From Myxococcota bacterium (GTDB taxonomy: Bacteria > Myxococcota_A > Polyangia > Nannocystales > Nannocystaceae), in assembly GCA_039028615.1 (NCBI GenBank), contig JBCCHT010000021.1, forward strand, positions 128,001 through 192,000: 64,000 nucleotides of DNA, written 5' to 3'. Positions 1 to 64,000 of this stretch are shown one piece after another. Within the stretch, counting starts at the first letter, position 1. Each line of letters starts with the position of its first letter. The position numbers and the translations under genes are program-made. The notes under the pieces are model-generated. The model searched no databases. It was not told where the DNA came from and saw only the letters and a list, made by a program, of their open reading frames with translations.

Positions 1-257
1 AGCGCGGGCTGGCCCGGTCCCGTGGAGTCGCTTTGCTCGTCTCCCGTGCTCTCGGTGCCACCGTCGGTGGCCGCCGAGGTTGCTACCGCGGTGGTCGGGT
101 TCTCGGGCGTCTCGCCGTCCGCGGCGCTCGATGAGCCCGGCTCGGTCGTGGCGTTGGTCGTCGTGGTGGAGCTGGCCGGGTCCTGAGCGTTGCAACTCAG
201 CGCCAGTGACAGAAATGCGAACCAGTACTGCGAACGAACAACCACGATGCCATCCAC
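1..257 (-). CDS. Lipoprotein, N-terminal part only (gene runs off the left edge)
   Basis: Manual minus-strand translation (not in ORF track): MDGIVVVRSQYWFAFLSLALSCNAQDPASSTTTT.... It has a lipobox LALS-C followed by a Thr/Ser/Gly-rich linker like other lipoproteins here. GTG start at 257 or 245. Confidence 0.7.
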   Translation of the reverse strand, partial: MDGIVVVRSQYWFAFLSLALSCNAQDPASSTTTTNATTEPGSSSAADGETPENPTTAVATSAATDGGTESTGDEQSDSTGPGQPA

Positions 258-638
258 CCTAACGGGGGCAGGGGCGAGCTTCAATGTGCGACTCACGAGC
301 ACGATGCGTCGGGAAGTGGGCACGATCGATTCCGTCATCATCGACGATGCACTCGACCTCGAAGCATCCGGTACGCGAACGAACGTAATGATCGCGCGCG
401 GCGAGAGAGCATGCAGATTCGGCCGATCGTAGTCGCACGCCCCCGACTGTCGACGCTGGACCGCACGTCGAGGTCGTTTCGGTCTTCGATGCCACTGCAC
501 GAATCCGGGCCCTGCGATTTTTTCATCGAGTGTGCCGTCATTGCGCCACTGCTCGAATGGCACACGGCCTTGGAGGCCGGGTGTCCATTCACCGTGGGAC
601 GAGCCGAACTCGTCATTGCCCTCACCACGATCGCCGCC

Positions 639-2315
639 ATGACCCAATTAGCCTCTCGTCGCTCGCTCTGTTTTTCCGCCGCCGTCCTCTTCGTCGGTGG
701 CTCGCTCTCCTGTGGGGTCGCTGCATCACCCCAAGGTGGTGACGACGTTTCCAGTGCCACGGGTACTTCCAGCGCCGGTGAGGGGTTGGGGGGCGAGGGC
801 AGCGGTGGGGGCTCGAGCGGGGCCGACTCGACGGGAGTCCCCGACGGCCCGTGGCTGCCGGGAATCGCGTCCACCCTGCACCCGGGCCTTCCGAACGGCG
901 AGCCCGTGGCCTGCGAGTGGGATTGGTTCATCGGACACTTGTTCTTCCAGCGCAACGACGCCCAGCCCGACGCCCATTCCCCGCGCCGCATGTACTCGGC
1001 GAGCTGCGACACGGACACCAGCACGCCACGCCTTTACACCTCGCTCACGGTGGGGACGAAGGTCGACTCGGGGCTGGGTGGAGTGTCGGGCGTCGTCACC
1101 GTCAGCACCTTCGATCCTGCGACCGGTGCGGTGGTGGTGGACGAGACGCATCACTTCCCGGAATGCCGCTCGATGCACGGCATTGCGACGTCGTCCGACT
1201 GCGGCACCGTGGCCGCGCTGTGTCGAATCTCGAACACGGCGACCGGCGAAGACCACGATGCGGTCGCCACCGGGCCGGACCCGGAGTGGATGACCAACGA
1301 GAACATCTGCGGCAACGAGGACAAGATGAACGACCACATGTGGCTCTACGAGTGGCCCGACGGCGACCTGTCTCGAGACCCGGTCAAGGTCATCGTTCAC
1401 AAGTCCATCGGGTCGTGGGAGTACGGCAGCAACTACCTGCGCTACGCCGAGGCCGACGACAGCTACGGCATCGCGCTGAAGACGACCGTCGGGGAAAAGG
1501 ACGTCGGCTCGGGCTGTCACGAGGCCGACACCTTCCTCATCCTCGAGCGCGACGGCTATCAGTATGCACCCGAAAGCGAGCGTGGCTGGGTGTGGGCGTG
1601 CGCCACCGGGCACACCATGCACAACCGGCCCGCGTACGATCCCACGACGAACAAGTACGCCATGCTGTGCAGTACGGACTGGAACGACGAGGAGACCCCG
1701 GGGCTCAACGAGATCGCCTTCCGTAGGGAGGACTCGGCCAAGAGCGTGGTGCACTACGCGACCGGCGGCTCGGTCCGCATCAAGGGGGGCGCGGGGCCGC
1801 TCGTGCCTCGTGAAGGGGGCGGCTTCTTGGGGCTGCTGGTTGGCGAGCCGACCATGACCGAAGACCCCGACTACCTGAGCCCGACGCAGATCGGTCTGGT
1901 CACCCTCGATGCGACCGGGCAGCAAGAAGGCGAGATCATCTGGTATCCCAATGATGGCATCGGGTTCTATGGCTGGCCGCAGCTCGGGCCCCTGGGCGAT
2001 GGTCGCTACCTGCTCGCGTGGGGCGAGGGCTACCAAGCCGGGACCGCGGACAACAACGGAGATCGCAATGCCGCGCTCGTGCTGCCGCAGACGTTTTGGA
2101 TGATGGAGATCGACGAAGACGGCAACCCGCTCACCTCGCAGACCGAGGTCACCGAAGCGGGGTGGGGGGAGACGAACGAGATGATCCCGCTGGGCGCGGG
2201 GCGGGTCGCCTGGTCCTTCGTGCCCAATGATCGCAAGGACGTCGCGAAGGGGACCTACCCCGAGTGCAATCAAGACTTGGTGCACTACGTCTATACGTCG
2301 AGCACGCAGCCCTAG
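639..2315 (+). CDS. Lipoprotein of unknown function (Cys/Trp/His-rich, possibly beta-propeller)
   Basis: ORF 411..2315. ATG at 639 gives signal peptide MTQLASRRSLCFSAAVLFVGGSLS-C, a Gly/Ser linker and a long globular domain. Confidence 0.8.
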   Translation: MTQLASRRSLCFSAAVLFVGGSLSCGVAASPQGGDDVSSATGTSSAGEGLGGEGSGGGSSGADSTGVPDGPWLPGIASTLHPGLPNGEPVACEWDWFIGHLFFQRNDAQPDAHSPRRMYSASCDTDTSTPRLYTSLTVGTKVDSGLGGVSGVVTVSTFDPATGAVVVDETHHFPECRSMHGIATSSDCGTVAALCRISNTATGEDHDAVATGPDPEWMTNENICGNEDKMNDHMWLYEWPDGDLSRDPVKVIVHKSIGSWEYGSNYLRYAEADDSYGIALKTTVGEKDVGSGCHEADTFLILERDGYQYAPESERGWVWACATGHTMHNRPAYDPTTNKYAMLCSTDWNDEETPGLNEIAFRREDSAKSVVHYATGGSVRIKGGAGPLVPREGGGFLGLLVGEPTMTEDPDYLSPTQIGLVTLDATGQQEGEIIWYPNDGIGFYGWPQLGPLGDGRYLLAWGEGYQAGTADNNGDRNAALVLPQTFWMMEIDEDGNPLTSQTEVTEAGWGETNEMIPLGAGRVAWSFVPNDRKDVAKGTYPECNQDLVHYVYTSSTQP

Positions 2316-2441
2316 CGCGCACGCAATCGTGACCGTGGCGATGTTCGCGAAGCCGCGGGCTCATCGAGGAGACGGGTGATCGCCGTTCGCGGTGAAACAC
2401 CCGTCTGTGTCGGCGGAGTGTGACAACATGGGGCCATCGCC

Positions 2442-3035
2442 ATGTCGCACTTGCTCGAGCGCTTCGACGTCGTCGTCTCCCTCGTCCACACCGACGCCCC
2501 GGGGGCTCCCGATTGGCCCGAGGACCCGTATCGCCCCGTGTCGATGAAGGGCGTCGATGGGCTGAAGAGTTTTGTGGGCAACGAGTACCTGCAGCCGAGT
2601 TCGACGCTGGTGGCTTCGGTTGCGCTCCGTGCCTTGAATACGCTGGTGGTGCCGCTGATGGCGGAGGCTTTCACCGTCCATCTGTTACCCGCGCTCTACC
2701 CGGGTGTCGGCGACTCGGGCAGCGGGCGCTATCCCGGCTTCGACAAGCTCTTCGCCGATCTCTCGCACGACCCCCTGGCGAGCTACCTCGCGGCGGACAC
2801 GAACGCGATGGAGACCATGGCCGACGCCATGCTGGGCGCCATCGCAGGCAGCGTCCCCGCCGACGCGGCCGGGACCCTGGTCATCGCCGGCCACAGCGTG
2901 CCGAACCAGGCCATGCTCTGGCGCCTCGCACCGGACTCTCTGAAGTCCGTGCTGGCCGACATGGCCGTGACCAAGGGGGACCTCGTGGCGCTGACCCCCA
3001 AGGGGGTCGAGCACCTCGATTCACTCGGCGACTAG
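2442..3035 (+). CDS. Histidine-phosphatase-fold (SixA-like) protein with atypical RHG motif
   Basis: SLVHTDA...DPYRPVSMKG resembles RHG...DxxRPLTxxG, VASVALRALNT resembles SxxxRAxQT, and LVIAGHSVP resembles VGHxP. Confidence 0.65.
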   Translation: MSHLLERFDVVVSLVHTDAPGAPDWPEDPYRPVSMKGVDGLKSFVGNEYLQPSSTLVASVALRALNTLVVPLMAEAFTVHLLPALYPGVGDSGSGRYPGFDKLFADLSHDPLASYLAADTNAMETMADAMLGAIAGSVPADAAGTLVIAGHSVPNQAMLWRLAPDSLKSVLADMAVTKGDLVALTPKGVEHLDSLGD

Positions 3036-3059
3036 CGACACGCGCTCGCGAGTGGCCCG

Positions 3060-4241
3060 CTACTGTCCCGATGCGACGGCGAGCGCCTCGAGCACGGCGG
3101 GGATCGAAGTGACCTCGCTGTTGTTCGTGAGCACGACCGCGAGGGCACCGCTGGCGTCGTCGCGCAGGCCCCAAGAATGGAATCCCGGCACCGCGCCGAG
3201 GTGACCGGTCAGCGATTGGCCGCCGACGTCCAGCATCATCAACCCCAGGCCGTAGGCTTCGGTGACTCCAGGCTGGCCGAAGCCGAGATCCGAGGGCATG
3301 TCGTCGAGCTGGAGTGCGAGTAGCTCGTCGCCATAGAGCTCGCCGCCGAGCATGGCCCGGTAAAACTCCGCCAGATCTTCGGCCGTGGAGTAGCCCGAGC
3401 CGGCGGCCCAGCCCACCGACGGATGTGATGGCGTCACCACCCCGTAGGCACCGCCGTCTCCGAAGGCGACGGTGGGCGGGATGGCCTCGGGGTCGACGAT
3501 GAGCCCGGAGTCGTCGAGCCCGAGCGGGTCCAACACCCGAGCTTGGAGCACCTCCTCGAAGGGCTGCTGCTCGATCCCTTCCAGAATGAGCCCCAGCGCG
3601 ATGTAGTTCGTGTTGGCGTACACCGAAGGCCCCGGCCCGTCGTCGCGAACCCCTCGACCGAGGGTGATCAGCTCCTGGGGAGTCCAGGCATCACCAGTAT
3701 GCTCTTGCATGTCGGGGTGGGCGAAGTACTCGCCGAGGCCGCTCGTGTGCTGCAGCAGGTCGCGAACCGTGATGGTGGGGTCCAGGCCCGTCACCCAGGT
3801 ACTGCTGGAGTCCTCCAAAGACATCGCACCTTCGTCGACGAGCATGAGGGTGATCGCGGCGGTCCAGGTCTTGGTGTTGCTGCCGATGAGGAGTTGGTGC
3901 TCTGCGGTCATCGGCTCACCGCTGGAGGCAACTCCGGTAACCCCGAACCACGCATCGCCGTCCGGTTCGAGCACTGCGAGCTGAGCTCCGGGCGTGTCGA
4001 TGGTCTCGAGGATGGACGGGTAAGGGGACTCGTCTGGGGCCCCTCCGGACGAGCCGTCATCCGAGGAACTCGAAGCCTCGGCGCCGCTGGTGGGCATGCC
4101 GGAGACGTCGCCACCCTCGGTCCCTGATGAGCCCTCGGTGGTGCCGCCCGCCGCGTCGGGCGAGTCATCCGAGCGACATGCGGCGCTCAGGACCAGGCAG
4201 GCGGCGAGCGCGGTGGTGTGTGGACTATGGAAGATATGCAT
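3060..4241 (-). CDS. Serine hydrolase lipoprotein, beta-lactamase/D-Ala-D-Ala carboxypeptidase family
   Basis: SxxK (GSNTKT), LLQHTSG, YxN (YANTNY) and GHLG motifs; lipobox LSAA-C after ATG 4241. Confidence 0.9.
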   Translation of the reverse strand: MHIFHSPHTTALAACLVLSAACRSDDSPDAAGGTTEGSSGTEGGDVSGMPTSGAEASSSSDDGSSGGAPDESPYPSILETIDTPGAQLAVLEPDGDAWFGVTGVASSGEPMTAEHQLLIGSNTKTWTAAITLMLVDEGAMSLEDSSSTWVTGLDPTITVRDLLQHTSGLGEYFAHPDMQEHTGDAWTPQELITLGRGVRDDGPGPSVYANTNYIALGLILEGIEQQPFEEVLQARVLDPLGLDDSGLIVDPEAIPPTVAFGDGGAYGVVTPSHPSVGWAAGSGYSTAEDLAEFYRAMLGGELYGDELLALQLDDMPSDLGFGQPGVTEAYGLGLMMLDVGGQSLTGHLGAVPGFHSWGLRDDASGALAVVLTNNSEVTSIPAVLEALAVASGQ

Positions 4242-4572
4242 GGACGGTCTTCGAACACCGCCGCGGTCGGACCGTGTCCCTGCGAATCTTCGGAAACGGT
4301 GCGAAGAATTGGGGGTTCCTCGTAATCGAGTCCACGGTTCATGGCCGATGAGTGACCTCACCGATCGCCAGGCTCGATCGAGGGGCGCGAGGGTTACCAT
4401 GGGTCGTGACGCCGGAGCGAGCACGTCGATGGGCAACAAGCGCGGCGCAGTAGTTTGGCCCCTGCCATCGAAGTGGCACCACTCGGCGGTGACCGAGCTG
4501 TGCACGCTCGTGGGTGCCTCGACGCCGACGGCTGGCCTGCATCCCGGGGAGTTCGATTGTCGGTGGGGAGAC

Positions 4573-4980
4573 ATGAACTGCATTGCGCGCCGCTTGGAGT
4601 ACGGGCAGGCGCCGCTGCTCGAGTTTCGATTCTGGCAGTCGGATGTCCTCGAGAAGCTCTCCCGGGGCACCTTCTCGCTCGAAGCGGACCCGCTGTTTCC
4701 CCTGGCGTGCAGTTTTCGCGACGCATGTGAGCAGCTCGAGGTCGCCGCGGCCTTCGTGCGGGTTCGACTCGTGCAGGACGAGGCGTCGACCATCGAGCAG
4801 TTCGTGCGGGATGCCGAAGCCGGGGACATCGATGCGCTCTGCGACGAGATGCACGCCGCGGTGTTCGTTTCGGACCGACTGGGGGCCTTTCCCTTCGAGC
4901 GGCTGAGCGAACGCGAGTGCATGGACACGCCCTCCGGGATGATTCTGTTCGCTGGCCGCGATGAAGGCCGCTGGTACTGA
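4573..4980 (+). CDS. Hypothetical protein
   Basis: 3' part of ORF 4090..4980; GGGGAG RBS just before ATG 4573; protein-like composition. Confidence 0.6.
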   Translation: MNCIARRLEYGQAPLLEFRFWQSDVLEKLSRGTFSLEADPLFPLACSFRDACEQLEVAAAFVRVRLVQDEASTIEQFVRDAEAGDIDALCDEMHAAVFVSDRLGAFPFERLSERECMDTPSGMILFAGRDEGRWY

Positions 4981-5061
4981 CGCCCTAGCGATGCCGCGCC
5001 GAGACCCGTGGGGCGACATGGCTGGGCCGTCGACCATGCCTCTGCGTCGAGATGAAAGCAG

Positions 5062-5100
5062 GGGAGGCCGGGGCGCGCCTGGGGCGTGAACCGGCCTCCC
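5062..5100. terminator. GC-rich hairpin between convergent genes
   Basis: GGGAGGCCGG (5062-5071) and CCGGCCTCCC (5091-5100) form a perfect inverted repeat. Confidence 0.5.
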
Positions 5101-5127
5101 TCGGCCCTTCGGGCGATTGGCGGCGGC

Positions 5128-5580
5128 CTAGCAGTGCGTCCGGATCATCATGCAGTCCTGGCCGTTCTCGTCGCACACGATCTCGATGCTGGTGCAGCCA
5201 CCGCGGTACTCGTCGGTCTCGGTGAGCGTGGACTGCATGCTCCACGCGGCCTCGTCTTCGACCTGAAGATCGAGCATGTCGATCAGCTGGGGGAACGGCA
5301 CGGGCGCGGGCATGGACGGACATATCGCGTCGAAGGCGGAGAAGTCGAAGTCCTCTTCGTCCTGGTCGAAGTGGACGACGTTGCCCTCGCGGAGGTCGAC
5401 GAGGAAGCGGGTGTCCGGGTTCTCGTGCAGTACATCGTTGATGTCGGTCGCGTCGAAGTGGATGTGACGAATGTTGCTGTCTTCCGGGGTTGAACCTTCG
5501 GACACGTCACAGGCCGATCCGAAGATGGCGAGCGAGGCAACGAGGAGAGAAGTGCTGGCTACGATGCTACGGTTGCTCAT
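5128..5580 (-). CDS. Small acidic lipoprotein, unknown function
   Basis: MSNRSIVASTSLLVASLAIFGSA-C lipobox; Cys-containing C-terminus. Confidence 0.75.
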   Translation of the reverse strand: MSNRSIVASTSLLVASLAIFGSACDVSEGSTPEDSNIRHIHFDATDINDVLHENPDTRFLVDLREGNVVHFDQDEEDFDFSAFDAICPSMPAPVPFPQLIDMLDLQVEDEAAWSMQSTLTETDEYRGGCTSIEIVCDENGQDCMMIRTHC

Positions 5581-6414
5581 GTCGGGTGCTCCAGTGAGCA
5601 TGACTATGAGCGGGCGAAAGAAGTGTGGACAGTGGTCGTTCGACCGTAGTCTGCGGATTTTTTCGGTCGGGCTGTCGAACCGCTTTTCCGAGAGTGCCAC
5701 TTTCGAGGGGGCTCGAGTCGAGTGGCAGTTTTTGTGTCTCATGTCGGGCTTCGACCGAACTGATCACCGTGCCCAGTACGTTCACTCGTGTCACGACGTT
5801 CGGGCCGCCGCGGAAGAAGCACGGCATCGTCGAGCTACAATGATGTCGATGCGATTGAAGTGCGACCGGCCCTTTGGGGGCAGGGTAGAGTGTTGGGAGG
5901 CGAGGACGCCGCCCTGGGCATCGCGCAGTCCATGTGGCCCAGAACGACGCCCGTCTGGCCGCGATTCTCGGCGGGGCGTGGCCCGTTTCTTCATGGTTCG
6001 GCGTGGGAGGCCGAGTCCACTTCGTGTCCGTCGTCGCGCTCGAGGCAAACGAGCGTTGGACACGGAGTCGTTCCATCCCGTCGCGCTGGGGCGGTGTCGG
6101 TTGTTGCCGTCACGTTTAATGCGTTGAAAGTGCCTCGAGAGTCGACTCGTTACAATGGCCATTGTCGTTACTAATAGTGCCGATGACCTGTTGTCATGAT
6201 TTCGTCAATATGGAAGTAGTTATCTGCCAGCGATGCAGGTGTCGCGGCTCTCGCATGCGGTCCCTGCATGATGTCTCTGAGAGGCTGTCGCTGAGTTTTC
6301 GTGATGAGTGCCGGGAGGGCGGGCATGTGATCTGCATTGGGTTCCTGTCGTCTTTTCGACTGGAGGACCCCGATGCCAAATTGTCGCGTCGTCGATCGTC
6401 TACGCTCGATGGCG

Positions 6415-6449
6415 TCGGGGCGGGAGCAGCCGTCTGCCACCCGCCCCGA
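6415..6449 (-). terminator. Hairpin downstream of the 6459..7712 gene
   Basis: TCGGGGCGGG...CCCGCCCCGA inverted repeat about 10 nt past the stop codon. Confidence 0.5.
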
Positions 6450-6458
6450 GGTTTGCGA

Positions 6459-7712
6459 CTATTCGCTGACGTAGAGCCACATCTCGCCGCCGCCACCGGC
6501 GACCACGAGCTCACCATTGCCGAGCATGAAGACCCGCGAGAGGGCACCCGCGCCCTCGGGGGTGATGTCGACGAAGGTGCGGCCGCCATCGGTGCTGTGC
6601 ACCACGAAGCCGCCCTGGCTGGTGGGGATCTTCTCGCCCACGCCCACGACGACGTCACCATCGACGGCGATACCGTTGTAGCCGCCCTCGTACTCGAGGT
6701 CGGAGTCCCACAGCTCGATCTGCTCCCACGAGTCGACCATGTACGGGTCGCCGCCGTCGAGCAGGTACATCAGGGGGTAGCGCTCGCTCTGGTCGTGGCC
6801 GGCGACGATCATGTGGGTGGAGTCCCAGATGTGCATGTCGAGCAGCTCGCCGTCGCGGGTCTCGGGCTGCAGCTCCACCGACTGGAAGTGGAAGGTCGCG
6901 TCGGGCAGCATCGAGGGCAGGTGGACTCGGGCGGGGTCGTTGATGAGGCTGCCCACCGCGTAAAACGAGTTGTCGTGCGCGAGGATGCGGCGGACCTGGA
7001 TGCCGGGTGCATCGGGGTCCGCGATGGCGGCCTCGCTGAGGCTCTCGTACTCGGTGAACTCGCCCCCGGCGGGCTGATGGGCGCACGAGGTCCCGGTCAG
7101 CGAATCGATGAGGATCTCGCCGTCACCGGTCACCGCGACGTTCTCCGCCTGGTTCACGGCCGAGAACGCGCTGGTGCCCGGCTGGTACAGCCCGCGCGGA
7201 TCGAGGCGCTCGGGGTCCGACTCGTCGATCGAGAACACGCTGTAGCCATCGAGCTGATGAATGCCGGCGCCGTAGAGCACACCGTCCGGGCCGCGCCGGA
7301 TGTCCATGACTCGGACCTCGCCGAAGCGCATCTGGGACTCCCAGGTCGTTCCTCCGTCGATGGTGGTGTACAGGCCCTCGCCGTCGGCATTTTCACCGCA
7401 GCCCACGAAGCCGACGTTGGCGTCGTCGAACCACAGAGCGTTGGTGCCGGAGCCGGCACAGGGACCGCCGACCGGGACCCAGACCATGGGGCCGCCCGGG
7501 TCGACCGGATCGCCGGAGGATTCATCGTCGGCACCTTCGGACGCACCAGGGCCGGTGCCGCCCGTGCCTTCGGTCGCTCCCATCGTGTCGCCGCCGGGTG
7601 CATCGCCGGTTGCATCTGAGTTGCCCGTGTCGTCGTCGCTGCCACCCAGATCGCAGGCGGGGGAGAGCACCAGGAGAGCGGCCGTGAGCCAAAAATTGGG
7701 GGATCGTCGCAT
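6459..7712 (-). CDS. Lipoprotein with BNR/Asp-box (YCF48/sialidase-like) beta-propeller
   Basis: Lipobox LSPA-C; Asp-box motifs TIDGGTTW and STDGGRTF. Confidence 0.8.
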   Translation of the reverse strand: MRRSPNFWLTAALLVLSPACDLGGSDDDTGNSDATGDAPGGDTMGATEGTGGTGPGASEGADDESSGDPVDPGGPMVWVPVGGPCAGSGTNALWFDDANVGFVGCGENADGEGLYTTIDGGTTWESQMRFGEVRVMDIRRGPDGVLYGAGIHQLDGYSVFSIDESDPERLDPRGLYQPGTSAFSAVNQAENVAVTGDGEILIDSLTGTSCAHQPAGGEFTEYESLSEAAIADPDAPGIQVRRILAHDNSFYAVGSLINDPARVHLPSMLPDATFHFQSVELQPETRDGELLDMHIWDSTHMIVAGHDQSERYPLMYLLDGGDPYMVDSWEQIELWDSDLEYEGGYNGIAVDGDVVVGVGEKIPTSQGGFVVHSTDGGRTFVDITPEGAGALSRVFMLGNGELVVAGGGGEMWLYVSE

Positions 7713-7886
7713 TGCAGTCGTGTTCCTTTCCGCAACCGCAGGGCGAAACCATGCGCACGCGCTTGCGTTGTGCGCTGATGGAGACCCGAAGCGCCCGATC
7801 GGATCACGAGCGGCGTAAATTTGGGGGGCTCCCCGACCATGCGACCTCCCGGGCGTTGCTCCTGCGCTGGCTCACGACGAGATTCG

Positions 7887-8237
7887 ATGCTTCGCATGAA
7901 TATTCGCCCGCCGATACGGTCGGCTGGACGTCGTTCGGCGCGTGCGTCAGCATCCCGCGTGGATCTGGTGCAACGGCAGATGCTGGACCTTGCGGAATCA
8001 CCCTACGAGGACTACGTCTCGCGGCTGGAGCGGCTGAGAAGAGAGCGCAGCGAGTGGGCACGGGTGGCCTATCACGAGGCCCGGGAGGACCAACGCGGTA
8101 CCCACGATCAAAATGAGCAGGTCGTCGTGCTCCGCGCAGCTCGTGCCGCGGCCGACAAGTGGGGCGATCCTGCCGATATCGAGACGCTGGACCGAGCGAT
8201 CGTGGAGGAGGAGACGAGAATCGAAGACGGTCGGTGA
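7887..8237 (+). CDS. Hypothetical helical protein
   Basis: 3' part of ORF 7821..8237; charged helical composition; start uncertain (7887 or 7896). Confidence 0.55.
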   Translation: MLRMNIRPPIRSAGRRSARASASRVDLVQRQMLDLAESPYEDYVSRLERLRRERSEWARVAYHEAREDQRGTHDQNEQVVVLRAARAAADKWGDPADIETLDRAIVEEETRIEDGR

Positions 8238-8284
8238 CGGCAGTGGCAGCCATGGGTTGCGCCGACCCGTGTAGTGTTTGGCGA

Positions 8285-9079
8285 CTACGCGTTGGGCGAG
8301 GGCTGAGGCTGAAGCATGCGCTGCGGTCGGTGACCCACGAAGCGACGGCGAATGCGGTTGGTGATGATGCGACCGAACGCGCGGAACAAGCCCATCTTGG
8401 TGAGGGGCACGAGCAGCAGCAGGCCGTGCCCCGCGGTGTACTGGGGGTTGCGCTGCAAGTACAGCTGCGACGCGGGGTGGGGACAGTCTCGCCAGTCACG
8501 GGTTTCGCCCGTGCTCTGCCGGGTCTGCCAACCGACGTGATAGACGCCCGGGCGCTGAGGATCGACGGGGCGCAGCTGAAAGTCCTCGGCGAGCTCGTCC
8601 ATGAGCTTCTGTTCGCGCGAGGGAGTGGGCTCCTGCCAGTGAGGCCAGACCTGATCGGCGTGGCGAGCCAGCGTGCGATAGGTGGCCGGGTTGGTGGCAC
8701 ACGACAGCCCCCAGACCATGCGACCGGGGTGCCGCATGATGGCCCGCAGGGACTCGCCGGCGAGGAACCATGCGCAGCGACTCTGCCGTCGGTACGCCGC
8801 GAGCATACCGACCTCCGCTCGCAGCACCAGCGCGGGGCCGCCCTCGACGTCGCGCTCGAACGCATGGAACGCGGCATAGCCCACGATCTCCTCGTCGACG
8901 CGCAGCACCTGGATGCGGGTGTACTCGGCGGGAGAGTCGACCACATAGGCGGCGAACTCGGCCCGGCTCACGCCCGCGAAGATGCGATTGTGTGCAGCGT
9001 ACAGGTCGTCGGTGAAGCGCTCGCGCTCGGTGGCGGACAGGGCGTGGGGGTCGACGATCTCGGCGATGGGCTGTGACAT
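8285..9079 (-). CDS. GNAT-like fold hypothetical protein
   Basis: EEIVGYAAF...AEVGMLAAYRRQ resembles GNAT motif A; GGAGGG RBS upstream. Confidence 0.7.
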   Translation of the reverse strand: MSQPIAEIVDPHALSATERERFTDDLYAAHNRIFAGVSRAEFAAYVVDSPAEYTRIQVLRVDEEIVGYAAFHAFERDVEGGPALVLRAEVGMLAAYRRQSRCAWFLAGESLRAIMRHPGRMVWGLSCATNPATYRTLARHADQVWPHWQEPTPSREQKLMDELAEDFQLRPVDPQRPGVYHVGWQTRQSTGETRDWRDCPHPASQLYLQRNPQYTAGHGLLLLVPLTKMGLFRAFGRIITNRIRRRFVGHRPQRMLQPQPSPNA

Positions 9080-9307
9080 GGCGAAAATCCCTCCGAGGCA
9101 TCACGATTTCGGGGAGGATGCGAAACGCCGACCGCGGGTCGGTTCGGATGCGGGTCAGCGCACTCGAACGAGCCACCTGGGCGGCCGAGTTCCCGACTCG
9201 CGGCCTTCAGCTGGGGGGTTCCCGACGCACGGTCAGGGATTGCGGCCGAACTCGATTTTTTCGAACGGGGCCTCTGAGGCCGAATTCCGGTCTCGATCGC
9301 GCCTGGC

Positions 9308-9883
9308 TCAGCTGTCCTCGAGCATCGTGGTGGCGACCTGCTCCAACACAGTGGCCAGCCGCTTCGCGGCCACGGGAGTGACGTCCTCGAGCAGGTAGGC
9401 GCCCTCGATCGAGGTCATCAGCACGGTGACGACCTCTTCGACGCGCTTGCGACTCCGGCGACCCTTGGGCAGAGTGCCTCGAAGTCGCTCGACCGAGGTC
9501 TCGAACATGCGCTGGTAGTACTCGTTGAGCTTCTGTCGCACGGCCGGCTCGGTCTGGGCCTTGGCGAACAGCTCGCGAAACGCCGGAGCGGCACTCCGGA
9601 CGCCTTCGTCGCAGAGGGAGGCTCGGAGCACCGAACGTAGCGTCGGGGTCTCGGCCGGGCCGAGTGCTGTCTGCATCGCGGCGCTGCACTCGGCCAGGTG
9701 GTGCTCGGTGACCCCTACGAGGAGATCCTCGGGCGACTTGAAGTGGTACTGGACGTTGCTCAGCGACAGCCCCGCGTGCTTGGCGACCTGGCGCATCGTC
9801 ATCCCGGCGGTACCTCGCTCGTGCAGCAGTTCGAACGCGGCCGCTGCGATTCGAGTGCGCGTCGATTGCGAGCGCGAAGTCAT
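9308..9883 (-). CDS. TetR/AcrR family transcriptional regulator
   Basis: N-terminal HTH TRTRIAAAAFELLHERGTAGMTMRQVAKHAGLSLSNVQYHFKS. Confidence 0.95.
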   Translation of the reverse strand: MTSRSQSTRTRIAAAAFELLHERGTAGMTMRQVAKHAGLSLSNVQYHFKSPEDLLVGVTEHHLAECSAAMQTALGPAETPTLRSVLRASLCDEGVRSAAPAFRELFAKAQTEPAVRQKLNEYYQRMFETSVERLRGTLPKGRRSRKRVEEVVTVLMTSIEGAYLLEDVTPVAAKRLATVLEQVATTMLEDS

Positions 9884-9886
9884 CGC

Positions 9887-9937
9887 TTGACAGATTAGGT
9901 CACGCGACCTAGATCCTCAACTAGGTCACGTGACCTA
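9887..9937. promoter_or_regulatory. Divergent sigma70 promoters with two TetR operator palindromes
   Basis: Operators TAGGTCACGCGACCTA (9896-9911) and the perfect palindrome TAGGTCACGTGACCTA (9922-9937). Plus-strand promoter TTGACA(9887)-17-TAGATC; minus-strand promoter TTGAGG-17-TAATCT. Confidence 0.8.
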
Positions 9938-9952
9938 CAGCGAAAACGAGGA

Positions 9953-10924
9953 GTGAGCGCCATGACCCGACCATCCACCCCCTCGACCATGCGGGGGCTC
10001 GTCCTGGACCCGAGCGCCGAAATCGGTGTGCGCCTGCGTGAAGACCTGACCCTCCCGACCCCGAAGAAGGGCGAAATTCGGGTGCAGGTGGCCTACTCGA
10101 GCGTCAACGGCCACGAGTTCGAGCTCGCGCGTAATCCACTCGTTCGCCTGACCCGACGGCTGCGACGGGCTCCGGGCGAGGTTCAGACGGGCCTGGAGTT
10201 CGCGGGCGTCGTGGATGCCGACGGGGCGTCGTTTTCTCGGGGCGAGCGGGTGTTCGGGTACGTCGACATGATCGCGGGCTGGAAGCCGCATGGCGAGTTC
10301 CTGGCGATACCGGAGGCCTATGTCGCGCGTGCACCCGAAGGGGTGCCGCTGGCGCGAGCGGCGGCCTTGCCGATGAGCGCACAGACGGCTCTCGTCGCGC
10401 TCCGTGAGGTCGCCGGGGTTCAGCCCGGCCAGCACACGCTGATTCTCGGAGCATCCGGTGGGGTGGGCGTCATGGCGGTTCAGATCGCTCGCATCCTGGG
10501 AGCCGAGGTCACCGCGGTGGCGAGCGCCAAGGTCCACGAGCGTCTGGCCGACTTGGGCGCTACGCAGACGGTGGACTATCGGCAGACGCCGCTGGAGCAC
10601 ATGACGGGGTCGTTCGACGCCATCTTGGATTTTTCCCGCACGGCCTACCTCTCACACGTTCGACACTTGCTAGCCGACGGCGGCATGTTCATCCCCGCCG
10701 ATCCTCTGCGGAATATCGTCGACGTCACCCTGTCCCGCCGCGCGAAGTGGTTGATGGTCGATCGAGGTGACCGGGCTCTGCTCGAGGAGATTGCCCGCTG
10801 GGTGGAGCAAGGCCGCCTAGAGCCGATCGTCGACGAGGTCTTCGAATTCGCACGATGGCCCGCCGCCGTCACCCGCAGCCACGAACGCGGACGCTTGGGG
10901 CGGACCATGCTGCACTTCGGTTGA
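9953..10924 (+). CDS. NAD(P)-dependent MDR-family oxidoreductase (quinone oxidoreductase-like)
   Basis: GLEFAGVV and the Rossmann motif ILGASGGVG; divergent from tetR; alternative start ATG 9962. Confidence 0.9.
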   Translation: MSAMTRPSTPSTMRGLVLDPSAEIGVRLREDLTLPTPKKGEIRVQVAYSSVNGHEFELARNPLVRLTRRLRRAPGEVQTGLEFAGVVDADGASFSRGERVFGYVDMIAGWKPHGEFLAIPEAYVARAPEGVPLARAAALPMSAQTALVALREVAGVQPGQHTLILGASGGVGVMAVQIARILGAEVTAVASAKVHERLADLGATQTVDYRQTPLEHMTGSFDAILDFSRTAYLSHVRHLLADGGMFIPADPLRNIVDVTLSRRAKWLMVDRGDRALLEEIARWVEQGRLEPIVDEVFEFARWPAAVTRSHERGRLGRTMLHFG

Positions 10925-10939
10925 GCCCGTCGCGGTGCC

Positions 10940-12004
10940 CTAGGGGTAGCCGACCAACACCGACAGCGAGATGCCCTGGAGCTGCTGCCGATCGATGTCG
11001 TTCGCGCCATCCGTCTCGGCGGTGAACTGGGCGCGGAACTGGGTGGTCGGCAGGGCCTCCGCGAACGAGTCGCGGACCGCATCCGAGACGTCCACTTCCA
11101 CCATCAGCTGCTCGGCGTTCGCAGCCAAGGGTCCGACGTCCGAGCGCATGGAGGCGTCGGCGGCTGCGATGTCGAAGATGTCGAACTCCACCGCGTGCAG
11201 CCGAATCGACCCGCCCAGATCGTCGTAGGGCGTGCCCTCGGCGGTGAAGTGCGACGCGTCGAGCTCGGCCTCCAGGATGGTCGTGGTGTTGCCGGGGAAC
11301 TCCATGGGGAAGGTCAGCAAGCCGCGCGTGAACTGGTTGGCCTCGTCGTCGCCGACCATCAGCCCGATGGAGGGGCTATAGAGTTCCGTCCACTGGTCGC
11401 CGACGACCGAGCCCGACAGCTTGCGCACGGGCTCGGCGAAGATCGACTGGGCGCGCAGGGTCGTGAACGAGGTCACCACCGCCTCTTCGAGCAGGTTGCC
11501 CGCCTCATCCGTCGCCGCGGCGCTCAGGGTCCAGTCGTAGGTCAGGGCGGGCTCGCCGTCGTTGGCCACCATCGCGTACTCGAGTGGATCGCGGGGCGTC
11601 ACCGTCAGCTCGTCGCCCGCGTCGTTCCACGAAAAGTCGACCGCCCCCACCGTGGCCGACACCCACGCGGCCTCGGTCGCCTCGCGGTTCATCGGCTCGC
11701 TGAATACGATGACGATCGGCGTGTCGGCCAGTACGCCCGCCTCATCGGTCTCGGGCGACAACGACACCACATACGGCGCGTCCTGGTCGTCCTGCTCCCC
11801 CATGCTCATGGAGCCGGTCATCACGTCCGGGTCCCCCGATTCGCCGTCGGCCACCGCGGAGCTGCTCGGTTCGTCTGCGCCGCCCGAGCCGCCCGTTCCT
11901 TCGGATTCGCCTTCGACATGGGGAGGCGGATTGAAACAACCGGCCGCGAGCACGCAGCATGCGGCCAGGGCGGAGCACGGACGAACGAATGCAACAGTGA
12001 TCAT
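10940..12004 (-). CDS. Lipoprotein with bacterial Ig-like (Big_5/SbsA-type) domain
   Basis: Lipobox LAAG-C; DAPYVVSLSP...IVIVFSEPMN...TDEAGN..SFTT Ig signature. Confidence 0.8.
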   Translation of the reverse strand: MITVAFVRPCSALAACCVLAAGCFNPPPHVEGESEGTGGSGGADEPSSSAVADGESGDPDVMTGSMSMGEQDDQDAPYVVSLSPETDEAGVLADTPIVIVFSEPMNREATEAAWVSATVGAVDFSWNDAGDELTVTPRDPLEYAMVANDGEPALTYDWTLSAAATDEAGNLLEEAVVTSFTTLRAQSIFAEPVRKLSGSVVGDQWTELYSPSIGLMVGDDEANQFTRGLLTFPMEFPGNTTTILEAELDASHFTAEGTPYDDLGGSIRLHAVEFDIFDIAAADASMRSDVGPLAANAEQLMVEVDVSDAVRDSFAEALPTTQFRAQFTAETDGANDIDRQQLQGISLSVLVGYP

Positions 12005-12074
12005 CTCAAGTGAGATGGTCCGCGAGGCCCCCGATCGGATCAGTGCGAGCACAGGGGGCTCGACGCATGCTCGT

Positions 12075-13565
12075 TCAGACGGGGACGACGATGGGGTGTG
12101 GTCCGCGATCGGTGTCGACGAAGAGATAGGTCCGATCCTCGCTGGTCGCGAGGGCCAACGGCAGCATGCGCGTCTCGGGAGGCGTCGTCGGGACCAGCGG
12201 CCCACCCTGCTTGGATATGTGCAGGACCCCGGCGCCATCGAGGAACCCGACGGTCGGGCGCGTCGCGGGAGTGTCGTCCCAGGATACGGCGGAGGCGGCC
12301 GAACGAATGGGCTCGCGGGCGGAGCCGATGCGGCGCTCGTCGATCACCTGGGTGCCCGCGGCCGAGCACCGCAGCGTGCTGGACCAGAGCTCGACCGCGG
12401 GGGAGCCGGGGATGGCCCCGTTGGCGGCACTCTCGGACGCGGGGCGCCACGACATCACATGGGCCAGCGTCTCTCCGTCCTCGGCGCCTGCGGTCACGAC
12501 GGGTGAGATGTCGGGCAGGGGATGTGCGCCCGGCAGCAGCGCAGATGCGGAGGCGGCCATCGTCCCCGCCCGAATATCGGCGTACATCACGACCAGCCCG
12601 TCGTTCCGTGGGGTGACGAACACGAGGCGCGAGCGATCGGCATCGTGGAGCGCCCCGCTGGCCGTGGGCATGAGCGGCATGCGGCCGACGTCGCGTTGTT
12701 CGACCGGTCCCGCCACCAGGATCTCGTCGTCCCAGTCATCTGGTCCGGTCGCGGGTTCGACCTCGGTCACGGGCGCAGCGAAGCGACACTCCTGGAGCGT
12801 GCTCTGCTCACCCGTGACCACGTACGCCGACACCGTGCCGTCGGGTCGTCGCACCAGCGGCTCGACGACGTGGTGGGGGCCGGCAAGTGGCGCGTGGGCG
12901 ATGCCTTGGACTTCCGCGTCGTCGACCCGTGCTCGCAGCCCCGTTGCGTCTTCCCAGGCGACCCACTGCGCCTCGGCATCCGCAGGGGCGCTCACGGACA
13001 GCAGCCGGTCAACCACGGTCGGAGGATCGGCGCAGCGAGTCTTGGGCAGCGAGTCGAAGTCGCCCTCGTGCTCGACGCTGGGCATCAGCTCGTGCCCGTG
13101 GATCAGCGAGACCGTGTCCCCGACGAGCGCCACGTACGAGGTTGGGCGCGCCGAAGGGCCGCGCTGCGGACCGACGGGCATGGCGAATCGGGTCGTTCGC
13201 GGCTCGAAGACCTTCACGTGAACCGCTTCGCTCTCGAGGACTTCCGCGCCGAGCTGCAAGCGGGCCGAGACCGTGTAGTCCCCAGGCTCGAGGGAGGTAC
13301 GCTGGTCGAGCGCGATGTCGGTGCGCAAGACCTCTCCCGCTTCGACCGGGATGCGGGGCGCGGCACTCCCTGCTCCGCGGATCGTCCGCGGCCCTCCCGG
13401 GCCCTCGATATGGAACGACAGCTCCGCGTTGTCCGGGTCGGAAGGGTTGCAGACCTGCATCGCCTGTTGTCCCGGATTGTGGATCGCAACTTCGATTTCC
13501 ACCGTGTCCCCGACGGGGAAGACCTCCCGGCCCCAAACGGCGCGGATGGATAGGCGAGGAATCAT
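12075..13565 (-). CDS. Hypothetical protein, candidate immunity partner of the upstream effector
   Basis: ATG at 13565 overlaps the upstream TAA (TAATG coupling); N-terminal Ig-like segment; no signal peptide. Confidence 0.7.
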   Translation of the reverse strand: MIPRLSIRAVWGREVFPVGDTVEIEVAIHNPGQQAMQVCNPSDPDNAELSFHIEGPGGPRTIRGAGSAAPRIPVEAGEVLRTDIALDQRTSLEPGDYTVSARLQLGAEVLESEAVHVKVFEPRTTRFAMPVGPQRGPSARPTSYVALVGDTVSLIHGHELMPSVEHEGDFDSLPKTRCADPPTVVDRLLSVSAPADAEAQWVAWEDATGLRARVDDAEVQGIAHAPLAGPHHVVEPLVRRPDGTVSAYVVTGEQSTLQECRFAAPVTEVEPATGPDDWDDEILVAGPVEQRDVGRMPLMPTASGALHDADRSRLVFVTPRNDGLVVMYADIRAGTMAASASALLPGAHPLPDISPVVTAGAEDGETLAHVMSWRPASESAANGAIPGSPAVELWSSTLRCSAAGTQVIDERRIGSAREPIRSAASAVSWDDTPATRPTVGFLDGAGVLHISKQGGPLVPTTPPETRMLPLALATSEDRTYLFVDTDRGPHPIVVPV

Positions 13566-15997
13566 TACAGCACTCCCATCTTCTTCAGCGACCACCCGCG
13601 GAGCTTGAGGTTGCACAGCCCGCATAGGTGGTCACTGGTGAAGTCGTAGTTCATCAGACACTTGAGGTCGGCGGGGTCGTGGTGGTTGGTGGAGAACCCG
13701 GGCGCAGGCGCCTCGTTTCGGCCCGCGGGTGCGTGGCACAAGTAGAAGGTGTGCCCCATCTCGTGGGCGATGACCGGCTCGGCGCCCACCGTGTACACAT
13801 TGTTGGGGTTGTTGCGCACCGCGTCGGGCAGGAACACCAGCAGCATCGCGTGGCGAGCATCGGGCAGGGTCTCGGACGACGGGGCCACGCCGCCGGTTCC
13901 CGACGGAACGATCGTGTGCGTCCCGTTGCGGTTTTTGACCCGGATGGTGTCGACGACGTGGAACGTGATGAACCCGCGGTTGTTGGCCGTCGCGGTCTCG
14001 ATCATGTACTGGGAGCACGCGAGCTTGAAGCCGTGCATCGCCACGTTGCCCAGCTTGTAGAGATAGTGAACGGAAGTGTCGGAGTGCATGTTCCCCATCT
14101 TGGACAGGTGCGCTTGGTCGATCTTGGCCTTCTTGTTGTCGTTGAGGTTGTTGTAGAAACTCAGCAGGTAGGTGGAATCGTCGGCGTTCTGGTTCGTGGT
14201 GTTCCGCCACCGGTTGTAGTCGTTGCGGGGCCCGTTGAACTTCCGGTTCTTTTGCAGGACATACTCGCGGATCGTCTCCACCAGGATGAGTTGTTTGAAC
14301 ATCGCGTGCTCCCAGATAGTCAGCGCCGCGTGGGTGGTGCTGGCGGCCTGGCTGATGCCCCGCATCGAGGCTTCGAACTGGTTGAACCAGTCCGGCACGG
14401 GCAAACCGCGTTTCGCGTCTTGGATACCCCGCTTATCGAGCAGGGTCCGGTTCTTGATGCGGTCGAGGTACGTGGCGTAGTTGTTCTGGAACGCGTTGTC
14501 CTCGTTCTGCGTCCAGGTGAGCTTGACCCCGGCCAGGGCGTGCTGTTGGGAGGCCCGAGCCACGTTGGAGGCCGACACCGATGGCGCCTTGCGGATGTAG
14601 CGAGCGTTGACCTCGCGGACCATGTCGAAGAGTCCCGTGCTCGCTCGGGGCAGGTCGGGGAAGTCCGTCGTGCGAATCGTGGCCGCGGGCGTCTGCGTGT
14701 CGAGCACGGGGGCTCCGCTGATGTTGGCGACATAGGCCGAGACCTTGTAGGTGTCGCGGGCCATCCGCGACGGCTGGAACAAGACCCCCGAGTATCCCGC
14801 ATGGTCTCCCGTGGTGTGAGGGCGGCTGAGCGCAGCCCAGTCACGAGTGCCGCACGCTCGGACTTCGAACGCGAACTTGTTCGAGGGCAGCGAGTTGGGC
14901 AGCGGCCTAGCGTTCGCGGGGAACACGGCGCCGCCGCCTCGCTTGCCGCCGTAGTCCGCGTGGCAGTTCGTCGACCCCGAAGGCCCCTCGTTCGACTTGT
15001 AGGGCAGTCGTCGCCGTAGAGCGAGGTAGGACGAGACCGCGTCGTTCGTGTAGCGCGTGTTCAGCAACGCCATCTCGTCTTCGCCCTCCCAGTCCCACAT
15101 GATGTCGAGGCCGGCCAGGGCCTTGGCGCTGTCGCCCCCGTGCACGGCGTCGCCGTTGGCCTTGGTCAAGGAGATCTTGGCGAGGAGTGGGATCCGGGGG
15201 CCGTCGCCCCATTGCTTCTTGTGGTTGTCGTGCAGGTAGTCTCCCTTCATCTGCGACGCGCTGGTCAGGAACTGATTGCACGGCATGACCACGGGCATGC
15301 GCTGGGTGGTCACGGCCGAGTTGGTCAGCCCGGTGATGATGCTGGCCTCGTGGGCCCGCGTATCCTGCTTGAACTTGTTGTCCACCGAGCTATGGGCCGC
15401 CGTGGGCAGGAAGTCGGTACCGCCCCAGCTCAGCTCGATCTTCTTCACCAGGATGTCGAAGTAGGTGAAGCGCTCGACGTAGCCGTCTTCGACCTGGTCA
15501 CCCTCGGCGCGGGCCTTGAGCATGTAGGGAGAACCAGCCGCGGTGACGACCCCATCGGGAAAGAGCTTCTTGTCGATCCACTCCTTCTTCGGGAACTCCC
15601 CCTTCCACGCGTCCTTGAACGTGAGCTTCTTGGCCGCCTTCGCATCGAGGGTGCGCTGCCAGATGGGCGCCCCCGAGCCGGCCCGGAACAGCTCGAGGAT
15701 CAACGTCTCGGCATTGTCGGGTTGCACGAGCTTCCACGAGATCTTCACCGAGTCCACGGTGGGCGCGAAGAAGAAGTGCCCCCGCCGGCCCGCCGCGATC
15801 GCCTCGTGATCGCGGGCCTCGTACGACGTCGACGACCCTTCGCACGTCAGCTTGAGCTCGCTGATGCCCCACGTCTTCTTGCAGTGCTTGCGGTCGTTGA
15901 TGGGGGTCTTGGAGCCTCCCTCGAGATAGCCATCGACCAAGGGGTTTTTGGGCCCCGTGAACATCGAGAATTCGATCTTGCCCGGATACGTCGCCAT
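13565..15997 (-). CDS. Large basic protein with C-terminal zincin metallopeptidase motif; candidate secreted effector
   Basis: AHEMGHTFYLCH (HExxHxxxxxH), Met-turn-like CLMNY and CGLC; Lys/Asn-rich; no signal peptide. Confidence 0.75.
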   Translation of the reverse strand: MATYPGKIEFSMFTGPKNPLVDGYLEGGSKTPINDRKHCKKTWGISELKLTCEGSSTSYEARDHEAIAAGRRGHFFFAPTVDSVKISWKLVQPDNAETLILELFRAGSGAPIWQRTLDAKAAKKLTFKDAWKGEFPKKEWIDKKLFPDGVVTAAGSPYMLKARAEGDQVEDGYVERFTYFDILVKKIELSWGGTDFLPTAAHSSVDNKFKQDTRAHEASIITGLTNSAVTTQRMPVVMPCNQFLTSASQMKGDYLHDNHKKQWGDGPRIPLLAKISLTKANGDAVHGGDSAKALAGLDIMWDWEGEDEMALLNTRYTNDAVSSYLALRRRLPYKSNEGPSGSTNCHADYGGKRGGGAVFPANARPLPNSLPSNKFAFEVRACGTRDWAALSRPHTTGDHAGYSGVLFQPSRMARDTYKVSAYVANISGAPVLDTQTPAATIRTTDFPDLPRASTGLFDMVREVNARYIRKAPSVSASNVARASQQHALAGVKLTWTQNEDNAFQNNYATYLDRIKNRTLLDKRGIQDAKRGLPVPDWFNQFEASMRGISQAASTTHAALTIWEHAMFKQLILVETIREYVLQKNRKFNGPRNDYNRWRNTTNQNADDSTYLLSFYNNLNDNKKAKIDQAHLSKMGNMHSDTSVHYLYKLGNVAMHGFKLACSQYMIETATANNRGFITFHVVDTIRVKNRNGTHTIVPSGTGGVAPSSETLPDARHAMLLVFLPDAVRNNPNNVYTVGAEPVIAHEMGHTFYLCHAPAGRNEAPAPGFSTNHHDPADLKCLMNYDFTSDHLCGLCNLKLRGWSLKKMGVL

Positions 15998-16000
15998 GGT

Positions 16001-16417
16001 TCACCGAGCCTGTGCCTGGGGCGCGGCGTCGTCGGCCTCCCGCGGAGCAGATGCCAAGTAGCCTTCGCCCTCACTCTGGGCTCGCAGGGCGTCGGCCTGC
16101 AGGCGCGACGTCTTGAACGAGGCAGAGCCGGGCCCCGAGAGGATCTGGCCTGCCCATGCGAAGCGAGCATCGCCATCGAAGTCGCGGCCGAACACGAACA
16201 TCAGCGTCAGGTAGCGCAGCAGGTCTCGCTCGGTGCGGAGGCCATAGGTCAGTCCCCGCTGCACGCAGTGCTCGATGGCGTCATCGATCTGCGCGGCCGA
16301 CAGCGCGTGTATCTGCTCGGCGAAATACTCTCGCAGGTGGACCCGCGCTCGCCCGCGAAACGGGTCTACGTCGTCGCGGACCATCGTCCACAGCTGGTCG
16401 GAACGAATCGTCAGCAT
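16001..16417 (-). CDS. Small helical protein resembling the C-terminal module of DUF4123-type T6SS chaperones
   Basis: MLTIRSDQL...F...HLREYF...GLTYGLRTERDLLRYLTLMFVFGRDFDGDARFAWAGQIL pattern; GAGGAG RBS. Confidence 0.6.
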   Translation of the reverse strand: MLTIRSDQLWTMVRDDVDPFRGRARVHLREYFAEQIHALSAAQIDDAIEHCVQRGLTYGLRTERDLLRYLTLMFVFGRDFDGDARFAWAGQILSGPGSASFKTSRLQADALRAQSEGEGYLASAPREADDAAPQAQAR

Positions 16418-16689
16418 GTGTGCTCTCCTCTCGAGCTCGGCCGATTCCACGGCCATGCCCGGGGAGTGACTGGAGGGCCCGCGGTTGTTCAGCTCGCGAG
16501 AAAATTCTCGAGTTTGCCTGCGAATGGCCCTCATCGCCGTCTACGCGCGGCTACGATGCTCGACGACCGCCAACGCAGTCGCTGCAATTGGGCGGGTCGC
16601 GGCTCGAGCGCCGGACACCGGATCTTCGTGTCCGTGTGCGTGTCTTCGGATTGGAGCTCGAACGAGCGCGGCCCAGAGCCCGCCCTGGA

Positions 16690-17481
16690 TCAGAGCCCGG
16701 ATACCAGGCGCAGCTCGCAGTCACCCGTCGCGCCCAGGCCCTCGAGGCGCACGACGCCTCGGTCGTCGCTCTGACATTCGTGCACGGAGCCATCCGGTGC
16801 CACGACTTCGCAGGCTTGGTTGGCGACGGGCTCTCGGTCGGGATCGAGCAGGACGCACTCGAACCAGTCGTCGGTGGCTTCGAGCGGCGGCGCAACATCG
16901 GCCGAAGGCGAGAGCGCGGGCTGGTGGGTCAGCGGCGTGATGCGGTACTCGCCGCCACGGGGCAGTTCGTCGTAACGGATGAGCCCATCGTCGTCGGTTC
17001 GGGTGACGAAGGGCGGGGCATCGGGAGGCTCGACGAGGCAGCGCTGCCCCGCGATGGGGTTGCCGTCCTCGTCCTCGAGCCGACACTCGAAAAAGTGCAG
17101 GGTGGGGGCCGGAGTCTCCGCGGCGCGCAGCGGCGTGGCGGGATCTCCCGCCGTCAGGTCTCGTAGGTCGACCGCGTCCTCGATGATCGGGGTGAAGCTC
17201 ACTCGCGATCGAGGTCGCCGATGGATCGAGATACGGGAACAGGCGCCGCAGCCGTCGAGGAGCCGTTCGATGATCCGGGAATCGACACTGCGCAGCCGGC
17301 TGCCCCACGCGAAGAGGCTGCATAGGCGCTCCAGCTGACGATGGTCACGGGCCCGCCATAGCTCGTCGACCAGCGCGCGCTGCTCGCGAGCGCTCAGCGC
17401 GGGGACCCAAGCCGACTCGGGATGAGGAGGAGTGCGAGCCTCGTAGAGGTTCCCGTCGTGGCTCAGCTCGATCGTGGTCAT
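16690..17481 (-). CDS. Protein with two transthyretin-like (carboxypeptidase-regulatory-like) modules, T6SS adaptor-type
   Basis: Repeated modules FFECRLEDEDGNPIAGQRCLVEPPD...TDDDG and WFECVLLDPDREPVANQACEVVAPDG...SDDRG; GGGAGG RBS. Confidence 0.7.
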   Translation of the reverse strand: MTTIELSHDGNLYEARTPPHPESAWVPALSAREQRALVDELWRARDHRQLERLCSLFAWGSRLRSVDSRIIERLLDGCGACSRISIHRRPRSRVSFTPIIEDAVDLRDLTAGDPATPLRAAETPAPTLHFFECRLEDEDGNPIAGQRCLVEPPDAPPFVTRTDDDGLIRYDELPRGGEYRITPLTHQPALSPSADVAPPLEATDDWFECVLLDPDREPVANQACEVVAPDGSVHECQSDDRGVVRLEGLGATGDCELRLVSGL

Positions 17482-17630
17482 TGGCAATCAACCCTCCCGT
17501 GGTGCGACCTCGTTCGAAAGAGGTCCCCAGCCGGGGCCTTCGGATCACGATCGCCGATCAGTGATCCACTCATGGCCTTGGGGGACCTCAACAGAGGGTC
17601 GGTCGCAGGTGGGAGCCCGGGCCGCGAAAG

Positions 17631-18902
17631 GTGACAGTCCGATGCAGGAGCAAACGCGCCATGTTGGGTGAGACCGCCGTCGTGGGTCGAGTCGAGGGCG
17701 GCTGGGAATCGACCACACTGTCCACGGGAGCCTCCCACACGTTGATCCTGAAGCGGCGGGTCGCAGAGCGAATCCGGGTCACGGGGATGTTCTTCGAGAC
17801 CGAAAAGAGCTTCGTGCTGCCGGGGGCGCTGGCGGGCTTGCAGAGGCTGGTGACCCTCTCCGACGCGGGTTCCGCCAAGGAGATCGTGGTGGTCGGTCAC
17901 ACCGACGCCAGTGGGTCGAGGTCCTACAACCTGCAGCTGTCGCTCCAGCGCGCACGCAGTATGGCCGCGTATCTGCGCGACGACGTGGACGCATGGCTGG
18001 ACAACTATTCGCTGTCCGATGCGGACGAGCGCTGGGGGAGCCGCGAGGATTCCCTGATGCTCGGGGCCTTGCCGATGTCTCGGTCCACGCCCTACCTGGA
18101 CGACACCACCGAGCTCCACGATGCTGCGGCCGAGTTTCAGCGGGACGCCGGCCTCGAGCCGACGGGGATGATCGACGAGCCGACGCGGCGCGCCTTGATC
18201 GAGGCCTACATGGGTCTGGATGGAACGACGCTACCCGAGCCCGTTCGCGTGCTCTGCCATGGGTGCGGCGAGTTCTTTCCGACCGAAGACTCCACGGGTC
18301 CCACCGATCCTCGCGACCGCCGGGTGGAGCTGTTTTGCTTCGACCGCGCCATCGATCCCGAGCCGCCTTCGGAGGCGCCGAGCAAGGCGGACTCGCCGTA
18401 TCCGAAGTGGCTCGGCGCGGTCTCGAAGACTCACGAGCTGTCGGTCGACGGCGAGGGGGACGAGCTGCGCCTGACGCTTCTCGACGACGGCGGGGAGCCG
18501 ATGCCGGGTGCACCCTTCGTCGTGCGCTTCGCCGGCTCGATGCCGTTCGTGGGACATGCCGACGGCGAGGGCGTGGCCCATATCCCGACGCCGGCCATCT
18601 GCTCGGAGGACGTGGCCGTGAGCTGGGGAGGGCCCGGGGCGCAAGAGGGCCACGCGTATCACCGCCGGATCTTCGTCGACTGTGATGCTGGCGACGAGCC
18701 AGCGAAGATCGAGCGCAAGCTCCACAACCTCGGGTTCTCGCCCGACCTGGGGCTCGATGCTGCGGTACGGGCGTTCCAGCGCGAGCATGAGGTCGACGAT
18801 GAACCGGTACCCGTGGGTGCTCCGCAGGGGCAGCTCCCCGCGGGGACGGCTGCTCGTCTCGACGAGGTCTTCGACGAACTGTCTCGCGAACAGGTGGGAT
18901 GA
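17631..18902 (+). CDS. OmpA-like domain + peptidoglycan-binding + transthyretin-like protein
   Basis: VVGHTDASGSRSYNLQLSLQRA and DRRVELF (OmpA); FQRDAGLEPTG and AVRAFQREH (PG-binding); LLDDGGEPMPGAPF. Start uncertain (17631 or 17661). Confidence 0.8.
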   Translation: MTVRCRSKRAMLGETAVVGRVEGGWESTTLSTGASHTLILKRRVAERIRVTGMFFETEKSFVLPGALAGLQRLVTLSDAGSAKEIVVVGHTDASGSRSYNLQLSLQRARSMAAYLRDDVDAWLDNYSLSDADERWGSREDSLMLGALPMSRSTPYLDDTTELHDAAAEFQRDAGLEPTGMIDEPTRRALIEAYMGLDGTTLPEPVRVLCHGCGEFFPTEDSTGPTDPRDRRVELFCFDRAIDPEPPSEAPSKADSPYPKWLGAVSKTHELSVDGEGDELRLTLLDDGGEPMPGAPFVVRFAGSMPFVGHADGEGVAHIPTPAICSEDVAVSWGGPGAQEGHAYHRRIFVDCDAGDEPAKIERKLHNLGFSPDLGLDAAVRAFQREHEVDDEPVPVGAPQGQLPAGTAARLDEVFDELSREQVG

Positions 18903-18927
18903 CGGCGGGCCTCGATGGGACTCGTGC

Positions 18928-19311
18928 CTACGGTGGGCTCGCGCCCGCCTTGCTGCGGCGAGCGATGTTCTTCGCGGTACCGGAGCGCTCGCGGCCGGGT
19001 CGCACCCACGCGATGTCGCGGTCCGAGGCGGCCGTGAGCGCTCGGTCCCGCTCGGCGTCCGATTCAAAGCCACCTCGGGTCGGGAATGCCCCGTGGTTGT
19101 TCCGCGGAGCCGTGAACATGTGAAAGACGGTCACTCGCTCGGCGGCCCGGGTGCTGAGGTAGGCCTGCGCCTTCGCATCGGCCCCGCGTGCGTCACCGAC
19201 CACGAAGCGCGCGTCGGAGTCCGCGAGGGCCTCCGTGATCGAGGGGACGTAGTGGGCCTCGAACTCCGCGTCGGTGAGATCGAGGTGACCGCTGACGAAG
19301 AACGTGGGCAT
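18928..19311 (-). CDS. SLOG superfamily (YspA-like) protein
   Basis: FFVSGH..., FVVGDARGAD, ERDRAL, IAW...SGTAKNI motifs. Confidence 0.7.
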   Translation of the reverse strand: MPTFFVSGHLDLTDAEFEAHYVPSITEALADSDARFVVGDARGADAKAQAYLSTRAAERVTVFHMFTAPRNNHGAFPTRGGFESDAERDRALTAASDRDIAWVRPGRERSGTAKNIARRSKAGASPP

Positions 19312-19643
19312 CGATCATCGATACCACGAATCAACCGCGGGGCCCGGTACGGAAGTCCGCGCCTCCGACCGACATGTCGCCGATTCCGTAGCGCCGTGGG
19401 GGTGGAGCTGGATCCAGGATCTTCGCCAGGGGTTCTTAATTCTGTTGGTCGACGGTTGTTCCCCCGAGTGTGCGTGGATGTTGCTCGAGCGCCGTTGTTC
19501 CCACTTCGGACCCTCGAAAGCTCGAGTTAAGCCACCTGTTCCTCCAGAGCATGGTTTGACATGGCTCGGGGGGTTGGTACGCCACAGACTACGAGCCAGA
19601 CATTCATCCTGTCTTGGTTCCACCCTCGTTCAACGGCTCGTCG

Positions 19644-21065
19644 ATGTCGCCGACCATCGCCCTGCTACTCGCTGCCCTCGCGGCGCCCCCTGCCTCGTCG
19701 GACGTCGAGGACCCGACGCCGGAGGCCCCGCGGGATCCGTGGCTGCAGCGCTGGCCCGCGGAGCGAAACATCGGCACGCTCGACGTCTTCGGTGGGCTCA
19801 TGGTGATGCGTCCGCAGCTCGAGCTGTTCGAGCCGGATCCCGCCGCCGTCGACCAGGGGTACGTGCCTCTACGTAGTGTGGCGCCCGAAATCGGTGCTCG
19901 CGTCGGCTTCTTCCCGGGACGGGTCGTGGGGCTGGAGCTGGAGGGGTCTTTGATGCCCACTCGCACGACGACCCGACGGTCCGCGCTGGTATGGGCAGTA
20001 CGGGGTAACGTGCTCTTGCAGCTGCCCACGTACTCCCTCACGCCCTTCGCCGTCGTCGGTCCGTCGCTGCTCGGGGTTGCATCGGGCGAAGGCGCGGTGG
20101 GGCACGACCAGGACTTCGGCGTGCATTTCGGCGTGGGGCTCAGGGCCCAGCTCAACCGCCACCTCGGACTGCGGCTCGACATTCGCGACACGCTCACCTC
20201 CCGGCGAGGCCTGGACGCTGGCTTCGCCCATACCCCCGAGGTCTTGCTGAGTGTGTCGGTCTCCCTGGGGCGCTCGCCCAGCCTGACCCCGCTGCCGACG
20301 TCCGGGCGCACGCGAGACGATGTCGATGGTGACGGCGTGCCGAACGAGGTCGATGCCTGCCCTTCGGTGGGCGGCTACGAGCAGTATCGTGGGTGCCTGG
20401 ACGACCCCCTCGGCGACCGTGACGGTGACGGCGTCGTCGATGCGGAGGACTTGTGTGTCGATACCCCGGGCGAACCAGACATCGGCTGTCCGTACATCCA
20501 CGAGGCCTATGACATGGACGGGGACGGCATCGACAACGAGTCCGATCGTTGTCCCTCGATCGCGGGGCTATCCCAGTACCAAGGCTGCCCGGATACCGAT
20601 GGCGACGGAATCCACGACCTCGACGACGAGTGCGCCGATCAGAGCGAGAACTACAACGGCTTCGCCGATGACGATGGCTGCCCCGACCAGCGACCGTTCG
20701 TTCTTCCGATCAAGCCGCTCTTCTTCGATGACGTCAGCTTCGAGCGAGGCCGACACCGCATCGGCGCCGAGTCGTACCCCGTGCTGGACGATGCCGTGGA
20801 GAAGCTCGAGTCGTTCACCGAGGTCCGGCTGGAGATCCGAGGACACACCGACTCTGCGGGGCGTGAGGAGGACAATCTGCGGATTAGCCTCGAGCGAGCA
20901 CAGGCGGTGAAGGACTACCTGGTCGAGCACGGCATCGAGCCCGAGCGGCTGGAGGTTCGCGGTGTCGGGTCGACTCAGCCGATCGCGAGAAACGACACCG
21001 ACAGAGGGCGTGCGGCCAATCGGCGGGTGGAGCTGAGGATCGTCTCGGCGTCGGATCGTCGGTGA
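19644..21065 (+). CDS. OmpA family outer-membrane protein with thrombospondin type-3 (Ca-binding) repeats
   Basis: Signal peptide, beta-barrel-like N-domain, DxDGDGV/I..D.C repeats, GHTDSAG...NLRISLERA...NRRVEL. Confidence 0.92.
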   Translation: MSPTIALLLAALAAPPASSDVEDPTPEAPRDPWLQRWPAERNIGTLDVFGGLMVMRPQLELFEPDPAAVDQGYVPLRSVAPEIGARVGFFPGRVVGLELEGSLMPTRTTTRRSALVWAVRGNVLLQLPTYSLTPFAVVGPSLLGVASGEGAVGHDQDFGVHFGVGLRAQLNRHLGLRLDIRDTLTSRRGLDAGFAHTPEVLLSVSVSLGRSPSLTPLPTSGRTRDDVDGDGVPNEVDACPSVGGYEQYRGCLDDPLGDRDGDGVVDAEDLCVDTPGEPDIGCPYIHEAYDMDGDGIDNESDRCPSIAGLSQYQGCPDTDGDGIHDLDDECADQSENYNGFADDDGCPDQRPFVLPIKPLFFDDVSFERGRHRIGAESYPVLDDAVEKLESFTEVRLEIRGHTDSAGREEDNLRISLERAQAVKDYLVEHGIEPERLEVRGVGSTQPIARNDTDRGRAANRRVELRIVSASDRR

Positions 21066-21586
21066 GGCGGGCACTGCCTGATCCTCAATCTATCGCATGA
21101 ACTCGGCACGAGCGTTCGTTGCAATTTGGGCCGCGGCGTCGAGCAACGGAGGGTGACGACGATGGCCCCTACACCTACGCCGTGACTCGGGGTTGGCATG
21201 AAGGCGCACCCCCGAGGCTCGCGGTGAAACGACCACTCGCCTCGAGGACGAACCGGATCACAGTTCTGCGTAGGACGTGCTGTTTCATGTCACGTTGAAA
21301 TCTACTCACATGCTCGTCGCTACATTCGCTCGCTTCCGATCGTACGAGTGGTCGTTGGATCGGTCTCGGGGCGTCGCGACGAACGTGAGACCGGCTCGGA
21401 ACACGGTGAGAGGACGCGGCTTCGAGCGAGGTGTCCCGATCGAGTTCTGGCGTTCGGCCGGGTGTTGCTTGGGCTATCATTGGGTGGCTTGGGTCGGAGC
21501 TTGGTAGCCGTCGTCGCGCGTGCGCGAGTCGGAGTCCGGCGGAGCATGGATGCTTGGTCGAAGTTCGAGGCAGGAGGCAAACAACG

Positions 21587-24500
21587 GTGAGATCGGAACA
21601 GACTCGACATGGATGTACCGTCGTCGCGGTGAGCGGCACGCATGGGGTGGCGCTCGCGATGGGGTGGCCGCAGGGACAGACGCAGGACCTGCTGGGGTTC
21701 GCAATCTCGCGTCGTGATGGCGGGGGGGAGCCGACTTGGTTACCGGTGGTCGTGCAGTTCGAGGGTCGGCCGATCGAGACGGGCAAGCTCTACCCGTCGA
21801 ACGAGTCGCCGATTCAGTCGATGGTGTGGAACGACTTCGGGGTCTCGGACGACAAGACCAGCCACGGCCTGCCCCCGGACACCGAATTCACCTATTCGGT
21901 CGCACCCGTGCGCGGGACCCCGGACCAGTTCCAGGTGTGCGAGGACCAAGCGGTCGCGGTCACCGTGCGCACCGAGCCCGAGTACGCCGAGAAGGGAGCC
22001 TCGGTGTTCTTCAACCGCGGGCTGTCCGATTCGCAGGAATACGAGCGCCTATTCGGCGAAGGCCACGTGCCCGATCCAAACAAGCCCGAGGACGCCGAAG
22101 CGATGGCCTGGCTCGCGCGGGGGCTGGATGTCGCCATCATCAAGTTCATCGAAGAGGCCATCGACGACGAGAGCCTGACCCTCGACGCGGCCGTGTATCA
22201 CCTGGACCATCAGGGGGTGATCGATGCGCTGGCCAAGCTCGGCAAGCGTTGTCGGGTGTCGATGGACTGGGGCAGCGAGGAGGAGCACGCCGATCCTCCC
22301 AATACGGGCCCCAACCAGCCGGCCTACGATCGGCTGACGAAGGCGGGGGTGACGGTGCATCAACGCCGGCACGTCGCCATCAGCCACAACAAGTACATGC
22401 TGCTCAAGGGAGCCGACGGCAAGGGCAAGGCGATCCTCACTGGTTCGACCAACTTTACCAACGGAGGCATCAGCACGCAGTCCAACCAGAGCGTGATCGT
22501 GCGCGACCCCGAGGTCGCGGCGGTGTACCTCGAGGACTTCGAGCGCGTGCTGCAGGACGACAACAAGGGGCTGCGCGAGTTCAACGCGCAAGGGGAGGTC
22601 ATCAGCGACTCTCTCGAGGTCTACTTTTCGCCGCACAGCGCCAGCGACACCCCCGATCTCGACCGCTTCAAGGCACTCGCTCGAGACGCCGAGTCGAGCA
22701 TGCTGTTTTTGACCTTCCGAATGACCTCGCACGAAGTGCTCTCGGAGATCTTCAGCCGCGGTGACTCGCAGGACGACGACCTGCTGGTCTTCGGCGTGGC
22801 CGACCGCGTCTATAAAGGCAACGACGGCAGCGGCGACCGCCTGATCTACGACGAGTCCCTGGCGGGCGACCCCCGCGTGGTCTCGGCCGCGGACCCTCTC
22901 GACGACCTCTCGGAGGAACCGGGCGAGGACGTCCTGTACGACGAGCTCAAGCGCGAGGGCTACGACCCGCTGGTCCATCACAAGATCCTGCTGGCGGACT
23001 GGGACAGCCCCGAGTGCACGGTGGTGACGGGCTCGGCGAACTACTCCAACAACTCCAGCAAGAACAACGACGAGAACTCGCTGGTGATCCGCGGAGACCA
23101 GCGGCTGGCACAGCAGTACTTCGTGGAGTTCGCTCGGCTCTATACCCACTGGCGTGGTCGCTGGCTGGAGGAGCGCAACTACAAGCACGAGCATCAGGCG
23201 CTGACGCTCGCCGCTGACTCGAGCTGGACGAAGACCTGGTACTCGGGCAGTCGCAACACCGAGCTGCTGAAGTTGGCGCTCGGGGCGGAGGCATTCGCGC
23301 GGACGATGGAGCCCACACCAGCGGAAAAGGTCGCGCGGGAGGCCGCTCGCAAGGCCGCGGCGCCTCGGATGGAGCACGTCATCGTGCTGATGCTCGAAAA
23401 CCGCTCCTTCGATCACATGATGGGCTTCCTGCCCGGGGTCGAGGGCGTGCTGGGCGACGACGGCAAGGTCGATCCGGCTCGCTACAACTACGCCGATCCG
23501 CTCGACTCGACCTCCGCCAAGTACACGGTGGGCCAGGCGGAGTACTTCGCGATCCCTGCCGACGATCACAAAGACGAATACGGCGGGCCCTCGCACTCCT
23601 ACCCGGCGGCGACCGAGCAGATCTTCGGCCAGAAGTATCAGCAGTCGTCTCCACCGGGGAGCGAGCCGGCGGTGAACAACGGCTTCATCAAGAGCTACAT
23701 CAAGGAGCTGAAGTTCTCGCAGAAGGTCGATGACCCCAAGGCGAAGCATGTCCGGGTGGCGATCGATGCGTTCTCGCCGACGCAGATGCCATCCATCAGC
23801 ACGCTGGCCGAGGAGTTCTGCGTGTGTGACCACTGGTACTCCGAGGTCCCCGGGCCCACGGAACCGAATCGGCTCTTCACCCATGCGGCGACCTCCGAGG
23901 GGCTGACCCACAACGTGTGGGACCACGCGATCCAGTCGCGGACCATCCAGGAGAACTTGGCCGCCAAGGGCCACTCCTGGCGGTTCTACTACCAAGATCT
24001 GAGCGACTCGAATCAGTTCCCTGCGCTCAAGCGGGAGGTGGACCAGGTCCGGCCGTTCGAGAAGCTCTACGAGGACCTCCGAAGTGGGGATCTGCCGGCG
24101 TACTCGTTTCTGTGCCCCCGGTACTCGGACACCGACACGGAGTTCGCCAACTCGCAGCACGCGCCCTACGACGTGCGCTACGGCGAGCACCTCATCGCGG
24201 ACGTGTACGAGGCGGTTCGCCGTAGCCCCAAGTGGAAGAACATCCTGCTCATCGTCACCTACGACGAGCACGGCGGGTTCTATGACCACGTCTACCCGCC
24301 GCGCGATGGCGTCCACAACCCGGATGGCCTGACTTCACCGACGGCCTACGATGCCGAGCTGAACAAGTCCAACCCCGACAAGTACGGCTACCTGATGGGG
24401 GACGACTACAAGTTCACCTTCCAGCGGCTGGGATGTCGGGTTCCCGCGGTGCTCATCTCACCGTGGATCGCCAAGGGCACGGTCGACTCCACTCGCTATC

Positions 24501-25042
24501 AGCACACCTCGATCGCGGCCACGCTCAAGGAGGTCTACGAGCTGCCCGAGTTCCTGACGCGACGGGATGCGCAGGCCAACACGTTCACATCCGTACTCGC
24601 TCGAGCGACGGAAGCCCGCGACGACGCGCCGCTCACCGTGCCGCGGCCGCCGTTGCCGGGGCAGGGGTCGAACGAGGCCGCGCCCGCTCCCGGGACGAAG
24701 CCGCTGGGGGTGCTGCAGCGAGGGGTCTACGCGACGCTGACTCACCTGGACGGTCACCCCGACTCCGGCAAGCCACCGCGCGTGCCCAAGACCCAGGCCG
24801 AGGCATCGGCGTACATCAAGGAGCGCTACGACGCCCACAACGCATTCCACCACGCGCTCGCGAAGAACGGCCGCTTCGAGGTCTACCAGGACAAGGCCGG
24901 GGAGCATCGGTGGCGCCTGCGGGACGGCGCCGGGCAGATCATCGCGAGCTCGGGCGAGGGCATGAAGACCAAGGCCGAGGTCGACGCCGAGATCGAGACC
25001 ATCCGCAACCTGGCGCCGTCGGCCGACCGCGCAGACGTTTGA
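21587..25042 (+). CDS. Phospholipase D (two HKD-type motifs) + phospholipase C/phosphoesterase + DUF1508 (YegP) fusion
   Basis: PLD: SHNKYMLLK..TGSTNFT and VHHKILLAD..TGSANYS. PLC: HVIVLMLENRSFDH, GPTEPNR, YDEHGGFYDHV. C-terminal DUF1508: FEVYQDKAGEHRWRLRD...SGEG. GGAGG RBS before GTG 21587. Confidence 0.88.
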   Translation: MRSEQTRHGCTVVAVSGTHGVALAMGWPQGQTQDLLGFAISRRDGGGEPTWLPVVVQFEGRPIETGKLYPSNESPIQSMVWNDFGVSDDKTSHGLPPDTEFTYSVAPVRGTPDQFQVCEDQAVAVTVRTEPEYAEKGASVFFNRGLSDSQEYERLFGEGHVPDPNKPEDAEAMAWLARGLDVAIIKFIEEAIDDESLTLDAAVYHLDHQGVIDALAKLGKRCRVSMDWGSEEEHADPPNTGPNQPAYDRLTKAGVTVHQRRHVAISHNKYMLLKGADGKGKAILTGSTNFTNGGISTQSNQSVIVRDPEVAAVYLEDFERVLQDDNKGLREFNAQGEVISDSLEVYFSPHSASDTPDLDRFKALARDAESSMLFLTFRMTSHEVLSEIFSRGDSQDDDLLVFGVADRVYKGNDGSGDRLIYDESLAGDPRVVSAADPLDDLSEEPGEDVLYDELKREGYDPLVHHKILLADWDSPECTVVTGSANYSNNSSKNNDENSLVIRGDQRLAQQYFVEFARLYTHWRGRWLEERNYKHEHQALTLAADSSWTKTWYSGSRNTELLKLALGAEAFARTMEPTPAEKVAREAARKAAAPRMEHVIVLMLENRSFDHMMGFLPGVEGVLGDDGKVDPARYNYADPLDSTSAKYTVGQAEYFAIPADDHKDEYGGPSHSYPAATEQIFGQKYQQSSPPGSEPAVNNGFIKSYIKELKFSQKVDDPKAKHVRVAIDAFSPTQMPSISTLAEEFCVCDHWYSEVPGPTEPNRLFTHAATSEGLTHNVWDHAIQSRTIQENLAAKGHSWRFYYQDLSDSNQFPALKREVDQVRPFEKLYEDLRSGDLPAYSFLCPRYSDTDTEFANSQHAPYDVRYGEHLIADVYEAVRRSPKWKNILLIVTYDEHGGFYDHVYPPRDGVHNPDGLTSPTAYDAELNKSNPDKYGYLMGDDYKFTFQRLGCRVPAVLISPWIAKGTVDSTRYQHTSIAATLKEVYELPEFLTRRDAQANTFTSVLARATEARDDAPLTVPRPPLPGQGSNEAAPAPGTKPLGVLQRGVYATLTHLDGHPDSGKPPRVPKTQAEASAYIKERYDAHNAFHHALAKNGRFEVYQDKAGEHRWRLRDGAGQIIASSGEGMKTKAEVDAEIETIRNLAPSADRADV

Positions 25043-25054
25043 GGAGCAGTTTTC

Positions 25055-28000
25055 ATGACCGATCAGAATCAACCTGTGACCTTCCTCGACGGCGGCGGGC
25101 TCGACATCTCGAGCCAACATGCCCAGGACCTGTCTGGAGAACGCGGCGAGCAGCGCTTGCTGGACCGCTATCGGCTGATGCAGCGCGGGCTGGTCTATCC
25201 CGCGCCCTACGCCCGTTTCGTGAGCTACTGGACGGCCGAGGGCAAGTCGATCACGCGCGCGGACATCACCGCCGTGATGAAGCAAGTGCGTGACGAAATC
25301 CACGAGCGCTTTGGCTCCACCAACACGTCGGCCATCGTCGGCGTGAATTTCGATCTGTACCGGCAGTGGTGCGAAGACGATGGCGGCAGCATCCCGGCCG
25401 GTATGAAGCTGGCGTTCCCGGAGGACGGCAGCGAGCGTTCTTCGGTGTTCGACCGCTCGCGCGGGGTCTTTCAGGACTCCGAGGCCAGCCTGTGGTTCCA
25501 CATCAAGTCGGACGAGCAGGCCAACCTCGAGGGGGTGAACGAGGTGGTGTCCAAGGCCCTCGGGGACTTGGTGGGGCGCAGCGTGTACCAGGACTGCAAC
25601 CAACGGCTGCGGCCGGGGAGCGGGGACGCGGGGCGGGTGCTCGGCAAGCGCTTCGCCGAGAACCTCAACAACCCCACCGACCCGGTGACCATCGCTCACC
25701 ACACGCTGGTGGGGCACGACGACATCGAGCACCTGGGGGCGTCCTACGCCCTCGCTCAGCGCTTCTATATCAACTGGGAGCGCATCCACCAGATGGCGGA
25801 GGAGCAGGTCGAGGACATCATCGGCCGCAACTCGAACGACGAATTCCTGCCGAACCGAGACACGCGGAGCCACATCAAGTCCGCTCGACAGCAGGACGCG
25901 CAGGGCAACACCACGTTCGTGATGCGGCTCGGGCTGCCGTTCGGAGCTTCGCCCTACGCTTCACGCCCCGACCTCGCGCTGGCCGGCAACAACCGCGGGG
26001 ACGAGGCGGGAATCTACTTCGCCGGGTTCGCCAAGCGAGTGGACGTGTTCGAGACGATCATGAGCGCACAGATCGGCGACACGCCCGGCTTCATGAACGA
26101 CCGGTTGTTCAACAACCTGCGCTCCGATCTGGGCGGGTTCTTCTACATCCCCAACCGTCGCGACCTGGGCCTCGTGCCCGAGCCGTGGGCGAAGGAGTCG
26201 GAGCGAGACTGGACGCGCTTCCCGGGCATCGACTGGTCGCGGCTGTCCCGTCACTTCACCGACAAGTCACCCAACGGGTGGATGTACTACAACCACAAGA
26301 ACTATCTGTACGAGATGGCCACGATGCCGACGGAGCGGCGGGCACAGCTGAACCCGCCCTCCACGCGCATCTTGACCTTGCTCATGGACATGTTCGCCCG
26401 CTGGCAGGACGCCTGGTACTTCGCCAAGGGCCAAGACGACATGGGGTCGCTATACGACCACATCGCCAGCGACCCCGACTTTGGCCCGGAGAAGGCCAAG
26501 GAGGTGCATGGGCTGTCCATCATGGAGCGCAAGGGCTGGGCCACGCGCATGCAGTGCCGGCTCTACGCGACGGATGCCTATGGCTATCGAGGGCGGCGGA
26601 AGGTCGATGGGGTCGATCGCCCGGGCGCCGATACCTACCGGATCCACCCCGAGGAGATCATCGTGGGGGCGCTGCCGGATCTGAGCCTGGGGCAGGGCCG
26701 CTACTGCATGAAGTACCTGCGCGAGGAGGAGCGTCAGCCGGCGTTCTTCCGCGGCCTGACCGAGGCCTCCGGCGTGGGCCACGTGCTGCCCGACCATCAG
26801 AAGCTGGTCGACCTCGGGCTCGGCAGGCTCTTGGCCGAGATCGACGCCAAGGCCGAGTCGGTGGCCGATGACGACAAGCCGTTCTACCGTGCGTGCCGTT
26901 TGTCGCTCGAGGGCGTGCAGGACCACCTCGAACGCTACGCCGCGCTCGCCGACTCGATGGCGGCCGCGTGTGCGCACGGGCAGGCGGCGGAGCGCAACAA
27001 CCTCGAGCAGATCGCGGCTCGCTGTCGGGCCCTACGCACCGACCAGCCATCGAGCATGGTCGAGGCGGCGCAGCTCATCTTCACCTATCACACGTGTCTG
27101 CACCTCAACGGTGAGCCGGTCTCGGTCGGGCGTCTCGACCAGTACCTCGGGCGCTTTCACGACGCGGACATCGAGGCGGGGCGCCTCACTCCCGAGGGCG
27201 CGCAGGAGATCATCGACGCGCTGTGGGTCAAGCTCTCGGAGAAGATCCTGCAGAACCGGATCTTCATTCATGACCACCAGCCCTACGGAAACCTGGCCAT
27301 GGGTGGCGGCTCGGGGCCGTACCCGCAGGGGGCGTCGCTCGGGCAGTGGATCATGCAGGTGACGGTCGGCGGCTGGGTTGCCGACGAGGAGAAGGTACCC
27401 ACGCCCGCGTACAACGAGGTCACCCGGCTGTGCATTCGCGCCTCGGGCCGCCTGCCGCTGACGGCCCCGTGTCTGTCGCTACGGGTCAATGCCCACACCC
27501 CCGCCGACCTGCTCGAGGAGGCCGCACGCGCGGTCCTCTCTGGTGGCGCGCACCCGATCCTGCTGCACGACGACAAGATCGCGGCCGGGCTCGCGCAGTC
27601 GGGCGACGGGATCGGCGAGGGCGACCCGAACAACCCGACCGCGTCTACCCCGGTCGCGGCCAAGGCCCAGGGGCGCTGGGACAGCCAGGTCAGCATCGCC
27701 AGCGCGCGTAACTTCGCCAGCGACGGCTGCTACGAGCCGCTGTTCACCGGGCAGACCTGGTTTGCGCTGGGGGGCTTTTCAACCCTCAACCCCCTGGAGT
27801 GCGCGCTCAACCAGGGCCGTTCCTACGCGTCCGCGGGGGAGACCTTCCTGCACGGGCAGAACCTCTCGTTCCATACCCCCCCGGCGGAGCAGATCGAGAG
27901 CTTCGAGCAGCTCCTGGAGCTTTACTTCACGCACTTCCGACTGCTGTGGGCCAAGACCTTCGACGGCCAGATATCCACCTTCGACGCTCTGGCCGATATC

Positions 28001-28996
28001 TGCCCGGCGCCGCTGCTGTCGGTGCTGACGGACGACTGCCTGGCGAAGGGACAGGACATCTACGGGGGAGGGGCACGCTACAACGTCTACGCGCCGTGCT
28101 GGATCGGGCTCAGCACCACCATCAACAGCCTGTGGAACATCAAGCGCATGGTGTTCGACGAGGACTCGATGGTCACTTCTCTGGCGGAGCTGCTCGAGTG
28201 CCTGATGTGCGACTGGGGCAACAAGATGGTCGAGCCCATGGTCAGCTCGTTGATCGGGCCCAACCGCATCGCGGCCAAGGCGGTTCGGTTCCAGCGCCTG
28301 CGGGAGATTGCCTTGTCTATGCCGCGCTACGGCGAGGGCAACCCCGAGGTGGACGAACTCGGTGATCGCATCGTGCACGAGGTCGCGAGGTTGACCGTCG
28401 ACGTGCTGCGGAACCCGGCCGAGTCCACGGCCAAGAAGATGCTGGACTTCGCCAACCGGCACGGCACGCCGGAGCAGCCCTTCGGAGGCTTCCAGATCCA
28501 CCCGGGCACGGGGACCTTCGAGAACTTCTCCGCGTTTGGTGTGGGCAGCGGGGCGTCGGCGGACGGACGGCGTCTCAACGCTCCCATCGCCAGCGACATG
28601 AGTGCGGCCCCGGCACGTTCCGATGCCCCGGCCGACCCCGCGTACGTGCCCTTCGATGCCGCTCTGGCCAGCAGCGAAGGCGATGGAGCCAGCGCGATGT
28701 GGGACGGAGCGCCCACCGACTTCAACATCGACGAGACCTTTCCCGTGCAGACCCTCGCCGACATGTTCGGTCAGTTCGCCCGCGGCAAGGGCAGCAACAT
28801 CCTGACGGTGACCGTCGCGTCGCGGGAGACCTTCACCGAGGCACCCAGCCACCCGGAGTCCTACGACCTACTCCGCGTCCGCATGGGAGGCTGGTCCGAG
28901 TACTTCACGTCGATGTTCCCCGTCAGTCAGGTCCAGCACCAGCGGCGGCCGGTCATGACTCCACCCCACGACGCCGCCGACACCAAGGAGGGATGA
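25055..28996 (+). CDS. DyP-type heme peroxidase fused to a glycyl-radical enzyme (PFL-like superfamily)
   Basis: N-terminal DyP motifs GKRFAENLNNP, SHIKS, MRLGLPFG, GIYFAGF. C-terminal GRE motifs GRLDQYL, QVTVGG, Cys loop GCYEP, ASADGR, Gly loop LRVRMGGWSEYF. Confidence 0.9.
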   Translation: MTDQNQPVTFLDGGGLDISSQHAQDLSGERGEQRLLDRYRLMQRGLVYPAPYARFVSYWTAEGKSITRADITAVMKQVRDEIHERFGSTNTSAIVGVNFDLYRQWCEDDGGSIPAGMKLAFPEDGSERSSVFDRSRGVFQDSEASLWFHIKSDEQANLEGVNEVVSKALGDLVGRSVYQDCNQRLRPGSGDAGRVLGKRFAENLNNPTDPVTIAHHTLVGHDDIEHLGASYALAQRFYINWERIHQMAEEQVEDIIGRNSNDEFLPNRDTRSHIKSARQQDAQGNTTFVMRLGLPFGASPYASRPDLALAGNNRGDEAGIYFAGFAKRVDVFETIMSAQIGDTPGFMNDRLFNNLRSDLGGFFYIPNRRDLGLVPEPWAKESERDWTRFPGIDWSRLSRHFTDKSPNGWMYYNHKNYLYEMATMPTERRAQLNPPSTRILTLLMDMFARWQDAWYFAKGQDDMGSLYDHIASDPDFGPEKAKEVHGLSIMERKGWATRMQCRLYATDAYGYRGRRKVDGVDRPGADTYRIHPEEIIVGALPDLSLGQGRYCMKYLREEERQPAFFRGLTEASGVGHVLPDHQKLVDLGLGRLLAEIDAKAESVADDDKPFYRACRLSLEGVQDHLERYAALADSMAAACAHGQAAERNNLEQIAARCRALRTDQPSSMVEAAQLIFTYHTCLHLNGEPVSVGRLDQYLGRFHDADIEAGRLTPEGAQEIIDALWVKLSEKILQNRIFIHDHQPYGNLAMGGGSGPYPQGASLGQWIMQVTVGGWVADEEKVPTPAYNEVTRLCIRASGRLPLTAPCLSLRVNAHTPADLLEEAARAVLSGGAHPILLHDDKIAAGLAQSGDGIGEGDPNNPTASTPVAAKAQGRWDSQVSIASARNFASDGCYEPLFTGQTWFALGGFSTLNPLECALNQGRSYASAGETFLHGQNLSFHTPPAEQIESFEQLLELYFTHFRLLWAKTFDGQISTFDALADICPAPLLSVLTDDCLAKGQDIYGGGARYNVYAPCWIGLSTTINSLWNIKRMVFDEDSMVTSLAELLECLMCDWGNKMVEPMVSSLIGPNRIAAKAVRFQRLREIALSMPRYGEGNPEVDELGDRIVHEVARLTVDVLRNPAESTAKKMLDFANRHGTPEQPFGGFQIHPGTGTFENFSAFGVGSGASADGRRLNAPIASDMSAAPARSDAPADPAYVPFDAALASSEGDGASAMWDGAPTDFNIDETFPVQTLADMFGQFARGKGSNILTVTVASRETFTEAPSHPESYDLLRVRMGGWSEYFTSMFPVSQVQHQRRPVMTPPHDAADTKEG

Positions 28997-29000
28997 GGCC

Positions 29001-30929
29001 ATGGAACGCGCATTCGATCGAATCCTCGTGATCATGTTCGAAAACCAGTATCGCGAGTACGTGATGGCCAACCCCTATATGCGTGGGCTCGCGCGGCAGG
29101 GGATCGACATGGCCAACTTTCACGGCGTGATGCATCCGTCGCAGACCAACTACATCGCCTCGGTGTCGGGCGAGCTGTGCAACGTCACCGACGACGACTC
29201 GCCGGGCCTGCTGCCGCAGCGCACCATCGTGGACCTCATCGAGGAGGCTCCCGGTGACCTACAGTGGAAGGCGTACATGGATGGCTATCGGCCGGCCAAG
29301 ACGCCCTGGACCCCGGAGCTGGTGCCACAGGACGACTTCCCCTACGTCATCAAGCACAACCCGTTTTCATCGTACGGCAACATCGTGCGCAACGAGTTGC
29401 GGTGGAAGCGAATCGTGGACCAGACGCAGTTCTTCCGCGACGTGCTCAACGGCGAGCTGCCCCACTACGCCTGGTTTACGCCAGACATGTGGAACGACGG
29501 GCACTACACCGACGGGACCCAGAGCGAGCCGGCGGAGCGCGCCCCGGCCCTGGTCGACCAGCTGGCGCGGTGGCTCGAGGAGTTCTTCGGGGCGCTCGAC
29601 TTTCCTGGGCCCGACTCGAGGCTGCCCAAGGGCACCCTGGTCGTGGTGACCTTCGACGAGTCCGATTTCCTGAAGAAGTTCGATGCGGGCAAGAAGTACA
29701 CCTACGACGGTCCGAACCAGGTCTATACCGTGCTGCTGGGCGACATGATCGAGCCCGGCGTGCAGGACGGGGCCTACAACCACTACAACTTGCTGCGCAC
29801 GATCGAGCTGAACTTCGGGCTCGGCGACCTGGGCAAGAACGACGCGGGGGCGACTCCGCTGCGGTTTTTGTGGGGGCAGACCTTCGACTGGGAGCCGCCC
29901 GAGGATACGCCGATCCACACCCATGGCCACGTCGCGAGCGCGGGCCTGGGGGATGTGCTGCACGTGGTCGTCCGTGATGAAGACGGCGGCTTGCGGCACA
30001 CGACCTTCAACGGCCAGGCCTGGGGGGTGCCCCGACCGATCGGAGCTCGTTCGACCGGTCCGCTGTGCATGGCCGCGAGGGGCGACCAGCTGGTGCTGAT
30101 GTTCGCGGGCGACAAGGGGCAGCTGTCGTCGTTGACCTACGACCTTCAGCACGGCTGGTCCTCCGAGCCCGAGGCCGTGGCCGTGGGGGAGAGCCGACAC
30201 ATCGCGTTGTGTGCCTTCGGAGGCGGCAGCGAGCTGATGGCCGTGTGGGTCGACGGGGAGGCGATCAAGTCGCGCCGCTACGACGGCTCGGGTTGGGCGC
30301 CCGACACGACCGACACCGGGCACACCACCCAAGGGGCGCTGGCCATCGGTGCGATCGGCCCTTCGCTGTTCTTGGTGTTCCAGAGCGAGGATGGGGGCCT
30401 GAGCGCGGTTACCTACAACACCGCGGACTTCAACACGACGACCGTCGCCACCTCCAAGTACTCGGGACCGTGGGATGACACCGTGGCCAACCAGTGGTCG
30501 CCGAGCGCATTCGCGGTGGGGCGTTTCGGCGCCGCAGCGTTCGAAGGGACGCCGAAGGAACTCGAGCCCGTCACCGTGCCGGTCGAGTCCGGGGCCCCGG
30601 TGGTCATGGCCGCCCACGACGGCACATTGCACCTCGCCCACGCGGGGGTGGCCAACCGTCAGCTGCTCACCGAGCGCTTCTCGGTGCCCGGTGTTCTCAC
30701 GCCCAAGCTCCGCGTCTCGTACAAGGCCACCGAGGACAAGACCACCAGCAACGGCTACGGCACGCTGGCCGAGGCCGGGTGGACGAGCTCGGAGCCCATC
30801 GACTTCAGCTGGGTCGGTGAAGGCGGGGCCGCCAGCATGGCGACCGTGGGCGACGAGCTGGTGCTGCTCGCACAGCCCGAGGCGGGCGGCCCGTTGCAGA
30901 TCCTCGTGGCGGGCTACGAGCAAGAGTGA
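29001..30929 (+). CDS. SapM/fungal-type acid phosphatase (phosphoesterase family) with C-terminal beta-propeller/lectin-like repeats
   Basis: FDRILVIMFENQ, HPSQTNYIA, KHNPF, TPDMWNDGH, TFDE, YNHYNLLRTIE; repeated Trp-containing blades after about aa 295. Confidence 0.85.
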   Translation: MERAFDRILVIMFENQYREYVMANPYMRGLARQGIDMANFHGVMHPSQTNYIASVSGELCNVTDDDSPGLLPQRTIVDLIEEAPGDLQWKAYMDGYRPAKTPWTPELVPQDDFPYVIKHNPFSSYGNIVRNELRWKRIVDQTQFFRDVLNGELPHYAWFTPDMWNDGHYTDGTQSEPAERAPALVDQLARWLEEFFGALDFPGPDSRLPKGTLVVVTFDESDFLKKFDAGKKYTYDGPNQVYTVLLGDMIEPGVQDGAYNHYNLLRTIELNFGLGDLGKNDAGATPLRFLWGQTFDWEPPEDTPIHTHGHVASAGLGDVLHVVVRDEDGGLRHTTFNGQAWGVPRPIGARSTGPLCMAARGDQLVLMFAGDKGQLSSLTYDLQHGWSSEPEAVAVGESRHIALCAFGGGSELMAVWVDGEAIKSRRYDGSGWAPDTTDTGHTTQGALAIGAIGPSLFLVFQSEDGGLSAVTYNTADFNTTTVATSKYSGPWDDTVANQWSPSAFAVGRFGAAAFEGTPKELEPVTVPVESGAPVVMAAHDGTLHLAHAGVANRQLLTERFSVPGVLTPKLRVSYKATEDKTTSNGYGTLAEAGWTSSEPIDFSWVGEGGAASMATVGDELVLLAQPEAGGPLQILVAGYEQE

Positions 30930-30939
30930 CGGGCGGTGA

Positions 30940-30975
30940 CCGAAGCCGGGCGGACCGAGTCATGCCCGGCTTCGG
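30940..30975. terminator. Hairpin between convergent transcription units
   Basis: CCGAAGCCGGGC (30940-30951) and GCCCGGCTTCGG (30964-30975) form a perfect 12-bp stem. Confidence 0.65.
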
Positions 30976-30990
30976 CGGTTCATCGGCCGT

Positions 30991-33909
30991 TCAGCGAGCC
31001 GTGTCGCACGCCTCGAGCCACTGCTCCACGTCTGCGATCTCATTGGACGCCCCAGGGCCGTATTCGACGTAGGCTTTGTGGGCGCGTCGGGCGAGGGCGC
31101 ATGCCTCGTTCGAGGGGGAAGCCGTGCCGGTCATGACGCGGGCCTGAACGAACTGCACGCTGGCGAGAATGTCTGGGTGACCCTCGATCGCATCGGCGAT
31201 TGCTGCGGCGTGGTCGGCGTGGTGCTTTGCCCGATCGAAGTCGCGCTGCTCGACCGCGACATCGGCGAGGCCCACCAGGGTCCGCGCCGTGGCGGGGTGC
31301 TCGGGACCCAGCGCCCATTGCTGGACATCAAACGCCCGCTGCAGGTGCTCTCGTGCGTCCTCTAGGCGCCCCATCTCGATGAGCAGGAGGCCGAGGTAGC
31401 AGTCGTCGTAGGCGACGAAGGGATGATTGGGGCCGAGGTGAGCCAGCTCGATCCGCCGGGCACTTCGGTAGGCCTGCTCGGCATCTTCGAATTTGTGCTG
31501 GGACATGAGGATATGGCCGAGGTTGGCGAGGATCGGAGCGAGCGTATGGTGCTCTCGCCCGTTTGCCCGCTCGACAAAGCGGAGCTTCTGGCGGGTGTGT
31601 GCCTCGGCCTCGGCATAGCGTCCCTGGAGCGCCTCGAGGTTGGCGAGGCGCCCCACGAGCCGCTCGGGAGCGAGCTCGGGGTCTGCAGAGAAACCCTCGG
31701 CCATCTCGATCGCCCGGCCATAGGTGATCCGGGCGTCCTCGAGCTTGCTCTGGCAGAGCAGCACGTCGCCTAGCATGAGCTGGACCTTCGAGGCATCCGG
31801 TGACGTTGGGGACGGCAGCTGCCCGTGGATGTCTTCGGCCTCACGGAGCAGCCGTTCCGCGCCGACACAGTTCCCCTTCTGCTTGTCGATGCGGGCGAGC
31901 AAGAACAACGCGTTGGCGACGGCGGGGTGATGAGGACCCAACGAATCCCGGCGGGCATCGAGGGCCCACGTGGCGTGTCCTGCGGCGGCCTCGAATCGGC
32001 CCTGCTCCATCAGCGTGGCGGCCAGGCCGTGGTGGGTGTTGCCGACGAGCTGGTGATGAGGCCCCAGTCGCGATGCTCGCTCGGTGAGCGCACGACGATG
32101 GAAGCTCTCCGCCTCGCGGTAGCGACCGTTGTCGTCGAGGATGGTGCCCAAGGTCTGATGGACCATGGCCTGCGCGAGCACGTCGTCACGACGTCGGGCT
32201 AGGGCCATCGCGCTGGAGGCCCACGTGATGCCGGCTTGGTGCTGGGACGCGACGAAGCCGAGCTCATGGGCGAGACGGATCGCACTCGAGAATGCCAGCC
32301 GGTCGTATCCGTGCTCGAGGGCGACGGGATAGGCACGCTCGAGGTCACCGCGAGCCCCGTCGAAGTCACCGAGGTCGGATCGCAGGGCGCCTCGTTGCAC
32401 CCACGTCTCCACTTGCAGCTCGAGGTCCCCCGAGGCTCGTGCTCGCTCGGCGAGCGGTTCCAATCGTTCGAGCGCGTCGGCAAATCGCCCCACGTGCTGA
32501 AGCGCCTCCACGACGGCCAGCGAGTGTCGCACCTGAGTCGCGAGGACCGACGGCGGCTCACTCGAGCGCTCGTCCAGGTTTTCGCAGCGAGTGAGCGGCG
32601 GCAGGCCTTCGACCAGGGTGACGGCCTCATCGACGATGCGATCGTCTGCATCAGCCAGGAGATCGACGGTCGCGGCGATGTGGGCCCGAAGGTCGCCGAG
32701 GCACCTCAGGGTGGGGTCACTGACGGGCGCTTCGGCGAGCTGACCCTCGCAGGCCCCTCGGTAGCGGCGGGCCCACGCGCCCACGTATTGGCCGAGATCG
32801 GACTCGACCCGCTCCCACGTCTCGGAGGCGTAGGGACGGCTGGTGGCGAGCAGAGACTGCTGCACCTCGAGCTGTGTCTCCTCGCTCCACACCCCCTGCC
32901 GCAGGGCTCCCTCGTCGGGGCACGCCCCCCGCCCTTGGGCTCCGAACAGGGCACCCGCCGTCGCCATCGAGCCGAGCATGACGACCAGTGCGGCTCGTCG
33001 ACGTCGGGAGCGTCGATGGCTGGCGTCGATCTCGAGCAGCAAGACCTCGAGCGAGGGCCATCGCGCGGCAGGATCTTCTCGGAGCCCTCGCCACAGCGCC
33101 CGGCGTAGCCACCGGGGCGCGGGGTGTCCCCACGGAGGCTCGGTGGGGGTGTTGCGATCGTCGTCGCCGAAGGGGAGCTTGCCGAACAGCGCCTCGTACA
33201 GGGATACGCAGAAGCTGAACTGGTCGCTGCGATGGTCGGCGACCTGTCCGTGTCGCAGCTCGGGGGCGATGTAGCCTCGGGTCCCGACCACCACGCGGGT
33301 GGAGATGGTGGTCTCCGTCAGCGGGGAGCGGCCAGGATCGGCCTGGGCGAGGCCGAAGTCCAGGACTCGAACGCGCCCGTACTCGTCGCGGATGCAGTTG
33401 CTGGGCTTGAAGTCGCGATGCACCAGCCCGGCCGAGTGCGCGGCGGCGAGACCACGGCCCGCCTGCAGGTAGGCGTCGAGGCACGCGGACCAGTGGCGGC
33501 CCGGGCGTTGCCACTCGGCGAGCGTGGAGCCGGTGACCTGCTCCATCACGATGAACGGGGTCCCGTCGATCTCGCCCACTTCGTGGATCTGGACGACGTT
33601 GGGGTGAGACAGCTTGGCGAGCGCCTGCGCCTCGTGCATCAAGCGGCGGTCGTCGGCGTTTCGCAGGCGCTCTCGCAGGAGCTTGACCGCCACCGTTCGA
33701 TCGAGCTTGGGGTCGTAGGCCTCGTAGACCTTGCCCATACCCCCTCGTCCGAGCTCGCGCTGGATGACGAAGCGGTCGATCTGCGTGCGGACGGGGCCTC
33801 CGTGGGACGGGAACAAGCGGGCTTTGATCGCGGAGCGCTGTCGCGTGCCGACCGGGTCGTCGATGGACACGCCGGCCAAGCACCGCTCGATGTCCTCGTC
33901 ATGAAGCAT
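30991..33909 (-). CDS. Ser/Thr protein kinase with transmembrane segment and TPR repeats
   Basis: [32 protein letters not shown]-terminal LGPxHP TPR repeats. Confidence 0.95.
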
Positions 33910-34528
33910 CGTCGAGCTTCCGTACTCGAGCGGCCCACCCTTCGAGGGTCGTCATCGTGGAGTCCAGGGCCTGGCCGGATCGAGCCAAGCGCTCCATTTG
34001 CTGCTCGAGGACCTGCTTGGCGCGCAAGAGCCGGTTCTTCACGGTGGAGTCGGGAATCTCCAGCACTTCGGCGAGCTCTCGCAGCTTGAGCCCCTCCCAG
34101 TACCGCAGCTCGAGCAGGACCTGCGTCTGCAGCGGCACGCTACGGAGCGCGGCGAGCATCATCCGCTTGCTCTCGTCGTCGGCGATGACGTCGCTCGGGG
34201 TCTGCCCCATGTCTTCCACCGACATGCTGCCGAGCGCGGCGTGGTTGCGCGGGCCGAAGGCTCGGCGGCATCGGGACAGCCAGATGTGGGTCGCAATTCC
34301 CAGCAAGAACGTGCGAAAGGACGAGGTGCCGCGGAACCTCGCGGCCGACTCCACACACTCGAGGAAGGTGGTCTGGATGAGGTCTTCCCGCTCGCAGGGA
34401 TCGAGGACCTTGTTGTGGAAGAAGCGCTCGGCGACGGGGTAATAGCGCTCGAACAGCGTTTCTCCGGCAGAGGAGGCGCCGCCCTGCCAGGCGGTCAAAA
34501 GTTCGGGGTCGGTGGGTGAGGGTCCCAA
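33899..34528 (-). CDS. ECF RNA polymerase sigma factor, overlapping the kinase gene
   Basis: EDLIQTTF, FRGTSSFRTFLLGIA, ELRYWEGLKLRELAEVLEIPDSTVKNRLLRA; start uncertain (TTG 34528 or 34612). Confidence 0.92.
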   Translation of the reverse strand: MGPSPTDPELLTAWQGGASSAGETLFERYYPVAERFFHNKVLDPCEREDLIQTTFLECVESAARFRGTSSFRTFLLGIATHIWLSRCRRAFGPRNHAALGSMSVEDMGQTPSDVIADDESKRMMLAALRSVPLQTQVLLELRYWEGLKLRELAEVLEIPDSTVKNRLLRAKQVLEQQMERLARSGQALDSTMTTLEGWAARVRKLDDAS

Positions 34529-34608
34529 GTTCCTTCGACTCCAATCGACGCGGACCGTAGCCGATGGCCAATGGCCTGTCGACGTTCGATCACGCGCGCC
34601 TTTTTTTC

Positions 34609-34722
34609 GCAATCAAACCGAGGGCGGGCGCGACTCACTCGACCTGGCCGCACAGGGGGGCGGTGCTCGTTCCGTTTTGGTCGTTCAACTCGTGCAATCA
34701 AACGCCGGCGTCGCGCGACTCA
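34609..34722 (+). promoter_or_regulatory. Two copies of a bipartite ECF-promoter-like motif GCAATCAAAC-N9-GCGCGACTCA
   Basis: Identical 10-bp boxes with the same 9-bp spacing at 34609-34637 and 34694-34722, upstream of 34757. Confidence 0.6.
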
Positions 34723-34756
34723 ACTACTCGGGGCTCGAGAGGCCTCGCACTCGCTC

Positions 34757-36445
34757 ATGAACGCACGCAGCTTCCTCCTGATTTGTTCTGTGCCCCTGGG
34801 ATGCATCACGGACGTGCCAGGCCCTCCGCTCGGCTCGGGGACCTTTGGTTCGGACACGGGAGGCTCCGCTGACTCGGCCGAGACCGAAGCGGTGGACGAC
34901 ACCGCGGACGGAGGCGGAGAGGGGGGCGGCTGCTCGTCGATGGGAGATTGCTCGCCCGGGGAAGCCTGCGGTGACGCCGAAGATTGCGCCAGCGGGCACT
35001 GCGTCGACGGGGTGTGCTGTGCCTCCGAGTGTGACGCGGGCTGCTACTCGTGCGCGCCGGAGACGGGGGAGTGCGTGCCGGACGGGGCGGGCTCCGACCC
35101 GGCGGGGGACTGTGCATCGGGTACCTGCGATGGCGCGGGGCAGTGCACCTCGGGCGAGCCGCAGTGGGCGGACAGCTACGGGGCACCGCCCGACGGAGAC
35201 GCCGACGGGAACGACGACGGAACCGGGATCACGGTCGATGGCGCCGGCAACGTGTATGTGGTGGGGGCGTTCTCGGGCTCCATCGACATCGCGGGCCCGA
35301 CGCTGACCGCGGGGGGTGGCAACGATATGTTCGTCGCGAGTTTCGCCCCCGATGGTGCTCCCCGCTGGAGCATCGGGGTCGGCACGGTCGGTCACGATCG
35401 CGGCAACGGGATCGCCATCACCAGCGAGGGCACGGTGGTCGCGGTCGGCATCATGGCGGACGACCCCGGCGTGGGTGCACCGTGGCCCGAGCAGGGCCCG
35501 CAGGGCCTCGTGCTGAATCTGAACCCCGATGGCACGGTCGTTGGGAGTACGGCGATCGTCGGCACGGAGTCCAGCCGGGCCATGGGGGTCGCGGCGGGCC
35601 CCGACGGCTCGGTCTACGTCACCGGTGGTTTCTTCGGCACGCTGCAGGCGAACACCGAGCACGTCGGCGCGGGCAACGAGGATCTGTTCGTTGTGCGCCT
35701 CGATTCGTCGCTCGCCCCCGTGTGGTCCTGGACTCGCGGTGGCGCGACCAAGGACCTCGGCCGCGGGATTGCGGTGGGGCCCGGCGGCGAGCTGGCGGTG
35801 ACCGGCTTCCTCGATGAAGGCCTCGACGAGGGCGTGGACTCCTCGGCCGACGTCTACATTGCCGTCTTTGGCGAGGGGCCCAACCCCGCGCCGACGTGGG
35901 ATCGTCGCTATGAATCGCCGACCGTCGCCCTCGACAAGGGGCACCACGTCGAGTTCACGCCCAACGGCGATCTGGTCGCCGCCGGCTTCTTCGGCGGCTC
36001 CATCGACTTCGACGACGGAGTCCAGACGACCGCGGGCGATCGCGATGGCTTTGTCGCGCGGCTGCGCGGCGACACGGGCGCGCCGCTATGGGCGACGACG
36101 TTCGGCGCGGCGGGCATCGACATCGCCCACGGAGCGGTGCTCGATCCGGCGGGCAATGTGACCGTGGTGGGGCAGTTCAGCGAGCAGCCGTCGCTGGGCC
36201 CCGACACGCTCGCTGCGGTCGGAGAGCGGGATGCCCTCGTGGCGAAGTTGCGCGGGGACGATGGTGCGTTCCTGTGGAGCGCGGGCTTCGGGGGCACGGC
36301 GTCCGATCTGTTCAGCGACGCCGTCCACGACTCCACGGGGGCCGTGCTGGTGACGGGGCGGTTCTCGTCCAGCGCTCAGTTCGGCCCGAGCGACCTGACC
36401 GCGTCCGATGGCAGCGACGTTCTGATCATGAAGCTCGATCCTTGA
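34757..36445 (+). CDS. Lipoprotein with Cys-rich repeat and SBBP-like beta-propeller
   Basis: Lipobox PLG-C; CASGHCVDGVCC; repeated GITVDGAGNVYVVG..F / D.FVAKL..DG..LW blades. Confidence 0.85.
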   Translation: MNARSFLLICSVPLGCITDVPGPPLGSGTFGSDTGGSADSAETEAVDDTADGGGEGGGCSSMGDCSPGEACGDAEDCASGHCVDGVCCASECDAGCYSCAPETGECVPDGAGSDPAGDCASGTCDGAGQCTSGEPQWADSYGAPPDGDADGNDDGTGITVDGAGNVYVVGAFSGSIDIAGPTLTAGGGNDMFVASFAPDGAPRWSIGVGTVGHDRGNGIAITSEGTVVAVGIMADDPGVGAPWPEQGPQGLVLNLNPDGTVVGSTAIVGTESSRAMGVAAGPDGSVYVTGGFFGTLQANTEHVGAGNEDLFVVRLDSSLAPVWSWTRGGATKDLGRGIAVGPGGELAVTGFLDEGLDEGVDSSADVYIAVFGEGPNPAPTWDRRYESPTVALDKGHHVEFTPNGDLVAAGFFGGSIDFDDGVQTTAGDRDGFVARLRGDTGAPLWATTFGAAGIDIAHGAVLDPAGNVTVVGQFSEQPSLGPDTLAAVGERDALVAKLRGDDGAFLWSAGFGGTASDLFSDAVHDSTGAVLVTGRFSSSAQFGPSDLTASDGSDVLIMKLDP

Positions 36446-36467
36446 GCGAGCCGGAGGCGGCCGAGCT

Positions 36468-37397
36468 CTAGGCTCGTTGCTCTGCTCGGTACCGTCCGGG
36501 GCCGACGCCGACGTGTCGCCGGAAGGCTCGGTTGAACGAAGCCTCGGACCGGTACCCCACGCTGGCCGCGACCTCGGCCAGCGGCACGCCTCGCGAGCGC
36601 AGGGCCGCCTTCGCCTTCTCCATGCGCCACTGGGTCACGTACTGGATGGGCGTGACGCCTACCATGCGGTTGAACTGCTCGGAGAAGCTGGTGCGGCTCA
36701 TCCCCGCGCTCTTGGCCAGTCGTGCCACCGTCCAGTTCTCCGACGGTCGCTCGTGAATCTTCGCCAGTGCTCGCCCCAGGTGCGGATCACGGATCGCCGC
36801 CACCGGCCCGGCGACGTCTCCTCGCCGCTCGACCCACGCGCGGAGCACCTGGATGAACAGGATCTCGGCCATCCGAGAGGTCACCGCGTGGGCGCCAGGG
36901 CGGTCGACTCGGACCTCGTCCCCCAAAAAGCGCATGGCGTCGTCGAGCCAGCGGTAGTCGGAGCGGGCCCGGGCGGGAAAGTGAAGCACGGGGGGCAGCG
37001 CGTCGAGCAGCGGGTGCAAGGTGCCTCGCTCGAATGCGAAGTGGCCACAGACGAGCATGGTGAACTCACCCCCGCCGCCATGGACGAAAGGGGTCTCGCC
37101 CTCGAACTGGGCGTCTCGCAGGGCGTCATCGAGGTCCACGTAGTGCTCCGTGCTCGAGTCCGCGATGGTGTGCGCGCTCCCATGGGGCACGACGAGCAGG
37201 TCGCCACGGTTCAACGTGATGGGCTCGGCTTCTGATCCGGCGACCCGGACCCGGCAGGAGCCCTCGAGGCCGATATGGAACCGAGCGGCATTGCCGAACT
37301 CGGGGACGGCGAGCCCGAATGGGGCACTGAACTCCCCGCGGAAGTACAGCATGCCGGTCAGCTCGAAGGCATCCAGGATGTCGCTGAGTACGTCCAT
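36468..37397 (-). CDS. AraC family regulator (cupin N-domain)
   Basis: MDVLSDIL start; WTVARLAKSAGMSRTSF and VGYRSEASFNRAFRR HTHs. Confidence 0.95.
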   Translation of the reverse strand: MDVLSDILDAFELTGMLYFRGEFSAPFGLAVPEFGNAARFHIGLEGSCRVRVAGSEAEPITLNRGDLLVVPHGSAHTIADSSTEHYVDLDDALRDAQFEGETPFVHGGGGEFTMLVCGHFAFERGTLHPLLDALPPVLHFPARARSDYRWLDDAMRFLGDEVRVDRPGAHAVTSRMAEILFIQVLRAWVERRGDVAGPVAAIRDPHLGRALAKIHERPSENWTVARLAKSAGMSRTSFSEQFNRMVGVTPIQYVTQWRMEKAKAALRSRGVPLAEVAASVGYRSEASFNRAFRRHVGVGPGRYRAEQRA

Positions 37398-37464
37398 CAC
37401 CTCGGACCCCCGTGTGCGCCGAGGCAGAGTCGACCGCGATCGCTCTGCCTCGCGCGCGGGTCGT

Positions 37465-37818
37465 TCAGGGGTTGTAGTAGCGCTCGTGGACCACGACCCC
37501 GCCGCTCCACTGGCGACGAATGACCTCGTTCCACACGATCGGGTTGCCGTCGCCCCCGACCATGTCGAAGGTCCACTCCGACAGGGTGACGCCATCGCCG
37601 ACGCCAGAGCTGTGCAGCGTGGCGCCGTTGAACTTGGACAAGCTGCCCAAAAAGCCCTCTAGGCGGGTCTTGTTGGCCGCTCGTCCTTCGGTGGGGGCGG
37701 CGGTGCCTTCCTGCATCACGACGTTCTTGCAGTAGAATTCGTCGAGGGCACCGAGCACGTCGCCGGCTTGAATGCGTGCATTGAGGGCGGCCTCGCGATC
37801 TTCGATTTTCGTACTCAT
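37465..37818 (-). CDS. SnoaL-like / NTF2-like protein
   Basis: ALDEFY..NVVMQE...GRAANK...SEWTFD...QWSGGVVVHERYY. Confidence 0.88.
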   Translation of the reverse strand: MSTKIEDREAALNARIQAGDVLGALDEFYCKNVVMQEGTAAPTEGRAANKTRLEGFLGSLSKFNGATLHSSGVGDGVTLSEWTFDMVGGDGNPIVWNEVIRRQWSGGVVVHERYYNP

Positions 37819-37892
37819 TCGACTGTTCCTCGTTCGGCTGCGTTGTCGTTGCAGCCGAGAGGAACACTGACACCGCGGATCGGGACGGACCA

Positions 37893-37927
37893 TGCTCGAG
37901 CGTCCGCGGCCATTGCTCCAGCGTACG
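37893..37927 (-). promoter_or_regulatory. Direct repeats with 21-bp period, candidate AraC-family binding sites
   Basis: TGCTCGAGCGTCCG (37893) and TGCTCCAGCGTACG (37914) upstream of the SnoaL-araC genes. Confidence 0.5.
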
Positions 37928-38020
37928 AGTCGAGGCGTTCGCGACGGACGACCGGTGGGGGGCGGGGGGCTCGCAGTGGCGCACGATGCCCATGGTGCCG
38001 CCGCTTCCTCGCGGCCGACC

Positions 38021-40996
38021 CTACCGAGGCTCCGAGTGTTTTTGCCGTTCGTCCACGGCGTCGGCCTGGGCTCGGCACTCGAGCGCTTCTTCGAGCAGCC
38101 GCTCGTGCTCCAGCGTCGTGGCCAGCTCGATGGCCTGGCCCACCAGATCGAGCCCCCGGGCCACGTCGTGCCCCGATCGGATCAGCACGCAGCCGAGTCG
38201 AGAGGTCAGCTCGGCCTTCTTGCGCTCGGTTCCGCCGCTCTCGAGCATGATCGCGTAGGCGCGCTCGAAGGTGGCGACCGCCTCGGAGTCCCGCGACACG
38301 TCGAGCAGGGCGTCGCCGAGGTTGCCGAGCACGATGAGCAGACCGGGGTGAGACGGACCCCAGGCTTTTTCGCGGATCTCGAGCGAGCGCTGGAACCAGG
38401 CCAGCGCGGCGTCGGAATCGCCCATGCGTCGTTTGGTGGCGCCGAGACTGTTGGCGCTACGGGCCACCATCGGGTGATCGGGCCCGTGGACCTCGATGCG
38501 CAGTGCCATGGCGCGTTGGTGGTGATCGAAGGCGGCCTGGAAGTCCTCGCGCTTGAGGGCCTGGTTGCCCAGCGTGCTCGCGATGAGGGCCTTTTCGAGG
38601 GGGTTGATCTCGGGCAGGCGATCGGCGAGGTCGGCGGCTCGCCGGATGTAGTCGTCGGCGCCGTCGAGCTCGTTCATGGCCCCCAGGGCGTTGCCGAGGT
38701 TGCGGTAGTGGGCGAGCATCGCGGGGTGGTCGGGGCTGAGGTGGCGCTCACCGACCCGAATCGCGCTCTCGAAATGCGTGCGTGCGCGCTTCAGCTCGCC
38801 GAGCTGCGCGTAGACCGAGCCGAGGCTCGAGTAGACGCCGAGCATCTGGAAATCGTCGGGGCCATAGGCCCGAAGCGCAGCGGCGTGGGCTCGCCCCACG
38901 ACGTCGATCGCCTCGGGTTTCATGCGCCACTGCACGAGGATCCACGCCCTACGACCCAACAAGGTGGACTGCATGACGGGCGTGGAGCCGAGCTGCTCGT
39001 CGGTGGCTTCGGCCAGGTCGGCCCAGGGCAAGCCCTCCTCGGGGCGCGCGAGGCTGCTGCCCAGGACCAGCGAGATTCGAGAAGCGGCGTCGCGAACCTG
39101 GGGGTCCATGCCCAGCGCCTGCGCACGATTGAGGGCCTGGCGGAGGGTCTCGAGTCCGGGCTCGAGCTTGCCCGCGTCGACGCGGGCGGCACCCAGCGCG
39201 AGCAGGTACTCGGCTTCGAGGGGAGGGTGGCCGATGGACTCGACGACCTCGGCGAGAGGCTCCAGGATGGCGAGCGCCTTTTCGTGGAGCAGCAGTCGCT
39301 TATCGGCGGTGGCACGCTCGAGCTGGGCCTGCACATCCGAGACCGCCCGCTGCGTCTCGGCATCCGGGGGCTCGGGGGCGTTGCGCTCGAGCGCGGTCCG
39401 GTCGGCGCACGCGTCGACCGACGGGAGCTTCTCGACCGAGGCCAAGGCGTTCTTGACCACTTCGGGCTCGGCGGCGCTCAGCAGCTCGACCGAAGCATCG
39501 AGTCCGACGAGGCGGCGGTCGAGGCAGGCCATGCGCTTGTCGAGCAGGGCACCCGTCTGCTCGTGGCGCACATGGGTCGCCTCGCAGGCGTCGCGATGGG
39601 CGGCGGTCCACCGCTCGGCGTAGCGCTCCAAGGCGTCGCGCGTGCCTTCGGCGATGTGGGCGGCGTAGGGCAGGCTCTCGACGTCGAGGGCGCTCTGCAC
39701 GGCCTCGGCTCGCTCGGGATTCCACACCTCCAGCATGCGAGTGCGGCCGCCGTTACACACGTCGGGGGCGGGCGCGGTGGTGGGGTTGAGGAGCAGGTAC
39801 CCCGCGGTGGCGAGCCCCGCGAGCGAGACGGTGCCGGCCAAGCCCCAGCGCAGTCGAGCGTTGCGCCGTCGGTCGCGGTCGTCGAGCATCGCCTCGACCA
39901 GCTCCGTCATCGACTCGAAGCGCTCCGCCGGGTCTCGCCGGAGGCCGCGGAGCACGACGCGATGCAGCCACGTGGGGACGGTGGTGCCCGTAGGGGGCGG
40001 GCGCAGCTTCTGCGCCATGACGTGATAGGCGATGCTCCGCGCCGAGGTCCCCTGGAAGGGCCGATAGCCGTATAGGGCCTCGAAGAGCGTCACGCAGAAG
40101 CTGAACTGATCGCTGCGCGCGTCGGGAGCTTCGTCGCGGTACTGCTCCGGGGCCATGTAGGCCGGGGTCCCCAGGACGGTGCCGGTCTGCGTGAGATCCA
40201 CCGACAGCGCAGAGTTCTCGAGGTCGATACCGGGGCCGTCGTCCGAGTCGATGGAATCGTCGAGCTTGGCGGCCCGGGCCAGGCCGAAGTCGAGCACCTT
40301 CACCACGCCGTCGTCGGTGAGCATCATGTTGGCAGGCTTGAGGTCGCGATGGACGAGCCCGGCCGCGTGGGCCGACGCCAGGCCGCGGCCCGCCTGCGCG
40401 AGGACCTCGACGACCTCGGTCCACGCCGGCTTGCTTCGGATCCACTGGGCGAGGTTCTGGCCGCGGATGAACTCCATGGCCACGAAGATCTTGCCGTCGG
40501 CCTCCCCGACCTCGTGCACGGTGACGACGTTGGGGTGCGACAGGCGGGCCATGGCCTGCGCCTCGCGCTGGAGACGGCGCTGGGCGGTGTAGCCATCGCG
40601 TCGGTGGGTGTGGATGACCTTGACGGCGACCTTGCGATCGAGCTGCTCGTCGTAAGCGGCATAGACCGAGCCCATGCCCCCTCGTCCGATCTCCTCGAGC
40701 ACGGCGAAGCGGCCAATGATCGAGGGAAGCGGCTCGTAGTCCTCGACGCCCTGGCCGGGGAATTGCGTCAGCGGCTCCTGATCCGAGTCTTCGAGGCGTG
40801 CTTCGGGGTGTTGTCGCGGGACCGTGTCGTCGTTGGCGAAGCGAGGCGCGCCGTACTGCATGGTGACGTCGCGTCCCGGGTCGCCCTCCTCGTGCTGCCG
40901 TTTCAGCGGTGGCGCGCCCACGCCTTGGTCGGTGCGATGCTCCGACTCGGAAGGCTCGGGCGCACCGTCACCGAGGGTATCTTCGTCGGAGGCCAT
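38021..40996 (-). CDS. Ser/Thr protein kinase with transmembrane segment and TPR repeats
   Basis: IGRGGMGSV, VAVK, HRDLKPAN, DFGLA, GTPAYMAPE; TPR C-terminus; ATG 40996. Confidence 0.95.
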   Translation of the reverse strand: MASDEDTLGDGAPEPSESEHRTDQGVGAPPLKRQHEEGDPGRDVTMQYGAPRFANDDTVPRQHPEARLEDSDQEPLTQFPGQGVEDYEPLPSIIGRFAVLEEIGRGGMGSVYAAYDEQLDRKVAVKVIHTHRRDGYTAQRRLQREAQAMARLSHPNVVTVHEVGEADGKIFVAMEFIRGQNLAQWIRSKPAWTEVVEVLAQAGRGLASAHAAGLVHRDLKPANMMLTDDGVVKVLDFGLARAAKLDDSIDSDDGPGIDLENSALSVDLTQTGTVLGTPAYMAPEQYRDEAPDARSDQFSFCVTLFEALYGYRPFQGTSARSIAYHVMAQKLRPPPTGTTVPTWLHRVVLRGLRRDPAERFESMTELVEAMLDDRDRRRNARLRWGLAGTVSLAGLATAGYLLLNPTTAPAPDVCNGGRTRMLEVWNPERAEAVQSALDVESLPYAAHIAEGTRDALERYAERWTAAHRDACEATHVRHEQTGALLDKRMACLDRRLVGLDASVELLSAAEPEVVKNALASVEKLPSVDACADRTALERNAPEPPDAETQRAVSDVQAQLERATADKRLLLHEKALAILEPLAEVVESIGHPPLEAEYLLALGAARVDAGKLEPGLETLRQALNRAQALGMDPQVRDAASRISLVLGSSLARPEEGLPWADLAEATDEQLGSTPVMQSTLLGRRAWILVQWRMKPEAIDVVGRAHAAALRAYGPDDFQMLGVYSSLGSVYAQLGELKRARTHFESAIRVGERHLSPDHPAMLAHYRNLGNALGAMNELDGADDYIRRAADLADRLPEINPLEKALIASTLGNQALKREDFQAAFDHHQRAMALRIEVHGPDHPMVARSANSLGATKRRMGDSDAALAWFQRSLEIREKAWGPSHPGLLIVLGNLGDALLDVSRDSEAVATFERAYAIMLESGGTERKKAELTSRLGCVLIRSGHDVARGLDLVGQAIELATTLEHERLLEEALECRAQADAVDERQKHSEPR

Positions 40997-41108
40997 GCGC
41001 GCGCCCGCGATGGTATCCGACGCGATGCCCGGCGCGGCCAGCGGGCACCGGGCACCGGGCTTGGGCGCTGAAGGGCGACCGCGGGGGGCAATTGCGCGCG
41101 TGGGCGCC

Positions 41109-42497
41109 TCAGTCCTCGGGGTATGAGGTCCAGCCGGCAGTCCAGGGCTCGGTGCCCGGGGCGAAGGCGCCGGCGTAGCGCGCTCGTTCGTCGAAGCCGT
41201 CGAACAAGGCCGTCGGAGGATCGATGCTGGCTTCGACGACCGCATTGCCCTGGGGAACCCAACCCGGGCTCGCCAGGTTGAAGGGGGAGGTCAGCGAAGG
41301 GTTGACGCCCAGCGTGAGGCCGGACAGGCCACGGAAATGAGCGTCTTCGTCGAAGCCTTCGTCATCGTCGGCGTCGGCGTCGAACTCCTCGGTGGGAAGC
41401 GGGAACCAGTGGTCACCACCGGACCCGACCGCGAACATCAGCGCTCCATCGATCGTCAGCTGGCCGTCTTCGAGGCGAGCCACCGTCTCGGCGTCTTGGA
41501 TGTCGATCGCTTCGATGGGGTGACCGGTGACGAGCACGTTGTTGAGCGAGCCGCCGGTTCCGTCCTTGAGGGTCATGGCGCGCTGGCTGCCCTGGCCGCC
41601 GGAGCCGAGCAGGGTCACGTTCCACAGCTCGGGCATCGCGATCGGCATGGCTCCCGGCTCTCCGCTGCTCGCCTCGAACCCGTTGTCGCCATCGAGGTCC
41701 TGCTGAATGGCGACGAACTGAGCGGAGCCGCTCCAGCCGAGGTCCCAGTCCATCGAGTCGTCTTGGGCCCGGGTGATGACCACGTGTCGGAGGTCGACGG
41801 TTCCGCCGAACAGCTCCACGCCATCGTCGAGGCCGAAGTGCACCTGCACGTGGTCGACGAGCGTGCCCGTGCCGCAACCGCCGAGCGTGAGGCCGTTGAG
41901 TTCGTTGTCCTGCTCGAGCGGGAACCCGGCGAACTCGATGCGGGTGTACTCGATGACGCCGCAGGAGTGCGTGGGGTCGTTGCCGCCGAATCCGGCTCGG
42001 CTGGCGTCGCCCACCCCTTCGAGGGCCGAGCCGGGTGCGTTGATCGGGGCCGAGCCCAGCAGGGCCACGCCGCCCCAGTCGCCCGGGCTGCGCTCGCCGA
42101 CCGGACGGGCACTGGTAAACACCACTGGCTCGGTCTCCGTGCCTCGTGAGCGCAGCTGGGCTCCCGACTGGGCCACCAGCGCCGAGCCTTCCTCACCCAG
42201 GATGCGCGTACCCGAGCGAATGGTCAGCGTGGCGCCGGGCTCGACGTAGATGGTCTTCTCCAGGCGATAGGTCTGGTCCGAAGCCCACACGGTGTCTTCG
42301 GTGATGTTCTCGGCAATGTCGACGATTGCATCCTCGGCGGAGGTGCAAATCTGGGCAATGCACAGGTGCCCCGGATCGAGACAATGAGCGTCGACCGTAC
42401 ACTCTGCGAAATCGAGCATCGTCGTACATGCACTGTTGTTGAGCATGATTGCGATCGATGGGGGAACCAGGAAGGAGGGGGTCATCCGCGTTCGCAT
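41109..42497 (-). CDS. Secreted or lipoprotein with right-handed beta-helix-like repeats
   Basis: GATLTI..GT.I, PVVFTS...GDWGG, YTRIEFAG, DDGVELFGG, DDSMDWD motifs; start uncertain (42497 or 42569). Confidence 0.8.
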   Translation of the reverse strand: MRTRMTPSFLVPPSIAIMLNNSACTTMLDFAECTVDAHCLDPGHLCIAQICTSAEDAIVDIAENITEDTVWASDQTYRLEKTIYVEPGATLTIRSGTRILGEEGSALVAQSGAQLRSRGTETEPVVFTSARPVGERSPGDWGGVALLGSAPINAPGSALEGVGDASRAGFGGNDPTHSCGVIEYTRIEFAGFPLEQDNELNGLTLGGCGTGTLVDHVQVHFGLDDGVELFGGTVDLRHVVITRAQDDSMDWDLGWSGSAQFVAIQQDLDGDNGFEASSGEPGAMPIAMPELWNVTLLGSGGQGSQRAMTLKDGTGGSLNNVLVTGHPIEAIDIQDAETVARLEDGQLTIDGALMFAVGSGGDHWFPLPTEEFDADADDDEGFDEDAHFRGLSGLTLGVNPSLTSPFNLASPGWVPQGNAVVEASIDPPTALFDGFDERARYAGAFAPGTEPWTAGWTSYPED

Positions 42498-42694
42498 GAC
42501 GTTCGACAGGTTGCACGAACGAGTGTCGATGACTAGTCCAAGTGCATAGTCGTCGTCGTTTTGTGACATTCACGTGATGTGGCCAAGAGCGGGAGTGCGG
42601 GGTCGTTACCGTCCCGTTCCCGGAACTCCGTTGAATGTCGTTAGTCAGTGCGCTAGGGGAATGATCGTCGTTTGTTCGAAAGCAGGGACGAGTG

Positions 42695-44224
42695 ATGCGA
42701 GATCCCATCATCGAGACTCTCCGAGAAAACCCGGTGGCGTCGAGTCACGAGCTGGTGCGGCAGCTCAGGCCGGACGCGCTGGGGTCTCACGCGCTGGTCC
42801 GTAGGCGGGGAAGCGGCCGCTTGGCTACGCTGAGGGCTCAGATCGTGTCCGATCAGGCGTGGCGGGACCGGCAGCCTCACCTGGCCCGGCTCGCCGAGGT
42901 TCGTCACAAAAAGATCTCGAGCCTGCTCGAATTCGGCCGCTACGACGATATCGCCTATACGATTCACGACTATGTCGACGGCCGCCGGTTGGCGGAGATC
43001 CTCGCAGAGCGTGGTCAATTGTCGTTGTCTGAATTTGTGCCAATCGTGTCACAAATATCGATGGGAGTCGCTGATGCCCACCTTCGTGGACTCGTGGTGG
43101 GCGGTGTTCGGCCTGAGAACGTGACCCTCTTCGAGCACGACGGACGAGCTCTCGTCGTGAAACTGCGCGACTTCGGGCTCTCGGCGTTGCCGGGCACGGA
43201 TGTGGCGATCCGCGGGGTGACCGACGAACCCTCGGATTTCTGGGCTCCCGAGGCCGATCGTCTGGCCGACCCGAGCTCCGATGTCTTCGCGCTGGCCGCC
43301 CTGTGTGTACGAATGCTCGATGGTGCGCTTCCGACCTTCGACTCGGCGGCAGACCGTTCGGCCCTGCTGCGGGCCCGCCTCGAACCGTTGAAGCGGGTCA
43401 ACGCGAGCCTGCCCGACGCGTTCATCGAGCTGCTCCGTCGATCGCTCGACCCGGATCCGAGCCTGCGGCCGGCCGATGCCAACGCGCTGTTCGAAGAACT
43501 CATCGACGCAGTGCCGATGTCGGCGTTTCGCCTGCCGCGCGTCGGCCAGGATTCACCCCGAGACCTGTTTTCCAGCCCTCCCAGCGCCAGCATGAGCGCG
43601 ATGACGCTGCTGGCGGGACGCTGGGGCGACGAGCCGGAGGAGGAGCCTCCGTCACCGAGCCCGCGGCCCTTGTCTGCCCCGCTGCCGTCGCCCAGCCCTC
43701 GACCACGGCGGCGAGGGTGGATCGCAGCCGTCGCCGCGTTGGTGGTGGTGGCCACCGGAACGACGCTGGGGTTGGCGGCAGGCTCGTCGGCCCAGGAACG
43801 CGAGACGCAGTCGATGGAGCCCGCTCCGGTCGCGGTCGGTCACGCTCCGGTCGAGGTCCAACGGGCGCCCGAGCGCTCGGCACCTGCCGCGGTGCCCATC
43901 GTGGAGGCGCCGACGAGCGTGAGCCCTCCTCCCGTCGTCGAGCCGCCCCCGAGGGCCGAGCCCGCGGCTCAAAGCGTCGCGCTGCCCACCTCTGAAGTCG
44001 ATGCCCCCCAAGCCGAACCCAGGCTTCCATCGTCGACGCGACGACGAAGTCGCGACCGGCGGGTAGTCGAGCCATTGCCTCGAGACGAACAACCCGAAGC
44101 TCCGCGGGCGGTCCCCGCGAGGAGTCGCTCGGCTGCACTCCTCGGGCGAGACTCCGCTGGCGGCATCGAGCCGTCTGCGCCGGACGACGGGGACCCGCTG
44201 CTGTCTCGCAGTTCGCACAATTGA
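42695..44224 (+). CDS. Ser/Thr kinase-like pseudokinase with TM helix and Pro-rich tail
   Basis: Kinase fold retained (YVDG, DFGL, WAPE, SDVFAL), but HRD is replaced by GGV in VVGGVRPENV and no Gly-loop or VAVK is visible. Confidence 0.75.
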   Translation: MRDPIIETLRENPVASSHELVRQLRPDALGSHALVRRRGSGRLATLRAQIVSDQAWRDRQPHLARLAEVRHKKISSLLEFGRYDDIAYTIHDYVDGRRLAEILAERGQLSLSEFVPIVSQISMGVADAHLRGLVVGGVRPENVTLFEHDGRALVVKLRDFGLSALPGTDVAIRGVTDEPSDFWAPEADRLADPSSDVFALAALCVRMLDGALPTFDSAADRSALLRARLEPLKRVNASLPDAFIELLRRSLDPDPSLRPADANALFEELIDAVPMSAFRLPRVGQDSPRDLFSSPPSASMSAMTLLAGRWGDEPEEEPPSPSPRPLSAPLPSPSPRPRRRGWIAAVAALVVVATGTTLGLAAGSSAQERETQSMEPAPVAVGHAPVEVQRAPERSAPAAVPIVEAPTSVSPPPVVEPPPRAEPAAQSVALPTSEVDAPQAEPRLPSSTRRRSRDRRVVEPLPRDEQPEAPRAVPARSRSAALLGRDSAGGIEPSAPDDGDPLLSRSSHN

Positions 44225-44243
44225 ACACACCAACACTTCCGTC

Positions 44244-45101
44244 ATGCGTGCCCGTAATTGTCCCATTGTTTCTGGACTCGGTATTGGTTTGATCTTCGTG
44301 CTCGGTGTTGCCGATGTACGAGCGGCCGAGCCGGGTTCTTCTTCGTCTACACTCGAGGCCTCCCGCCGCGACGCGGTCGACGAGCGGATCGAGGCCGGAC
44401 GCTCCAAGTTTGACGCCGGCGACTACGTGGGAGCCGTGGCCGAGTTCGAGGCCGCGTACGAAATCGACCCCGATCCGAACTTTCTGTACAACATCGGTCG
44501 GACCTACGAAGAGGGGGGGCAGCTCGCGGCCGCGGCCGACTACTACCGCCGCTATGCTCGACAGCCCGGCATCTCCCTCGAGATGCGGCGCAAGACCAGC
44601 GAGCGCATCAAGGTGCTCGACGAGGTCTTGGCGCAGACCGAGCCGGAGCAAGCACCCGAGCCCGAACCGGTCGTCGAGAGCGCGCCCCCGAGCGTGGCCG
44701 AACCCGAGTACGAGCCACGACCACGTCCGGTGAGGTCGCTGGGCACGGATGACGGGCTCGAGCGAGCGGGCCGAGGGCTACGCATCGCCGGCTACTCGAT
44801 GCTCGCGGTCGGGGCCTCCACCCTCGCGGCCGGCGGAGTGCTGGGCGGGTTGGCCAGTCGAGATGCCTCGCAGCTCGAGACGACCGAAGAACCGCAGACT
44901 CGGATCGATCTCATCGAGCGTGGCCGAGCACGCAGCCTCGCGGCCGATGTGTCATTCATTGCCGGCGGCATCATTGCGACCACTGGCCTCGTCGTTGCGC
45001 TCGTGGGCGTCGGCCGTCGGAACCAAGGACGACGCCGAGCTTCGCTGGCGCCCGCCCTGGGCCGCCATGGCGCTTCGGCGAGCCTTCGCGTTCGGTTCTA
45101 G
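44244..45101 (+). CDS. TPR-containing exported/membrane protein (myxobacterial type)
   Basis: FDAGDYVGAVAEFEAAY...LYNIGRTYE; two C-terminal hydrophobic segments; ends ASLRVRF. Confidence 0.85.
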   Translation: MRARNCPIVSGLGIGLIFVLGVADVRAAEPGSSSSTLEASRRDAVDERIEAGRSKFDAGDYVGAVAEFEAAYEIDPDPNFLYNIGRTYEEGGQLAAAADYYRRYARQPGISLEMRRKTSERIKVLDEVLAQTEPEQAPEPEPVVESAPPSVAEPEYEPRPRPVRSLGTDDGLERAGRGLRIAGYSMLAVGASTLAAGGVLGGLASRDASQLETTEEPQTRIDLIERGRARSLAADVSFIAGGIIATTGLVVALVGVGRRNQGRRRASLAPALGRHGASASLRVRF

Positions 45102-45312
45102 CCGAGGCCGACACCGTCGGAGTTCGCCATGGGTTTTGTGATGCTCGTGCCTTCGGACGACACTCGTGACACATCGATGTGTAGAGCGTCGTTTTCATGG
45201 CTCCGAAATGGGCTCATGTTGTGGCGTCGTCGTGATGGGAGTGTGGCATCGCCTCCCTAGACTCCCGGCCGTTGCGCAGGACCGAACCCGCGCATTCGGG
45301 AGCAATCGACAC

Positions 45313-47604
45313 ATGAAAAACTCTGCCATTTTCCCGCTGCTGTCGCTGGCGCTCGCACTGCCCACGGCATGTGGCGACGATACGTCCGGGACCGGGGGAT
45401 CCAGCGATGACGGTGGCTCCACGGGCACCGGGAGCGTCGACGTCACGACGGACTCGCCGATGGGCACCACCTCCGACGAGGAGGCCACCAGCCAAGGATC
45501 GACCGACGACGGCGAAGAGACCACGGACACCACCGGGGAGCCCCCCGCCGCCCCCAGCGTTCCCGGGCTCATCAAAGAGCTGGTGGCGATGGAAGACGCC
45601 GGCACCGACGTCGAAGGGTTCCCCCTGGAGTACGTGGCCGGTAACGTAGACGTTCGCGTCATCCCGCAGCTGGAGTCGCGCACCCTGACCTCGTTCCTCG
45701 AGCCGCTCAGCGACGAGACGGGCCCCGAAGGACCGGTCTGGGGCTCGAACAACGACTTCATCGCCTATCTCGGCGACGGCTGGGAAGAAGACGGGAGCCC
45801 GTATTTTTCCGGCTCGGGTGAAGCCGGCTGGATGTGGACCAACTTCGAGTACATCAGCAATGGTCGGCCCTCCGAGGGCGCAGCACCCGTCGGGGTGGCG
45901 CTGCAGCTGGCCACCTGGTTGCTGAACCAAGGTGTGCCCGAGTTCCAGTTCGGCGTCGACGATTCCGCCGAGTGGACCGCTGAGCGCGTCGACGCCTACA
46001 TCACCTGGCACAAGCGCATGGTCGGCGGAGCGCTGTACCGGGTCGAGCGTGGCGCGGACGGCTGGGCGATCGATACCTCGGCCGACAACGTTCGCTTCGA
46101 CGCTTCCAGCGACACCTTGTTCCGCATCACGGGTCCGATCTCCATCGAGCCCGCGCTCGACGACGAGGGGAATGAGCTCCCCGCCAACGTCGTGCCCGGC
46201 ACCTCGAGCAACTGCTCGGGCGGCGTGACGCCCTGGGGCACCTTCGTCAGCGCGGAAGAGAACACGCAGTTCGGCTACGGCGACCTGGAGGCGTGCTGGA
46301 CCAGCTCGAACGTGTTCGTGCCCGGTGGCCCCTGCGACGACGGCTCGGCCATCGAGTGGGACACCACCCCGAACCCGAACAGCGACTTCACTCGGGGCAC
46401 GGCCACCAACACGCGGCCGAACTACTACGGCTATCTGGTCGAGATCGATCCCAGCGCTCCGTCCGATCGGGCCTATGACGCCGCGACGGGCGAGGGACAC
46501 CAGAAGCTCGGCTCGATGGGCCGCGCGCGCTGGGAGAACGTGACCTTCCACGTCGGCCCCGACTGGGCGCTCGTCCCCGACCAGCCCATCGTGTTCTACA
46601 GCGGCAACGATCGCCGCGGCGGTCGTATCTACAAGTGGGTCTCGAACGGTAACTACACCGAGGGGATGACTCGAGCGGAGATCCGCAACTTGCTCGCGGA
46701 CGGCTCGACCTACGTCGCGCACTTCGAGGACCTCGACAACTCCGACGACGATGCGGGGGCCGAAGGCGGCCTGACGGTGGGCGGAAGCCTGCCCACCGCC
46801 GCGACCCCGGGCCAGGGGCGCTGGATTCGGCTGTCGGTGGACAACCAAGAGGACCTGGCACCCAACGCGGCCGCGCTCGGCCCCGCCACGACGGTGGGTG
46901 AGGCCCTCGGCGACAACGACTGGAACGAGCTCGGCGGCTTCGCCAACGACGAGACCGTCTTGATGGGCCTGTTCACGGCAGCGACCAAGATCGGCGTTCG
47001 CGAGCTCAATCGCCCGGAGGACCTCGAGTTCAACCCCGTCGACGGTAACGTCTGGATCGCGTTCACCAACCACGGGCGGGCCAACGCGCTGCGCGACGAC
47101 GGCACGCTCAACCTGGACGATCCGGAGACCAAAGCGGACGAGCACGACGACTTCGTGCGAGGTGATCGCGACGGTGCGATCTTCGTGCTGACCGAGGCGG
47201 ACTCTGGCAACCCCGGGGACTCGGATACCTTCACCTTCTACGCCGCGTGGCGGGGCTCCGCCGAGGGGACCACCTTCACCGCGACCGACCCCGACAACCT
47301 AGCCATCGATAGCGAGGGGGGGATCTGGTTCGGTACGGATGGCAACTTCTCCGAACAGACCCAAGACGCGATTTACTACCTACAGGTCGCCGAGGAACCG
47401 ACCGAGAGCAGGGCCTGGCGCGTGGCCAGTGTGCCCTCCGACGCAGAGGCGACGGGTCCCAGCTTTTCCTCGGACGAGCACTCGCTGTTCTTCAATGTGC
47501 AGCACCCCCACGAAGACCTCGATGATTCGCCCGATACGGACTTCGAGGCCTTCGGCGAGCTCGGGCCGCGATCGGGTCAGGTGGTCCTGACCCCCGTGCC
47601 GTAG
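45313..47604 (+). CDS. phoX: PhoX-family alkaline phosphatase (DUF839), lipoprotein
   Basis: NCSGGVTPWGTFVSAEEN, GRARWEN, RPEDLE, PDNL, EATGPSF, FNVQHP; lipobox PTA-C. Confidence 0.92.
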   Translation: MKNSAIFPLLSLALALPTACGDDTSGTGGSSDDGGSTGTGSVDVTTDSPMGTTSDEEATSQGSTDDGEETTDTTGEPPAAPSVPGLIKELVAMEDAGTDVEGFPLEYVAGNVDVRVIPQLESRTLTSFLEPLSDETGPEGPVWGSNNDFIAYLGDGWEEDGSPYFSGSGEAGWMWTNFEYISNGRPSEGAAPVGVALQLATWLLNQGVPEFQFGVDDSAEWTAERVDAYITWHKRMVGGALYRVERGADGWAIDTSADNVRFDASSDTLFRITGPISIEPALDDEGNELPANVVPGTSSNCSGGVTPWGTFVSAEENTQFGYGDLEACWTSSNVFVPGGPCDDGSAIEWDTTPNPNSDFTRGTATNTRPNYYGYLVEIDPSAPSDRAYDAATGEGHQKLGSMGRARWENVTFHVGPDWALVPDQPIVFYSGNDRRGGRIYKWVSNGNYTEGMTRAEIRNLLADGSTYVAHFEDLDNSDDDAGAEGGLTVGGSLPTAATPGQGRWIRLSVDNQEDLAPNAAALGPATTVGEALGDNDWNELGGFANDETVLMGLFTAATKIGVRELNRPEDLEFNPVDGNVWIAFTNHGRANALRDDGTLNLDDPETKADEHDDFVRGDRDGAIFVLTEADSGNPGDSDTFTFYAAWRGSAEGTTFTATDPDNLAIDSEGGIWFGTDGNFSEQTQDAIYYLQVAEEPTESRAWRVASVPSDAEATGPSFSSDEHSLFFNVQHPHEDLDDSPDTDFEAFGELGPRSGQVVLTPVP

Positions 47605-47628
47605 ACAACCCCCGCCGACGACACGGTT

Positions 47629-47665
47629 GGACGGGGGCGGCGCCACTCGGCGTCGCCCCTCGTCC
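47629..47665 (+). terminator. Terminator-like hairpin after phoX
   Basis: GGACGGGGGCGGCGCC-ACTC-GGCGTCGCCCCTCGTCC followed by T-rich sequence. Confidence 0.5.
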
Positions 47666-47703
47666 GCAATTTTCGAATTCGTTTTTCAGTGGTTGCGGAG
47701 CTA

Positions 47704-49455
47704 ATGCACCCCAAGACTCTCGTTCCTCTCTTGGCCCTGGGCTTGCCGCTGGCTTGCCACGGCCCCACCTCGTCATCGAAGCAAGCAGCCCCGGAGGCAG
47801 CACCCGTGCTCGCGGCCGCAGCGGCCGGCACTCGTGCCACCGATCTCGGACCGGGTGAGGGTGACTACCATCCGCTCGCGCAGGCCCGGGCGCGTGGCGA
47901 TCGCATCGACAACCGCGAGGCGCCGATTCCCATCCAGTGCTACACGAAGACGCAGGGACGCTCGAATCCCTGCTGGACCTGTCATACCGACAGCACCTAT
48001 CCCAACCTGCGCAACGACGCCGATCTGCAGCGCGAGTACTCGTTCTCCACCTACGGTGAGCAGAACCGGTGGTCGAATGCGTGGACCGATCACAGTGAGG
48101 CGATCGCGGCCATCTCCGATGCCGATGCGCTCGAGTGGGTGCGCCACGACAACTATGGCGCGGCGCGCCGAGTGCTGGCCGGACAGATGCCACGGTGGGC
48201 CTACGGCTGGGATCTCGATTTTCACGGCGGCTTCGACGACGAGGGCTTCGCCCGAGACGGCAGCGGCTGGCGAGCGTTTCGCTACAAGCCCTTTCCCGGC
48301 GCGTTCTGGCCCACCAACGGCAGCACGGACGACGTGCTGATCCGATTGCCCGCGAGGTTCCGTCAGCGCGACGGCGTCGAGTCCCCGATCGTGTACAAGG
48401 CCAACCTCGCGCTGCTCGAGGCCAGCGTTGCCGCCGATCCGAACGTCGAAGACGCGCAGATCCTGTGGCCCACCGAGGCGCTGGACGAGCGCCTGGTGGG
48501 GTTGGATCTCGACGCCGATGGCGACCTCGGGGCCGAGGCTCGGGCGCTGCGAGGGCTACCCAGCACGTTCGTGGGAGACGCCCGCGACGTGGACCTGGAG
48601 CGGGGCGTATTCCCCGAGGGCACGGAGTTCCTGCACTCGGTGCGCTATCTCGATCCCGACGCGCCCGGGTTGATCTCGGTGCGCATGAAGGAACTCCGCT
48701 ATCTGCGACGGGAGCAGCAGGTCCCGCGTCGTCGCTACTTCTCCAAGTACGAGCAGGAGGCCAACGACAAGGACAAAGGCATCTTGCCGCGCTACCAGGG
48801 CGACTCGGAGACGGGCCTGCTGAGCACCTTCGGCTGGCGCGTGCAGGGCTACATCGAGGACGCGCAGGGGCGGCTACGGCTGCAGACCCGTGAGGAGCAC
48901 TATGCGTGCATGGGCTGCCACTTCGGCATCGGGGTGACGGCAGACGGGACCTTCTCGTTTGCGCGCAAGGTCCCGGGCGCGGCGGGGTGGGGCTACCAGG
49001 CCATCGACGACCTGCCCGACGTGCCGCAGCTGGGGCACGCGGAGCCCGAAGTGCTGACCTACCTGCGCCGCGTGGGCGGTGGCGACGAGCTGCGCAGCAA
49101 CGACGAGATGCTCGCTCGGTTCTTCCCCCAGGGGAAGCTCGACGAGACGCGAGTGCGGCGGGCGGCCCCCGGCGGCCCGGATCGCCTGCCCGATCTCGTC
49201 GCGCCCAGCCGGGAGCGCGCCCTGTTGCTCGACAAGGCCTATATGGCCCTCGTGTCGGAGCAGTCCTTCGAGCGAGGGCGCGACACGATCATCAGCCCAC
49301 CGGACAACGTCCATCGTCGGATCGAGGAGACGTCCACGGGCCTGGCCGAGAACGGTCGTGATGTGCATGACGGGACGATTCGGCTCGACTGGACCAAGAC
49401 CGAACTTTGGTGCGCTGCGGCGGCCTCGCTCGGTCTGGAGCCTTGCCCACGATGA
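47704..49455 (+). CDS. Diheme c-type cytochrome lipoprotein of unknown function
   Basis: Lipobox PLA-C; CWTCH and CMGCH heme-binding motifs. Confidence 0.85.
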   Translation: MHPKTLVPLLALGLPLACHGPTSSSKQAAPEAAPVLAAAAAGTRATDLGPGEGDYHPLAQARARGDRIDNREAPIPIQCYTKTQGRSNPCWTCHTDSTYPNLRNDADLQREYSFSTYGEQNRWSNAWTDHSEAIAAISDADALEWVRHDNYGAARRVLAGQMPRWAYGWDLDFHGGFDDEGFARDGSGWRAFRYKPFPGAFWPTNGSTDDVLIRLPARFRQRDGVESPIVYKANLALLEASVAADPNVEDAQILWPTEALDERLVGLDLDADGDLGAEARALRGLPSTFVGDARDVDLERGVFPEGTEFLHSVRYLDPDAPGLISVRMKELRYLRREQQVPRRRYFSKYEQEANDKDKGILPRYQGDSETGLLSTFGWRVQGYIEDAQGRLRLQTREEHYACMGCHFGIGVTADGTFSFARKVPGAAGWGYQAIDDLPDVPQLGHAEPEVLTYLRRVGGGDELRSNDEMLARFFPQGKLDETRVRRAAPGGPDRLPDLVAPSRERALLLDKAYMALVSEQSFERGRDTIISPPDNVHRRIEETSTGLAENGRDVHDGTIRLDWTKTELWCAAAASLGLEPCPR

Positions 49456-49555
49456 GCCTTCCGGGCCGAGGTCTCGACGCAGTCGTGACCTCGGCGTCTC
49501 CAGAGTTTGCGTGGGTGTGATCGGGCTGGCACCCGGGCCTGCGAGCCTGCCGAGC

Positions 49556-50107
49556 GTGAACATCCAAGTCCGCAACGTCGAGAGTGCCGACTTCGACGTC
49601 ATCATGCAGCTGGAAGAGTCGATCTTCGGGGCCGATGGGGGGACCCTGCTCGGCCCCTACTACGTGCGACTGTGCTGCGACTTCTTCAATGACCACTGCT
49701 TCCTCGCGCTGGTCTACGAGGAGCCCGTCGGATACCTGCTGAGCTTCGTTCGGGACCGAGACGCGTACTGCACCACCTTGGCGGTGGTGCCCGAGCACCA
49801 GGGCCGTCGCGTGGTCCATCGCCTGATTCGCGCCTACGTGCCCCGGATCATCGAGAAGGTCGACCGCTGCTGGTTCACCGTGGACGAGGGCAACAAGGCC
49901 GCTCGCGATCTACACGCGGCCTTGGGTGCCCACGAAGTCGGCGTTCGGCCGGACTTCTACGGCCCCGGTGACGAGCGAATCGTGTCGTGCATCGACGCCG
50001 AGGCGGTCGCGCGCCTGCGGGGTCGCTACGAGCGACTGGGGTTGCTCTCGTCGACGCCGAGCCCGACGCGGGAGGTCATCCCGCTGGCGCAAGGGTTGAT
50101 GCAATGA
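49556..50107 (+). CDS. GNAT family N-acetyl/acyltransferase
   Basis: LAVVPEHQGRR (motif A), TVDEGNKAA, FYGPGDER; GTG start inside ORF 49079..50107. Confidence 0.85.
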   Translation: MNIQVRNVESADFDVIMQLEESIFGADGGTLLGPYYVRLCCDFFNDHCFLALVYEEPVGYLLSFVRDRDAYCTTLAVVPEHQGRRVVHRLIRAYVPRIIEKVDRCWFTVDEGNKAARDLHAALGAHEVGVRPDFYGPGDERIVSCIDAEAVARLRGRYERLGLLSSTPSPTREVIPLAQGLMQ

Positions 50108-50925
50108 GCCTCGCGGTCGTTCCAGGCGGCGCGCGGCCTCGACGGGGACCACGCTCGGTGATGTTCGAGGCCCCTCGGGCCGCGACTCGCTCGGGCCTCC
50201 GGGTGGCTCGCACCTCGTTGTTCCTGCTCGAGACGCTCGGCTGGGTTCGGGAGCGCCATCGTTTTCCCACCACCGAGATCACCTCCGACTTGCCTCGTCG
50301 CGCTCGGGACATGCAGTGGATCGCAGAGAACATCTGCGCGATGCATGGGGTCTCGGTCGACGTGAGCGGGCCGGTTCCGCAGGAGCCCTGCTTGCTCGCG
50401 GCCAATCACCTGGGCTACCTCGATCCGCTGGCCATCGCGACCACGCTGCCCTGTGTGGCGATCGCCAAGCAAGAGGTCTCCCAGTGGCCGATCTTCGGCG
50501 AAGCCATGCTGCGCCTGGGCAACCTCTTCGTCACTCGTGGCTGTGCCCACAGCGGGGCCCGGGTGCTGCTGCGCTCGCGGCACTCGCTGGCGCGTGGCGT
50601 CAGCGTCTTGACCTTCCCCGAGGGCACGACGTCGGTGGGCGACGAAGTCCTGCCGCTGCAACGGGGCATCTTCGCGCTGGCCAAGATCGCGAACGTACCC
50701 GTCGTCCCCGTGGCGGTCCGGCACTGCCCCCGAGAATCCGCCTGGGTCGGTGATCAGAATTTCGTGCCTCACTACCTTCGGACCGCAGCGCGGACCACCA
50801 CACGCGTGGAGCTGCGTTTCGACGTTCCGCTCGACCCCTCGGCAGCGAAGACGGCCGAGGGCCTCGCGAACTTGGCTCGGGTCCGCCTGCGGGCACGCCT
50901 TCGCGACCTCCGAGTTGTGTCATGA
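50104..50925 (+). CDS. Lysophospholipid acyltransferase (PlsC/OlsA family)
   Basis: NHLGYLD (HxxxxD), AKQEVSQWP, FPEGTT; ATGA overlap with the GNAT gene. Confidence 0.92.
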   Translation: MSLAVVPGGARPRRGPRSVMFEAPRAATRSGLRVARTSLFLLETLGWVRERHRFPTTEITSDLPRRARDMQWIAENICAMHGVSVDVSGPVPQEPCLLAANHLGYLDPLAIATTLPCVAIAKQEVSQWPIFGEAMLRLGNLFVTRGCAHSGARVLLRSRHSLARGVSVLTFPEGTTSVGDEVLPLQRGIFALAKIANVPVVPVAVRHCPRESAWVGDQNFVPHYLRTAARTTTRVELRFDVPLDPSAAKTAEGLANLARVRLRARLRDLRVVS

Positions 50926-51860
50926 ACACCCAACAGAGTTTTCCTCAGTACATCGAACAGGGGCAGACCCCGTTCTTTCGCCTGCCCACGTCGGCACCCG
51001 ACGCGGCGGAGGAGCGACCCGACTGCGTGCTGCTCGGGGTGACCTACGACGGCGGGACCACGTACATGCCGGGGGCACGCCTGGCGCCCTACCACGTGCG
51101 TCGAGTCAGCGCGTTGGTGCAGTCCTATCACCCGGCGCACGGGGTCGACGTGTTCTCCGAGCTGCGGGCCGTCGACGGCGGCAACATCATGGTGCCGCCC
51201 TTCAATGCGGGCGCGATGCGGGAGATGGTCCAACAGCGGGTCGCGGCTGTGCTCGGGTCCGGGGCGGTACCCGTGCTCGTGGGGGGTGACCACTCCATCA
51301 CTCTGCCGGCTCTGCGTGCGGTCGCGGCCGAGCACGGCCCGCTGGCGATCGTGCACGTCGATGCTCACTTCGACACCAGCGACGGCGAGCTGTGGGGCGA
51401 GGCCTATCACCACGGCACGCCCATTCGTCACGCGCTGCTCGAAGGACTCGTCGCCGATCGTCAGCTGTACCAGATCGGCCTCCGAGGCCCCTGGCGTGAT
51501 GCTTACGAGGCAGACCTGGTACAGGAGCGAGGTGGGCACCGGTACTCGGCCGATCGCGTCGAGAGGGTCGGCGTCGCGTCGATCATGTCCGAGATTCGAG
51601 CCGGAATCGGCGATCGTCCGACCTACCTGAGCTTCGACATCGATGCGGTCGACCCCGCGTTTGCCCCCGGCACGGGTACGCCGGTCCCGGGCGGGCTGAC
51701 CTCCCGCGAGGCCTTGCGATTGGTGCGAGCCACCGCGGGGCTGAACCTGGTGGGCATGGACTTGGTCGAGGTCGCGCCCGCCATGGACCACGCGGACCTC
51801 ACCTCGATGCTCGCGGCCCACCTGGTCTACGAAGGCTTGGCTGCGCTCGCGTGTCGTTGA
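50922..51860 (+). CDS. speB: Agmatinase (ureohydrolase family)
   Basis: GGDHSIT, HVDAHFD, HGTP, SFDIDAVDPAFAPGTGTP. Confidence 0.9.
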   Translation: MNTQQSFPQYIEQGQTPFFRLPTSAPDAAEERPDCVLLGVTYDGGTTYMPGARLAPYHVRRVSALVQSYHPAHGVDVFSELRAVDGGNIMVPPFNAGAMREMVQQRVAAVLGSGAVPVLVGGDHSITLPALRAVAAEHGPLAIVHVDAHFDTSDGELWGEAYHHGTPIRHALLEGLVADRQLYQIGLRGPWRDAYEADLVQERGGHRYSADRVERVGVASIMSEIRAGIGDRPTYLSFDIDAVDPAFAPGTGTPVPGGLTSREALRLVRATAGLNLVGMDLVEVAPAMDHADLTSMLAAHLVYEGLAALACR

Positions 51861-52894
51861 GGCTGTTGCTCGAGGCTGGAGCTGCGCCGTTGCCCGAGCT
51901 GACCGTGCTCGAGGCTCTGCTGACGCGGCTCGGTGACGATGCTCGGGTTCGGGTCTTGGCCGAAGTCGAGGATGGATCGTCGCGCTATCCAGTCCACGGC
52001 ATCGTGCTCGGCCCCGATCGCCCGGGCCTGCCCACGCTCGGGATCGTGGGCGGGGTGCATGGACTCGAGCGCGTCGGGACCCAGGTGGTGCTGTCGTATC
52101 TCACCACGCTGGTGCAGCTGCTCCAGTGGGACACGCTCTTGCGGACGAGCCTGGAGCGCACACGCATCGTGCTGGTGCCGCTGGTCAACCCGGGCGGCAT
52201 GGCTCGGCGGCGACGCTCCAATCCCGATGGTGTCGATCTCATGCGCAACGCGCCCCCACGGATCGGCGGCCGAGGAAGCTTCGGAGTCGGCGGGCAGCGG
52301 TGGTCGTCGTTGTTGCCTTGGTACATGGGGGCGAGCGGGGAGCCGATGGTCACGGAGGCGCAGGCGCTGTGCGATTTCATGCGAGCGGAGGTCTTCGATG
52401 GCTCCCCGTCGATCGTGCTCGACGTGCACTCGGGCTTCGGGATGGCCGATCGGCTGTGGTTTCCCTACGCCTACACGCGTCGCCCCTTCCCGCGGTTGGC
52501 CGAGGTCTACGGGCTCGGGTGCTTGCTCGACCGCACGCTGCCCAACCACGTCTACCGGCTCGAGCCGCAGGCCAAGGCGTATACGATCGAAGGGGATCTG
52601 TGGGACTTCATGCTCGACGAGCACGAGCGGTCGCACCCGGATCGAGTGTTGATCCCGTTGACGCTGGAGATGGGCTCATGGCGATGGGTTCGCAAGAACC
52701 CGCGGCAGCTGGTCGATGCGCTCGGCATCTTCAACCCCATGCAGCCCCACCGTCTGCAGAGAATCCTGCGTCGCCATCTGCTCTTGCTCGACTTTCTGCA
52801 TCGAGCGAGTGCGGCCGCGGACGCGTGGTGCCCTCGCGACGATCGAGAGCGAGCTCGTCGCTACGACGCCGCCTTTGCTCGGTGGTACGGATGA
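51851..52894 (+). CDS. M14-family zinc carboxypeptidase
   Basis: GGVHGLE (HxxE), RSNPDGVDLMRN, LDVHSG, LTLEMG; start approximate. Confidence 0.88.
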   Translation: MSLRLLLEAGAAPLPELTVLEALLTRLGDDARVRVLAEVEDGSSRYPVHGIVLGPDRPGLPTLGIVGGVHGLERVGTQVVLSYLTTLVQLLQWDTLLRTSLERTRIVLVPLVNPGGMARRRRSNPDGVDLMRNAPPRIGGRGSFGVGGQRWSSLLPWYMGASGEPMVTEAQALCDFMRAEVFDGSPSIVLDVHSGFGMADRLWFPYAYTRRPFPRLAEVYGLGCLLDRTLPNHVYRLEPQAKAYTIEGDLWDFMLDEHERSHPDRVLIPLTLEMGSWRWVRKNPRQLVDALGIFNPMQPHRLQRILRRHLLLLDFLHRASAAADAWCPRDDRERARRYDAAFARWYG

Positions 52895-53030
52895 TCGGGG
52901 CTCGCGCGCGCTGCACGGGCACGCCCGACCCGAACCCTTCCGAAAGGGCTCAGAGCGTTGTTCCGCTCCCCGCGGTAGCAAGTCGGCTCGCCAACTGGAC
53001 CCGAGCGATTTTGCCGGCATCATGGAGGGG

Positions 53031-55109
53031 ATGGCGCAAGGCACGGGCTCAGGAGACGGCGATTCACCGTCACCGCCCGGTCTTCGCACGGCGCCCGCTG
53101 CCAGTCGAAGTGTCGTGCGGGGGTTCGACGACGACGACTTTCTCAGCGCAGTCGAGGAGGCCTCGCGGGTCGGGCCACTGCCGACCGCGCCCGATGAAGA
53201 TGCCGCGAAGGCCGAACCCGAACCCAAGACCAAGCCGGCCGAGGCTCGGACGAGGTCGGGGAAAAAGGCGAGCGGGGGGAAGCTGCCCGCCATTCCGAAG
53301 ATGCCGCCCGCCATCGGACTGCCGTCGGCGAAGCCGGGCGCGGTAGCCGAAGGGGCGCGGGCGCGACGACGGACACCCGCTCCACCTCCGATCGGCGGGG
53401 CGAACGAAGAGCCGCGAGCACGCGTGAGCACGCCGGCTCCGCCTCCGATCGCGGGAGGGGACGAGCCGCGGGCACGCAAGCGAACGCCGGCTCCGCCTCC
53501 GATCGGTGGAGGGAAGGACGGTGCACGAGCTCGATCGAGCACACCGCCTCCGCCTGCGAGCGCGCCGCGGGCACGAGCGGCAACGCCAGCGCCTCCCGCG
53601 ATGCCCCCAGCGGAAAAGAAGCCGCGGGCACGAGCCGCGACGCCAGCTCCACCGTCGACGAGCGCCGCGGAGAAGAAACCGCGAGCACGCGCCGCGACGC
53701 CAGCTCCACCGTCGACGAGCGCCGCGGAGAAAAAACCGCGAGCACGCGCCGCGACGCCAGCTCCACCGTCGACGAGCGCCGCGGAGAAGAAACCGCGAGC
53801 ACGCGCCGCGACGCCGACCCCCGCGGCCAGTGCCGAGAAAAAACGCCCACGGACGAGCACGCCCGCGCCTTCGTCCTCGGACCGTGCGAAGCGTGCACGA
53901 GCGAACACTCCGGCCCCCGGTCGCACGGTGGTGCCCACGGCCGTCGTTCAGCCCAAGCCCGCGTCGAAGACGGTCGTTCCCTCGTCTTCGCCGCCGAAGC
54001 CGGCATCGACCGCCACTACGGAGACCGTCGTGGCGGCGACCGTGCCTCGCCCTCCGCCGGGAGCCGAGCCGATCGCGTCCGCATCGACGACGGTCCCTGC
54101 ACCCGGCAGACCGACCACGCCCGTCGCTCCGGTCGCTGCCCCATCGTCGACGACGGCCCCTGCACCCGGCAGACCGACCACGCCCGTCGCTCCGGTCGCT
54201 GCCCCATCGTCGACGACGGTCCCGGCACCCAGTCAGCCCACGGCTCCGGCCGCGTCAGCGCCGGCTCCGTCGACGACCACGGTGGCGGTCCCCACCGTTC
54301 CGCTCGCGTCCCCGGATGCGCTCGCACCAGCTCCGTCGACCACCGTGCCCGCCGCCATCGTGCCGGCCACCCCCGCTGCCGCCCCGATCTCATCGTCCGC
54401 CGATCCTGCCCCGCTCGCCGCGGTCGATCCGGCGACGGGCGACCTCGACGACTACGAAGGGTCCATGGCGAAACGACGCCGTGCCGTGGTGTGGATCGGC
54501 GCGGCCGCAGCGTTACTGCTCACGGTGGGCTTCACCGTGTGGATGTTCTCGGGCGACGACCCGGAGACGTCGCCCGCGGACGACGTGGGTACGCTGGCGC
54601 TGAAGTCCGAGCCCGAGGCTCCCGAACCCGCCGTCGTGGAAGAGGAGCCCGAGCTTCCGGTCGAGCCCGCGCCCGAGCCGGAACCGGAGCCGATTCCCGA
54701 GATCGTGGCGGAGCCCGAAGAGCCCGAGGTGATCGAAGAGCCCGCACCCCGTCGCCGACGATCTCGGAGTGCCGAGCCGGAGCCGGAACCTGAGCCCGAA
54801 TACGAGCCAGAGCCCGAGCCGGAACCCGAACCCGAACCCGCGCCGCCTCCCAAGGAGCCCTCGGCGTCCGAGCTGGTCAAGGAGGCGGGAGCGGCCCTGG
54901 CCCGTGGCAACGCCAAGGAAGCCTATCGCCTCGCTTCGCGGAGCCACCGCAAACGACCCAGCGAGGAAGCGGCGGCGCTCATGGGGCGGGCGGCCTGCCG
55001 CTCGGGCAACAAGGAAGCGGCCAAGTCGGCGCTCAAGCTGCTGCCCTTCGGCCAGCGCGGCTCCATTCGAAGCGACTGTCGGCGCAACGGCGCGCGCATC
55101 GGCCTCTGA
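53031..55109 (+). CDS. Pro/Ala-rich low-complexity single-pass membrane protein with C-terminal TPR-like helices
   Basis: GGAGGG RBS before ATG 53031; TM VVWIGAAAALLLTVGFTVWMF; EP repeats. Confidence 0.8.
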   Translation: MAQGTGSGDGDSPSPPGLRTAPAASRSVVRGFDDDDFLSAVEEASRVGPLPTAPDEDAAKAEPEPKTKPAEARTRSGKKASGGKLPAIPKMPPAIGLPSAKPGAVAEGARARRRTPAPPPIGGANEEPRARVSTPAPPPIAGGDEPRARKRTPAPPPIGGGKDGARARSSTPPPPASAPRARAATPAPPAMPPAEKKPRARAATPAPPSTSAAEKKPRARAATPAPPSTSAAEKKPRARAATPAPPSTSAAEKKPRARAATPTPAASAEKKRPRTSTPAPSSSDRAKRARANTPAPGRTVVPTAVVQPKPASKTVVPSSSPPKPASTATTETVVAATVPRPPPGAEPIASASTTVPAPGRPTTPVAPVAAPSSTTAPAPGRPTTPVAPVAAPSSTTVPAPSQPTAPAASAPAPSTTTVAVPTVPLASPDALAPAPSTTVPAAIVPATPAAAPISSSADPAPLAAVDPATGDLDDYEGSMAKRRRAVVWIGAAAALLLTVGFTVWMFSGDDPETSPADDVGTLALKSEPEAPEPAVVEEEPELPVEPAPEPEPEPIPEIVAEPEEPEVIEEPAPRRRRSRSAEPEPEPEPEYEPEPEPEPEPEPAPPPKEPSASELVKEAGAALARGNAKEAYRLASRSHRKRPSEEAAALMGRAACRSGNKEAAKSALKLLPFGQRGSIRSDCRRNGARIGL
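53610..53820 (+). repeat. 57-bp in-frame tandem repeat (about 3.5 copies; AEKKPRARAATPAPPSTSA)
   Basis: Near-identical units GCGGAGAAGAAACCGCGAGCACGCGCCGCGACGCCAGCTCCACCGTCGACGAGCGCC. Confidence 0.9.
54083..54230 (+). repeat. 60-bp in-frame tandem repeat (about 2.4 copies; PAPGRPTTPVAPVAAPSSTT)
   Basis: Repeated CCTGCACCCGGCAGACCGACCACGCCCGTCGCTCCGGTCGCTGCCCCATCGTCGACGACG. Confidence 0.85.
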
Positions 55110-55115
55110 CCGTGG

Positions 55116-55721
55116 TCAGGGCACGAGCAGCCGCGCGACGAACTCGGCGTGGCGTTCGATGGTCTCGTCGGCCTGCGGATCGACCCCGGTGAGCTGCTCG
55201 CACTCGGCTCCGACCACGAACATCAACGAGGCCGCGCCCGCGAGCGTGTAGTAGTAGTGCGTGGCCATCGTGCGGTCGCCACCGAAGCCCATGGTGTCGC
55301 CCAGCTCGAGGAAGCGCTCGTAGGCCGGCCGCAGGTGGGTCTCGACCAGCCACCGCAGTCGCTCGTCGTCAACCTTGCCTTCGTCGAGCATCAGGCGAAA
55401 GAGGGTGGGGTTGTGGGCGGCGAAGCGCACGAACTCACGGGTGAGCGCGCGTGCCTGCTGTCGCGGGGGCGCGTCGACGATGGCACGACGTCGGTGGTCG
55501 AGGGCCTCGGTGAGCGCATCGAAGACCCCGCTCATCGCCTCGCGCCACAGCGCATCCTTCGTCCCGAAGTGATGCGTGATGAGCCCCTGGTTCACCCCCG
55601 CGCGCGACGCAATCTCCCGCGTGCTCGCCCCGTGGAATCCTCGCTCGGAAAAGGTCTCGGTCGCCGCTTCGACAATCCGCTGCCGGGTGTGGGCCCGTTG
55701 CTCCGCGCGAGTGACCATCAT
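55116..55721 (-). CDS. TetR/AcrR family transcriptional regulator
   Basis: TRQRIVEAATETFSERGFHGASTREIASRAGVNQGLITHHFGTKDALW. Confidence 0.95.
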   Translation of the reverse strand: MMVTRAEQRAHTRQRIVEAATETFSERGFHGASTREIASRAGVNQGLITHHFGTKDALWREAMSGVFDALTEALDHRRRAIVDAPPRQQARALTREFVRFAAHNPTLFRLMLDEGKVDDERLRWLVETHLRPAYERFLELGDTMGFGGDRTMATHYYYTLAGAASLMFVVGAECEQLTGVDPQADETIERHAEFVARLLVP

Positions 55722-55728
55722 CTCTTTG

Positions 55729-55791
55729 TTATTCGATTGACAAGCGAATGGCTACTGATATCTTTGGATTTGTCGCTGTTCGATCGAATAA
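55729..55791. promoter_or_regulatory. Promoter/operator region between tetR and the AhpD-like gene
   Basis: TTGACA (55737) with extended -10 TGnTATCTT (55756-55764); inverted TTATTCGAT (55729) / ATCGAATAA (55783). Confidence 0.55.
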
Positions 55792-55806
55792 GGAACGAGA
55801 AGCCAC

Positions 55807-56811
55807 ATGCGTATCGATCTCTCCTCGGGTGGGCGCCGGCCATGGTTCATCGGCGTCGTGCTGTCCCTGGCGCGCTGGTGGATGGGGGTCGACTCGGGGC
55901 CCCCCACGGCGATCTCCTATCGGCCGGACTTGTTCGGCCGCGACGCGATTCGCTACCTGCAATCGGCTCATGCCTCGCCCGGTTGGAGCCGGGGCGAGCT
56001 CGAGATGTTCAGCGCGTTCGTCTCGAAGCTCAACAGCTGCTCGTTTTGAACGGGTGCTCATGCCGCGGTCGCGGCACTCAACATCGATCAAAATCTCGTC
56101 GACGCGGTGGTCGAAGACTGGACCACCGCGCCGGTCACCCCCCGGATCCGCGCGGCGCTGGGCCTGCTGGAGCTGATGACCGTGCACCCCTTGGATCTCG
56201 ACGAAGCCCGCCTGGCCGAGCTTTGTGCGCAAGGGGAGCTCGACTCGGCCGCCGTCTACGGGGTGGCGGCGATCGGCTTCCACTTCAATTTGATGAATCG
56301 ACTCGCCGACGCGTTCGATTTCCAGGTGCCCGATGCAAAGCAGAGGGCACGGATGGCCCGGCTGCTGAACATCAACGGCCTCCACGCGGGCCGCTTCCGG
56401 GTCGCCAACGAATACGTCACGGGGCGAGATGGTCGTCAGCGGCCGCCGCAGCTGGAGCAGCTCCGCGAGGACTTGCTGAGCAAACCCGGCCTCACCGAGC
56501 CCGACGTGCGACGCCAGGCCGACCACTTCGTCCGCGAGCAGTGGGGCGTGGTCGAGCCGGGGACGGCCACCGTGGACGCCGAGGTTGCGCCGTACCTGAA
56601 GAAGCTGGCGCTGCACGCCTATCGCATCATGGACGAGGACATGGAGGCGTTGCGCGAACACGGGCTGAGCGACGAAGCCATCTACGAGCTCACGGTCACG
56701 GGTGCAGTGTCGGTCGCGTGCATCGGGACCGAGCAGGTGATGGCTGCGCTCGAGCACCGAGCACGACGTGAAGGCCAACCAGCTGCGCCTTCTGCAGTGT
56801 CTCGGCACTGA
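55807..56811 (+). CDS. AhpD/CMD-like peroxidase, selenoprotein (in-frame UGA = Sec at 56047-56049)
   Basis: ORFs 55807..56049 and 56107..56811 are in the same frame. Read-through gives ELEMFSAFVSKLNSCSF-U-TGAH, the AhpD E..S..N.CxxC..H motif with Sec. A hairpin follows the UGA. Confidence 0.82.
56050..56079 (+). promoter_or_regulatory. Bacterial SECIS-like element
   Basis: 11 nt after the UGA comes stem-loop TGCCGC-GGTC-GCGGCA (56061-56076) with a G-starting apical loop. Confidence 0.7.
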
Positions 56812-56867
56812 ACGATCCGGCACCGGTCTGCGGATCGGCGTGGTACGATCGGCCGAGGATTGGACTC

Positions 56868-57476
56868 ATGAAGTTGGCTTATCGATCGATAGTTGCGGCG
56901 CTGGTGCTCACGGTGGCCGTCGCCTGTGGTGACGATGCTACGGGCACCACCGCGTCGGGAGGCGGCACCTCCAGCGGGACGACCTCGTCCAACGACACGG
57001 GAGGGGCGACCCCCGCCACCACCAGCGGAGCGACCGGCAGCGGCAGCGGGGGCGCGGAGGGGTCGACCAGCGACGCGGCCGATTCCACGGGCGGGACCTC
57101 GAGCGGCGGCGAAGGCTCGACGAGCGACGGCGCCACCTCTACGGGCGAAATGCCGGAGGACACCGGATCGAGCTCTGACTCGGGCAGCTCGTCCGACTCG
57201 GACAGCTCATCCGACTCGGGTAGCTCCTCGGGCTCCGGCGGAGGCCTCGGCCCGGGCGAGTGCAACGAGACCCTCGGGGTTGCGTGTGCGATGGGCTCGT
57301 TCTGCGACTACCCCGACAACCTGTGTGGAACGGGGGCCAACGGGGTCTGCACCGTGGCCGGAGGCATCTGCCCCGCCATCTTCGATCCGCAATGCGGATG
57401 CGACAACGTCACCCACAGCAACGAGTGTGTGGCCAACGGCAACGGCACGGACATCGCGTCCCCCGGGCCCTGCTGA
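56868..57476 (+). CDS. Lipoprotein with C-terminal Kazal-like domain
   Basis: Lipobox AVA-C; Ser/Gly linker; CPAIFDPQCGCDNVTHSNECVA...GPC. Confidence 0.85.
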   Translation: MKLAYRSIVAALVLTVAVACGDDATGTTASGGGTSSGTTSSNDTGGATPATTSGATGSGSGGAEGSTSDAADSTGGTSSGGEGSTSDGATSTGEMPEDTGSSSDSGSSSDSDSSSDSGSSSGSGGGLGPGECNETLGVACAMGSFCDYPDNLCGTGANGVCTVAGGICPAIFDPQCGCDNVTHSNECVANGNGTDIASPGPC

Positions 57477-57488
57477 GCCCACCCGGCT

Positions 57489-57974
57489 TCAGCCGGCGGC
57501 GCTTGCCCGGGCCACGCCCTGCAACCCCGCCGGCATGACGTCGCTCAGGCGCTCCCAGTCGAGCACGCAGTCCTGCGGGCGGTTGTTTCGTGTCACCCGC
57601 AGGTCTTCCGGCAGCGATGCCTGCTGACCCTGGTCGAGCAGGTCGGGGAAGAACACCACCGCGTCCTCGCCATCGGGTTTCCACTGGGTCAGCTTGCCGA
57701 CCACCTTCGATCCGCAGCGCCCACAGAAGCACCGCGCCAGGCTGGCGCCTTCCCGCTGGTACTCGACCAGCAGCGACTCGCCCTCGGTGATGCGAAAGCG
57801 CTTGGCGTGCACGCCGATCACCCGATACAGCGGGGCGGCGTGGGCCCGTCGACAGCTGTCGCAGTGACAATAGGCGCTGAAGACAGGGCCGCTACCCGCG
57901 GGTAGATCGACCTCGAAGCGCATGGAGCCGCAGTAGCAGTGACCGGTGAGTCGGAGGGGATTGGCCAGGGACAT
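57489..57974 (-). CDS. GFA (CENP-V) family zinc protein
   Basis: GHCYCG, YCHCDSCRR, FCGRCGS. Confidence 0.92.
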   Translation of the reverse strand: MSLANPLRLTGHCYCGSMRFEVDLPAGSGPVFSAYCHCDSCRRAHAAPLYRVIGVHAKRFRITEGESLLVEYQREGASLARCFCGRCGSKVVGKLTQWKPDGEDAVVFFPDLLDQGQQASLPEDLRVTRNNRPQDCVLDWERLSDVMPAGLQGVARASAAG

Positions 57975-58011
57975 GGCGGGTGCTCCCGGGAAAGACAGTC
58001 GAGGCCGCGGG

Positions 58012-58299
58012 TCACTGGGCCGCGGTGACGACACTCATCGTGAACTTGGCCTTGCCTTCGCGGGCGGCGATGGCTTCCTGATAGCCGGGCGAGGCATGCC
58101 ACTGTCGCGCGCGCTCGGGGGAATCGGCCTCGAGCAGGACCTGCAGCGTGCCGATGGGGGTCCCCTCCAGCGCTTGCGTGGGCCCCTTGCCGAGCAACCG
58201 GATCCCGTACTCCTCCATGGTGGGGCGCGCGAGGGCCTGGTAGTCGGCGAGGGCGGCGGGGGTCTCGAGCTCGATGTCGACGATGATGTAGGCAGCCAT
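58012..58299 (-). CDS. DUF1330 family protein
   Basis: MAAYIIVDIE...Y...LEG...ARQWHASPGYQEAIAAR. Confidence 0.9.
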   Translation of the reverse strand: MAAYIIVDIELETPAALADYQALARPTMEEYGIRLLGKGPTQALEGTPIGTLQVLLEADSPERARQWHASPGYQEAIAAREGKAKFTMSVVTAAQ

Positions 58300-58369
58300 T
58301 TCGGGTTTCTCCTGGGGCTGAGTGTTGCTCCTGTGTTTTTGCAGGGCAATATCGAAAAACGCAGATCGG

Positions 58370-58387
58370 TTCTGCTATTTTGCAGAA
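58370..58387. promoter_or_regulatory. Palindromic LysR-type operator
   Basis: TTCTGC-TATTTT-GCAGAA immediately before the lysR ATG, in a divergent promoter. Confidence 0.55.
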
Positions 58388-59284
58388 ATGAACTGGGACG
58401 ACCTGCGGGTGTTGCTGGAGGTCTCTCGCAGCACGACGATGACCCAGACGGCGCGTCGGCTCGGCGTGAACCAAACGACGGTCTCGCGGCGGCTGGGAGC
58501 GCTGGAACAGGCGCTGGGGGTCGAGCTGGTGCTCCGCTACCGCGACGGGGTGACCTTGACCGAGGCGGGGCTCAAGGCAGTGCGGGCGGTCGAGGGCATG
58601 GAGACCGCGGCGCACGACCTCGAGCGCGATCTGGTGGGGGGAGACACGCGGCTGGCCGGGAGCCTGCGCATCACCACCATCGACATGATCTCGAACTACC
58701 ACCCCGACCTGTTCTCTAGCTTTGCCTCGCGCTATCCCGAGGTCGAGATCGAGCTGCACACGAGCTACGACCAGCGCTCGTTGGCTCGCCGTGAGGCCGA
58801 CCTCGCGATTCGCTGGACGAGCCGCCCCGACGAGGGGCTCTTCGGTCGCAAGCTGGCCCGGGCCGAGTATGCGATCTACGCGTCGGCCGAGCTGGTCCGA
58901 GCCCACGGGCGGAGGGCCAAGCTCTCGAGCTTCCCTTGGCTGGCGTGGAGCGAGGCCAGCGGCGCCCGTAAGACCAGCGAGTGGATGCAGGGCAACGTCC
59001 CCGACGCGCGGATCGTATGTCGCTACGACTATGCGCTGTCGATGCACGCCGCGATCCGGGCCGGGTGTGGCATCGGGTTCATGCCCTGTGTCTACGCCGA
59101 CGGTGATCCGGGGCTGGTGCGGCTACGCGGGGTGCAGGCGGGATTCGGGTACGACCTCTGGTGCCTCACTCACCTCGATCTCAGCCGAACCGGGAGAGTG
59201 CGGGCGTTTCTGGCCCACGCGGGGGAGTACTTCGACGCGCGGGGTCGGGCCTACGCGGGCAAGGGGCCGCGCGCGAAGGTCTGA
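58388..59284 (+). CDS. LysR family transcriptional regulator
   Basis: MNWDDLRVLL...ARRLGVNQTTVSRRLGALE HTH; SLARREADLAIR. Confidence 0.95.
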   Translation: MNWDDLRVLLEVSRSTTMTQTARRLGVNQTTVSRRLGALEQALGVELVLRYRDGVTLTEAGLKAVRAVEGMETAAHDLERDLVGGDTRLAGSLRITTIDMISNYHPDLFSSFASRYPEVEIELHTSYDQRSLARREADLAIRWTSRPDEGLFGRKLARAEYAIYASAELVRAHGRRAKLSSFPWLAWSEASGARKTSEWMQGNVPDARIVCRYDYALSMHAAIRAGCGIGFMPCVYADGDPGLVRLRGVQAGFGYDLWCLTHLDLSRTGRVRAFLAHAGEYFDARGRAYAGKGPRAKV

Positions 59285-59307
59285 GGCCGACGGGGGCGGG
59301 CGTCGGG

Positions 59308-62882
<3,575 letters not shown>

Positions 62883-62886
<4 letters not shown>

Positions 62887-63410
62887 GGCTTGGCGCTACC
62901 CGCTTGCCGGTACTGGTGCGTGCGCTTGACGTATTCGCGCCAGGAGAACTCGATGAACTCGCGGTCCTTGTCGGTGCAGGCCCGCAGTCGCTTGAAGGGG
63001 TTGCCCACCACCACCGAGCCGCCCGGGACCCGCTTGCCCGGGGCCACCAGGGCGCCCGCGCCCACGATGCTGCCGCTCTCGACGACCGCGTTGTCGAGGA
63101 TGATGGAGCCCATGCCGATGATGCAGTCGTCTTCGATGGTGCAGCCGTGCAGGATGACCCCGTGCCCCACCGTGACTCGGTTCCCCACCGTGGTCGTGGA
63201 CAGGCCCTCGGTGTTGTGGATGACGGTGCCGTCCTGGATCGATGTTTGCCGGCCGATGATGATCGGCCCGTCATCACCGCGCATGGTGACCTGTGGCCAC
63301 ACGCTGGACTCTGCACCGACTTCCACCTGCCCGATGATCACCGCCGATGCATGCACGAAGGCCTCGGCGTGGATGGCAGGAATATGAGATCCAAAGGGCT
63401 CGGTCGTCAC
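62883..63410 (-). CDS. Gamma carbonic anhydrase family (YrdA/PaaY-like) hexapeptide-repeat protein
   Basis: [26 protein letters not shown] overlap with the oxoprolinase gene. Confidence 0.93.
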
Positions 63411-63529
63411 CGATCGGCGTCATACCACCGCGACGTCGGGTCCGCGATGTCGGCTGACGACGGCAGCGAGTCCGCGGCAAACCCACGGTGGGAGTGGGAT
63501 ATAGTGCGTGCATGGCCATGGATGCGGGG

Positions 63530-64000
63530 ATGATGATGGGTCGTGGAATGGCGGTGATGGCGGGGTGGCTCGCGATCAGCGGTTGCGGTGATGACGGGGC
63601 GGGGCCGGACACGGCCGGAGCCGCCACCGACGCGGCCACCAGCAACGTGGGCGAGGAGGAGTCCAGCGGCGAAGGAGCCGACGGCACCGAAGGTGCGCCC
63701 GCGGCTCGGCCCAACTGGCACGAGGACATCGCCCCGCTCGTGGCTCGTAGCTGCGAGGGCTGTCACAGCGACGGCAGCATCGCGCCCTTCCCCCTGCAGA
63801 ACTACGAGCAGACCTCGCCGCTCGGGGCCGCGATCATGCTACAGGTCGAAGCGGGGCTCATGCCGCCGTGGCATGCGGTCGAGACCGACGAGTGCCAGCC
63901 GCCTGCATCATTCAAGCACGACGCTCGCCTCAGCGACGAAGAAATTCAGCTGCTGCGCGACTGGGTCGACGCGGGCACGCCCGAGGGTGATCCGGCCTTG
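63530..64000 (+). CDS. Lipoprotein with N-terminal cytochrome c domain, likely copper monooxygenase-like (partial, runs off the right edge)
   Basis: Manual translation: MMMGRGMAVMAGWLAISG-C...WHEDIAPLVARSCEGCH..GSIAPF...MPPW...LSDEEIQLLRDWVDAGTPEGD. Confidence 0.8.
   Translation, partial: MMMGRGMAVMAGWLAISGCGDDGAGPDTAGAATDAATSNVGEEESSGEGADGTEGAPAARPNWHEDIAPLVARSCEGCHSDGSIAPFPLQNYEQTSPLGAAIMLQVEAGLMPPWHAVETDECQPPASFKHDARLSDEEIQLLRDWVDAGTPEGDPAL

Follow-up and report, generated by a model that had tools for sequence, protein, structure and literature searches.

Here we report that, of 41 contexts of genes for a DyP heme domain fused to a glycyl radical enzyme barrel (DyP-GRE), ten, spread over four clades, place the fusion directly beside phosphoester hydrolases of unrelated families; among them is the three-gene locus described below. 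That the fusion and the phosphoesterases are functionally linked is probable. Activation of the barrel by its own heme domain has close to an even chance of being right, and a substrate derived from nucleic acids a chance somewhat lower. We propose, tentatively and at less than even expectation, a mobile organophosphate-stripping cassette in which the fusion enzyme, turned on by heme and peroxide, would attack a nucleoside or sugar product by radical chemistry. That relatives of the fusion mostly keep company with nucleases and nucleotidases points to DNA or RNA breakdown products, rather than membrane lipids, as the substrate. If true, this would be a new way of making a protein radical, in a widespread and strongly conserved GRE that carries its own heme domain and mostly lacks a recognisable activase. 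The partner genes supply a substrate class that can be tested, the first for a fusion that has been on record since 2016 with no function.

Layout and products of the three genes

The locus (Table 1) lies in a window of 64,000 nucleotides, by which we mean the whole stretch of DNA that was analysed. A preliminary description had reported three co-directional genes with gaps of 12 and 4 nt, each preceded by an RBS, a 12-bp hairpin at 30940 and no obvious signal peptides. The ORF coordinates, the RBS-like motifs and a hydropathy scan, in which all three proteins lacked a hydrophobic signal-like N-terminus, agree with this, and the 12-bp stem proved to be part of a longer hairpin (-46.3 kcal/mol, z -5.8, equally stable shuffles 0/200) that has no T-run and is absent from the terminator scan list. 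Its domain calls also held: PLDc_2, PF04185 and DUF1508 in gene 1, DyP and PFL-like in gene 2, PF04185 in gene 3. Support for the GTG start of gene 1 comes from 14 homologues, whose N-termini agree with it, and from genome G444, which has an ATG in the equivalent position. From the spacing only, we infer that genes 1-3 are co-transcribed; a promoter scan found no sigma-70-like promoter. No terminal repeats were found around gene 2, and the GC3 of the three genes (0.88-0.90) bears no mark of foreign origin. Two overlapping contigs of a single DNA run containing the stretch cover it without differences, an agreement that is not independent because the same run may be its source.

Table 1. Features of the locus (positions in the window, or amino acids of the named protein)
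Feature	Position	Strand	Details
RBS-like AGGAGG	21572..21577	+	9 nt 5' of gene 1 GTG
Gene 1	21587..25042	+	1151 aa, GTG start
Nuc/Zucchini-like two-motif PLD region	gene 1 aa ~1-560	+	profile search, motifs
NPC4-like PF04185 phosphoesterase	gene 1 aa 595-987	+	E604 N605 H670 T758 H858 D893 E894
DUF1508	gene 1 aa 1102-1150	+	C-terminal domain match
RBS-like GAGGAG	25041..25046	+	overlaps gene 1 stop; 8 nt 5' of gene 2
Gene 2	25055..28996	+	1313 aa, DyP-GRE fusion
DyP heme domain	25187..26161	+	gene 2 aa 45-369; proximal H273, distal R291, distal E202
GRE barrel, eliminase/isomerase type	26336..28966	+	gene 2 aa ~428-1304; predicted model pLDDT 89
GRE barrel residues			H576, E687; Cys loop D890-G-C892-Y-E894-P; Gly loop R1276-M-G-G1279-W1280
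RBS-like AAGGAGG	28985..28991	+	within gene 2 end; 9 nt 5' of gene 3
Gene 3	29001..30929	+	642 aa
PF04185 phosphoesterase	gene 3 aa ~1-292	+	61 bits vs cut-off 23
C-terminal beta-propeller	gene 3 aa ~293-641	+	fold like fucose-binding lectins
Long hairpin	30928..30991		between convergent genes; core 12-bp stem 30940-30951/30964-30975

The preliminary description had read the operon as a phospholipid-headgroup pathway, in which PLD, PLC and phosphatase would free a headgroup for cleavage by the GRE. What stands of this in gene 1 is the NPC4-like PLC domain, which matches the plant enzyme at E 2e-66 and has all seven catalytic residues; as these are also common to the phosphatase AcpA, they do not prove a lipid substrate, and the phosphocholine-specific PLC model TIGR03396 gives 142 bits against a cut-off of 580. 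In the PLD half the closest similarity is to nucleases, with profile matches to Nuc (1e-16), Zucchini (4e-12) and NucT (5e-11), against 0.4 for human PLD1. Its first motif, H267-x-K269, lacks the Asp and its second reads H464-x-K466-x4-D471, so that gene 1 has neither the two full HKD motifs nor the closest kinship to lipolytic PLDs expected of a lipolytic phospholipase D. Names lean the other way, Zucchini entries being called cardiolipin hydrolase, and PLD3/4 also have lipid activity. The full-length architecture of gene 1 recurs in 15 further fusion clusters at 49-69% identity.

Gene 2 matches the N-terminal DyP plus PFL-like architecture of DyP subclass P2 (DyP-PFL). Its heme domain scores 105.6 bits with model TIGR01413 (cut-off 100.5), and the proximal His, distal Arg and distal Glu are invariant in 78/78 sequences; the Glu replaces the distal Asp of the DyP GXXDG motif, giving R-F-A-E202-N in gene 2. 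Heme binding and peroxidase activity are predicted from these motifs. The remainder is predicted to be a GRE fold with Cys and Gly loops, a candidate bearer of a glycyl radical; both loops (DGCxEP, RxGGW) are intact in 120/120 proteins. The barrel model aligns with PflD, PD, GD, CutC, YbiW and HypD at Z 31.4-32.2 (rmsd 2.7-3.0 A, ~700 residues), compared with Z 24 for PFL and 19 for NrdD. Among the eliminases, which include the glycerol, propanediol and choline enzymes, the modelled fold is tied and does not tell substrates apart.

Several identities for the barrel were rejected. PFL itself has Cys-Cys where gene 2 has C892-Y-E894, and its model TIGR01255 gives 29 bits against 994, with Z 24 against 32. 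For choline TMA-lyase, the CutC family model scores 117 bits, far short of its cut-off of 1050, and in the sequence alignment the choline-pocket places (Asp, Tyr, Thr, Tyr, by a CutC numbering that is partly presumed) are occupied by His576, Leu568, Phe903 and Gly907. Glycerol/propanediol dehydratase shares His164 and CxE with gene 2, but Glu687 and Gly1153 replace what we take to be His281 and Tyr640. With the pocket residues of both enzymes absent, the suggestion that the GRE acts on choline or glycerol was not borne out. Gly at the places of GD Tyr640 and of what is presumably CutC Tyr506 suggests that the DyP-GRE pocket is larger than those of GD and CutC, and a bulky headgroup (inositol, glycerophosphate) would fit it.

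For gene 3, the tentative label of SapM-like phosphatase derives from its PF04185 domain, and the protein has in addition a C-terminal propeller on which the preliminary description did not remark. The propeller shares 12-14% identity with fucose-binding lectins, a likeness of fold only. SapM-type acid phosphatases are secreted single-domain enzymes. The PF04185 region reaches an Atlas TM of 0.87 to a PF04185 cluster, the N-terminal half of the predicted model being poor, and no solved relative was found by sequence.

Occurrence and neighbours of the fusion

As a conserved operon the three-gene unit did not hold up, being absent from every other locus examined, and the PLD-PLC fusion adjoins DyP-GRE at no locus besides this stretch. 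Genes 1 and 3 are adjacent without the DyP-GRE fusion in G444, of the same genus, and gene 3 stands alone in G448 and G453, so the hydrolases do not need the fusion. Linked gene-3 homologues fall in two separate parts of the gene-3 tree. The whole-genome census of the fusion comprises six genomes (a single-query scan of the genome collection gave one locus): it is present in 2/73 genomes of the order, 2/401 of the phylum and 4/401 of the class, and no further copies occur in 401 genomes of the phylum of G483 or 182 of the class of G172. Some copies have transposase genes nearby. What looked like a joining of DyP-GRE to a DxD protein in L039/L040 proved to be a frame error of ORF calling and was rejected.

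The preliminary description had proposed looking for phosphoesterases beside DyP-GRE homologues, and the outcome was mixed. In a set of 50 representative loci plus the stretch, whose rows are not independent, 19 of the 23 genes lying within 70 nt of the fusion encode phosphoester hydrolases, of six families. Phosphoesterases account for 10/40 families of operon-chain neighbours against 4/120 of other neighbours, a count with post hoc labels and families that share operons, made after removal of same-family duplicates and of four wrongly called ORFs in L039. On the other side, 31 of the 41 contexts have no tightly linked phosphoesterase, nor do four of the six whole genomes with the fusion. Nine of the ten linked families have a best match of nucleic-acid or nucleotide type: the partners include DNase II, PF04185, a PLD3/4-like exonuclease (E 1e-56), S1/P1, Endonuclease_NS, 5'-nucleotidase and a NucT-like PLD, with an e(P4)-like 5'-nucleotidase and a trypsin-EEP protein in G437. 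The DxD protein of L039 and L041 has no Pfam or NCBIfam match and a weak Atlas lead to DUF2608, and was not counted as a phosphoesterase; nothing on the function of DUF2278 was found in the literature searched. Within the stretch itself none of the partners is an established nuclease, and the domain with the best match is that of a phospholipase C.

Given that no lipid-specific family occurs among the 40 operon-chain families scanned, and given the pocket and family-model results above, the lipid-headgroup pathway is improbable despite its NPC4-like domain and eliminase-like fold.

Radical chemistry and competing explanations

In the cassette that we favour, the Nuc-like PLD, the NPC-like domain and the PF04185-propeller protein, whose domains are observed, would cut phosphodiesters and phosphomonoesters. 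DyP-GRE would then act on a nucleic-acid or nucleotide breakdown product, as its family-wide partners suggest, most likely a nucleoside, a (deoxy)ribose-type vicinal diol or its phosphate. To judge from the motifs, a thiyl radical on C892 would take a hydrogen beside a hydroxyl held by E894, and H576 and E687 would assist the departure of water, phosphate or ring oxygen, in the manner of the GRE eliminases and of sugar isomerases. The fused heme domain, and not a radical-SAM activase, would install the radical, with peroxide-oxidised heme passing a hole via conserved Trp/Tyr to G1279 or C892. Such a chain is suggestive only: seven conserved Trp/Tyr were counted as linker, five of them inside the GRE N-terminal helices. 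O2 cleaves glycyl radicals, so a glycyl radical is hard to square with peroxide turnover. The wider generalisation, that DyP-GREs are self-activating radical enzymes, using heme and peroxide in place of a radical-SAM activase in aerobes and acting on nucleic-acid-derived nucleosides or sugar phosphates, and that unrelated nucleases and phosphatases were recruited to them at least four times, is speculative and on balance unlikely.

Alternatively, the locus might be a conflict or cell-death module, in which, upon infection or attack, DNA, nucleotides or membranes would be damaged by cytoplasmic nucleases and phosphatases together with a radical enzyme that peroxide sets off. The preliminary description had likewise offered a stress, cell-death or defence module as its alternative. 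Signal peptides are missing from genes 1-3 and, by eye and hydropathy, from the DNase II, PF04185 and PLD3-like partners; other neighbours are TPR-S/MAP3K, trypsin-EEP, STAND-WD40 and an MBL hydrolase with a LmuA match (3e-18); and the very patchy spread and nearby transposases would suit such a role. However, PADLOC 2.0 has no match for genes 2 and 3 and weak PLD-fold matches only (DrmC/DpdK/ZacB) for gene 1, most copies of the fusion stand alone, and viral contigs carry it at one locus only. The N-termini of the partner nucleases and nucleotidase of the low-GC clade are signal-peptide-like, in keeping with scavenging. We regard a conflict role as unlikely, with roughly one chance in its favour for every three against.

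The activase question bears on a further explanation, that the fusion is a peroxide-stress protein in loose company, its DyP domain shielding a GRE activated in trans by a radical-SAM protein, or its barrel having another job, with the hydrolases as co-regulated neighbours. Peracetic acid raises expression of the fungal fusion gene 18.5-fold and H2O2 does so 3-fold, and the same paper reports a putative activase (PMC5041501); a second paper carries the shield idea (PMC9719856). The preliminary description had overlooked both the published status of the fusion and the lack of an accompanying activase: no radical-SAM family occurs among 177 neighbour proteins scanned, and PflA/GRE-AE over cut-off is absent in 5/6 fusion genomes, the sixth having PflA beside a true PFL. 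In the source genome (G000, 96.7% complete), an orphan NrdG-like radical-SAM protein encoded at C1:464605-465207 (85 bits vs cut-off 126), with counterparts in G437 and G1118, could activate the fusion in trans. It is no dedicated partner, since NrdG-like proteins occur in 69/73 genomes of the order against 2/73 for the fusion, and no NrdG match was found in G172 (90% complete), which carries the fusion. Activases are described as loop-specific, and the R[MT]GGW of the fusion differs from the loops listed in the available passages of a GRE review (PMC13450708). While the many contexts without a linked phosphoesterase are in keeping with loose company, it leaves the repeated tight coupling to unrelated phosphoesterases unexplained, and we consider it rather improbable.

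Comparison with known systems

The named hosts of the fusion are largely aerobic taxa, and a 2022 survey of fungal DyPs reportedly mentions it. In print it appears as 'DyP-PFL', DyP subclass P2, with a fused DyP B-PFL in Chaetomium (PMC5041501, PMC9719856); the architecture is that of gene 2, and the distal Asp to Glu change is noted for P2. The passages concerned call the barrel PFL, assume an activase and do not mention phosphoesterase partners, whereas the barrel of gene 2 is CxE eliminase/isomerase-like and most genomes examined here have no recognisable activase. Within the literature searched, mostly open-access main texts, we found neither the phosphoesterase partners of the fusion nor any link of a glycyl radical or peroxidase domain with DNase II, nucleotidase or biological conflict.

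The C-O eliminases and isomerases (GD, PD, HypD, YbiW, PflD) share with gene 2 the fold, the Gly loop, CxE and the His equivalent to GD His164, and the substrates of YbiW and PflD are sugar phosphates; GREs in general are described as anaerobic, each needing a radical-SAM activase, and the words 'peroxidase', 'DyP', 'heme' and 'fusion' do not occur in the 2026 review (PMC13450708). Gene 2 differs in its 22-26% identity, its pocket, its fused heme domain and its want of an adjacent activase. CutC/CutD likewise have the fold and CxE in common with gene 2, which lacks the choline-binding residues and a CutD and falls far below the CutC cut-off. Gene 1 shares the PF04185 fold and its catalytic residues with plant NPC4 (PMC9837106, in the passages available) and AcpA-type phosphatases, and differs in joining PF04185 to a Nuc-like PLD and DUF1508.

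The lysosomal set for nucleic-acid degradation comprises DNase II, PLD3/4 and acid phosphatase. Locus L059 resembles it in that the fusion sits there within a single run of genes that also includes DNase II, PF04185 and a PLD3-like gene, and differs in being bacterial, in having no signal peptides that we could see and in adding a radical enzyme without a lysosomal counterpart.

Anatomy and conservation of the three-gene unit

Re-examination of the window sequence bore out the preliminary description of three open reading frames with their intergenic gaps, RBS-like sites and hairpin; the hairpin lies between convergent genes and has no T-run, and from their spacing genes 1-3 may form a single transcript. 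The host genome is 12.3 Mb, GC-rich and 96.7% complete, and its gene content looks myxobacterium-like, judging from the kinases, ECF sigma factors and TSP3-OmpA gene in the flanks. The operon once proposed as a candidate phospholipid-headgroup pathway is not conserved as a unit, the DyP-GRE (glycyl radical enzyme) fusion itself occurring in 2 of the 73 genomes of the order. In G444, a genome of the same genus, homologues of genes 1 and 3 (67% and 71% identical) are separated by 31 nt, lack an intervening fusion and have flanks that differ from those of the window, which makes this genome a natural minus-fusion relative. Genomes G448 and G453 carry a gene 3 homologue without gene 1 and the fusion.

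Gene 1 combines a PLD region, a PF04185 domain and DUF1508, an architecture found in 15 further full-length fusion clusters. The PLD region is one member of a large family (965 representatives at E 1e-10) whose proteins, ~550 aa long, mostly stand alone, and the region's first HxK motif lacks the Asp. A profile of 60 sequences matched the Nuc endonuclease best (1e-16), then Zucchini and NucT, with Serratia PLD at 4e-5 and human PLD1 at 0.4. The PF04185 domain is nearest to plant NPC4 (2e-66) and retains 7/7 of its catalytic residues, which are reported to be common to NPC4 and the phosphatase AcpA (PMC9837106). Gene 3 joins PF04185 to a beta-propeller with a fold like that of PLL/AAL lectins (12-14% identity), confidence in the model being limited to the propeller part, and has at least 119 additional full-length relatives at an identity of at least 48%.

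Features at the locus and in comparison genomes (G) and loci (L)
Feature	Location	Observation
Gene 1	window 21587-25042 (+)	1151 aa
DyP-GRE fusion	window 25055-28996 (+)	1313 aa
Gene 3	window 29001-30929 (+)	642 aa
Upstream region	window 13565-18902	unannotated 810-aa protein with C-terminal HExxH-like motif, DUF4123-like gene, OmpA/peptidoglycan-binding gene; resemble, and may be, a type VI or contractile-injection cargo region
Ferritin-like and GMC-oxidoreductase-like cluster	L120:3736-8498 (G444)	adjoins the two-gene phosphoesterase unit; another redox module in place of DyP-GRE
Orphan NrdG-like radical-SAM protein	G000:C1:464605-465207 (L103:1465-2067)	near an RNA pseudouridine synthase-like gene, also in G437
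Radical-SAM group	G000:C17 about 21000-110000	~18 matches on one contig, possibly a large RiPP-type cluster
Divergent, shorter DyP-GRE	L135:5470-9003 (G1189)	~1177 aa, 43% over part of query, stands alone
DxD-motif and TPR-S/MAP3K_TRAF_bd proteins	L039:11891-14114; L041:11897-14108	directly after fusion; DxD protein unannotated, 265 aa
Gene 1 PLD-region homologue	L039:14486-16276	opposite strand
DNase II, PF04185-propeller, DyP-GRE, PLD3/4-like run	L059:4916-13219	no visible signal peptides; we take it to be a bacterial counterpart of the set that degrades nucleic acids in lysosomes
Sole viral-collection fusion	L114:5595-11891	adjoins IS remnant and cytidine/dCMP-deaminase-like gene; probably a stretch of host DNA bordering a prophage

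Fold and motifs of the fusion

The best 120 of 348 matches to the fusion are all full length, at an identity of at least 50%, and their source names span myxobacteria, Bacteroidota, cyanobacteria, Proteobacteria and other groups. In the alignment of fusion homologues, H273, R291 and E202 at the DyP heme never vary, and the DGCxEP and RxGGW motifs occur in 120/120 fusion proteins. Against the GRE model (pLDDT 89), PflD, propanediol dehydratase, glycerol dehydratase (GD), choline TMA-lyase (CutC), YbiW and HypD tie at Z 31-32, with pyruvate formate-lyase (PFL; Z 24) and NrdD (Z 19) both below these eliminase-type enzymes. In sequence alignment, His576 takes the place of GD His164 (Asp in CutC), Glu687 stands where GD has His, and Gly907 and Gly1153 fall at aromatic positions of CutC and GD. 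By these fold scores, motifs and pocket residues, the barrel is of the eliminase/isomerase type and is neither PFL, CutC nor GD.

Phosphoesterase neighbours

Gene calling on 63 loci gave 35 groups at 85% identity (identical L039 and L040 merged), and with five more loci and the window the census covered 41 contexts, several with short flanks. The suggested linkage to phosphoesterases held in part: a recognised phosphoester hydrolase lies on the same strand within 70 nt in 10 contexts, and no such partner is seen in 31. A gene-3 homologue upstream and a PLD3/4-like gene downstream accompany the fusion in L059 (with DNase II also in the run), the L062 and L065 groups, L081 and L096. S1/P1, Endonuclease_NS and 5'-nucleotidase genes lie upstream in the L069 group and L073, a NucT-like PLD and 5'-nucleotidase beside the fusion in L090, and an e(P4)-like nucleotidase and trypsin-EEP in G437; the window, with genes 1 and 3, is the tenth linked context. 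Linked full-length fusions fall into four clades with unlinked rows between them (FastTree; partial L081, L090 and L096 lie outside this tree), and a tree of gene-3 homologues indicates that this family was paired with the fusion a second, separate time in the window.

Counting one row per scanned neighbour family, phosphoesterases made up 10/40 families in the operon chain vs 4/120 outside (odds ratio 9.7, Fisher p 2e-4), a certainty that is overstated because labels were set post hoc and families share operons. Best matches were of nucleic-acid or nucleotide type for 9 of these 10 operon-chain phosphoesterase families, one EEP match being weak. No close phosphoesterase partner was seen in the large Pedobacter-like and Acinetobacter-like groups (labelled from source names and GC) or in genomes G172, G483, G1118 and G1189. 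A DxD protein accompanied by TPR-S also recurs near the fusion, as does a pair of peptidase-like and MBL genes. DUF2278 genes, a further recurrent neighbour, adjoin the fusion in unrelated lineages (L062, L074, L075, L100, L101), and the literature searched yielded no function for them.

Activation and proposed function

No radical-SAM enzyme occurred among 177 scanned proteins, mostly from genes at most three places from a fusion. In a census of six genomes, PflA (TIGR02493) and GRE-AE (TIGR02494) stayed under cut-off in the host (G000), G437, G172, G1118 and G1189, and in G483 PflA adjoins a true PFL. The host has no second PFL-like gene and no NrdD; its 200-aa NrdG-like protein, found in 69/73 genomes of the order, is under cut-off, and G172 (90% complete) gave no NrdG match. 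Activases are reported to depend on Gly-loop sequence (PMC13450708). Together these results favour, rather than demonstrate, activation by the fused heme domain.

Our leading reading, a tentative one, is that the hydrolases would remove phosphate and the fusion would use a thiyl radical to carry out elimination on a nucleoside or sugar residue or to open its ring, heme and peroxide serving as radical source. The analysis itself established the anatomy, motifs, folds, neighbour counts and the activase census of six genomes; every activity, the substrate and the route of activation are proposals. A conflict or cell-death module, the alternative raised at the outset, is a somewhat poorer prospect. 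We think it unlikely that the fusion is a peroxide-stress protein, activated in trans, in the loose company of hydrolases. The lipid-headgroup pathway is the most doubtful, as none of the 10 operon-chain phosphoesterase families is lipid-specific and the window adds evidence that the shared theme is nucleic-acid, not lipid, phosphoesters.

In the literature searched, which covered few subscription papers, we found no mention of the phosphoesterase link or missing activase of DyP-GRE. The fusion itself is already in print, uncharacterised: the DyP-PFL architecture corresponds to DyP subclass P2 (PMC9719856), and Chaetomium DyP-PFL, whose function is called 'elusive', is induced 18.5-fold by peracetic acid (PMC5041501).

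Follow-up and report, generated by a model that had tools for sequence, protein, structure and literature searches.

The window, the whole 64,000-nucleotide stretch of Myxococcota DNA analysed here, carries a gene that joins a DyP heme peroxidase to a glycyl-radical enzyme (GRE) and lies tightly between two co-oriented genes with phosphoesterase domains. The features of the locus are:

21431..25042, + strand: upstream gene with PLD domains, a PF04185 phosphoesterase domain and DUF1508, co-oriented, 12-nt gap
25041..25046, + strand: Shine-Dalgarno-like GAGGAG 5' of the ATG; it overlaps the upstream gene's stop codon (read directly from the sequence)
25055..28996, + strand: DyP-GRE fusion gene, single open frame of 1313 aa, predicted DyP subclass P2, without signal peptide
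25166..26176, + strand: class P DyP heme-peroxidase domain, about residues 38-374
25658-25660, + strand: distal Glu202 of the DyP domain
25871-25873, + strand: proximal His273 of the DyP domain
25925-25927, + strand: distal Arg291 of the DyP domain
26177..26344, + strand: linker, residues 375-430
26252-26305, + strand: conserved linker arm, residues 400-417 (Tyr412, Asn413, His414, Tyr417), modelled against the glycyl-radical domain
26345..28951, + strand: complete GRE with a 1,2-eliminase-like fold, residues 431-1299 (His576, Glu687, Gly1153, Glu1156)
27728-27730, + strand: Cys892 in the GRE Cys loop GCYEP
27734-27736, + strand: Glu894 in the GRE Cys loop
28676..28951, + strand: glycyl-radical domain with the R-M-G-G-W loop, Gly1279 at 28889-28891
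29001..30929, + strand: downstream PF04185 phosphoesterase gene, co-oriented, 4-nt gap, its C-terminal half without an assigned domain

The true start of the upstream gene is probably later than the listed GTG. A scan gave no promoters (0, with nothing above shuffles), and its 8 terminators compare with 4.5 +/- 2.4 in shuffles. PADLOC (2023 library) has no family for the proteins P0001 or P0169, and the neighbours gave only weak PLD- or protease-domain matches. The size of the genome (12.3 Mb, 68% GC) and its kinase-TPR genes suggest a myxobacterium, and a cytochrome oxidase subunit I gene supports the aerobic host supposed in a preliminary description of the locus.

The DyP-GRE fusion is real and intact. 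It had been described as one ORF with His273 in SHIKS, Arg291 in MRLGLP, Cys892 in GCYEP and Gly1279 in RVRMGGWS; the frame is indeed uninterrupted and all four positions are confirmed. The top 120 of 348 matches in a homolog search are full-length fusions without exception, and among these best 120 of 348, 119 homologs share 50-76% identity over 96-100% coverage, while in run X1, possibly the source of the window's DNA, one contig covers 24250-31200 with zero differences. A frameshift or assembly join between the domains is ruled out by these full-length homologs and the uninterrupted contig.

The remark that DyP-PFL architectures appear in earlier surveys is borne out: passages of Yoshida and Sugano 2022 (PMC9719856) treat the fusion as DyP subclass P2 and as uncharacterised, and the Chaetomium dyprx is a fungal DyP-PFL fusion in passages of PMC5041501. 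Searches of a library with few subscription papers listed only these two as describing the fusion, the titles and abstract openings searched report no biochemistry of it, and the ESM Atlas gave DyP plus PFL-like clusters and ordinary GREs only. The architecture is thus already published; what is new here is an activase census, a class V fusion family and a linker docking model.

The peroxidase and glycyl-radical halves

In the N-terminal half, Pfam places Dyp_perox_C at residues 205-367 (E 2e-12), and a TIGR01413 score of 105.6 bits against a cut-off of 100.5 identifies a class P DyP. Residues 100-374 of the AlphaFold model (residues 100-1299, pLDDT 88.5, pTM 0.92; 38-99 lie outside it) have the two-ferredoxin DyP fold of the short class P type and match DtpB, DypB, KpDyP and YfeX with Z 22 and rmsd 2.4-2.8 (for DtpB, Z 22.4 and rmsd 2.7 over 239 residues). 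Conservation was counted in an alignment of 139 homolog rows. His273 is invariant (139/139), Arg291 is kept in 137/139 and Asp349, the acidic partner of the proximal His, in 136/139. The distal GxxDG Asp position, which is Glu202 in the window's protein (RFAENLNNP), is acidic in 137/139 (Glu 125, Asp 12), and passages of PMC9719856 describe Glu as frequent at, and permitted for, the distal Asp in P2 DyPs. With a class P DyP and a PFL-like domain in one chain, the protein can be assigned by sequence to subclass P2; its heme-site residues are intact, and heme binding and compound I formation are predicted.

In the C-terminal half, Pfam places PFL-like at residues 553-1122 (E 1.8e-99) and Gly_radical at residues 1208-1285 with 20.6 bits, under the cut-off of 22.2. 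The AlphaFold model shows the GRE fold, a ten-stranded alpha/beta barrel with a Cys loop and a C-terminal Gly loop, and superposes on 5i2g, a 1,2-propanediol dehydratase, with Z 32.6 and rmsd 3.0 across 716 residues; a single-sequence fold of residues 381-1313 reached a pLDDT of 37.9 and was set aside. In the diol dehydratase 5i2a the counterpart of Gly1279 is the Gly of RVAGY; Glu894 and His576 (both 139/139) align with Glu440 and His166 of 5i2a, so that the 1,2-eliminase signature, a GCxE Glu base and a substrate-binding His, is present. Cys892 is invariant (139/139), as is Gly1279 in the 137/137 rows having a residue there, and the pocket residues Glu/Asp687 (138/139), Arg735 (136/139) and Glu1156 (136/139) are nearly so; Glu687 and Gly1153 occupy the positions of 5i2a His283 and Tyr694. 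At 56-57%, the Cys and Gly loops of divergent fusions are as well conserved as the Gly loop of activase-linked relatives (50-54%). Scores fall far short of every NCBIfam cut-off for a characterised GRE equivalog (e.g. CutC 117/1050, HypD 136/1100). Pyruvate formate-lyase has a Cys-Cys motif; here GCYEP holds a single Cys and TIGR01255 gives 29 bits against 994. The half called PFL in print is, on these features, a single-Cys eliminase-like GRE.

Radical-SAM activases and the fusion

GREs are described in PMC12590467 and PMC9669993 as dependent on anoxia and on activation by a radical-SAM enzyme. Among loci with full flanks, a GRE activase lies within 1.5 kb in 37/39 of the unfused relatives (21/23 once profile-building loci are excluded) and in 0/65 of the fusions; none lies within 3 kb in 83/83 fusion loci, and in the clade sister to a second, class V fusion family an activase is nearby in 20/20. 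An activase-like gene is absent from 61/80 fusion-carrier genomes, including 5/6 records titled complete genome, in a set with many incomplete MAGs and with related genomes that are not independent; 19/80 have such genes, 11 of them without a PFL or NrdD of their own. In a complete Acinetobacter carrier, housekeeping-family cut-offs are passed by 13/14 radical-SAM proteins, the remaining one being HemN/HutW-like. In the locus L066 a PflA gene lies 7.7 kb from the fusion; a canonical PFL precedes it, for which reason it was discarded as the cognate activase.

The earlier statement that there is no activase stands for the window's contig, where none of the genome's 66 radical-SAM matches lies, and no activase above cut-off is found in the genome (96.7% complete); it needs amending because a different contig encodes one orphan NrdG-like protein, a possible activator, which scores 84 bits where the cut-off is 126. 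On the activase profile of the sister clade this protein reaches 45 bits and cognate activases 271-302, and it was rejected as a partner tracking the fusion, being present in 23/24 family relatives while the fusion was found in 0/40.

Because the fusions mostly lack an activase and their unfused relatives keep theirs adjacent, the peroxidase half may switch the enzyme on. In what we regard as the best explanation, held at slightly better than even confidence, the fusion is a cytoplasmic, activase-free radical enzyme, and we lean to the same slight degree towards heme and H2O2 making the Cys/Gly radical by hole hopping in place of the activase. By simple pattern tests, 120/120 class P fusion proteins lack both a hydrophobic N-terminus and a Tat motif, and 133/133 proteins lack an encapsulin-type tail. 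The earlier proposal that the DyP activates the GRE by heme-driven radical formation is partly supported overall: it gains from the census, the conserved catalytic sets and a linker modelled on the glycyl-radical domain, while radical formation itself is what we infer.

A protective role for the DyP, proposed in passages of PMC9719856, would assign the same parts differently, with the peroxidase removing H2O2 and covering the Gly domain and a separate protein, either a radical-SAM one (in this genome the orphan NrdG-like protein) or an unrecognised activator, installing the radical in trans. The NrdG-like protein of this genome, the orphan activase-like genes in 11/80 carriers, the modelled linker covering the Gly domain and a putative activase reported for Chaetomium, a fusion-bearing fungus, in passages of PMC5041501 are all in keeping with such a role. 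We nevertheless consider it unlikely: most carriers have no activase-like gene, complete-genome records included, the orphan is widespread in relatives that lack the fusion and scores far below cognate activases, and a clamped Gly domain would hinder an activase, whose access needs domain opening (PMC12590467).

A second fusion family, the linker and proposed radical initiation

The second fusion family, of 13 proteins, joins a class V DyP to a separate GRE lineage, and a single clade for both families is rejected (p=0.005). Cys892, Glu894, Arg1276 and Gly1279 are common to both, and the class V fusions are without the linker of the class P fusions; their lack of an activase is seen in one genome and one 5.5-kb contig. 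Searching 401 genomes of the family of G145 and 401 of a Flavobacterium genus sample gave no class V carrier other than G145 itself, and 401 genomes of the order contained one. The class V fusion is absent from the passages of PMC9719856 and PMC5041501 on DyP-PFL, which record P2 fusions in bacteria and ascomycetes. The fusion family is conserved and horizontally spread.

Shared radical chemistry would more readily account for two separate recruitments of a DyP onto GREs, and this weighs against a GRE half that is radical-free and serves the peroxidase as a binding, channelling or acid-base module, its Cys and Gly being structural. A radical-dead enzyme would equally show activase loss, many further Gly and Cys positions are also invariant, and the sub-threshold Gly_radical score would suit it, but several proteins of the activase-linked clade likewise miss that model and Cys892, Glu894, Arg1276 and Gly1279 are retained in both families, which makes a non-radical barrel improbable.

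The linker had been called aromatic-rich; of the aromatics in question, Tyr412, Tyr417, Trp450, Trp454 and Tyr455 are conserved, while Trp409, Tyr411 and Tyr419 are not. In a complex model the conserved linker, with Tyr412 and Tyr417, docks against the glycyl-radical domain with a score of 0.64, the best control giving 0.00; the mark it passes is reached by 116/157 solved complexes and 2/215 mismatches, counts that are only rough for this case. The runs share at least 91% of contacts, with a partner pLDDT of at least 78. The modelled docking face consists of Leu1272, Glu1227 and Thr1259, and in class P fusions Pro801 (139/139), Glu1227 (138) and Leu/Val1272 (137) are kept; the docking-face positions are variable or polar in unfused relatives, so this surface is conserved only in class P fusions. 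For the solved chains of BSS, IslA and PflD the alignment begins at model residues 301-304 (400-403 of the protein), so that a known N-terminal arm may account for part of the pass; the modelled docking would be equally compatible with a purely structural clamp. Phe is tolerated at relay candidates (Tyr1270 in 18, Tyr417 in 8 and Tyr412 in 3 of 139), and the aromatics of R..GGW and GC[WY]E are also found in activase-linked relatives. Mutual-information coevolution, computed on 139 rows with an effective number of 84 at 80% identity, yielded no DyP-GRE contacts that could be used, its signal being hub-like phylogenetic noise.

In the favoured reading of a peroxide-started GRE, H2O2 or a peracid would turn the heme into compound I, and the hole would hop via Tyr/Trp residues (candidates Trp241, Tyr364, Tyr412, Tyr417, Trp1280 and Tyr893) to the Cys892/Gly1279 pair, the heme domain and the Tyr-bearing linker resting, as modelled, on the glycyl-radical domain. 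Since the radical would arrive by hopping, it could be installed with the Gly domain closed and access for an activase would be unneeded; a closed, clamped domain may also limit O2 cleavage. The thiyl radical would then abstract hydrogen from a hydroxyl-bearing substrate, His576 and Glu894 taking the roles of their diol dehydratase counterparts. Phosphoester hydrolases are frequent neighbours of the fusion, and the substrate might, speculatively, be a bulky polyol or one of their sugar/nucleoside products. In DyPs, hole hopping produces Tyr/Trp radicals near 1 V (passages of PMC10646903), the Gly/Cys radical equilibrium lies toward Gly (PMC12590467), and class I ribonucleotide reductase obtains its barrel thiyl radical from a radical that O2 generates in a second subunit (PMC9669993). 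The oxygen sensitivity of the glycyl radical (PMC9669993) counts against a peroxide-started GRE in aerobes.

According to passages of PMC5041501, the fungal fusion gene is up 3-fold with H2O2 and 18.5-fold with peroxyacetic acid, an induction in keeping with a peroxide-started GRE but also with an antioxidant role. It would likewise suit a peroxide sink or sensor, in which heme holes reach Cys892/Gly1279 only for oxidant disposal or for a stress signal through O2 cleavage of the C-terminal peptide and no small-molecule lyase reaction follows. Aerobic hosts, a patchy distribution (0/40 relatives) and a lack of conserved metabolic partner genes would agree with this, but the pocket is conserved from His576 and Glu894 through Glu/Asp687, Arg735 and Glu1156, and a 900-residue barrel is a costly sink; we find it doubtful. 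Returning to peroxide-started chemistry, its broadest form, to which we give even chances, is that GRE chemistry left anaerobiosis twice, two DyP classes having replaced the activase to give aerobic bacteria and fungi a peroxide-triggered radical lyase with a Tyr/Trp wire and a linker-shut Gly domain, whose substrates may be nucleoside or sugar-phosphate products of the adjacent nucleases and phosphoesterases.

Comparison with known systems

If true, starting a GRE with heme and peroxide would amount to a new route for installing the glycyl-radical cofactor, parallel to the replacement of the glycyl radical system by aerobic ribonucleotide reductases, and radical lyase chemistry would reach aerobes; a self-starting scaffold would lift a main practical barrier to the use of GREs in biocatalysis. 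Even refutation would help explain a conserved, horizontally spread family called unexplored in passages of PMC9719856 and PMC5041501. In those passages subclass P2 has, like the window's protein, a class P DyP that precedes a PFL-like domain in the chain; a radical-SAM activase is assumed there, whereas most bacterial carriers in our census lack one.

The nearest GRE relatives are unfused metagenomic DGCWE / R-x-GG-W proteins (P0282, P0195, P0161, P0181 and kin), which share the aromatic-flanked Cys and Gly loops but have no DyP and no linker, and which a TIGR02494-type activase with a ferredoxin insert adjoins. The GRE 1,2-eliminases (propanediol dehydratase 5i2a/5i2g, glycerol dehydratase 1r8w, CutC, YbiW/PflD and HypD) share the ten-stranded barrel (Z 31-33), GCxE, the His166 equivalent and the Gly loop, whereas the fusion is only about 22-26% identical to them, has Glu687 for His283 and Gly1153 for Tyr694, an R-M/T-G-G-W loop, no activase and aerobic hosts. 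In cyclooxygenase and linoleate diol synthase a peroxide-activated heme makes a protein radical that abstracts hydrogen from C-H at a second site, although their folds are different and the radical remains on Tyr rather than on a GRE Cys/Gly pair. Class I ribonucleotide reductase offers an analogy, with no homology to the fusion at the sequence level tested: as described in PMC9669993, a ten-stranded barrel receives at its finger-loop Cys an oxygen-derived radical from another module, but this radical comes from a ferritin-like metal subunit rather than a heme, and there is no Gly radical domain.

An intact gene with two conserved halves

The DyP-GRE gene of the window (dye-decolorizing-type heme peroxidase joined to a glycyl radical enzyme) is a single uninterrupted reading frame of 1313 aa, in which the residues named in the preliminary description (His273, Arg291, Cys892 and Gly1279) are all found. 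The proposed Pfam check gave Dyp_perox_C (residues 205-367) and PFL-like (553-1122), with Gly_radical sub-threshold (20.6 bits, cut-off 22.2). The fusion is the middle one of three tightly spaced genes, with a PLD-phosphoesterase fusion on one side and another phosphoesterase on the other.

21431-30929, phosphoesterase-fusion-phosphoesterase operon
25055-28996 (+), DyP-GRE fusion

The best 120 of 348 homologue matches are all full-length fusions, and an assembly join between the domains is therefore excluded; one contig of a sequencing run that is a possible source of the DNA covers the whole gene. The fusion is real and belongs to a described but uncharacterised subclass, P2 (DyP plus PFL domain), which the available text of PMC9719856 terms unexplored, noting Asp-to-Glu changes. 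DyP-PFL proteins, which the preliminary description mentions from sequence surveys, are indeed in print (PMC9719856 and PMC5041501, in the parts available), and a search of titles and abstract starts, with most subscription papers and supplements outside its scope, found no biochemistry of the fusion.

An AlphaFold model of residues 100-1299 from a 120-row alignment (pLDDT 88.5, pTM 0.92) resembles class P DyPs up to residue 374 (Z 22) and has, from about residue 431, the fold of propanediol dehydratase 5i2g (716 residues, Z 32.6, rmsd 3.0). Because its pTM is high, the model suggests that the two halves hold a fixed relative position.

In an alignment of 139 class P fusions (120 nearest matches and 19 long representatives), His273, His576, Cys892, Glu894, Trp450, Trp454, Trp765 and Trp1054 are invariant, as are Gly1279, Gly1278, Arg1276 and Trp1280 in all 137 rows with residues at those positions. 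Arg291 is kept in 137/139 and Asp349 in 136/139; at position 202, 125 rows have Glu, 12 Asp and 2 His. Across 17 divergent fusions the barrel averages 41% identity, against 56% for the Cys loop and 57% for the Gly loop. Sequence conservation indicates that both halves are under selection. Fusions with additional domains (C2, C-type lectin, DUF2278) also occur (proteins P0123, P0143 and P0146, the last from the amoeba Pelomyxa schiedti).

By alignment numbering, His576, Cys892, Glu894 and Gly1279 correspond to His166, Cys438, Glu440 and Gly817 of diol dehydratase 5i2a, whereas its His283 and Tyr694 are replaced by Glu687 and Gly1153; the two replaced residues have pocket roles in the diol dehydratase. 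No characterised GRE equivalog reaches its cut-off with the fusion protein, and identity as PFL was rejected for the GRE half on such scores. A non-radical barrel is an improbable reading.

Activases beside unfused relatives and in carrier genomes

The nearest unfused GREs share the aromatic-flanked Cys and Gly motifs of the fusions. At least 535 metagenome matches were obtained; these GREs come from the best 80, which include one fusion. A radical-SAM activating enzyme (activase) lies within 1.5 kb at 37/39 full-flank unfused loci versus 0/65 fusion loci, and at 67/79 versus 0/83 at any flank length, the loci in both counts not being independent. Twenty-three of these activases served to build the activase profile (three of four tested pass TIGR02494); with the profile-building loci left out, an activase adjoins 21/23 unfused loci. 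Only one activase lies no more than 10 kb from a fusion; it stands behind a canonical PFL and was rejected as cognate. The metagenome loci (L149-L228) represent a broad, unassigned clade of unfused GREs with motifs DGCWE and R-x-GG-[WF], whose activases, nearly always adjoining, carry a CxxxCxWCH[SN]P cluster motif and a ferredoxin insert.

The reported absence of an activase from the window held, with zero radical-SAM matches on the window's contig, and the genome (96.7% complete) yielded no PflA or GRE activase above cut-off (best 54 and 32 bits), no second GRE and no NrdD. It does encode an NrdG-like radical-SAM protein (84 bits, cut-off 126), present in 23/24 family relatives; the fusion was found in 0/40 relatives.

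G000:C1 (L009:1432-2067), NrdG-like orphan in the window's genome, which is without NrdD or unfused GRE

About twenty radical-SAM genes are clustered on another contig (G000:C17, 21000-110000), which may mark a large region for peptide modification or natural products.

Fusion-bearing genomes were checked for activases, as had been proposed, in 80 other carriers from eight named phyla (best 80 of 130 loci; many MAGs of unstated completeness, 15 Pedobacter). Activase-like genes were found in 16 by Fer4_12 (E<=1e-11), in five by NrdG2 (E<=1e-20) and in seven by the sister-clade activase profile (at most 28 candidates scored per genome); combined, 19/80 are positive and 61/80 without. Of these 19, eight encode a PFL or NrdD themselves and 11 have neither. 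The clearest example comes from a complete Acinetobacter genome, where 13/14 radical-SAM matches pass a housekeeping-family cut-off and the other (164 residues scanned) is HemN/HutW-like. In one Pedobacter genome (G009), 16/18 radical-SAM matches were scanned, with no activase among the best five families of any. A Saccharothrix genome, in which canonical PFL was not found, has a PflA-like gene (L243:1498-2226) adjoining an acetate-kinase-like ORF.

In the text available, PMC9719856 proposes that the DyP shields PFL and its activase from H2O2, and PMC5041501 describes a Chaetomium DyP-PFL, a bacterial acquisition, with a putative activase on another contig. A protective DyP with a separate activator acting in trans would suit the 11 carriers with orphan activase-like genes and sits poorly with the other 61; we give it a small chance.

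A second fusion family and the genomic neighbours

Among 38 matches, 13 proteins form a second family.

P0168, P0169, P0271-P0281 (L156:572-4492; L239:9415-13329), class V DyP-GRE fusions

Named carriers are Flavobacterium and Chryseobacterium. The DyP domains match Anabaena 5c2i best in the PDB (E 1.5e-76), and BLAST finds nothing significant between them and the DyPs of class P fusions (E>=0.45); in 13/13 the His and Arg of the DyP are kept, as are GCWE and RVGGW. In GRE-domain trees (108 rows; 34-row subset) the class V fusions are sister, with support 100, to an unfused clade with an activase at 20/20 loci. A constraint joining both fusion groups, set by DyP class yet only once the first tree was known, was rejected (p-AU 0.005). 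A single fusion event with a later DyP swap and a loss, instead of two fusions, is possible; under either history, two DyP classes were recruited onto GREs. No activase was found for class V fusions in the one genome and one short contig covered. In the class V carrier G145, upstream genes include an S8 protease, an XendoU ribonuclease and an FGE-sulfatase domain protein.

At 17/83 fusion loci (window counted) there is a PLD, phosphoesterase, 5'-nucleotidase or nuclease gene no more than 1 kb away; the majority have none. Such genes number 23 in 152 kb at 0-1 kb versus 0 in 866 kb at 3-10 kb, a contrast that is partly circular because the search seeds came from these same neighbours. Our guess at the substrate is a hydroxylated sugar, nucleoside or head-group. 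PADLOC models gave no match to the fusion. The window's downstream phosphoesterase gene reappears immediately ahead of the fusion in two Reyranella loci (L059, L071), with a PLD gene downstream; PLD genes flank the fusion on both sides at L064; and a 5'-nucleotidase adjoins it in six Bacteroidota, cyanobacterial and gammaproteobacterial loci, five also with an S1/P1 nuclease. Other window genes are:

13565-15997 (-), 810-aa protein, C-terminal HEMGH metallopeptidase-like motif (weak M12 match), no other family
30991-33909 (-), 33899-34612 (-), 38021-41245 (-), 42692-44224 (+), Ser/Thr kinases, of which two have TPR arrays and one immediately follows an ECF sigma factor
45166-47604 (+), member of the PhoX alkaline phosphatase family, 14 kb beyond the phosphoesterase operon

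Predicted docking and proposed radical installation

For docking, one chain was cut in two, GRE 575-1297 being modelled against the DyP C-half plus linker (195-425), with heme carried along. The complex scored 0.64 and the best of three controls 0.00; the score mark, reached by 116/157 solved complexes and 2/215 mismatches, applies only roughly here. Runs share at least 91% of contacts, with partner pLDDT at least 78. The best modelled contacts place Tyr412, Asn413, His414 and Tyr417 against 1259-1273, the segment entering the Gly loop; 407-417 lies on 798-830, and DyP residues 221-224 and 261-266 touch too. Class P fusions conserve both faces (n=139: Tyr412 136, Asn407 136, Pro801 139, Glu1227 138, Leu/Val1272 137), with Tyr1270 replaced by Phe in 18/139. 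In contrast, unfused GREs mostly have Asp, His or Asn at 1272 and no more than 21 residues ahead of position 430, where fusions have DyP and linker; class V fusions are without the class P docking linker. Structural alignments with BSS, IslA and PflD begin at residues 400-403, and a known N-terminal arm may therefore have aided the model.

We slightly favour a route in which heme, activated by peroxide, would oxidise a chain of Tyr/Trp residues that leads to Cys892 or Gly1279, so that the radical would be installed while the Gly domain is closed. The absence of an activase alone cannot separate this heme-started reading from a peroxide sink or sensor or from a non-radical barrel. Chaetomium DyP-PFL is induced 3-fold by H2O2 and 18.5-fold by peroxyacetic acid (PMC5041501, available text), as a sink or sensor might be; the conserved GRE residues fit that role less readily, and we consider it rather unlikely. 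The fusion most likely works as a peroxide-started, activase-free GRE, which, if true, would be a new activation mode. In the parts of the sources available, DyP compound I gives Tyr/Trp radicals of ~1 V (PMC10646903), known GREs must open the Gly domain for the activase and have a Gly/Cys equilibrium favouring Gly (PMC12590467), and in class I RNR a radical derived from oxygen is handed to the Cys of a barrel of the GRE type (PMC9669993).
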